Shown one piece after another: positions 1 through 32,329 of a stretch of 32,329 bases of DNA. Source of the stretch: a virus (lineage: Duplodnaviria; Caudoviricetes); the IMG/VR virus record IMGVR_UViG_3300044724_000778, positions 1-32,329 of that record; one strand, given 5' to 3'. The notes below the pieces were generated by a model, which ran no database searches, was not told where the DNA came from, and saw only the letters and a list, made by a program, of their open reading frames with translations. The stretch's first letter is position 1. Each line of letters opens with the position of its first letter. A program made the translations under genes and the position numbers.

Positions 1-859
1 TCTTGTAGTTGCTCAGTTCTTCCTCGTCATAGGTTGGAAGATACTTGATGTCCCACTCACATACATGAGGATACATCTGCTTAAGGTCATAGACATTGTA
101 GTCCATATCATCACGCTCTAAAAGCAATCTTACAATTACATAACGATTTCTGTGGTCGTTTACATCGTTCAGAGTTCTAGGTGTGACGGTCAGGTGGATA
201 GGGCCTGTGGTCATGTCCACAAACTCTACAGTCTCATCCTCCACAATTGCGTAAAACTTGTCTCCTCCATCGTGGAAGCATGTAGAGTACGGTGTACCCA
301 GGACTTTGATGTTCTCTCTCGTATGATGCTGGTGGATGTGTCCCAGGATACTTGTATTAGTAAAATCATCAGGACAAATAGCAAAATCGGCATCGCCAGC
401 ATTATTGAGAGAACCTTCATAGCCAAAATGACCAAAAACAATAGCACCGTCAGGAGACTTAGCCAACTCCTCTTTAATAACCTGCTCATCCTCATAGTGT
501 GGAATGAAATGGTAGTTGCCTACGACAGTAGGTTTCGTAATGACCTTAATGCTGCCCGCAGATGAGAAGACAGCGTTGCGCTCCAATAAACTAAGAATGG
601 TAATACCATCGTCAGCTTTGCTGGCGCTGTCATGATTACCTCGCAAGATGAACACATTTTTCTTTACTCCTTGAAATAGATTTCTTACATCGAGAATACA
701 TTCAGGTGAAGGACTCCGCTTGTCAAAGACATCACCGAGAAATACGACATTATCAGAAGCCACTCCTTGAATGAGATCTCGGATACATTGGATCTGGCAT
801 AGCCGTAGTTCCCTGTTCGTGTTGTGGAAGTGTGTGTCTCCAATTACTAGTGTCCTCAT
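1..859 (-). CDS. Mre11/SbcD-like metallophosphoesterase recombination nuclease (T4 gp47-like), partial, runs off the left edge; missing from the ORF track
   Basis: ATG at 859 overlaps the thyX stop (ATGA). My translation MRTLVIGDTHFHN...VFLGDVFD...ILRGNHD...VFGHFG...ILGHIH...VLGTPYS has the calcineurin-like motifs DxH, GD, GNHD, GH and GHxH. Confidence 0.88.
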   Translation of the reverse strand, partial: MRTLVIGDTHFHNTNRELRLCQIQCIRDLIQGVASDNVVFLGDVFDKRSPSPECILDVRNLFQGVKKNVFILRGNHDSASKADDGITILSLLERNAVFSSAGSIKVITKPTVVGNYHFIPHYEDEQVIKEELAKSPDGAIVFGHFGYEGSLNNAGDADFAICPDDFTNTSILGHIHQHHTRENIKVLGTPYSTCFHDGGDKFYAIVEDETVEFVDMTTGPIHLTVTPRTLNDVNDHRNRYVIVRLLLERDDMDYNVYDLKQMYPHVCEWDIKYLPTYDEEELSNYK

Positions 860-1524
860 ACTAATGCTCTCCAGGCGACTGGGAACAGTTCTGACATGAT
901 ATCGTCGATTGCAAATGCGTAGTGTTGGGTTTCCTCTTGTGCGTTGTTTTCACTACGCTGTAACGCAACGCGAGCAAATGATGCAAGGGATCCAGTCCAG
1001 TACCATTCTGTGTACATGCACTGTGGCAGGATACCCCTTGCAATCTCAGGGGCAAGGCCCTCTATAATAGACACATCATATGCGTCTCTAGCAAGATTGA
1101 CAGCCTGCTTGTAGATGTCGTAGACTCTCTCCTTGCCTTCGATCTCCTTATCACCTGAGCCTTGCTTAATGCTTTTGTCAGGACGCTCACGCCAGTAATT
1201 AGGAGTGTAGAAATCAGGTTCAAAATCAACATAACGGCGCGAGATCTCATTTTCTACCATGCCTACCTTATGCTTGAAGAGTTGAGTCCTCACAAAGATC
1301 GGCGCTTTTATGTGAAATTGAACCTGAGGATGGGCGAATGGGGTCCAGTGGTTATGCTTTGCAAGATAGTTGATGAGCTTCTCATCTTTCTCCGTTAGTT
1401 CCTTGCTCACCTTACTGAAAGAAACTCGCGCAGCATTAACCACTGTAAGATCGGACCCCATCCAATCTATAAGACGGACGAAGCCGTGATCTAAACATTC
1501 GACAGTATAATTTTTATCAATCAT
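856..1524 (-). CDS. thyX: Flavin-dependent thymidylate synthase
   Basis: VVNAARVSF, YLAKHNHWTPF, APIFVRTQLFKHKVG...NEISRRY (variant of the ThyX RHRxxS...SxRY motif), APEIARGILP. Confidence 0.95.
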   Translation of the reverse strand: MIDKNYTVECLDHGFVRLIDWMGSDLTVVNAARVSFSKVSKELTEKDEKLINYLAKHNHWTPFAHPQVQFHIKAPIFVRTQLFKHKVGMVENEISRRYVDFEPDFYTPNYWRERPDKSIKQGSGDKEIEGKERVYDIYKQAVNLARDAYDVSIIEGLAPEIARGILPQCMYTEWYWTGSLASFARVALQRSENNAQEETQHYAFAIDDIMSELFPVAWRALV

Positions 1525-2629
1525 TAAAATACTCCAATAACTCTGTGATGTTTAGGACGGCTCCGTCCTTGTAATGAACCTCTTGACCATCGCCAAATGA
1601 ACGACCTACTTCAGCGTCGATCTTGAGGGGTACTTCAAAGTGGATGTTGAAATCCTTGCGGAGAGTAGGCGTCTCCACCAACTCATTATAGCACACTTCA
1701 AGGCACTCTTGCAAAGAATTCTTCGGGCATGTTATCTCAAGTGAGTCGTGGACAGTAGATACAATCTTAGCTCCCGTTGCTGGTAGAGATTGGCTAAGTC
1801 CCTTGATGCCACAAAGGATGATGTCCGATGCTGCTGACTGGATAGTAAAGTTAAGACCCTGGCGTAGAGCCCTGCGAACAATCTTATCATCCTTAGACCT
1901 GACATTAGGTAGCCTTCGCTTGCGTCCGAAGATAGAGGTAATGTAACCGTCCTCCCTGATCATCTCGTAGGTATTGTTGATATACGATCCGATACCTGGG
2001 AAGACCTCCATGTAAGTGTTGATGATATGCTCTGCTCGGTCTAGTGAAATTCTGTTATTGTTAGCGAGCGTAAAAGCAGTACCACCATATACGATGAGGA
2101 AGGAGGTTGCCTTAGCAATCTGCCGCTCCTCTTTTTGCACCTTCTCAGCGGACTTGTTGAACAAGAGTGAGGCAGAGTAGGTGTGTAGATCGACGCCATC
2201 TTTGAATGCCTTACACATGCGCTCATCTTCTGCTACATGCGCGAGAACTCTAAGTTCCATGCCTGCATAGTCGATAGTAATGAACGCCTGATCCTCAGGT
2301 GCTACAAAGATGCGTCGAATGTTATTGTTAGTATCCCGAGGAAGCGTATGGAATGATACACCCATCGCCTTCTCAGCATTGTAGGAGCCGCAAGAGAGCC
2401 GACCTGTAACTGTGCCATCGAGCTTGTAGTCACAGTAGACCTTGTTACGACCATTGTATTCAATAGCCGTGTGTAAACCCCGAATGTAGGTCTTGTGTAG
2501 CTTCGCTGCCGCACGATAGTCCAACAGCCCAGCGATCCACTCTCTTGCTTGTTCTAGTTCCTCAGTTGAACGCTCTTGCAGAACACTACGAGCGGTCAGC
2601 TTTTCTTGATCTTCTCGTCTTCTTCGCAC
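1517..2629 (-). CDS. polA: Family A DNA polymerase, C-terminal part (end of thumb, palm, fingers); part 3 of a split polymerase
   Basis: LLDYRAAAKLHKTY, GTVTGRLS, motif A DYAGMELRVLAH, motif B RQIAKATSFLIVYG, GYITSIFGRKRRLP, NFTIQSAASD, motif C TVHDS. The GTG start has only a weak SD and the frame is closed by TGA three codons upstream. Confidence 0.95.
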   Translation of the reverse strand: MRRRREDQEKLTARSVLQERSTEELEQAREWIAGLLDYRAAAKLHKTYIRGLHTAIEYNGRNKVYCDYKLDGTVTGRLSCGSYNAEKAMGVSFHTLPRDTNNNIRRIFVAPEDQAFITIDYAGMELRVLAHVAEDERMCKAFKDGVDLHTYSASLLFNKSAEKVQKEERQIAKATSFLIVYGGTAFTLANNNRISLDRAEHIINTYMEVFPGIGSYINNTYEMIREDGYITSIFGRKRRLPNVRSKDDKIVRRALRQGLNFTIQSAASDIILCGIKGLSQSLPATGAKIVSTVHDSLEITCPKNSLQECLEVCYNELVETPTLRKDFNIHFEVPLKIDAEVGRSFGDGQEVHYKDGAVLNITELLEYFND

Positions 2630-3098
2630 GGTCGTTCAACTCATCTGTAATAAAGTCTAGTAGTTCGTCAAGGGTCGCCTTATCCGTTGACGGTTCACCC
2701 TTGCCTGTTCTCTTCGGAGGATATAGTAGGAAGCCCTGCTCGTCAGTATAAAGAATCTCTCGTAAATCCACAGTAGATGCGAAGTTAGCACCACGCTTCA
2801 CTTGCTTATACATAAGAAGCTCGTCCTCCTTAGACATAGACTGCTTGTCAAGACTCTTACCCACAGAGCCTAGCTCCTCTGGTGCTACATGCAGACCCTC
2901 ATACTCCATCTCAGAGAACACAGGTAGCACAGGTGACAGTAGCTTCTCCATCACATGCCAGCAACCTTCATCTTGTAGTAACTCTTCTAGTTTGTGGAAA
3001 AGTCGAAGAGTAAAGTGAGTATCCATAGCGTTGCCATGGAGACAATCGCCCAGCGGAATGTTAGCCCAATCAAAGTTCTTATCATTTACTGTTAGCAT
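2586..3098 (-). CDS. polA: Family A DNA polymerase, middle part (ExoIII helix and N-terminal thumb); part 2 of a split polymerase
   Basis: FDWANIPL...GNAMDTHFTLRLF (ExoIII region), PVFSEMEYEGLHV (PolA 'ME.xG'), NFASTVDLREILY (NxxSxxQL) and TGKGEPSTDKATLDEL (thumb tip). Confidence 0.9.
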   Translation of the reverse strand: MLTVNDKNFDWANIPLGDCLHGNAMDTHFTLRLFHKLEELLQDEGCWHVMEKLLSPVLPVFSEMEYEGLHVAPEELGSVGKSLDKQSMSKEDELLMYKQVKRGANFASTVDLREILYTDEQGFLLYPPKRTGKGEPSTDKATLDELLDFITDELNDRAKKTRRSRKADRS

Positions 3099-4108
3099 TA
3101 GAGTTGATCAATACCTTCTGGGAAGAATAGCTTGACGAGTTCCTTCAAGCTCTTGGGAACATCCTCGTTCCACAGGTGAGCCATCAGCTTAGTATCATAG
3201 ACATTGGTTGGGTAGATTCCAACATTGTGTAGGAATTTCAGGTCGAACTTCGCATTGTGAAACACTTTACGATTGTTCGGGTTCTCTAAGATCTTCTTGA
3301 TAACTTTGAGAATGTAGTCAGTATCCTCCCAAGGAGTATCCTTGTGTAGAAGAGGGATAGCGTAGTTCTTATCCCTGGCAGAGATAGCAATCGTGTTGAG
3401 CTTATCAGTCAGGAAGTTCAGACCTGTGGTCTCAGTATCCACAGCAATATCTTCGTCTGTATCAGACAGCCAAAGGATATGATCTAGATCATCATCGCAC
3501 ATAATAAGTTCGACAGGAATCTTCTCTGCCTTGATGCCTGTGATCACCTTGGCAAGTGCATTCTTAATGTCCTGCTCAAAGATGTATCTGTTCTTAGGTT
3601 CTGTGTGTACAGCGTAAGGGTGAAAGATAGGTACACATACGAACTGGTGATTACCCGTGTCGATATTGAATGCGTTGCCTCTCTTGGTTGTGATACCAGA
3701 CTTCTTAGTCACCATCTTGAACGCAAGGTTTCCACATGCGAACACTAGCTTGGGCTTGACCTTATCAATCGTAGCCCATAGGTGCTGGCGACAAGCGTGA
3801 GTGTCAGCAGTCTTCATCTCTGACTCACGCACAGAAGGACACTTTACGGCAGCAGAGAAGGTAATTCTAGCGTCCCCTGGGAGATCTGATTCCACAAGGA
3901 TACTAGTAAGCGTCTCCACATCTCGGCTGTTAAAAGGATTACTCCTGCCATTATGAAAGACGAAAGAATCAGAAAGAAAAAGGACATCAGCCTCGTCCAG
4001 AGCATCATAATCTTGGATGCAATGGGTTGGCTTGTTCTTTTTGAGTTGGGAACATCCTTGACAGAACTGGTGAATTGGGGCTTCTTCATATAGGTTTGAA
4101 AGTTGCAT
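3098..4108 (-). CDS. Family-4 uracil-DNA-glycosylase-like domain fused to the N-terminal part of a 3'-5' exonuclease; part 1 of a split SPO1-type polymerase
   Basis: CQGC, AVKCP, HACRQHL...KPKLVFACGNLA and IFHPY match family-4 UDG. ExoI AVDTETTGL, ExoII FHNAKFDLKFL and YDTKLMAHL...SLKEL follow. The TAA stop overlaps the next ATG (TAATG). Confidence 0.9.
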   Translation of the reverse strand: MQLSNLYEEAPIHQFCQGCSQLKKNKPTHCIQDYDALDEADVLFLSDSFVFHNGRSNPFNSRDVETLTSILVESDLPGDARITFSAAVKCPSVRESEMKTADTHACRQHLWATIDKVKPKLVFACGNLAFKMVTKKSGITTKRGNAFNIDTGNHQFVCVPIFHPYAVHTEPKNRYIFEQDIKNALAKVITGIKAEKIPVELIMCDDDLDHILWLSDTDEDIAVDTETTGLNFLTDKLNTIAISARDKNYAIPLLHKDTPWEDTDYILKVIKKILENPNNRKVFHNAKFDLKFLHNVGIYPTNVYDTKLMAHLWNEDVPKSLKELVKLFFPEGIDQL

Positions 4109-4118
4109 TGGGGTTTAC

Positions 4119-4129
4119 ACTATAATAGT
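4119..4129. promoter_or_regulatory. Quasi-palindromic ACTATAATAGT; candidate bidirectional -10 element for the divergent polymerase part 1 and gp55-like genes
   Basis: TATAAT on + (4121-4126) and TATTAT on - (4127-4122) within a 26-bp intergenic gap; no correctly spaced -35 seen. Confidence 0.55.
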
Positions 4130-4134
4130 TAAGT

Positions 4135-4485
4135 ATGAGTAGACATTACATAGACAACAAACGCTTCGAGGAGTTAATAGTATTATACCTCCAAGATCGA
4201 AAGACTCACGAAGAAGAATTGTTTTCTATGTTCGACTTGCTTATCTCTAATGTCATGGGTGCATTCAACTTTGATGTTGATCCCGAAGACGCAAAGCAAG
4301 ATTGTTTCGTATTAATATTGAAGACGCTCCAAAATTTCAATCCTGAAAAAGGGAGCGCCTTCAATTTCTTTACCACAGTTATTGTTAATAATCTAAAGTT
4401 GGTTTACACAAAAGATAAAAAGTACGCCGAGAAGATCAAGGCGTTTGAGGAACTGCAAGGGTATCGAGGCCCAACTCAGCCCTGA
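4135..4485 (+). CDS. gp55: T4 gp55-like late-transcription sigma factor
   Basis: HYIDNKRF, EDAKQDCF...LQNFNPEKGSAFNFFTTVI and KDKK resemble gp55-family HYVNN.../FDPEKS.NPFAYFTQII/KEKKQ. Confidence 0.75.
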   Translation: MSRHYIDNKRFEELIVLYLQDRKTHEEELFSMFDLLISNVMGAFNFDVDPEDAKQDCFVLILKTLQNFNPEKGSAFNFFTTVIVNNLKLVYTKDKKYAEKIKAFEELQGYRGPTQP

Positions 4486-4768
4486 TCGACATGGGGTTAT
4501 CGAAAACCTGAGTCTTCTTACCCTCTACCAATACTAGGCTGGGCGTAGGTGCCTTGAAAATGCAGTACGCATGAGGTAGTTCAAAGTAGTCGATCTCATA
4601 GAAGTCGATCAGACTCTCCTCAAACTCCTCGTTCATTTCCTGAACAATCTTCTCAGATTGCTTATCCCAAGGAGAGGTGATGAAGAACATCGTTGTCTCC
4701 TTAGACTGTCGGCAGTTCCTGAGAATCTTATTCAGGTGATTCTCACTCTTCAGTTTCTTCAGTTTCAT
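4436..4768 (-). CDS. Thioredoxin-fold-like protein lacking the CxxC active site
   Basis: 110 aa. FFITSPWDKQS sits at the FxAxWCxxC position; FYEIDYFELP and PTPSLVLVEGKK match the thioredoxin F.KVDVDE.P and cis-Pro IPTLLLFK.GK segments. Confidence 0.55.
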   Translation of the reverse strand: MKLKKLKSENHLNKILRNCRQSKETTMFFITSPWDKQSEKIVQEMNEEFEESLIDFYEIDYFELPHAYCIFKAPTPSLVLVEGKKTQVFDNPMSIRAELGLDTLAVPQTP

Positions 4769-5072
4769 TTGTTTCTTCTTCTACGATTTCAGGTTCAGCA
4801 CCTGCTTCCTCTTCAGCAGCTTTCTTATGAGCTTCCATAGTCTTCTCAATGATAATACGCTCCATCTGCTGAAGGCCGATCATAAATGCAGACTTAGTGA
4901 AGTCCTCTTCTGAGATGCCGTTGGTGTTCACAGCATCATAAAAGTTCTTAAACGCTACTGCTTCCTGTTCGGAAAGGTTAAATTGGATTTTCATTCTATT
5001 GTTTCTCCTGTGTAGGATTCTGGTTTTCTTGATAGTAATCTTTTTGGAAAGCAATTCGTCGTGATCGCTCAT
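4743..5072 (-). CDS. Hypothetical protein, possibly ribbon-helix-helix-like, with acidic tail
   Basis: KIQFNLSEQEAVAFKNF...GISEEDFTKSAF has a strand-helix-helix pattern; C-terminus is Glu-rich. Confidence 0.55.
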   Translation of the reverse strand: MSDHDELLSKKITIKKTRILHRRNNRMKIQFNLSEQEAVAFKNFYDAVNTNGISEEDFTKSAFMIGLQQMERIIIEKTMEAHKKAAEEEAGAEPEIVEEETNETEETEE

Positions 5073-5075
5073 GTT

Positions 5076-5085
5076 CTATAATAGT
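5076..5085. promoter_or_regulatory. CTATAATAGT; second candidate bidirectional -10 element
   Basis: Same 10-mer as 4120-4129, again in a short (29-bp) gap between divergent genes. Confidence 0.55.
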
Positions 5086-5101
5086 ACGGAAGTAAATACT
5101 A

Positions 5102-5629
5102 ATGGAAGATAATTACGATTTATCGAAACTCAGGACCAAGCCCAAGCGAAAGAATAGTAGAGCGAAGGGTGCGGCCTTCGAGAACAAAGTCGCCAAAATA
5201 CTCAACGAGAGGTTTGATACAAATGAATTCGCCAGAACACCAGGGTCAGGAGCTTTCGCAACGACACATACGCTACCGAAACATCTACAAATCCAGGGAG
5301 ATCTTATCACTCCTCAAGCATTTGCATACATTATAGAATGCAAGAAGGGTTATAACAACCTCGGCTTCAACTCCATGTTAGATTTTCAATCAAAACTTTG
5401 GGAGTGGATAGGACATATGGAGCGGGACGCGGCGTCAGCAGAAAAGCTACCGATTCTTTTTATGGCCCAGGACAGGCAGCCTATCATATCAATACTTAGG
5501 TATAAAGAAGAAATAATAAACTATACTGATTCATATAGTACATTAACAAGTAAAGAAGGTATAGAGTACATTATGTTATACATGGATGACCTTCTTAAGA
5601 TACATAATCAGTTCTTCTACTTAGACTAG
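5102..5629 (+). CDS. Holliday-junction resolvase-like PD-(D/E)xK nuclease
   Basis: NSRAKGAAFENKVAKIL, FARTPGSGA, GDLI and IIECKKGY form a typical phage Hjc-like resolvase pattern. Confidence 0.8.
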   Translation: MEDNYDLSKLRTKPKRKNSRAKGAAFENKVAKILNERFDTNEFARTPGSGAFATTHTLPKHLQIQGDLITPQAFAYIIECKKGYNNLGFNSMLDFQSKLWEWIGHMERDAASAEKLPILFMAQDRQPIISILRYKEEIINYTDSYSTLTSKEGIEYIMLYMDDLLKIHNQFFYLD

Positions 5630-7858
5630 ATCTAAGTTCTCTTCTGTAGATGGGATGTAGGCGTTAACTGCAACCCTATTCCTCTCATTGTTAAGTTCTA
5701 CTTTCATACCTCCATCAATCCTTAAGCCTGATCTGCCGAAGGTGAATCCTCTCTTACCACTTAAAACCTGTTCGACACTCTTCATCACTTCACCATTTTG
5801 ATTATACACATGGCTTTCATTTGTTCCAGTCTTTGTAGTAACTCCCATAACATTTTCTGAGGTAGAGTCTAAGCCTGCATCAACACCTAGTAGAAGCATG
5901 GCGTGTAACATAGGATCATCTTTATCCATTTCAGACTTACCTCTATCAGCTAGAGACTTTTCAATGATCTTCATCTGCATCTCCTTCTCCATATAAGTAG
6001 AGAATCTAGACAAAGACCTAGCATCAATAGTTCCATCAGGGCCTCTTAATGATTTTAAATACATAGGATCATTAAGAGGCATGTCTATATCATAAGTTCT
6101 CATCATGAGTTCCAGATGATTTGTTATAGCTTGTTGTGCTTGCTTAGGTGTTTTACCAATAACATCTAACTGATCATTAGCCACTATGTCCCTACAGAAA
6201 TTGGCCGCACCTGTTAGTTTAGTTAACTCAGTCCTTGCAGCATCAAACTGTTGTGTGGACATACCTGCATTTACCATGCGTTGTCTAACCACAGACTCAT
6301 GTTTACCCAATCTTACACCACTTCCATAGCGTTCACCCAGTCCTACGAAACCATAAGTAGACCCTGCCTTAGTCTCTGTACCACCTGAGTAAGTCTTTAA
6401 AGATACACCAGCAGCATAATAATCACCTCCTGCTGTACCTCCATTAGAAATTATGGTCTTCTGTGTAGTCTTATCAAGGTCCTCAAATTTGACTTTTTGG
6501 ACGAATGGTTTTAGAGCAGGATCAGTAGGAGGTTGTGACCATACAAGCATGTTGTCAGCCTTAAAGCCTTTACCTACATCACCTTCTCCTACTCTAGACA
6601 CGAAGTCTGGTTTGAATCTTCTGTAGAACTCAGTCCTAGGAAGAACATGGCCTGTAATTATCTTGGTAACCACATCCTGTATTTCTTTAGGTGTTCCTTT
6701 AGTAAGACCTATCTGCTCCATGGATGCTACTAGTTCCGCATCAGCTTCACTCATCATACCACGGTTAAGTTGTAGAACCTTTACAATACTATCCTTGTAT
6801 TGTTTCGCCATGTTCTCAATGATTGGAGCAGCCTTATCTATCTCACCTCTGGCGATATAGTGAGCAGCTATTTCTAATATCTCAGAGGTTTCTTTAACAG
6901 CATTTGAATAGTTGAAGCTGTCCTTAGCGAAATCAAAACTATCAATTGCTAAAGTCTCTCCATCTTCTAGTAGTTCCTTGTTTTGTTTCTCGAACTTCTT
7001 AGCCTCAGTCTCATACTGATTTATCAATTCAGTAAGAGCGTGCTTTTCACTTGGCATGATACACACTCCAGCCAAGGATCGACCATCAACCTTTAGGAAC
7101 ACCTGACCCTTTTTATTCTTGTATAGAAGCTGCTTCATTTTCCTAAGGTCTTCCAGGATGTTTTCAGGCTTACGAGCACCTCGTTTTAGTTGATCTGTTA
7201 GAGTCGCTATCCTCTCATACTGTTTCATAGCCCTCTTTACTTGAGATTCACTAGGAGGTTCTCGTTCAAATACTTTTACATCATCTCCACCTTCATCCGC
7301 AGCTTGCTCAACAAATAACATGTTACGCTCTAACATTCTTCTAGACATACTTCTAATACTATTGTTGGCGTTAGAGAAGAACTGTCCATGAAGTTTCGCT
7401 TCACGGGTATTCGTGTCAAGAACATTCTCTAGTCCAAAGAGCTTTGTAAACAATGACAGTACCGCGTCACCTAATCCTGGAAATCCCTGGTTCAACTCGT
7501 CAACAGTTTCCGTCTGTCTCTGCTGCTTCTCCATCTCCTGCCTTTCGGCTTTGGACATGACAGGTTGTTTCGCGGTAGTTCCTGCTCCTGACAAGAACGC
7601 GGCTAGATCGTCGTAGCCTTCAGACCCTGGACCGTCTACTTTATTTGCTCTAGCGTTAGGCTCATCTCTTTGAAAGCTTATAGTTCCTCGGGTAGTCTTC
7701 CATATCTTACCCTTTCCACCTCCAGCACCATCGAGTATACCGGGGGTCTTTATACTGTCACCAGCAAGACCTATAGCCTGTTCAGGTGTCATAGCTTGTG
7801 GAGCTTGTTCGTGCAGACTGCGATAGCTTTCAAGTAGTTGTATGGCAAACTTCTTCAT
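5621..7858 (-). CDS. Large hypothetical protein, probable internal virion protein; possible PD-(D/E)xK-like motif
   Basis: 745 aa. N-terminus LLESYRSLHE resembles gp21-cleavable leaders; contains KADNMLV...GVSLK. Confidence 0.6.
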   Translation of the reverse strand: MKKFAIQLLESYRSLHEQAPQAMTPEQAIGLAGDSIKTPGILDGAGGGKGKIWKTTRGTISFQRDEPNARANKVDGPGSEGYDDLAAFLSGAGTTAKQPVMSKAERQEMEKQQRQTETVDELNQGFPGLGDAVLSLFTKLFGLENVLDTNTREAKLHGQFFSNANNSIRSMSRRMLERNMLFVEQAADEGGDDVKVFEREPPSESQVKRAMKQYERIATLTDQLKRGARKPENILEDLRKMKQLLYKNKKGQVFLKVDGRSLAGVCIMPSEKHALTELINQYETEAKKFEKQNKELLEDGETLAIDSFDFAKDSFNYSNAVKETSEILEIAAHYIARGEIDKAAPIIENMAKQYKDSIVKVLQLNRGMMSEADAELVASMEQIGLTKGTPKEIQDVVTKIITGHVLPRTEFYRRFKPDFVSRVGEGDVGKGFKADNMLVWSQPPTDPALKPFVQKVKFEDLDKTTQKTIISNGGTAGGDYYAAGVSLKTYSGGTETKAGSTYGFVGLGERYGSGVRLGKHESVVRQRMVNAGMSTQQFDAARTELTKLTGAANFCRDIVANDQLDVIGKTPKQAQQAITNHLELMMRTYDIDMPLNDPMYLKSLRGPDGTIDARSLSRFSTYMEKEMQMKIIEKSLADRGKSEMDKDDPMLHAMLLLGVDAGLDSTSENVMGVTTKTGTNESHVYNQNGEVMKSVEQVLSGKRGFTFGRSGLRIDGGMKVELNNERNRVAVNAYIPSTEENLDLV

Positions 7859-7864
7859 CGTATT

Positions 7865-7870
7865 ATTATA
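7865..7870 (-). promoter_or_regulatory. TATAAT -10 box positioned for a leaderless transcript of the 745-aa gene
   Basis: Minus strand reads TATAAT-AATACG-ATG with no SD, immediately after a terminator. Confidence 0.5.
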
Positions 7871-7872
7871 TT

Positions 7873-7905
7873 AAAAAACCCAACCCAACAAACGCTGGGT
7901 TGGGC
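7873..7905 (-). terminator. Intrinsic terminator after tail tube gene
   Basis: Minus strand CCCAACCCA-loop-TGGGTTGGG followed by TTTTTT. Confidence 0.85.
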
Positions 7906-7925
7906 TAATGTGATCTAAACTACTG

Positions 7926-8531
7926 TCACTTGACGAGTAAGTAGTCGTATCTAAACTTCATGACAATGGTATCAAAGTCGTTGTTGGAGTAGTTCTTCTC
8001 CCCTCTACTGTAGCTCTTAGGGTAAAGACCTCTTAGCTCAATCTCTTGAGAAACTTCGTGGTTACCATTGAACTCAGTGATGATAGCAGAAGTCTTGTGG
8101 CGACGAACAAGTGAGTTGCCTGCACCACCGCCGACATTAGTAGTACCGTAGACGCCCTTGATTGGATCGAAGGCTGTTCTCATGTACTCGAATAGCAGAG
8201 CACCTTCCTTGGTCTCTAGAAGGTTATCAAATGTAACCTCTAGTTCTTCGTAGGAAGGACGCCCAGGGTAGTAAACCTTGTCGTTCATACGGTTTACTTC
8301 GATGTCTTGTAAGTTGACACCAATCCCTCGTATCTGCTTGGCTCCAAAGGTTAGTGGCTTTTGAACACTGCCAGGACCTCCAGTAGAGTTGAGAACATCA
8401 GCAGGGAGATCGAAAGTAATCTCCCATTGATAAGTCCTTACTGAGTCCAGCATGGTGGAAATCTCAGGAGTTTGAGACCTACCAGTCCCCGTAATATCTC
8501 TGTTTAGTTCAGTTCCGAAATAAGATGCCAT
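7926..8531 (-). CDS. gp19: Tail tube protein (gp19-like)
   Basis: Directly downstream of the sheath gene; KVYYPGRPSYEELEVTFD, LRGLYPKS, KFRYDY. Confidence 0.85.
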   Translation of the reverse strand: MASYFGTELNRDITGTGRSQTPEISTMLDSVRTYQWEITFDLPADVLNSTGGPGSVQKPLTFGAKQIRGIGVNLQDIEVNRMNDKVYYPGRPSYEELEVTFDNLLETKEGALLFEYMRTAFDPIKGVYGTTNVGGGAGNSLVRRHKTSAIITEFNGNHEVSQEIELRGLYPKSYSRGEKNYSNNDFDTIVMKFRYDYLLVK

Positions 8532-8546
8532 TTTTATTACCTCTTA

Positions 8547-10616
8547 TCAGCCTAGGTTAGCTGCTTGGTTGGTTAGGTTAAGCTCAAAGACAATAATCTC
8601 TGCTGCTTTGGTTGGTTTGAGTAAGACCTTACACCATAGCTCACTTCTGTCTATACGGACTGGAGTGTTGGTGGTTTCATCACAGATTACTTTGAACTCT
8701 GTAATACCTCTTCTTGTAACGATATCAGCTAGGATACCCTCAACAACTGCTGCGACTTGTTCCCAGGTTGCAGGATCGTGAGGCTCGAATACAAACTGCT
8801 GAGTAGAGTTGAGAAGGATCTTTCTGATGAGAATCATAAGTCTTCTAACATTGATTCTGTCTAGAGCAGTTGGTGTTCTCTGTGCAGTTCTTTGCCCAAA
8901 GATTGTTATACCTTGTTGTGGGAAGTTAACGATTGGGTTGATAGCGTTACCACCACTGTACATGTTGTCTCTATCGCCCTGACCAACATCTACCTCAACA
9001 TCTGTAGGCTTGGTTAGGCGACCTCTACGGAATCCAGCAGGAGCAAACCATGCGTCTGCTACGGAGTCAGTGAAGCACATCTGACGAATACCGTAGATAG
9101 CAGGGTCATACCACTTGTCCTTCTTCTCTATGTTGTCGTAGGTCTTAACCCAAGGCCAGAAGATAGCAGCGTAGCTGTTGTTGATAGCACTGGTTCTTTC
9201 AGTTGCAAGACCATTACTCCATTCTATAGCCTCTTGAACAGAGTCCTTACCATAAGGAGGAGAAACAACAGCAAGGAAGTTTTGTGATACTTCTGCTAAA
9301 GTAATCAGAGCATTCTGAACATTTTCATCATGAATGTCAGGAGTACAGGCGAGACTGATGTTAAGAATATCATAGTCTAGAGCATAGATACCCGTGTGGA
9401 GAGACTCCTCACCGATTATAGCTGCTTTGATATCATCAGTAATTCCTGATCCACCACTATTACCTCCAGCTAGATTGTAAGTTCCTTGAATTGGCTTAAC
9501 GAATCTTGGAGTAGCATCTACAACCACAGTTCCTGTAGTTCCTGATACAGCATCTACTTGGTTAATTCCTAGAGCGGTAATCTTGTTAGAGAAGTCTGCT
9601 AATTCGGTTGCTGGGAAATCAACACTGTTATCTATAAGGTTACCTTTAATAAAGTCTGAGGTAGTATCAACCTCACCAGTGTTGATTAAATCCTCAATGT
9701 AAGTTCCAGAACCAACAAGAGATACTACAAAGTTCTCAGTAGCTGCTCCCGCATCATTAATAGTAAGTCTAACATTCTTACCACCTAAAGGAGTAATCTC
9801 AACAGTGTTACCTAATACTCTACCAGCGGAATCAAGTCTGTAATTGTAGTCTGCTCCAGCGTAGAGAGACTCGACTAGATAAGCAAGGCTGTCACCACCT
9901 GTGGTATCAAAGGTCATACCTGAAACCACTATTGAACTTGCAGTGGTTGGATTAACATCACCAGTTTTATTAATTGAAGCAAGTGCTCCAGAAACCACTG
10001 AGTCTGGTCCAACAGTGTTAAAGTCTGCGGAAGAGGCACAAGTAACCTGCAATCGGCAGTTGACACCTGCAAACCTACTAACAAGGAAATCATTAGTTCC
10101 ATCATTCTGAATAGAAACTATACTTTGATCACCTCCAGTACCGATTACTTTACGAAGTGCTTCAGTCTGAGTGGGAGCGGTTCCAGCAGGAAGGGCGTAT
10201 ACTTTTGGAGTAGCAAATCCAGAAAGTCCTAGGTTGTCAGTCACTTGAACTCTTAAGTAAAGAGGCTCAGTAGATCCAAAGTCCAGTGAAGAAATACAGA
10301 CAGCAGGACAGGCTCCAAAAGGAATAGTGGCACTAGCGTCAGCTTTATCACCCTCAACAATGGCTCTAACGAAGTAAAGTGAGTTAGTAGCTTCAAGGAT
10401 CTCTAATGCAGCCTCAAGACCTTGACCCTCAAGGTCTTCGCTTGGCTTACCAAAGGTGTTGATAAGCTGCTCTTGGCTAGTGATAAGAGTTGCTTTGTTC
10501 TCTGGACCCTTACCAGCAAAACCGACAATACCTACGACTGAAGGGTTAAGGCTAACAGGGTAGTTTGAAATATCCTTCTCAAGGACATAGACTCCGGGGC
10601 TTACATAACTAGGCAT
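8547..10616 (-). CDS. gp18: Contractile tail sheath protein (gp18-like)
   Basis: YVSPGVYVLEKD, FAGKGP, WFAPAGFRRG, INPIVNFP...FGQRT, DRINVRRL, FVFEP, LKPTKAAE. Confidence 0.97.
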   Translation of the reverse strand: MPSYVSPGVYVLEKDISNYPVSLNPSVVGIVGFAGKGPENKATLITSQEQLINTFGKPSEDLEGQGLEAALEILEATNSLYFVRAIVEGDKADASATIPFGACPAVCISSLDFGSTEPLYLRVQVTDNLGLSGFATPKVYALPAGTAPTQTEALRKVIGTGGDQSIVSIQNDGTNDFLVSRFAGVNCRLQVTCASSADFNTVGPDSVVSGALASINKTGDVNPTTASSIVVSGMTFDTTGGDSLAYLVESLYAGADYNYRLDSAGRVLGNTVEITPLGGKNVRLTINDAGAATENFVVSLVGSGTYIEDLINTGEVDTTSDFIKGNLIDNSVDFPATELADFSNKITALGINQVDAVSGTTGTVVVDATPRFVKPIQGTYNLAGGNSGGSGITDDIKAAIIGEESLHTGIYALDYDILNISLACTPDIHDENVQNALITLAEVSQNFLAVVSPPYGKDSVQEAIEWSNGLATERTSAINNSYAAIFWPWVKTYDNIEKKDKWYDPAIYGIRQMCFTDSVADAWFAPAGFRRGRLTKPTDVEVDVGQGDRDNMYSGGNAINPIVNFPQQGITIFGQRTAQRTPTALDRINVRRLMILIRKILLNSTQQFVFEPHDPATWEQVAAVVEGILADIVTRRGITEFKVICDETTNTPVRIDRSELWCKVLLKPTKAAEIIVFELNLTNQAANLG

Positions 10617-10626
10617 AATTTAGACC

Positions 10627-10803
10627 TCACGCATTTGAAATTTTTAATAGCCTTCTACGGGCCATTGTTCTGATTTGATCAGAAATGTATGTTTCTGGAA
10701 CTACAACAGTTTTTCTAGGCTTGAGTCGGAAAGACTGTGGACCTTTCTCCGTTTGAAAGAAGATGCTAAAACTCTGTAGGCTTTTGTTTGTAATGGATTT
10801 CAT
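10627..10803 (-). CDS. Small basic hypothetical protein (58 aa), below the ORF-track cutoff
   Basis: AGGAG SD then ATG; translates MKSITNKSLQSFSIFFQTEKGPQSFRLKPRKTVVVPETYISDQIRTMARRRLLKISNA. Its stop overlaps the SD (GAGG) of the sheath gene. Confidence 0.75.
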   Translation of the reverse strand: MKSITNKSLQSFSIFFQTEKGPQSFRLKPRKTVVVPETYISDQIRTMARRRLLKISNA

Positions 10804-10853
10804 GATCGTCTCCTAATATAGTTAGAGGTCCTAAGCCCTTTTTTTATATATTT

Positions 10854-11588
10854 TTACTCTAGAAATTGGGACTCGATGACGATCTCCTCAATTCTACCAG
10901 TGTTAGTAACCCTGAATCTAGGGCTTGGAATATAGGTTTGGATCTCTATAAAGAACCCTTTTCTTATAAGACGGTCCTCTCTATCGCTAACCTCAACCAC
11001 AGAGTTATCAGTCTCATCGGAGAGGAAACATGTGACATTAGTTGAAAAAGGAGTCTTAAGTTCAAAAGATGGATTGAACTTGTTTCTTACAAGCGCCGCT
11101 ATCTGATCCATATCGGAGACATAACGAGTCCACACATTTAAAAGATAACTTAACTTGACAGGGACATCTGGGAAGGCGAGAACTCTTTCCGCTCTTTGAG
11201 TGTCTTCATTCCATCTAGAACTATGAACCACTAGGCTATCAAACCTTCTACGATCCACATCGTTCTGTACATTGTATTGGAAGACTGTTGCATAAGGTAG
11301 AATTATATTATTCTCTTGGAACTTCTTGGCTACTGCTCTATCCTGTCTTCCGTGGTGAAGTTTAATATCAACAGGTTCTCCTCGGCTATCAACATACCTG
11401 AGTTTTAACTGAGAAATCAAAGCTCTAAGCATCTCCTTGTACACAGTAGGCTTATAGTTTGATTTGTCTACAGCGTCAGTAACCATGTCATAAAATAACT
11501 GCCTAGCACTTCTACCCCCTTCTGGAATAGAAGAGGTAGAAGTAAGGTACTCATTAAATGTACCCTTAAAAGTATCTGTATCACTCAA
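10854..11588 (-). CDS. gp15: Tail terminator / sheath stabiliser (gp15-like)
   Basis: ILPY...DVDRRR...VPVKLSYLLNVWTRYVSDMDQI...FNP pattern; follows gp13 and gp14. Confidence 0.7.
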   Translation of the reverse strand: MSDTDTFKGTFNEYLTSTSSIPEGGRSARQLFYDMVTDAVDKSNYKPTVYKEMLRALISQLKLRYVDSRGEPVDIKLHHGRQDRAVAKKFQENNIILPYATVFQYNVQNDVDRRRFDSLVVHSSRWNEDTQRAERVLAFPDVPVKLSYLLNVWTRYVSDMDQIAALVRNKFNPSFELKTPFSTNVTCFLSDETDNSVVEVSDREDRLIRKGFFIEIQTYIPSPRFRVTNTGRIEEIVIESQFLE

Positions 11589-12144
11589 GATCTATGTATC
11601 CTCCTAGGTCATCTGCTACATCAGATACCTCTTGGTTGACAACATCCTCGCTCTCGCGGAGAAGTTTAGCTGTGCATAGAATGTGGTATACTCCGTACAT
11701 CTCGAAGCTATCTTCCTGCACCTCAATGATCTCATACTTTTGTTTCTGGAACTCTGGTGTAATCTGATCACCTATCTGAGGAGATCTATTGAGCATCTTC
11801 TCAATGTAAGACTTGTTGAAGATGAACATCTGATCGTTCGTTAGCTCTATACCAAAGTTAGATAGTGTCTCCTGTATGACAGAAGGTTCGTAGTGACCAT
11901 ATACAAGCACAGATTCAGAAGCAACCGTCTTATTCGCAGCCTCTAGATAAACCTCATCATACTGCTCTTCGACATAAGATTTAAAGTAGTGTAGAGGAGA
12001 TCCTGATATACGAATAAGCTCATCATCAATAAGATTGAAGAGGTTTACATCTGGGTTATTAGGATCATAAAAAGATAAAGGAGTACCCCCCTGTAACTCA
12101 GGAAGGTTATCCATTTGTCTACGAACTTTGAATCTCTTTGCCAT
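11581..12144 (-). CDS. gp14: Neck protein (gp14-like)
   Basis: DELIRISG, DEVYLE, LSNFGIELTND...F, PQIGDQI...YEIIEV...F; position after gp13. Confidence 0.78.
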   Translation of the reverse strand: MAKRFKVRRQMDNLPELQGGTPLSFYDPNNPDVNLFNLIDDELIRISGSPLHYFKSYVEEQYDEVYLEAANKTVASESVLVYGHYEPSVIQETLSNFGIELTNDQMFIFNKSYIEKMLNRSPQIGDQITPEFQKQKYEIIEVQEDSFEMYGVYHILCTAKLLRESEDVVNQEVSDVADDLGGYIDLE

Positions 12145-13016
12145 CAGCCTGTAGTAAACATGGGAGGTTCTTCAACCTCATTCATTAGCTCCTCTTTAAG
12201 TTCTTTCTTCTCTTGAGCAGCTTGTTGTTGTAATGCAGCACCGTTAAGTTGTGTTCCTCCACCAGGACCAGGAACCACAGTAAACTTACCCCTTACCTGA
12301 CCTAGTATCTCCTTAGCACAAGCCATGGCATACTTCTTTAGCCAGTTCTTCATCTTAGGAGTAATTGTTCTAGAGTTTATACCTCTGTACTCTAATATTG
12401 CTAAATCATTTACAGCAGGTATGGGATACAATTGAAGGAACTGTCCGTCTATAACATCCCACCCTCCATCTTGTCCTAACACTCTACGAGTTGTTTCCAT
12501 CGTAGACTGTAGAAGATAGTAATCGCCTATTGTAAAGTTATCAAATAGATAGTTATCTTGGAAATACTTAATGAAGAAGTCGAACTCTAATGTACCAGCC
12601 TGAGATTGAATACTGAGAAGAGTCTTCTTGAAGGTTACATAGGTTAAGTTTCTAAGAATATACTTAGGTATCCCATATAGGTTATTACCAGCAACGGTTT
12701 CAAAGACAGCAATCTGTTTTGTAAACTGTGGAGCATGGTAATCAAGCTCAGTCATAGCTTCATCTATACTGGTCTTAATTTGGAAATCAGTTAACTCTAC
12801 ACGAACTACAGGATGACCTAAATGAGCAAGGATATAGTCCCTTATCTGTTGCTCAAAGTTACTGAACTCAACTACATCTGTCTCGTTCAATTCTCCTAAT
12901 GTTTCTAGATCAATGTCTTCCTTGAAAGGAGGACTATGATCATGGAGCATTTGGCTAGGTACATCGGTGAAGCTATTTCCGTAGCTATTCACCTTGGGGT
13001 AGATTATTGTTGCCAC
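12144..13016 (-). CDS. gp13: Neck protein (gp13-like)
   Basis: DYILAHLGHPVVRVELTDFQI, WLKKYAMACAKEILGQVRGKF...PGPGGGTQLNG; GTG start after GGAG. Confidence 0.88.
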   Translation of the reverse strand: MATIIYPKVNSYGNSFTDVPSQMLHDHSPPFKEDIDLETLGELNETDVVEFSNFEQQIRDYILAHLGHPVVRVELTDFQIKTSIDEAMTELDYHAPQFTKQIAVFETVAGNNLYGIPKYILRNLTYVTFKKTLLSIQSQAGTLEFDFFIKYFQDNYLFDNFTIGDYYLLQSTMETTRRVLGQDGGWDVIDGQFLQLYPIPAVNDLAILEYRGINSRTITPKMKNWLKKYAMACAKEILGQVRGKFTVVPGPGGGTQLNGAALQQQAAQEKKELKEELMNEVEEPPMFTTG

Positions 13017-13191
13017 TTCTTCTTCTCCGGGGTTTCTTTGGTGTTGGTGGCTCTGGTTCTATTAACTTGAGATTTGAATTTTTAAGTTGAGTTTCAGACT
13101 CGATAATCTGATTTGGTCTCACTTCTACAAAGGTATCATCAAGTATAATTAGAACTGGAAACCTTGAAGTGCTTCTATACTTATACTTCAT
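12985..13191 (-). CDS. Small hypothetical protein (68 aa) with basic tail
   Basis: Fills the gap between the capsid terminator and gp13, overlapping the gp13 start by 32 nt. Confidence 0.6.
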   Translation of the reverse strand: MKYKYRSTSRFPVLIILDDTFVEVRPNQIIESETQLKNSNLKLIEPEPPTPKKPRRRRSGNNNLPQGE

Positions 13192-13212
13192 AAGTATATA
13201 TAGCCTCTAAAT

Positions 13213-13253
13213 AAAAAAAATGCCCACTCCCCTAACTTTTGAGGAGTGGGCAT
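13213..13253 (-). terminator. Intrinsic terminator after major capsid gene
   Basis: 11-bp stem ATGCCCACTCC/GGAGTGGGCAT followed on the minus strand by a T run. Confidence 0.9.
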
Positions 13254-13270
13254 CGTTTAGTTACCTACAA

Positions 13271-14818
13271 TCAGGGGGTGGGCATAGTATTACCAATACC
13301 AGCAGTAATACCATCAGTTCCGACCATGCGAATCACGCGATAGAAGCGTGAGGCAGGAGCAACAGCTACCTTACCGTAACGGGTAAGGATGCCCTTTCTG
13401 GGCTGGAAGCTCTCAGGATCGGTGATAGTGGGTAGGGCCTGGAATGGGATGTATGGAGCGTAAACGAATCCACCGTCCATTGGGCTAGAACCCTTGTAAC
13501 CCATCATTAGCTCACCCTCTGGGTAGAGAGGATCGACATAAAGGTCGTAGCGACCCATGAACTTACCACGGAACTGAATAGTACCAGGACCAAAGTTAGT
13601 TGGGGAGTCAGAAGCCTCGATGCCACCAGTAAGTCTTGCAGCAGTCTCAAGAAGAGTAGCCATAATAGGAGCACAGATAATCCAGTTACCAGAACCACGC
13701 TGAGTGGTCTTGTAAATGTCCTGTGATGCATAGTTTATGGTAGCAAGCAGGTTGGCATACTTGTCCCCGATGTGGCGAGGAGCGAAGCTATCAAAGGCAG
13801 CGTTGTTGAAGTCGAATAAGAAAACATTACGACCAATACTGTAAGTGCCAGGGATACCAGGAATGGGGCTAGAAGCAGTGGGGGCTGTAGTGCTATCAGG
13901 AGCAAAAAGGAACCCACTGAAAGTAGAGTCAGCAGCAGGTGCAAAGTTACCCATCTGGCTCTGGTTGGTGGCTTGATCAAGCATGTCTTTGTTGAAGAGG
14001 TCGCCAACAGTACCAGTTAGATCGTAAGCAAGACCACGAAGGTTCTCGATAAGCTCACGGTCAACCTCTAGACGAATCTCCTTACCAAGAAGATCAGTAA
14101 GCTCGCGCTCAAGATCTAGGTTGTGGTAAGCCTTAAGGTCTTGTGAAGCCTCAAGGGTCCAGAGGGCACGCATTTTCTTGGTGCGTGCAATGACAGGCTG
14201 CTGCTCGATGTGCATGGTGACCTCTGGGATTGAAGACCCAGCAAGTCTTTCACCAGCAGAAACTGACCAGCCTTGAGCGAAGGCACCGTCAGGCCATCCA
14301 GCAATGCTAGAAGCCATGTTGTGACCAGTAGCAAAAGGTTGGTTAAGGGCAGATGCACCAAAAGCCTGAGAATTAGAAAGTCTCTCTAATTGCTCGTCAG
14401 AACTGGTGCCTAGTCCCTTGAATCCAGGCTCACCAGTTACTCTACCACGGTAGGTAAGCTGGTACTTGCTGTAGAGGTTCTGACGGTCGGAACCGTAGAC
14501 TCTAGCAGAGCCAAGGTAGAAGACCTGTGAGACAGGACCTGTCATTGGCTGAACGCTAACAAGGTTGTTAGCAATTAGTTCGGGGAATACCCGGCGAACG
14601 AGAGGGAATGCAAACTTCTGGAAAGTACCAATGCTACCAACAGTAGTAGTGCCAGGACCATAAGCGGCTTCGTCAATACGATCCTCTTGGGCTGACTTAA
14701 GTTGGTTCTCCAGTAGTTGTGCAGTTACTCTCTTGGTATAATCGTTTTCGATGCCGTCAACGGCAGGACCCCACTTGGAGACTAGCTCGTCCGATGCACC
14801 CATTTCCATAATATCCAT
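13271..14818 (-). CDS. gp23: Major capsid protein (gp23-like)
   Basis: LLENQ, PLVRRVFPELIA...VSVQPMTGP, ARTKKMRALWTLEASQDLKAYH, YAPYIP, DPESFQPRKGILTRYG; AAGGAG SD. Confidence 0.98.
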   Translation of the reverse strand: MDIMEMGASDELVSKWGPAVDGIENDYTKRVTAQLLENQLKSAQEDRIDEAAYGPGTTTVGSIGTFQKFAFPLVRRVFPELIANNLVSVQPMTGPVSQVFYLGSARVYGSDRQNLYSKYQLTYRGRVTGEPGFKGLGTSSDEQLERLSNSQAFGASALNQPFATGHNMASSIAGWPDGAFAQGWSVSAGERLAGSSIPEVTMHIEQQPVIARTKKMRALWTLEASQDLKAYHNLDLERELTDLLGKEIRLEVDRELIENLRGLAYDLTGTVGDLFNKDMLDQATNQSQMGNFAPAADSTFSGFLFAPDSTTAPTASSPIPGIPGTYSIGRNVFLFDFNNAAFDSFAPRHIGDKYANLLATINYASQDIYKTTQRGSGNWIICAPIMATLLETAARLTGGIEASDSPTNFGPGTIQFRGKFMGRYDLYVDPLYPEGELMMGYKGSSPMDGGFVYAPYIPFQALPTITDPESFQPRKGILTRYGKVAVAPASRFYRVIRMVGTDGITAGIGNTMPTP

Positions 14819-14844
14819 AACTACAACTCCTTAAAGTTATAAGC

Positions 14845-15468
14845 TCATCGCATAAGCTTGAGCATTTCTTCGGTTAAGAACTGATTCCCTATACTTTCCA
14901 GTTGTTCATCCTCAACCTCTTCGTCTACATTGTTAGTAACGACTATAGCCTGCTCAGTAGACTCAAACAGCATAGTCTCTTTTTCCTCTGTTAGATTCAC
15001 AACGCTTTCGTTTAGAGATTGAATATCTCTATCACGCTTGGCGACTTTAGATTCTAACAGTTGGATTGTTTTAGCAAGACGCTCTTGCTCACGAAGTGAC
15101 TCAGAAAGCTCACGGGCAAGGACTTCATTGTCCTCTACAAGCTCAGTAGCCTCTGACAATCTCTTCTCGCTCTCAGCATCAACATGCTCAGGACGGAACT
15201 CGACAGCCATGTAACCCATTAGCTCACGGAATCTTTGTGCGTCACGGTAAACATCGTTAGACTCATGAAGTTCCTCAAGGGCTGCTTCCTGAATCTGCTG
15301 ACGCTTCATGGATAGGTAAGCGAAAACCTTATCGTTAAGTTCACTTACTTCCTCTTGTACTCTTTGCTCGATTAAATCCTGCATGACACTTGCAATCTCA
15401 AGAACAGTTTCTTCAGTGATGCCTTCAGGAAGTAAATCAGCGATGCTATCTATTTTCTTTTTATCCAT
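14845..15468 (-). CDS. gp22: Prohead core scaffold protein (gp22-like)
   Basis: Acidic coiled-coil protein between protease and capsid genes with many LxE sites; GGAG SD. Confidence 0.75.
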   Translation of the reverse strand: MDKKKIDSIADLLPEGITEETVLEIASVMQDLIEQRVQEEVSELNDKVFAYLSMKRQQIQEAALEELHESNDVYRDAQRFRELMGYMAVEFRPEHVDAESEKRLSEATELVEDNEVLARELSESLREQERLAKTIQLLESKVAKRDRDIQSLNESVVNLTEEKETMLFESTEQAIVVTNNVDEEVEDEQLESIGNQFLTEEMLKLMR

Positions 15469-15489
15469 GATTGTACTCCAATCTATTGT

Positions 15490-15510
15490 TATCTATACTC
15501 TTATTATAGA
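15490..15510 (-). promoter_or_regulatory. Candidate promoter for scaffold/capsid genes (TATAAT and T4-late-like TATAGATA)
   Basis: Minus strand CTATAATAAGAGTATAGATA in the gap upstream of gp22. Confidence 0.45.
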
Positions 15511-15525
15511 GGTGTTCGTTTTTTA

Positions 15526-17397
15526 CTAGTTTTTCTTTCCCTTCTTCTTAGCAGGCTTCTTAGCAGGCTTCTTAGGTCGAGGTGCTCCAATACCAGGATC
15601 TTCACCTCGCCCCATTTGACCCATAGCTCTCCTAGCAAACTCCTCTGGGGTTTCGTCCTTCTCCGATAGCAGGGCGACAAGTCGGTTCATAAGATTTCTT
15701 TCAACCATTGCTGCTTGAGAAGTAGTTAAATTAACCTTCTTACCTGTCTTACGCTCTCTTCTTGCGATTGATGCTCTAAGTTTATCACGATCAACGCCTT
15801 CTTTTCTATCAGATGTTGCTCCAACTCCAGCACCAAAAGCACCTTCTTTACTAGCCTGAGCCTTAGCCCTTCCCTTAATACCACCTTTGGCCTTATCAAA
15901 TTCCTTTCTTCCTTGTATCTCTTTAGCCTCTTTATTCTTGGTATCTTGAGCCTTTTTAGCAGCAGCCTCCTGACCTTTCATAGCTCCTTGAGTTTTGAGG
16001 TTGTCACCAGCCATGGCACCTAAAGCTTTACTCTTGGTGGCATCACCTTTCTTATTGGTCATGCCTTTTTGAGATTCCTTGTTTTTCTGGAAAACAGAGT
16101 CTAAGGCTTTCTTCTTTGTATCAGGCTTAGGTGCAGTATCAGGCTTAGGTGCAGTATCAGGCTTAGGTGCAGTATCAGGCTTAGGTGCAGTATCAGGCTT
16201 GGTCTTAGGCTTCTTTGCATCCTCACCAGACTTACCTCTATTCTGCATGGCCCCTGCGATGTAGCCAACACCTTTTACGGCTCCTTTAATAGCTTTCTTA
16301 GCTAGGTCATACCCTGCACGACCTACATTCTTTAATCCTGCTTTAGTGTCTCTGTATACTGCTCTAGTTCCTTTGATACCTGCGGCTAGAGCACTACGAG
16401 CAATACTTTCAGAAAGCTGCTCAGAAAGCACACCTTCTTCAGAAAGCATCATTCCTAATCTAGGGAATACAACTTCGGTATTTTCAAAGACTCCACGCTT
16501 ACGCTTATTTCTTTTATCAGGAGACATGTTTGCGGTCTCTACTTCAAAATCTTTTTGAGCTTTAAGGGCTTTGGCTGAATCACTTTCTCCTAGGATAGCA
16601 CCTATATGAGCAAATAGTGTAGAAGAATCTTCTCTTGCAACTTTCTTAGTCTTCATCTTCTGTCCTGGTTTTGGAATAACGCCTCTGCCCATGAGGACAT
16701 CAGCCTTAGTTATCTTGCCATCACGGCTGAAATCAGGTAAGCCACCTTTTGTTTTCTTAGCAGGCTTCTTCTTGGATCTTTTCATCTTGGCTTCGTTAAG
16801 AGTTTCCTCAAGAAGAGTGCTGAATACTTTCTCCTTTGTAACCTTAGGAAGCACATCGTTAAGAATCTCCTCAACTAACATGCTGTTAAGGTTGGTGCTC
16901 TCAGAAAGACCAGGGAAAGCACCACGGGTTGAAGGATCAGCAACAAGGTCCCAGGTGATAAGGCGGAAGTCCTCGTTGACATAACGCTTACCGTCCTGAC
17001 CTTCGGAGAGAGTGCCCATGCCGCGTGAAGAGATACCTACCTGAACACCACCTTCGATAAGTGCCTTGGCAACCTTACCCATAGGAGTGTCTAGAATCTC
17101 AGCCTCACCGATGATCTCATTACCTCTAGCCTCAAGCTTGGTGATAAGGTGAGAAACATTGGAGAGCTTGACGCTATCGTGCTGAGGGTGATCAAGCTCG
17201 CCCATAAGTCTACGATTCTTCATAGACTCAGCTAACTTGGTTATCTCACGCTCAAGTAATGCCTTAGGGTAGATACGGCCATTGTTGTTCTCCTCGTCTG
17301 CACGCTGGAAAACACCACGAACTTTCATGGGGCCAGTCTTACCTTCATTAATGACCTGTAAGTTTTCAATAATAAATACATCTTCGATTAACATCAC
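15526..17397 (-). CDS. gp21: Prohead protease (gp21-like) with a ~450-aa basic C-terminal extension
   Basis: GVFQRAD..NNNGRIYP, GELDHP, VSHLI, ILDTPMG, GISSRGMG and WDLVADPS all in the first ~165 aa. Confidence 0.93.
   Translation of the reverse strand: MMLIEDVFIIENLQVINEGKTGPMKVRGVFQRADEENNNGRIYPKALLEREITKLAESMKNRRLMGELDHPQHDSVKLSNVSHLITKLEARGNEIIGEAEILDTPMGKVAKALIEGGVQVGISSRGMGTLSEGQDGKRYVNEDFRLITWDLVADPSTRGAFPGLSESTNLNSMLVEEILNDVLPKVTKEKVFSTLLEETLNEAKMKRSKKKPAKKTKGGLPDFSRDGKITKADVLMGRGVIPKPGQKMKTKKVAREDSSTLFAHIGAILGESDSAKALKAQKDFEVETANMSPDKRNKRKRGVFENTEVVFPRLGMMLSEEGVLSEQLSESIARSALAAGIKGTRAVYRDTKAGLKNVGRAGYDLAKKAIKGAVKGVGYIAGAMQNRGKSGEDAKKPKTKPDTAPKPDTAPKPDTAPKPDTAPKPDTKKKALDSVFQKNKESQKGMTNKKGDATKSKALGAMAGDNLKTQGAMKGQEAAAKKAQDTKNKEAKEIQGRKEFDKAKGGIKGRAKAQASKEGAFGAGVGATSDRKEGVDRDKLRASIARRERKTGKKVNLTTSQAAMVERNLMNRLVALLSEKDETPEEFARRAMGQMGRGEDPGIGAPRPKKPAKKPAKKKGKKN
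15544..15576. repeat. 12-bp coding tandem repeat (KKPA x ~2.7)
   Basis: cttcttagcagg twice plus cttcttagg. Confidence 0.8.
16118..16200. repeat. Perfect 18-bp coding tandem repeat, 4.6 copies (encodes APKPDT)
   Basis: gtatcaggcttaggtgca x4 plus gtatcaggctt. Confidence 0.97.
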
Positions 17398-17849
17398 TTT
17401 CTCCTTTTGGCTGTCGCCTTGTATTTGTTGGGTTGATCTTTCTCTCTACGAGCTTTTGCAGTTAAGCTCTTGGCCTTAGAGCCTCCATGCTTAACTGCTG
17501 TTCTTGCGGCGTGGCTTTTAATACTTGACCAGTCTGAACCTGGAGTGGAGCTTCCTGGTGTGAAACCCTTCGCAGTTCTTCCTGATACTCTTTGTTGCTT
17601 GCTACTGCCCCAGCCACTAGCAGTAGTAACATATAGTCTGTATGAACCCTTTGTAGAAAAGATACTTCCTGGTTTAGTCTGAGATAATGCCTTTTTTATT
17701 GTGTCGTATACAGGCACCTTACTCTTTCTAGATACTGATCTTTCTTTCCTCTTATAACCACCTCTGCCGTTAGGATATCTGCTAGACTTTTTTTCGTCTA
17801 ACTGATGCTCTTCGTCTTTTAGCTTTTTTATTACGCTTATTAGGCTCAT
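17394..17849 (-). CDS. Highly basic hypothetical head-region protein (151 aa; start moved to ATG 17849)
   Basis: GGAGGAG SD precedes ATG 17849; Lys/Arg/Ser-rich after a QLDE motif; stop overlaps the gp21 start. Confidence 0.7.
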   Translation of the reverse strand: MSLISVIKKLKDEEHQLDEKKSSRYPNGRGGYKRKERSVSRKSKVPVYDTIKKALSQTKPGSIFSTKGSYRLYVTTASGWGSSKQQRVSGRTAKGFTPGSSTPGSDWSSIKSHAARTAVKHGGSKAKSLTAKARREKDQPNKYKATAKRRK

Positions 17850-18210
17850 GAGATTCTCCTCCAGCAAAGTTAGGAGCACCGATGCTCCCTACAGTAGTAG
17901 TTCCTGGTCCGTAGTGAAACTCATTAAGAAGTGCCTTCAGTTCATTAACCTTGATCTGAATTTGCTCCTTAAGGTGCTTCCTTCTTTCTTCTTGAAGATT
18001 GACCTCAGGTACATCCTGTCTTCTAACTCCAAAAGAATTAGATAGAACGGCATCGACATCTTCTTGAAGAACTTGTACATTCTCTATATCTGGTACATTG
18101 CCCCTCACGGGAGCTTTGCGTGAAACAGGCTGAGGATTGGCTTTCTCTCGCTCTAATAAATTAAGAGCGAAATCGCCAATCCCCATACCTATTTCGTTAA
18201 GAGAAGCCAT
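17782..18210 (-). CDS. Hypothetical prohead protein carrying a copy of the capsid N-arm peptide
   Basis: Contains LNE-FH-YGPGTTTVGSIG, identical to MCP IDE-AA-YGPGTTTVGSIG; basic C-terminus. Confidence 0.75.
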   Translation of the reverse strand: MASLNEIGMGIGDFALNLLEREKANPQPVSRKAPVRGNVPDIENVQVLQEDVDAVLSNSFGVRRQDVPEVNLQEERRKHLKEQIQIKVNELKALLNEFHYGPGTTTVGSIGAPNFAGGESHEPNKRNKKAKRRRASVRRKKV

Positions 18211-18221
18211 GGTTATTTAAA

Positions 18222-18632
18222 TCAGCAGGCTTCGCCGCTGTCCATGCCCTTTTTGGCTTTCTTCTTCTTGTAAGCTTCGATAAGAGCTACGACATCCTCA
18301 AGCTCTTCTTCATCAAGATCCTCAAGGAGATCAATCTCCTCTTCTTCTTCGATGACATCACCGTCTTCTTCAGCAGCGGCAGCCTCGGCTAGAATCTGCT
18401 CTGCCTCTTGGAAGGTTTGGTACATAGCGCCTGCGTGCTCCATAAGTTGCTCGTCTGAAAGTTCCTCTTCGAGATGTGACTCGCAGAGAGGGCAGACATG
18501 AGCCTCTACAACCTCTTCGGAAGATTCCTCAAGAATCTCTTGCTGCTCGACTTCAGCAGACTCGTTAATAAAACCAGCCTTGGTCCAGGCTGCGGTGCCA
18601 AGTACGGCTTCTCTTAATTGATCTTTGTTCAT
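18222..18632 (-). CDS. Very acidic prohead-core-like protein with a CPLC motif (136 aa; start moved to ATG 18632)
   Basis: AGGAG SD before ATG 18632; Glu-rich with multiple I/LxE sites; HVCPLCESHL. Confidence 0.7.
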   Translation of the reverse strand: MNKDQLREAVLGTAAWTKAGFINESAEVEQQEILEESSEEVVEAHVCPLCESHLEEELSDEQLMEHAGAMYQTFQEAEQILAEAAAAEEDGDVIEEEEEIDLLEDLDEEELEDVVALIEAYKKKKAKKGMDSGEAC

Positions 18633-18643
18633 GATAAACTCCT

Positions 18644-18689
18644 GACGGTTCAACCGTCTGTAGATATGTATATCTAATTAAATTTAATT
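18644..18689. promoter_or_regulatory. Three adjacent inverted repeats upstream of the head module
   Basis: GACGGTT-C-AACCGTC (18644-18658), TAGATAT-GT-ATATCTA (18661-18676) and AATTAAATTTAATT (18676-18689). Confidence 0.5.
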
Positions 18690-18710
18690 GATGATTTTTC
18701 CTTATTTTTG

Positions 18711-18977
18711 TTAGGCTCCTGCAAATACATCAGTGCTAGGATTAGCTGTTACAGGAGCGGCATGTGGAGAAACCCCATGTCCTGTGATTGCATCTCCTGG
18801 TAAAGACACCTTAGATCCTTCTGCAAAAACCGTTGATGATCCAGGCCCTATTATCGAAGCTCCTGCGCTATCTACCTCTATCCTAGTAATTCCCTTACCG
18901 TTAACAAACACGGTAGAGCTACCCGTGTTTGTATCACCACAGGTAGCTGCGTCTCCTTGTCTTTCTATTCCAGGCAT
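18711..18977 (-). CDS. PAAR-family spike-tip protein (gp5.4-like)
   Basis: RQGDAATCG...GSSTVFVNGKGITR...GSSTVFAEG...GD...H...H...STDVFAG. Confidence 0.9.
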   Translation of the reverse strand: MPGIERQGDAATCGDTNTGSSTVFVNGKGITRIEVDSAGASIIGPGSSTVFAEGSKVSLPGDAITGHGVSPHAAPVTANPSTDVFAGA

Positions 18978-21900
18978 CAGGGGAAAGGCTCCGGTGTTTC
19001 AGTTTCGTAGTCTCCTTCTAGCTTGGTTGTTCTAGTAGGAGGAGCTATGTAATTATTTATCGTGGCATCCTTCGTCGTTGTAGGAACAAATGATACTTTA
19101 GGGAATAGTTCCTTCACGCTTTCTTTAGTAGCCAATCTATTTAATGATAGTGAAGATCTAAGTTTTTTGTAATCAAGAGCTTCCGTTATAAGAAGTTTCC
19201 TATCTGAAATAGACATCTTACCGAGGATTGTGGGCCAAGGAACTGTGCTTGTTCGAGCGTCAATAAACTCTCCAGATGTCTTTGAGTTCTCTAGAGCAGT
19301 CAGTAATGTTCTAACAGGGCTTGCTTTTCTAGGTAGAACCTCGGCATCATTCCTGTAAGGTCTTACCGTGTTTTTTATTTTTGTTGAATTGAATTTGAAA
19401 GCCACTTGGCTGTCTGTTTGAGCAGTAGGAACAGCACCTTCACCATAACCTACAACCTCAGTATCAAGAATAGGATTCTCTAATCCTTCTCTCCGCTTTA
19501 TAAGATTTCTCTTGAAGATCATTCTTCTTTCAGATAGAGACACGAATGTAGACCTAGAGAACCCAGTTTGAAGGTCCTCTCTATCTGTAGGAACTATGGC
19601 TATGGTCCAAGGTATCCTTCTTGGGAAGATAGGAACCTCGTCATTGTAACCAACGAAAGCATCCAAAGAGAAGTCCTTGAAAGTGGCTCTTAAAGTATTA
19701 CTATCTTCTAAGTGATCCAAGAAAGGATCCTCGTTACTTACATAGAAAGTATTAAATGGGAAGGGGTTGTAGGACATCCAATCATCCACATCCTCATAAT
19801 TCATGACCTCATAAGTAGCTTTCGATACCCTAATAAGTTCATGGGGTCTCTCCAGATCCTCTAGACTCTCTGTATTAAGCTTGAGAACATAAACCTCAGG
19901 TCTAGAGGCAGAAAGATCAGCGTCCTTCTCTACAAGATTAGCTTCATCACTACTAACATCTAAAACGATATCGTAGTCTACATTGAGCATACCGAATATC
20001 TTTTCAATATCGTTGAAGTTTAATGTAGATACTCTATCTCTATCAAACTGAAGAGGTATCTGTAATCCTCCTGTAATAGCAGTTTGATATACATCTCCTG
20101 GGCTTATGGTAAGTGTTGATAGGCTACCGTCTGATAATGAAAGATCGAACTTGTCATTCTGATCTATGAAGACTCTCTCCTGATCTCCGTTACTCAACAC
20201 AACCAACAAGTGTTTATCTACATCAGGTGCTACAGTTTTCCATAGGCGCATCTTCTCTCGCTCTATATCAGAACCGTAATTAGCATAGTTCAACGAGACT
20301 TTGTTTTCAAATGCGTGCGTGACTGCGCCAGACTCAGAAATCTTACCAGTGTAAAGAGGGACATCAGGGTCCTCAAAATCGAACAGAACTTTTCTTATTT
20401 CTGGTATAGATATATCATTTACAGTTCCTTCGATGATATGTCTATGGATGGAAGATAGGATATCATTCCTAACCTTCTTTCCTTGTCTAGTATTTTTAAT
20501 CTGAGATAGTCTTCTAGAAATATCAGATACAAGAGAGTTCTCTATATTATCGTAAGTAAGTTCACCAAAAGGAAGGTCTGTAGCTTGTGTCGTTCTTTGT
20601 GATCTTATATCTGCTATAGCTTCTAAAGCATAGTGAACTCTTTCCTTAAATAAGTCTGTCCTGTAACTCTTATTCTTTTCAGGTATGAATTTTCTACTCC
20701 TTCTATAGAAGTTATTATTAAGGTCTCTGTCCTCAATGTTTAGATTAACATTCTTTGTATACTCTCTCCTAATCTGACCCTCTGCTGTATTTACAAACCT
20801 ACCGTCATTAGGAGGTGGAGTATTTCCAGACTGACCTCCTCCTCCAGGACCTCCTCCTCCACCAGGATCACAGAAATTACCTCCCCCAGCATTCCAAGGG
20901 TCTGCTCCGTAGTCTATCTCGTTAGCATCTATACAATCATCACAAATAGGAACAGCCGCAGTTGCGCCTCCACCATCAATTATGAACCTATATGCCGTAG
21001 GCTGTATAAAGTTACCGTTGGCGTCAGAAACTTTTATAGTAAATAAAGGAGGAGTTGGATTAGTAGGTTCATTGATTGGACAAGATACGAAGGTTACTCT
21101 CATCTTATTCGTACCTGGAACAGGTTCAACACATTCAACTGCTCCAAAAGTGGAGTCTGTTATATCAATCGTATCGAAAAGTATTGGAAGGCTGTTATAA
21201 TTTTCATCAAACCCTTCTACATCAATATAACTAGTTCCTTCGTCACAACATACTCTTGGTTCTCTTGAAGGAACGACATTCATAAACTGTCCTGGATTTC
21301 CTCCAGCAATTCCTGCATCAGGATCTCTCATAACAACAACAGTTTGAGGCCAGTAAGGGGCTTCTTGTGAAAATTCAAGATAGGTTATAGGATTAGGATC
21401 TACAACAGGATCACAGTCAGTACAAGGAAGAACAGTATATCTGTCACCGTTTACAATCTTTCCTCCAGTTACATAATCATAAACATCATCACAGGTAAGG
21501 TTCGTACCAGTAAGTAAGAAGAACTCAACCCATTGATTAACAGGTCTTATATCTATCTCACAATAAGCGTTTGAGGTTCCTACATTTCTACATACATTTA
21601 ATTCACACTCCTCTGGAGGTGGAGGAGGTGGAGGACAGTTATTACAGTCTTGCTCTTGGCTGTAACGGTTATTACCTACGACAGTTGGGAGGATACCATT
21701 AATATCCTCACACTCACAATTTCCTGCTGGACAAGTAACTCCTAAAATCCCTGCCCACTCATTAGCAGTTTTTGTAACATTGAGTTGACACTCTGCATTA
21801 ACTTGATCTTGGTAGTTAATACAGATGGTAACATCACACTCAGGAGAAGGCTCATTACAGTTTTGATTACAAGTGGATGCACCACGGTAGTATATTTTTC

Positions 21901-22795
21901 CTGTTGCAATTTCTGCTACACCTGCCGCAGCAGCATTCTTAATATCATTACAAACAATTCTGCCTCCAGGCCCCGAACCTCCTCCAGGAAAGCTTAATCC
22001 AAGAGAAAGTAACCATTGATCTATGGGCCTAGTTTCACGCTCACATTCGTAAATAGTCTCATTACAAGTCCATAAACTGCATCCTGCATCAGGTGTTGCA
22101 GGTCCTTGAGGTCCTTGACCTGGAGTGGTTGGAGTAGGTGGATCTCCAGGGTCATCTTCAACACAACACTCACCTGAGTTTATACAGTCCTGAGCCGTAT
22201 TATAATAATTCCCCCCTGGTCCTCCTGGTGGATTAGTTACATAGTAAGAAGCACAGTCGTCGTAGCAAGTTCCTGGGGGCAAGGCTGGGCTACACTTAAA
22301 TATCCCAGTCACATGATTAGGAACAGTTTGGCATCCGTTTCCTGGGCAAACTACCGTTGTATTGTCAGGGCAGAGTCCTGCATCGCAATCAAATGTTGTA
22401 CATTCCTCAGGAGCCATAGCTTGTGATGCAAATGGGGTTCCGTTAGGAATCAATGACATTATAAACTCTCCAACAACAGTTCCGTCTGGAACTACGGGAG
22501 GGAATACATAAGTATTATTAGGACCTGTACAGTCATCATCATCAGCAAGTCCCGCTCCTTTGAGATCATCAAAGGTTATACATACCTGTTCTATTGTCGT
22601 TGTACCTATTGAGGTTTGTGTGCTCCTAGTGCAGTAAAAATAACAAGCTTCGCTATAATTACACTCACCTCCACCGTCATCAACGGGTTCGTCAGGCCCT
22701 CCTCCATCAAAATCACCACAACAGTCCGGTGGAGTATTATCTCCTCCAGTTAAATAGTTGTGTGCTCTGAGTATACAATTGAGGAATACCGACAT
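18977..22795 (-). CDS. 1272-aa probable virion protein with Cys/Pro/Gly-rich N-terminal half and Cys-free C-terminal half
   Basis: Long ORF translationally coupled to PAAR (TGATG); three internal Cys repeats. Confidence 0.7.
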   Translation of the reverse strand: MSVFLNCILRAHNYLTGGDNTPPDCCGDFDGGGPDEPVDDGGGECNYSEACYFYCTRSTQTSIGTTTIEQVCITFDDLKGAGLADDDDCTGPNNTYVFPPVVPDGTVVGEFIMSLIPNGTPFASQAMAPEECTTFDCDAGLCPDNTTVVCPGNGCQTVPNHVTGIFKCSPALPPGTCYDDCASYYVTNPPGGPGGNYYNTAQDCINSGECCVEDDPGDPPTPTTPGQGPQGPATPDAGCSLWTCNETIYECERETRPIDQWLLSLGLSFPGGGSGPGGRIVCNDIKNAAAAGVAEIATGKIYYRGASTCNQNCNEPSPECDVTICINYQDQVNAECQLNVTKTANEWAGILGVTCPAGNCECEDINGILPTVVGNNRYSQEQDCNNCPPPPPPPEECELNVCRNVGTSNAYCEIDIRPVNQWVEFFLLTGTNLTCDDVYDYVTGGKIVNGDRYTVLPCTDCDPVVDPNPITYLEFSQEAPYWPQTVVVMRDPDAGIAGGNPGQFMNVVPSREPRVCCDEGTSYIDVEGFDENYNSLPILFDTIDITDSTFGAVECVEPVPGTNKMRVTFVSCPINEPTNPTPPLFTIKVSDANGNFIQPTAYRFIIDGGGATAAVPICDDCIDANEIDYGADPWNAGGGNFCDPGGGGGPGGGGQSGNTPPPNDGRFVNTAEGQIRREYTKNVNLNIEDRDLNNNFYRRSRKFIPEKNKSYRTDLFKERVHYALEAIADIRSQRTTQATDLPFGELTYDNIENSLVSDISRRLSQIKNTRQGKKVRNDILSSIHRHIIEGTVNDISIPEIRKVLFDFEDPDVPLYTGKISESGAVTHAFENKVSLNYANYGSDIEREKMRLWKTVAPDVDKHLLVVLSNGDQERVFIDQNDKFDLSLSDGSLSTLTISPGDVYQTAITGGLQIPLQFDRDRVSTLNFNDIEKIFGMLNVDYDIVLDVSSDEANLVEKDADLSASRPEVYVLKLNTESLEDLERPHELIRVSKATYEVMNYEDVDDWMSYNPFPFNTFYVSNEDPFLDHLEDSNTLRATFKDFSLDAFVGYNDEVPIFPRRIPWTIAIVPTDREDLQTGFSRSTFVSLSERRMIFKRNLIKRREGLENPILDTEVVGYGEGAVPTAQTDSQVAFKFNSTKIKNTVRPYRNDAEVLPRKASPVRTLLTALENSKTSGEFIDARTSTVPWPTILGKMSISDRKLLITEALDYKKLRSSLSLNRLATKESVKELFPKVSFVPTTTKDATINNYIAPPTRTTKLEGDYETETPEPFP

Positions 22796-22796
22796 T

Positions 22797-25238
22797 TTAC
22801 TTTAGATAAATAACTTCTCTATTATCAGTATCAGGTCTATAGTAAGAAGGGTAACCCATGATAGTGTACTTAACAGTTGGATAAGTACAAGCAATAACTG
22901 GTGATGCTGGTGACGAACTATTCATAGAATAGCTCTCAGGGTTATTTTGATCCCAGTCCAAGATACTGTGAGTTACAGCAAAGTTTGGATAAGTAGACCC
23001 TGCGTTTCTGTACCAATCATTTCCTACACTAAACATGTTCTTGTTGTAACCACCTGATCCAGGGTTATTATCAGCCCAGGGGTGATTGATTCCAGGCTGT
23101 GTCTCAGTTCTACTAGAGAAGAATGAGTTGAAGGCAGCCATAACTGTGAAGGAGTTACCTTCTTTAGACACTGTTAATCCTGCGTATTGTCTAGGCCAGA
23201 AGTCGTCAGAGTCACTAGAGTTTCTATGATACCAATCGCTTACAGTTGTTGGGACACAGTTTACAAACTCTACGATAACATCATAGTATGACATCCAAGG
23301 AACATTACCAGTGTCAACTTGAATCTTCTTCCTACAGAAAGCTAGGGCAGCACCCGCACCATCTCTCTTATACGCTCCTAATGCGTCAATTGAATCATGG
23401 AAACTTTCGTATATAGATGCATTGTTTAAAGTAACACCTGTCTCACTTCCCTGTTGTCTAGCAAGCCAAGTTCTATCATTTCTATAAGATCCAGCACTGT
23501 TTTTTCCTAAAACCCATGGAGCTACTTCCCAGTCAGGAAGTTCTCTTAAGGTTGTACCCCCTGGAACATGACCTTGGTTTATAAGCCACGAATATCTTGC
23601 CTCAGCATTTGAAGGGTTCTGTATTATATTTTGCCAATCAGGATGGCCCATAGCCATTTTGAGTAGAGCACCTTCAACACCGTACTTAAGACCTCCAAAT
23701 ATATAACCAGAACCTACAACTCTAGGTACAGTTGGAATCTCTGGGACACTAGGAATTAGTTCAATAACCTCTGCCCTAACCTTTCTTATCGTATCGCCTA
23801 GCTCCTCCTTTCCAACAGCAGGGTTAGCAAAAGATAGAGGAGGGTTAGCAGCAGCAATACCCGCTCTCTCATTGTAAGCAAGCTCAGTTGTTCTTAGGAA
23901 AGGTCTGATATCAAGAATGTCGGCTGCCGTTATGGCAGTTGCATCTTTCTTTACAATGATATAAGCAAGAGGTAGAACAGACTGACCGATAAGGGCTAGG
24001 TTATTAGTCTCTAGATCAATCTGTAAAAGAGGAGCAATGTTAAGAAGGTCATCAGGAGATGGGAAGTTACCATAGTAACCCTCCATTCCTGCTACATCTT
24101 GTATTTGATCAGCAACCGTAGCAGCTATTTGGTTATAACCATACTGATAATCCTCGCTATCGACAAACGAGAAGTAGTTTGCACCTATATTCTTACCAGC
24201 GGTCCACTCGGTAGAATCACCAATCCAAGAAGTACCATCAGTATAAGTATCAAAAACTCCAAAGTTAGGTCCATTACCCTTAAGACCTATAGCGCCTGCT
24301 CCTTTTACAATACCTAATTGAGGTTCTGTTATCATTGCAGGAGCAGCGCCGTCCTTTTTAAGGATTGTCGTGCTAGAAGCATCAATAGGATGAGAGTAAA
24401 CAAACAGTAAGTCGATTCTGTAACTAGGCTCGAAGTCTGTTTGATTCATAAAATCCGCTGCATCGAATGGAGCAACTTCTATACTTAAAGTCTCTGGGAC
24501 ATTTACGACTGCTGTTCTGGCAGTACCTCCCCACCATTTGATGAAGTCTGAGAATAGCTGCTGTAAATCTGATCTTGTATTACCTATAATCAGAGATGCT
24601 GTTCCTGGGTGATCCGAAGTCTTTTCTTGTCTGATGGTGGTCTTCTTAATTAAAGGAAGGTTGTCCATACCAGCCAAGGCATTGTTGGAGTAAGTTCCGT
24701 ATCGACCAGTCCAGGATGTTATGAATCCTTGATAAGGAGTACAGACATGGTGAAGAACTGCATCGTATAGTCCGTTGTTAAGTATCAGATTTCCAGTAAC
24801 TTCACCCGCAAGAGTCTTTATAAAGTTTTCAGATACTTTAAAATCGAAATCCCCCATTCCGGGGTTAGTGACACTAGGAAGATCGCTTTGAAGATAAATA
24901 ATATCAATAAGCTTTTTCTTATAAGCATCGTTGATTCTAGCGGTATACCTTCCTGGCTTTACGAATGCCTTGAAAGAAGTATCATCAGCGAAAGGTCTTA
25001 GCTCATTAATCTGATTTCTTTCAATGCCAGATAGAAGACCTACTGAACCTCCACCAATCTGATCCCGTAGCCATAGAACATTCTTCTCTAGTTGCTCAAG
25101 AGGAATGTTATCTACCTGCCAGTAGTAAGGATCATTAGACTTGAAGTATCTAATTGGTTGTGTGAATTGATAAGCACTCTCCTTCCATTGTGTAGGAGGT
25201 TGAGGTACTTGTCCTGGTCCGTAGTTATTGTGTGCCAT
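22797..25238 (-). CDS. Baseplate/tail-associated structural protein (813 aa)
   Basis: N-terminal WQVDNIPLEQLE helix shared with the upstream gene; RIDLLFVY and ILDIRPFL are common in phage baseplate/fibre proteins. Confidence 0.6.
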   Translation of the reverse strand: MAHNNYGPGQVPQPPTQWKESAYQFTQPIRYFKSNDPYYWQVDNIPLEQLEKNVLWLRDQIGGGSVGLLSGIERNQINELRPFADDTSFKAFVKPGRYTARINDAYKKKLIDIIYLQSDLPSVTNPGMGDFDFKVSENFIKTLAGEVTGNLILNNGLYDAVLHHVCTPYQGFITSWTGRYGTYSNNALAGMDNLPLIKKTTIRQEKTSDHPGTASLIIGNTRSDLQQLFSDFIKWWGGTARTAVVNVPETLSIEVAPFDAADFMNQTDFEPSYRIDLLFVYSHPIDASSTTILKKDGAAPAMITEPQLGIVKGAGAIGLKGNGPNFGVFDTYTDGTSWIGDSTEWTAGKNIGANYFSFVDSEDYQYGYNQIAATVADQIQDVAGMEGYYGNFPSPDDLLNIAPLLQIDLETNNLALIGQSVLPLAYIIVKKDATAITAADILDIRPFLRTTELAYNERAGIAAANPPLSFANPAVGKEELGDTIRKVRAEVIELIPSVPEIPTVPRVVGSGYIFGGLKYGVEGALLKMAMGHPDWQNIIQNPSNAEARYSWLINQGHVPGGTTLRELPDWEVAPWVLGKNSAGSYRNDRTWLARQQGSETGVTLNNASIYESFHDSIDALGAYKRDGAGAALAFCRKKIQVDTGNVPWMSYYDVIVEFVNCVPTTVSDWYHRNSSDSDDFWPRQYAGLTVSKEGNSFTVMAAFNSFFSSRTETQPGINHPWADNNPGSGGYNKNMFSVGNDWYRNAGSTYPNFAVTHSILDWDQNNPESYSMNSSSPASPVIACTYPTVKYTIMGYPSYYRPDTDNREVIYLK

Positions 25239-28200
25239 TAGTTACTCCTATCGAAATCGAATATATTTGCTGATCTAAATCCTTTACCCGTACCGTCTGT
25301 AGTGTTTGTTCTACCTTCTCCCTCTTGGGTCATGGTTGCTCTGTAGATAGATAGAAGAGGTGGTCTTCCTCCAACTTTATGAGAGCAGTGTTTCGCATTA
25401 GCAAAGGTATTACTTGCCGATTCATCTATCCTAACCCTGTTTACAAAGGAAGGATCAACGAAGTCCTTGACATGGTAATAGCCTGAGAAATCCCATTTAT
25501 CAGCTAAGTTAGGACCTAGCTTCTCTTCATTTCTAACTGAACCCGAAACTAAAAGCAAGTCAGCCGCTATCAATGTAGCAATATCATCAGAGACTGAACT
25601 GCAAGGCCCTGAAGCATGATAACCTTGAGCAAATGCTTGAGCAACAACATTAGACTCGTTGTCATCTATTGCAGTACCCGAAACATGGAACAAGAGATTC
25701 GCTGCGGGATTGACAGAGTAGTATATTCTAAAGGGTCCTCTGTTGTAAGGACCACTTTGACCATACATTCCATACCATCTCCAGGCAGTAATTGCACCTC
25801 CACCGACTTCTCCATGATTTCTACTTGGAACATACAGTTCTCCACCACCTGAGTAATCAATCGCTAGGTCACCGTTATTCACTAAATACTGGTACTTAGC
25901 AACACCTATGGCGTTATCAGAAAGCAAACCCTTAGTAGGAGTATCTGAGTTTTCTACTAAGGGAACCCACTCACCATAACTATCTAAAATCGAAGCATTA
26001 CCATAAGTATCATCGTACTCGTAATGAGTTCTAGCTGGCTCATATGAAGTGTCAGTCCATGAAGCAGAAGTACCGTAATTCTGTCCTGTGAATCCACTTC
26101 TACCCATGGCAGAAGTGTTAGCTGTCCCTTGACCAGTATACCAAGTAGTTCCAGGTTTTTGCCATACACCTCTAGGACCGTAGTAATTGGCCTGTGAAGG
26201 ATATAATCCAGACACGGAGCAATAAGCTGCGTTCATATGAGAACCATCACCTATGTTCCATATTCTTAAGTTATAGCACCCTGCATTATTATCAGGACGG
26301 CTAGGATCAAAGTATTCTTTGTCAGCGTTTACTGGGCCGGGAATAAAGTGAACATTAGTAACATCAATCCTACTTCCGTTTAATACCCTAGTGCAGAATC
26401 CTCCAGTAGAAAGCTTTTGTTGGAATTCAGTTTCTGTTATAGCAGTATAATCTTCCTCTAAGAAACTTGCAAATGCTCCTTTGTAATCTCCTATAGCGGT
26501 ATGAGCACCAAAGGTTCCATAAGTTATAGGATCTGACTCTGAGTTAGTTTTGTTGGAATAATTATCAGTAAGAGAGAAAGTGCTACTTACTTCATTATCG
26601 GTAGTGTCAGAATTAGGGAGCATTATCATGCATCCACTAGAGAAGTATGACGATACATTGTACTGAAAAACATTTCCTGTAATATCATCACCCGTTCCGT
26701 AGTCCGCAGAGGAAACTGATGAACCTATGTCAGCTACATCCCAAGTAGAGTGATAGTCTCCAAGGTCCCTCATACTAATGTAAGACCCGTGGTCAGCCAC
26801 AAGGCAAGATCTAGTTGCATGAAGCTCAACACTAGTATGGTTTTCTTTAGCAGACAAGCTCCACTCGTTTATACCTAAAGCGCCCTCATGGTCTGAGTGA
26901 GGCATAAACCTTACTGATGAGTTATTATCGGCAAGTGCATCAACGGAGAATTGTCCTATAAAGGTTGGACCCATGAAGTTGATATTTGAGTTGTTGTTTG
27001 CGAAAACTCCAACACACCTTCTTTGCAGTGAAGGCTCATCGGGACCTACTAGTTGTGTAGCTCCATAGGATGTTCCATGGAAATCAACAGAAGACCCTTT
27101 ATCAGCATGAAGTAAACATCCTTTTACGGTTCTCTGCGTGTAAACAGTTGGCTGGAACACTGCGGCAGTTGTGTTAGCTCTAGGAGCATACATTCTTGCA
27201 TTACAGAACTGAGCGTAAGAGTTTGTAAGGACTATCGCCTGAGCTAAATTGGTTCCTTCTACCGTACTAGCATCAGTTCCTAAGTGGTTTGAGAAATGCA
27301 TTAACGGAGTAGTATCAACATAGTTGGTGTCCACATCATCTAGTTTAAAGGTAGAAGATTCCATCTTTAAATGCTGCCCGTTAGATGCGAAGGACATTTG
27401 ATAACTCCATGGAGTGTGAGCAAAATCTAGGGTTCTTCTAGAGTATTGGTTTAGGGTTGCTTGTCTTGCTTTCTCCACGGAATACTTAACATGGGAGTTT
27501 ATTAGGTGAAGTCCTTCATTCTGATTTGCTTCACAGCATATACCGTCTATGTAAAGTGTGGAGTTAGTTGCTTCAATTCCTTTGGTATTACTGTAAGCAG
27601 TTATCAAGCCTTTTACACTTATCTCTGAATTTACCGCCTCTATACCTTTACCATTCATGAAGAAGTTTAGAACGGTTGGAGAAGGATGACCAACAATTGT
27701 TTCAGCGAAACCGTCACCTCCAGTAAGGACTGAGTTGTGTAAGTAAGCTCCTACATCATTTCCTTGAATGTTGAAGAAGTATTCAGACCCTGATACATAA
27801 GTGTCTGTTACTACATTTAGGGTTGAGTTGTATGCCTTTAATCCGTAGGACTGCCCTCTTGTAGTTCCGCTTTCAACCTTATAGTTTCTACTAGATGCAA
27901 ATCCTCTTCTCAGATCTACATTAGAGTTGTTTACTAGAAGACCTACACCGCCGCCTCTCATAACTCCGAAGTTTTCAAGAGTTACTCGACTACTGTTATC
28001 AATAACTGCTCCTTCTAAATAGTCATGACTGTAAGGTGTGTAAGGAGTAGCTGTTTGATCCTCTGCTGGATCTACGATAAATCCTCTAATATAGATTGGA
28101 CCATCACAGTTCTTGATACTAAGTCTTCTTAAGAAGTTACCTGTGGTAAATCCGTGGAAACAAGTAGTTTGATTACCTTTGGCACCAGTTCTTCTAACCA

Positions 28201-29020
28201 AAGAGCCATCGTGTAAATTAATAGAAGATCCGTCAGCTACATTAGTGCTATAGTCATTAACATATGTGTTTACATGTTTATCACCTATAGGAAAGAATCT
28301 CACCGCATTAGCAGAAGTTCTTTGCAAACTCATTACGGAATCTAGCAAGAAATTAGAAACCATAGCATCAGTATAGAATCCCTGTCTAACTTGCCCAAAT
28401 CCTCTAGCCATCCCGTCACTTAAAGTCCCTCCGATCTCAACATTATTAGATGAGGCTAAAAGGCAAGATGTATCGTTTATGATATTTTCCATATCAATTG
28501 AGCTAACTTGATATGGAACATTGAACTCAACTCCGTCTACAGTATAAACAAGGGCAGAGAACTGGGATACCGTAGTAGCATCATTAGGTGCTCCGATAAT
28601 CCTTACACCTGTTCTGTTTACAATCTCTAAGGCACCGTTTTGAGTACACTTAATATTATCAAGGCAAAGGTCACCTAGGTTTCCAGAAGCACAGACCTCG
28701 ATCAGCACAGGCATGTGAAGAACCTCAGGTAAAGCCTTGATAGCAGAGGATACATCTAGGAAGAAGTTGCAGCTTACATCTAGATGGCTAGGAATGGAAG
28801 AAGATACGGCTAGAACCATGCCAGGGAGTGAAGAGGTAGGCCATCCTAGCTTCTCCCAGAGGTAGTCGGTGCGCTCCTCTAGATCATATAATGGAAGGTT
28901 ATCCTGCTCCCAGTTGTAGAAAGAGCTAGTGTCGTGTTTTGTCACGAAAGGGTTCCAGTAGTCACTTAGTAGGACTCCTGCACTCACCGTATACAGATCG
29001 TTAATATCAAATCCAGCCAT
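25238..29020 (-). CDS. Tail spike/fibre-like protein with parallel beta-helix repeats (~1260 aa; start moved to ATG 29020)
   Basis: Recurrent G-hydrophobic-x-x-x-N-S coils (GLLVNNS, GLKAYNS, GAYLHNS, GIEAVNS, GIEATNS, GLHLINS); ATG lies just after the upstream stop. Confidence 0.7.
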   Translation of the reverse strand: MAGFDINDLYTVSAGVLLSDYWNPFVTKHDTSSFYNWEQDNLPLYDLEERTDYLWEKLGWPTSSLPGMVLAVSSSIPSHLDVSCNFFLDVSSAIKALPEVLHMPVLIEVCASGNLGDLCLDNIKCTQNGALEIVNRTGVRIIGAPNDATTVSQFSALVYTVDGVEFNVPYQVSSIDMENIINDTSCLLASSNNVEIGGTLSDGMARGFGQVRQGFYTDAMVSNFLLDSVMSLQRTSANAVRFFPIGDKHVNTYVNDYSTNVADGSSINLHDGSLVRRTGAKGNQTTCFHGFTTGNFLRRLSIKNCDGPIYIRGFIVDPAEDQTATPYTPYSHDYLEGAVIDNSSRVTLENFGVMRGGGVGLLVNNSNVDLRRGFASSRNYKVESGTTRGQSYGLKAYNSTLNVVTDTYVSGSEYFFNIQGNDVGAYLHNSVLTGGDGFAETIVGHPSPTVLNFFMNGKGIEAVNSEISVKGLITAYSNTKGIEATNSTLYIDGICCEANQNEGLHLINSHVKYSVEKARQATLNQYSRRTLDFAHTPWSYQMSFASNGQHLKMESSTFKLDDVDTNYVDTTPLMHFSNHLGTDASTVEGTNLAQAIVLTNSYAQFCNARMYAPRANTTAAVFQPTVYTQRTVKGCLLHADKGSSVDFHGTSYGATQLVGPDEPSLQRRCVGVFANNNSNINFMGPTFIGQFSVDALADNNSSVRFMPHSDHEGALGINEWSLSAKENHTSVELHATRSCLVADHGSYISMRDLGDYHSTWDVADIGSSVSSADYGTGDDITGNVFQYNVSSYFSSGCMIMLPNSDTTDNEVSSTFSLTDNYSNKTNSESDPITYGTFGAHTAIGDYKGAFASFLEEDYTAITETEFQQKLSTGGFCTRVLNGSRIDVTNVHFIPGPVNADKEYFDPSRPDNNAGCYNLRIWNIGDGSHMNAAYCSVSGLYPSQANYYGPRGVWQKPGTTWYTGQGTANTSAMGRSGFTGQNYGTSASWTDTSYEPARTHYEYDDTYGNASILDSYGEWVPLVENSDTPTKGLLSDNAIGVAKYQYLVNNGDLAIDYSGGGELYVPSRNHGEVGGGAITAWRWYGMYGQSGPYNRGPFRIYYSVNPAANLLFHVSGTAIDDNESNVVAQAFAQGYHASGPCSSVSDDIATLIAADLLLVSGSVRNEEKLGPNLADKWDFSGYYHVKDFVDPSFVNRVRIDESASNTFANAKHCSHKVGGRPPLLSIYRATMTQEGEGRTNTTDGTGKGFRSANIFDFDRSN

Positions 29021-29021
29021 G

Positions 29022-29606
29022 TTAGAATTGTATTGTCCAAACAAAAATTAACGAGTAATCACTCGTCTTGGTTATGCCTATGAAAGGTCTATAAGCAACT
29101 AGGATAGGAGCGGGCGTAGCCAACCCTCTTGGGTTTCTCATGAAGAGACCAATCTCATTCAATTGATCTCCTATGTTTGCTGTGTTAGGATCAAGAACAA
29201 TTGTAAACCTAACCGCTGTTCTATTTATCTTATGGATATTACTGAATCGTATTTTACCAAATACTTTACTAGATCCATACGCTCCATCCTCTATTGGAGT
29301 GAAGGTTTCTTTTACAAAACTAGGTTGAGTTCCATACTCTGTGCTAGTTAGAGGGTTTTGCAGCTTGTAAGTGGAGGCTCCGTAATCATTGAAATCACCA
29401 CTAGTACCTATCTGAAAGTTAATTATTTGGTAATCTGCTATAGAAGATGCGCCTGATGCAGAGAATAAATGAGATAGACCTACTCCCATACCTGAGGTAA
29501 TGGTGTTTCTCTCATCCCATACAAGCTCTTTCTCTTTGTCTCTATCTTCGTAGATCTTCCATATTTGAAGGCGACCTACTGGATTATATGAACTTTTGTT
29601 CTGCAT
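29022..29606 (-). CDS. Baseplate/tail-fibre anchor-type protein, paralogous to the N-terminus of the upstream gene
   Basis: NTITSGMGVGL, FQIGTS, LNEIGLFMRNP, LVAYRPF..ITK...FVWTIQF. Confidence 0.65.
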   Translation of the reverse strand: MQNKSSYNPVGRLQIWKIYEDRDKEKELVWDERNTITSGMGVGLSHLFSASGASSIADYQIINFQIGTSGDFNDYGASTYKLQNPLTSTEYGTQPSFVKETFTPIEDGAYGSSKVFGKIRFSNIHKINRTAVRFTIVLDPNTANIGDQLNEIGLFMRNPRGLATPAPILVAYRPFIGITKTSDYSLIFVWTIQF

Positions 29607-29634
29607 AGCTACCCATTGTATAATAGTATATATT

Positions 29635-32193
29635 TCAAGTCTTGTTGAAGGTCACTTTCTCGTTCCCGCTTCTTATAACACATTGGCCCAGAGGAGTAAA
29701 TACCGCATTACTATTAGGCTGGTATTCCCTTGGGTAATTAGTGTAAGGAGCAGCCTCTTGCGTTATTCCATATTCCCATTGACCCCAGGCTAGATAACAG
29801 CCTGACATGTCTACAGGTATATCTGTGCCAGTGACAGCGGTAGACCTAATAAATGATCCATTCCTCTCTCCAGGAAGGTTCCTTAAGTCACCCCCAGCGT
29901 CAACATTATAGTGTATGAAGAATTGAGAGGTAGCTCCTGAACCATCTAAACTTAATGGTGCATAAATACCTTCGTTAGTAAAGTCCTTATCCACTAACGC
30001 TGTTAAGTAAGCTCTATACCATCCTTTTTCCACACTAGCCCACTTGTCATCGTATGGCATACCGTTAGCTATATCGTAACCTACACCAGAGAACACGCCC
30101 GCGTCACTAAGTTGGCTATTGTTTGTCCAAAGACCATCTACACTAACTGCACTAAGGTACAATCCTCCGTTAGGATCCCAACCAAAGGTGGCTGATTTTC
30201 CTTTAGATGATATAGGAAGGGCGTCTTCTCTAGGCACTCCTAGCATACCCCTTGAGAATATATTTATAGTAAATGCCGCTGCTGGTTTTACAGGAGTGCC
30301 TTTGTGAACGACTCCAGCTTCAGCAATGTTTTTAACATATACAGAGAATGCTATAGAAGAACCGTCAGTAGTCCACTCAAAAGTTTGTTTTTGAGAGGGT
30401 CCTCCTGGAGATATGTTTCTTCCGTTTGGATTATCACTTGAGTAGTCTTTTCTAATCTTAGACGCTGCCCCGTAAATTTCTGGAGTTCCATCGGGCTTAC
30501 CTCTATGCCAAGCATAAAGTGAGCGGGGAGTATAGCACAGTTGAGCAGGCTGCTGTCCGTCAGGAGCAGACGCTTCTAATGAGCTTACTTGAGTGAAGAT
30601 ATCTAAAGGAGGAAATGCTGTCCAAAGATCATTGTTACTATGAACCTTTAGTGTAGGGTCTCCTGCAAACCACGCATATTTCGTTGCCCATGAACCAAAA
30701 GTCTCTGCATAGAACCCACTACCGTCTTTTGGTATGAATGAATTTTTATGTTCAAACAATAAGTTCGGATCAATATCGGTAGATGATAATGCTCTTGTAA
30801 ACCTGAAATCATTAGAGTGCATCATCTCGTTGTAGTAAGATGTTGCTGATAAAGTATTATAAGTCGATACAGTAACATTACCTGTTCCTGTGGTAGCTAC
30901 TGAGACTACTCCGCTAGAATCCCCTGCGGATATGGTAAGCACCGTGGAAGATGTAGACAACTCTCTACCAGATAGATGTAAATAAACCTGTATATCTTCA
31001 GCCAGCATTAAAGACTGACCGTTGTTGTAAGTTATATGAGCACTAACTTCAAGATTCTGGTCTGTATCGAGCGTAGTTGTTGGAGTAATTAACTCTACAA
31101 CAGGGGGTTTAAATGCTGAGTTCGCGTGTATATGAACTAAGAACTCATTGGAGAAATCTACTTTTACTGGATCTGGAATGTCCCTCTGACCAGTAAAGCT
31201 TCTTAATTTTAACGATGCTATTTTTGGAGAATGATAATCTATATTACTGATTCTGTTTACCTTAAACTTAATTTTCTTCCTAGACGATCCTTTTTCAAAC
31301 AATATTGGAGAAGATCCAGAGTCTATAACATAATGAGTTCCTGAAACTGCGTCTCCTCCCAAGTCATAATATAGGTAAGAGTCTTCTTCCACAGGTATTG
31401 GAGTCTCAACCACAATATCATAGGACTGTGGGGTGGTCAGATATTTTACAAAAGGTGCTGCTCCAACTCTATCAAACTTAGTTGAGGGAGAGAAGTAAAT
31501 ATATCTAGAATCAGCCTTTCCTTTATAAGCTAAAGTCTCGTCACTGAAATGTAATACCCAATCAATATCAATAGAGAAGTCCTCGCTCTTAGTTATAGGA
31601 TAGAACAAAGACTTATAAGCTGCTAGGCATGGCCTATCTCTAGACTCGAATACTTCAGGGTTCTTTATAAAAAGACCTAACTCAGAAATATCTTGACCGT
31701 TGCAAGAATTCTCGTCAAGGTGTATCTTTACATGTACCGCTCCGTCTACGAGTTTAGCTACTGGGTCATACTCAAACTGAACTAAAGACGCATCCTCGTA
31801 CACATAATTTAAATCAATAGCGTCCTCAAAAGGGTTTGTTACTGTTAGTATCTTCTTTTGTGTTGGTTTTAGAGTAGTGTCCTGTCCGTATTCATCTACG
31901 GTCAATGAAGAAGCTAGTTCGTAAAAGTTATTTCCTGTAGAGTCTTCCATAGTGGACTCCCACTTGTCAAACTCTCCCTTGATTAATCCCTTACCTACAA
32001 CGCTAGAAGTTCCAACCTGAAAATAACCTAGCTTGAAGTTATCCAGAGTGTATCTTGGATTTTGAGGGTTTAAGGTGAACATGTTGACCAAGGATATACC
32101 TAGACCATCCGTAATCATATTACGGTCCTTATTTAGGACAACCTCTCTAGTGCCATCCTTGTAAACCTTAGTTATTGTTACTTCACCAATCAT
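29635..32193 (-). CDS. Multi-domain fibre/baseplate protein: anchor domain, Ig/Calx-beta-like domain, carbohydrate-binding-like domain (852 aa; start moved to ATG 32193)
   Basis: NMITDGLG...ISELGLFIKNP...LAAYK...IDWVLHF; YDLGGDAVSGTHY...ILFEKGSSRKKI; GWYRAYLT...YLAWGQWEYG. ATG overlaps the upstream stop (ATGA). Confidence 0.65.
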   Translation of the reverse strand: MIGEVTITKVYKDGTREVVLNKDRNMITDGLGISLVNMFTLNPQNPRYTLDNFKLGYFQVGTSSVVGKGLIKGEFDKWESTMEDSTGNNFYELASSLTVDEYGQDTTLKPTQKKILTVTNPFEDAIDLNYVYEDASLVQFEYDPVAKLVDGAVHVKIHLDENSCNGQDISELGLFIKNPEVFESRDRPCLAAYKSLFYPITKSEDFSIDIDWVLHFSDETLAYKGKADSRYIYFSPSTKFDRVGAAPFVKYLTTPQSYDIVVETPIPVEEDSYLYYDLGGDAVSGTHYVIDSGSSPILFEKGSSRKKIKFKVNRISNIDYHSPKIASLKLRSFTGQRDIPDPVKVDFSNEFLVHIHANSAFKPPVVELITPTTTLDTDQNLEVSAHITYNNGQSLMLAEDIQVYLHLSGRELSTSSTVLTISAGDSSGVVSVATTGTGNVTVSTYNTLSATSYYNEMMHSNDFRFTRALSSTDIDPNLLFEHKNSFIPKDGSGFYAETFGSWATKYAWFAGDPTLKVHSNNDLWTAFPPLDIFTQVSSLEASAPDGQQPAQLCYTPRSLYAWHRGKPDGTPEIYGAASKIRKDYSSDNPNGRNISPGGPSQKQTFEWTTDGSSIAFSVYVKNIAEAGVVHKGTPVKPAAAFTINIFSRGMLGVPREDALPISSKGKSATFGWDPNGGLYLSAVSVDGLWTNNSQLSDAGVFSGVGYDIANGMPYDDKWASVEKGWYRAYLTALVDKDFTNEGIYAPLSLDGSGATSQFFIHYNVDAGGDLRNLPGERNGSFIRSTAVTGTDIPVDMSGCYLAWGQWEYGITQEAAPYTNYPREYQPNSNAVFTPLGQCVIRSGNEKVTFNKT

Positions 32194-32329
32194 AAGAACT
32201 TCAGCTTCCAAACTAGTTTAATGTTATCGTGATGAGCTACTCCAGCGTCACTACCGTTATCTCTAGATACTACAATATTGTCATTGAATGTTTTTTTGGC
32301 TATCAGTTTGTATACAGCGTCTTTTACAT
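32190..32329 (-). CDS. C-terminal end of an upstream structural gene (partial)
   Basis: Open frame VKDAVYKLIAKKTFNDNIVVSRDNGSDAGVAHHDNIKLVWKLKFL*; ends like the anchor-domain paralogs. Confidence 0.65.
   Translation of the reverse strand, partial: VKDAVYKLIAKKTFNDNIVVSRDNGSDAGVAHHDNIKLVWKLKFL

Follow-up and report, generated by a model that had tools for sequence, protein, structure and literature searches.

Family A polymerases are textbook single-chain DNA polymerases. The window analysed here, 32,329 nucleotides representing positions 1 to 32,329 of the IMG/VR record IMGVR_UViG_3300044724_000778, comes from an uncultured bacterial virus with T4-like virion genes and carries the successive parts of such an enzyme in three consecutive genes. 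The question raised by this locus is whether the three genes encode the separate chains of one working polymerase. Our reading is that they constitute a UDG-exonuclease-PolA in three genes, whose proteins probably come together as a single heterotrimeric enzyme, the replicative DNA polymerase.

Gene layout and the two junctions

Gene A (3098..4108, minus strand) encodes 336 amino acid residues with a UDG-like domain followed by ExoI and ExoII; gene B (2586..3098, minus strand) encodes 170 residues with the ExoIII helix and the first half of the thumb; gene C (1517..2629, minus strand) encodes 370 residues from a GTG start with the rest of the thumb, the palm and the fingers. The products were aligned with successive parts of one profile, phrog_17 (A, positions 497–784; B, 794–928; C, 926–1241), in agreement with the first-pass annotation, which had described a UDG-exo-PolA in three collinear ORFs. 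The profile alignment placed cut 1 before ExoIII and cut 2 inside the thumb.

Junction 1 (3096..3100, minus strand) is a TAATG stop/start overlap with no spare sequence in the window, located in a variable loop ahead of the ExoIII helix; this loop also varies in single-chain relatives, and the same coupling was found at 25238. Junction 2 (2586..2629, minus strand) is a 44-nt overlap with gene C in the +1 frame, corresponding to a loop between thumb helices that is unbroken and variable in length in two-gene relatives. The GTG at 2629 is the sole start codon in the open frame upstream of the conserved region of C. Both junctions were as first annotated, and the junction bases of the record rest on agreement with independent contigs. 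The proposed absence of an intron, intein or homing endonuclease at the breaks was borne out in that A, B and C matched no intein or endonuclease family in Pfam; no Rfam match was obtained in the window or in seven insert-bearing loci (eight sources).

The end of gene C is overlapped by a gene for the flavin-dependent thymidylate synthase ThyX (856..1524, minus strand; Pfam Thy1, E 6e-43), next to an SbcD/gp47-like nuclease gene (2..859, minus strand; phrog_100, E 6e-31) that runs off the window. Divergent from gene A is a late sigma-factor-like gene (4135..4485, plus strand) with two weak matches (phrog_234, E 5e-4; Sigma70_r2, E 2e-4), found in the same position in loci L104 and L159. The near-palindromic CTATAATAG (4120..4128), between the divergent starts, is a candidate promoter element; it occurs 3 times in the window, where 0.58 matches are expected, and 3 of 100 shuffles gave counts as high. 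The record has a CheckV completeness of 28%, so a second polymerase could be encoded elsewhere in the genome.

Properties of the three subunits

In subunit C, about 30 added N-terminal residues precede the second thumb half, the palm and the fingers. The Pfam DNA_pol_A match (59–380) was strong (E 5e-78, 263 bits against a cut-off of 34), and the family A motifs with their catalytic Asp, Lys and Tyr were all recognized: D120 in motif A, K173, F177 and Y181 in motif B, and H294-D295 in motif C, each invariant in 41/41 aligned relatives. Among 50,697 records of cultured phages the best match to C was 33% identical and B gave one weak match; N4-like phages were absent from the top 30 phage records matching C.

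Subunit A matched Pfam UDG (E 9e-9, above the cut-off) and DNA_pol_A_exo1 (E 9e-21), and the best solved-structure match of the UDG domain was a Sulfolobus family-4 UDG (E 2e-14). The A model (pLDDT 84.7) gave the phiLo UDG-PolA 9qhs as top Foldseek match (E 5e-11). Pfam, profile and fold matches are thus those of a UDG-PolA, with an N-terminal family-4 UDG fold ahead of the exonuclease and polymerase; among single-chain UDG-exo-pol proteins the nearest to A shares about 30% identity with it. Active UDGs combine Gly-Glu in motif A with His-Pro in motif B. In A, H163-P164 is retained together with F59 and four Cys, motif A reads LFLSD with S46-D47 instead of GE, and the Asn preceding VVKC aligns to A86. 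Functional roles are ascribed to this Asn, the Phe and the Cys. The change in motif A had escaped the first-pass annotation. The UDG-like domain probably has a structural part to play or differs in its specificity.

Subunit B starts with MLT and contains the ExoIII helix (G22-N-A-M-D26), the connector into the palm, the first thumb half with a T-x-x-G-x-P-S loop, and an added C-terminal helix. Its profile aligned to Klenow fragment chain positions 158–293 of 8oo6 (E 8e-12), and its Pfam DNA_pol_A match (6–70) was weak (E 0.003, below the cut-off). The four acidic ligands of a DEDDy exonuclease are all present, divided over two chains (D224, E226 and D289 on A, D26 on B), and invariant in 41/41 aligned relatives. 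The claim that the catalytic aspartates are intact therefore stands for the acids, but the UDG GE motif and the ExoIII tyrosine are changed.

The tyrosine expected four residues ahead of the ExoIII Asp is a glycine, G22, aligned to Klenow Tyr497; this replacement had likewise escaped the first-pass annotation. Glycine was found in 85/85 three-gene and 49/49 two-gene sequences, and in 105 of 112 representatives, the other 7 of which did not align; tyrosine was found in 7 of 13 single-chain proteins, the other 6 of which did not align. With glycine throughout, proofreading could be weak or could proceed by another route. A DEDDh-type His ahead of ExoIII was considered and dropped, the His not being conserved.

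Folded alone, B showed defined helices without an overall fold (pLDDT 76, pTM 0.32), and model confidence dropped over the final 26 residues of A. Halves of one common core should behave in this way, although such single-chain folds from 41-row alignments are weak support. Foldseek with the B model returned nothing at E 0.001, the weaker rows being PolA with an rmsd of about 15 Å.

Conservation of the cuts and their explanation

Scans of the collection covered the best 80 of 196, 206 and 546 relatives each, and the cuts were counted in 91 distinct B genes, drawn from 158 listed viral loci and reaching down to about 40% identity. The same breakpoints, which the first-pass annotation had proposed to seek in related contigs, were present in 91/91 distinct relatives listed, including contigs at 40–60% identity and L002, whose proteins are 99% identical to those of the window (dS 0.12–0.24). 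Among the distinct relatives listed, cut 1 was fused in 0/87 and cut 2 in 0/91; polymerase and exonuclease are thus not on one polypeptide. In a wider set of 133 distinct loci listed with A in view, 86 were A|B|C and 47 A|B+C, A was upstream in all 133 and an A-B fusion in none. dN/dS was 0.00–0.14 in every computable gene pair (43 of 48), indicating purifying selection on A, B and C, with A as constrained as the other two. A continuous ORF in close relatives and relaxed selection had been named beforehand as signs against a genuine split, and neither was seen where checked.

At cut 1, 50 of 87 relatives listed have a 1-nt TAATG-type overlap and 34 have more than 200 nt of other DNA, up to 2.4 kb, between A and B, with opposite-strand ORFs in L033, L036, L040 and L051. 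These interrupted loci keep the A stop and the B start, and in 25 of the 34 an AT-rich promoter-like motif, read by eye, lies 2 nt ahead of the B start. At cut 2, the frame offset is +1 in 69/91 relatives listed, −1 in 20/91 and 0 in 2/91, and the start of C falls between 44 nt upstream and 16 nt downstream of the B stop. L104 carries whole genes in both gaps, for a 2OG-Fe(II) oxygenase in cut 1 and a DUF6445 protein in cut 2. The inserts examined were ordinary or unknown genes, 2 of 6 having a Pfam family and neither an endonuclease.

An all-against profile search among 50%-identity representatives gave 81 stand-alone B homologues of 155–185 residues, of which 79 start with ML and 64 with MLT. 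In 10 further, longer proteins B forms the N-terminus; proteins in which B lies within a longer chain did not score better than E 7e-14. A separate search for longer B proteins scored 7,999 candidates and yielded 21 matches, each of them a cellular Pol I-type protein with E 3e-10 or weaker, but it missed the B+C fusions found by the profile search and is not evidence of absence.

Unfused cuts, the varying B/C offset and the inserted DNA and genes together exclude assembly error, frameshifting and splicing. Errors or mutants do occur in the collection, as the additional frameshift inside B of L040 illustrates, but assembly errors or a decaying pseudogene are barely conceivable as the source of cuts shared by all 91 relatives listed under such low dN/dS, and are refuted by this conservation. 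The overlapping frames at both junctions of the window had also allowed a recoded single protein, made by programmed frameshifting or ribosomal bypass. A variable offset at cut 2, long A-B gaps with opposite-strand ORFs, unrelated genes inside both junctions of L104 and the ML start kept by divergent B homologues make this highly improbable, and it is refuted at the lineage level. Just as remote is a rejoining of the pieces by RNA splicing or split inteins: junction 1 often takes inserted DNA, as intron sites do, but the window and 50/87 relatives listed have no intervening sequence, the interrupted loci retain the A stop and B start, and the intein, Rfam and endonuclease searches were negative.

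An improbable alternative is a looser partnership, in which B and C make up the working polymerase and A is exchangeable or largely structural, with little proofreading. It would fit the finding that all aligned split-lineage sequences have the glycine, and that cut 1, with its promoter-like motif, is the older cut and the one interrupted more often. It would also fit the CCPols, in which, according to parts of PMC10201439, most of the exonuclease is missing and three of its helices remain. Against it stand the four invariant exonuclease acids spread over two chains, the constraint on A and its upstream position in every listed locus; moreover, passages of PMC9629493 assign Klenow Tyr497 a secondary, substrate-positioning role.

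The preferred reading remains the heterotrimer of separate chains put forward by the first-pass annotation. It is strongly supported at the gene level by three ORFs with the same two cuts across a large lineage, purifying selection and an acid set intact over the chains, whereas physical assembly is inferred from the PolA fold. A and B would pack to complete the proofreading site, with three acids on A and the fourth on B, and B and C would pack to build the thumb, C bearing the polymerase site. The three-chain complex prediction scored 0.85 and a control with A and B kept and C replaced 0.68, a difference within the 0.20 margin, so that the prediction weighs neither for nor against binding; moreover, the score for halves of a split gene tends to reflect their resemblance to structures already solved. 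Stop/start overlaps in this genome would couple translation, which cannot be required since many relatives carry genes in between.

In the tree, 77 split rows lie on one side of a branch (SH-aLRT 100) opposite 12 single-chain rows, with a distant outgroup and long branches. The sister group has two genes (A | B+C), which suggests, with moderate support, that the exonuclease cut came first and the thumb cut second. A single-chain ancestor would have been cut in the loop ahead of the ExoIII helix, giving the still common A | B+C state, and then in the thumb loop, both new ends gaining helical extensions. Branches joining three-gene rows have support of 83–85; the exceptions are three-gene L222 among two-gene rows and fused L159 among three-gene rows. 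The tree, and the low scores that the L222 junction obtained with main-clade profiles (−1.6 bits for the B tail, 10.5 for the C head), suggested two independent origins of the thumb cut, a proposal set aside because the AU test, on a group picked after seeing the tree, does not reject a single origin (p 0.08).

A joint reading that we hold to be tentative and rather unlikely adds switched proofreading: the new, near-invariant MLT N-terminus of B would plug into A and occupy the space vacated when Tyr became Gly, so that editing occurs only in the A-B complex, a promoter of their own for B and C would let lineages tune fidelity via the amount of A, and the thumb loop would be a second hot spot, cut twice and rejoined once.

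Comparison with known polymerases

If the assembly is as proposed, the PolA fold can be cut twice inside domains, with one of the cuts running through the proofreading site, and persist in that form for a long span of evolution. Enzymes in one, two and three genes all exist today, so that the stepwise splitting of a gene and the emergence of new interfaces can be put to the test, and the cuts show where nature has divided the enzyme, as a guide to engineering conditional or split PolAs. This diverse phage group, in which stand-alone B proteins form 81 clusters at 50% identity, is probably miscounted in surveys of PolA, since B does not reach the Pfam cut-off and passes for a hypothetical protein.

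The same domain order, family-4 UDG, 3'-5' exonuclease and polymerase, occurs in one chain in the UDG-PolAs of SPO1/SP-10, of SP15-like YerA41 and phiLo, and of N4-like cluster 17, the last with a UDG lacking a helix and a hairpin (parts of PMC10201439 and PMC13697223). In the SP15-like enzymes there are large inserts, and the UDG motifs are of the active kind (LLVGE and LNHP in phiLo), unlike LFLSD here, and the word "split" does not occur in the main text of PMC13697223 as available.

Two-gene family B polymerases, namely gp43A/B of T4-like Aeromonas and Acinetobacter phages, Methanothermobacter PolB, RM378 and PhiKZ, resemble the present case in natural cuts inside a domain, genes from 2 bp to kilobases apart and subunits made separately (portions of PMC3061061 and PMC13648687). 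They comprise two pieces, cut in the fingers or palm according to the same portions, instead of the exonuclease site and thumb. The two-gene B-family polymerase of PhiKZ (DNAP N+C), a stable, active 1:1 complex of solved structure in the sections seen of PMC13648687, is a precedent for the assembly of A, B and C.

The CCPol of Staphylococcus aureus mobile elements is a PolA chain starting late in the exonuclease domain, of which it retains the last helices, as B+C does; the portion of PMC10201439 describing it gives no nearby gene for the missing part and an MP protein as partner, whereas here that part is encoded upstream and conserved.

In the literature found, polymerases are divided into two pieces only, and family A only at the exo/pol border. 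The closest case is the S-SBP1-like PolA of T7-like cyanophages, called the first split seen in PolAs (Czernecki et al. 2023, in part of PMC10201439), which shares gene fission, adjacent overlapping genes and predicted reassembly within family A. According to that part, it is a T7-like enzyme with a single cut at the exo/pol border and Tyr at B3. The polymerase described here has three genes with both cuts inside domains, a divided exonuclease site, an invariant Phe at B3 (F177) and a T4-like set of virion genes, and thus falls outside the S-SBP1-like group.

Organization of the polymerase genes

Three consecutive minus-strand ORFs, A (4108–3098, 336 aa), B (3098–2586, 170 aa) and C (2629–1517, 370 aa), together match one UDG-exonuclease-family A DNA polymerase (PolA). 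Their coordinates, the TAATG formed by the stop codon of A and the start codon of B, and the 44-nt overlap of B with C, in the +1 frame, were all as described in the first-pass annotation. The proteins matched successive positions of phrog_17 (A 497–784, B 794–928, C 926–1241). A comprises a family-4 UDG-like domain and the exonuclease through ExoII, and a profile of B compared with the Klenow fragment spanned from just ahead of the ExoIII helix to the mid-thumb (E 8e-12). Both the A/B break ahead of the ExoIII helix (cut 1) and the B/C break inside the thumb (cut 2) fall in loops that vary in length and sequence in single-chain relatives; at cut 2 both new ends exceed the continuous loop, with an extra C-terminal helix on B and about 30 extra residues on C. 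These positions divide the exonuclease acids, three on A and one on B, and make the thumb common to B and C; contact between the parts would follow from the known PolA fold.

The window, a linear virus record that is 28% complete, contains T4-like head, protease, sheath and tube genes, ThyX, an SbcD-like nuclease, a resolvase and a weak late-sigma match. T4-like phages usually encode the gp43 family B polymerase; here the T4-like genes for head and tail, together with a late-sigma-like gene, occur alongside a family A enzyme. Five long ORFs of 745–1272 aa (5621–7858, 18977–22795, 22797–25238, 25238–29044 and 29635–32211) without Pfam or PHROG match are, judging by position, probably virion proteins. 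The near-palindromic CTATWATAG, with three matches in the window versus 0.58 expected, is located at 4120–4128 and 5076–5084, and also at 1062–1070; it sits between both divergent gene pairs, at a distance of 3–20 nt to start codons. A longer, AT-rich version that ends in TAG-NN-ATG was recognized by eye directly before B in 25 of the 34 loci interrupted at cut 1. The motif is a candidate two-way promoter that would yield leaderless messages.

Conservation of both cuts

Viral contigs were scanned twice, for the best 80 of 196 and the best 80 of 206 relatives, which yielded 158 loci; the counts in this paragraph were obtained with queries of the three-gene type and include near-identical strains. 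As the first-pass annotation had proposed, the same breakpoints were looked for in these contigs, and both cuts were present in every distinct relative. A was in view for 87 of the 91 distinct complete B genes, fused in 0/87, with a 1-nt overlap in 50, more than 200 nt between A and B in 34, and other spacing in 3. B was fused to C in 0/91, and the frame offset was +1 in 69, −1 in 20 and 0 in 2. This absence of fusion across distinct relatives led to rejection of an assembly artefact. One of the two offset-0 loci, L040, has B (4575–5002) broken by an extra internal frameshift found in this locus alone, either an error or a mutant. In the other, L104 (2356–6136), a 2OG-Fe(II) oxygenase gene occupies the A/B gap and a DUF6445 gene the B/C gap, each overlapping the stop or start of the adjoining gene. 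The variable offset at cut 2, these whole genes in the gaps and inserts of up to 2.4 kb at cut 1 argue against recoding into a single protein, the alternative initially offered, which was rejected. Neither an intein family nor an Rfam family was found, in keeping with the earlier statement that no intron or intein separates the parts, and dN/dS, computable for 43 of 48 gene pairs, was 0.00–0.14, which contradicted relaxed selection on the fragments.

Some cut-1 inserts contain opposite-strand ORFs. The small basic ones (L033 595–3005, L036 3481–4461, L040 3015–4552 and L051 4209–4487) have recurring N-terminal motifs and apparently form one paralogous family; the two tested gave no Pfam match. 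The only genome-collection match, L240, is a 130,604-bp contig in a Prochlorococcus sp. record, equal in length and matching range to viral contig L137, and a weak host lead since the contig need not derive from an infecting phage.

Distribution and order of the cuts

When 1.84 billion representatives were searched with a profile, 2,380 hits were obtained, 150 of them among the matches listed. The top 123 newly listed proteins included 81 stand-alone B proteins of 155–185 aa (starting with ML in 79 and MLT in 64) and 10 longer ones with B at the N-terminus continuing into C. A scan seeded with such B+C fusions (best 80 of 546) revealed a two-gene sister group, A and B+C, with a continuous thumb. 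The 142 distinct B regions (238 loci with a C match) comprised 86 of three-gene and 47 of two-gene type, A being out of view in 9; A-B fusion occurred in 0/133 distinct loci with A in view. The single-chain UDG-exo-pol nearest to A showed about 30% identity.

In a tree of the polymerase part with 89 rows (71 from 220 locus sequences thinned at 85%, 6 two-gene representatives and 12 single-chain), a branch with SH-aLRT 100 set all 77 split rows apart from the single-chain ones; support at the base of the three-gene group was just 83–85. The simplest reading of the sequences is that cut 1 would be earlier and cut 2 later. In L159 (3501–5192), B+C form a single 563-aa ORF in which the two junction extensions persist, connected by a long linker; this fusion was placed on a long branch amid three-gene rows, has the gene neighbourhood of the window, and is possibly a re-fusion. 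Three loci of the otherwise two-gene sister group (L222, L225 and L226, ~3940–3975) are three-gene with an ATGA overlap, L222 being placed among two-gene rows with support 96. Their thumb cut may represent either a second origin of cut 2 or recombination; one origin was not rejected by the AU test (p 0.08).

Active sites, proposed assembly and known split polymerases

As the first-pass annotation had indicated for the catalytic aspartates, the four exonuclease acids are invariant and the polymerase motifs complete, with Phe in B3. In the UDG domain of A, the His-Pro motif is retained along with a Phe and four cysteines, but motif A has SD in place of GE, and Ala replaces the Asn ahead of the KC motif; the domain is likely an altered or inactive glycosylase. 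The UDG-like domain of the two-gene sister group (gene A of L160–L222) lacks cysteines retained in the group of the window: in 11 of 12 two-gene A proteins listed, the N-terminal Cys pair was absent or the protein truncated.

The ExoIII Tyr is replaced by Gly in 85/85 three-gene and 49/49 two-gene sequences. Of 112 representatives, 105 likewise have Gly (the other 7 unaligned), and Tyr is present in 7 of 13 single-chain proteins (the other 6 unaligned); judged from these sequences, the change is of the same age as cut 1. The corresponding Klenow Tyr497 is credited with a secondary role in substrate placement (PMC9629493), and editing may therefore survive.

The model of A (pLDDT 84.7) was confident apart from the last 26 residues, and its first structural match was the single-chain UDG-PolA of phage phiLo. 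B modelled alone, with 41-row alignments, had confident helices but lacked a global fold (pTM 0.32), and Foldseek gave it no match at E 0.001, which is weakly consistent with an obligate subunit. Very probably the three chains are made separately, here by stop/start coupling, and then assemble into one enzyme, in which A and B would pack to form the proofreading site and B and C the thumb, C supplying the polymerase site. Of the heterotrimeric PolA suggested initially, the separate conserved genes held, in gene structure, conservation, selection and catalytic residues; assembly, activity and a replicative role are inferred.

Two-piece enzymes are known in family B (PMC3061061, PMC13648687), PolC is in two pieces in jumbo phages (PMC7824862), and structures of single-chain UDG-PolAs have been solved by Missoury et al. 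(PMC13697223). Mention of a three-gene split was not found in the available parts of PMC11348598, PMC4611503 and PMC9123017, nor was a three-gene PolA, or one cut inside the exonuclease, among the literature matches listed, although supplementary sequence tables (PMC10201439, PMC11348598) could hold members. Czernecki et al., who also cover single-chain UDG-PolAs, describe an exo and pol two-gene split in T7-like phages, called the first in PolAs (PMC10201439); unlike it, the window polymerase is encoded by three genes. The three-gene family A polymerase is real and lineage-wide, a split polymerase in which the proofreading site is divided, intermediate states are extant and an active-site change is linked to the split.
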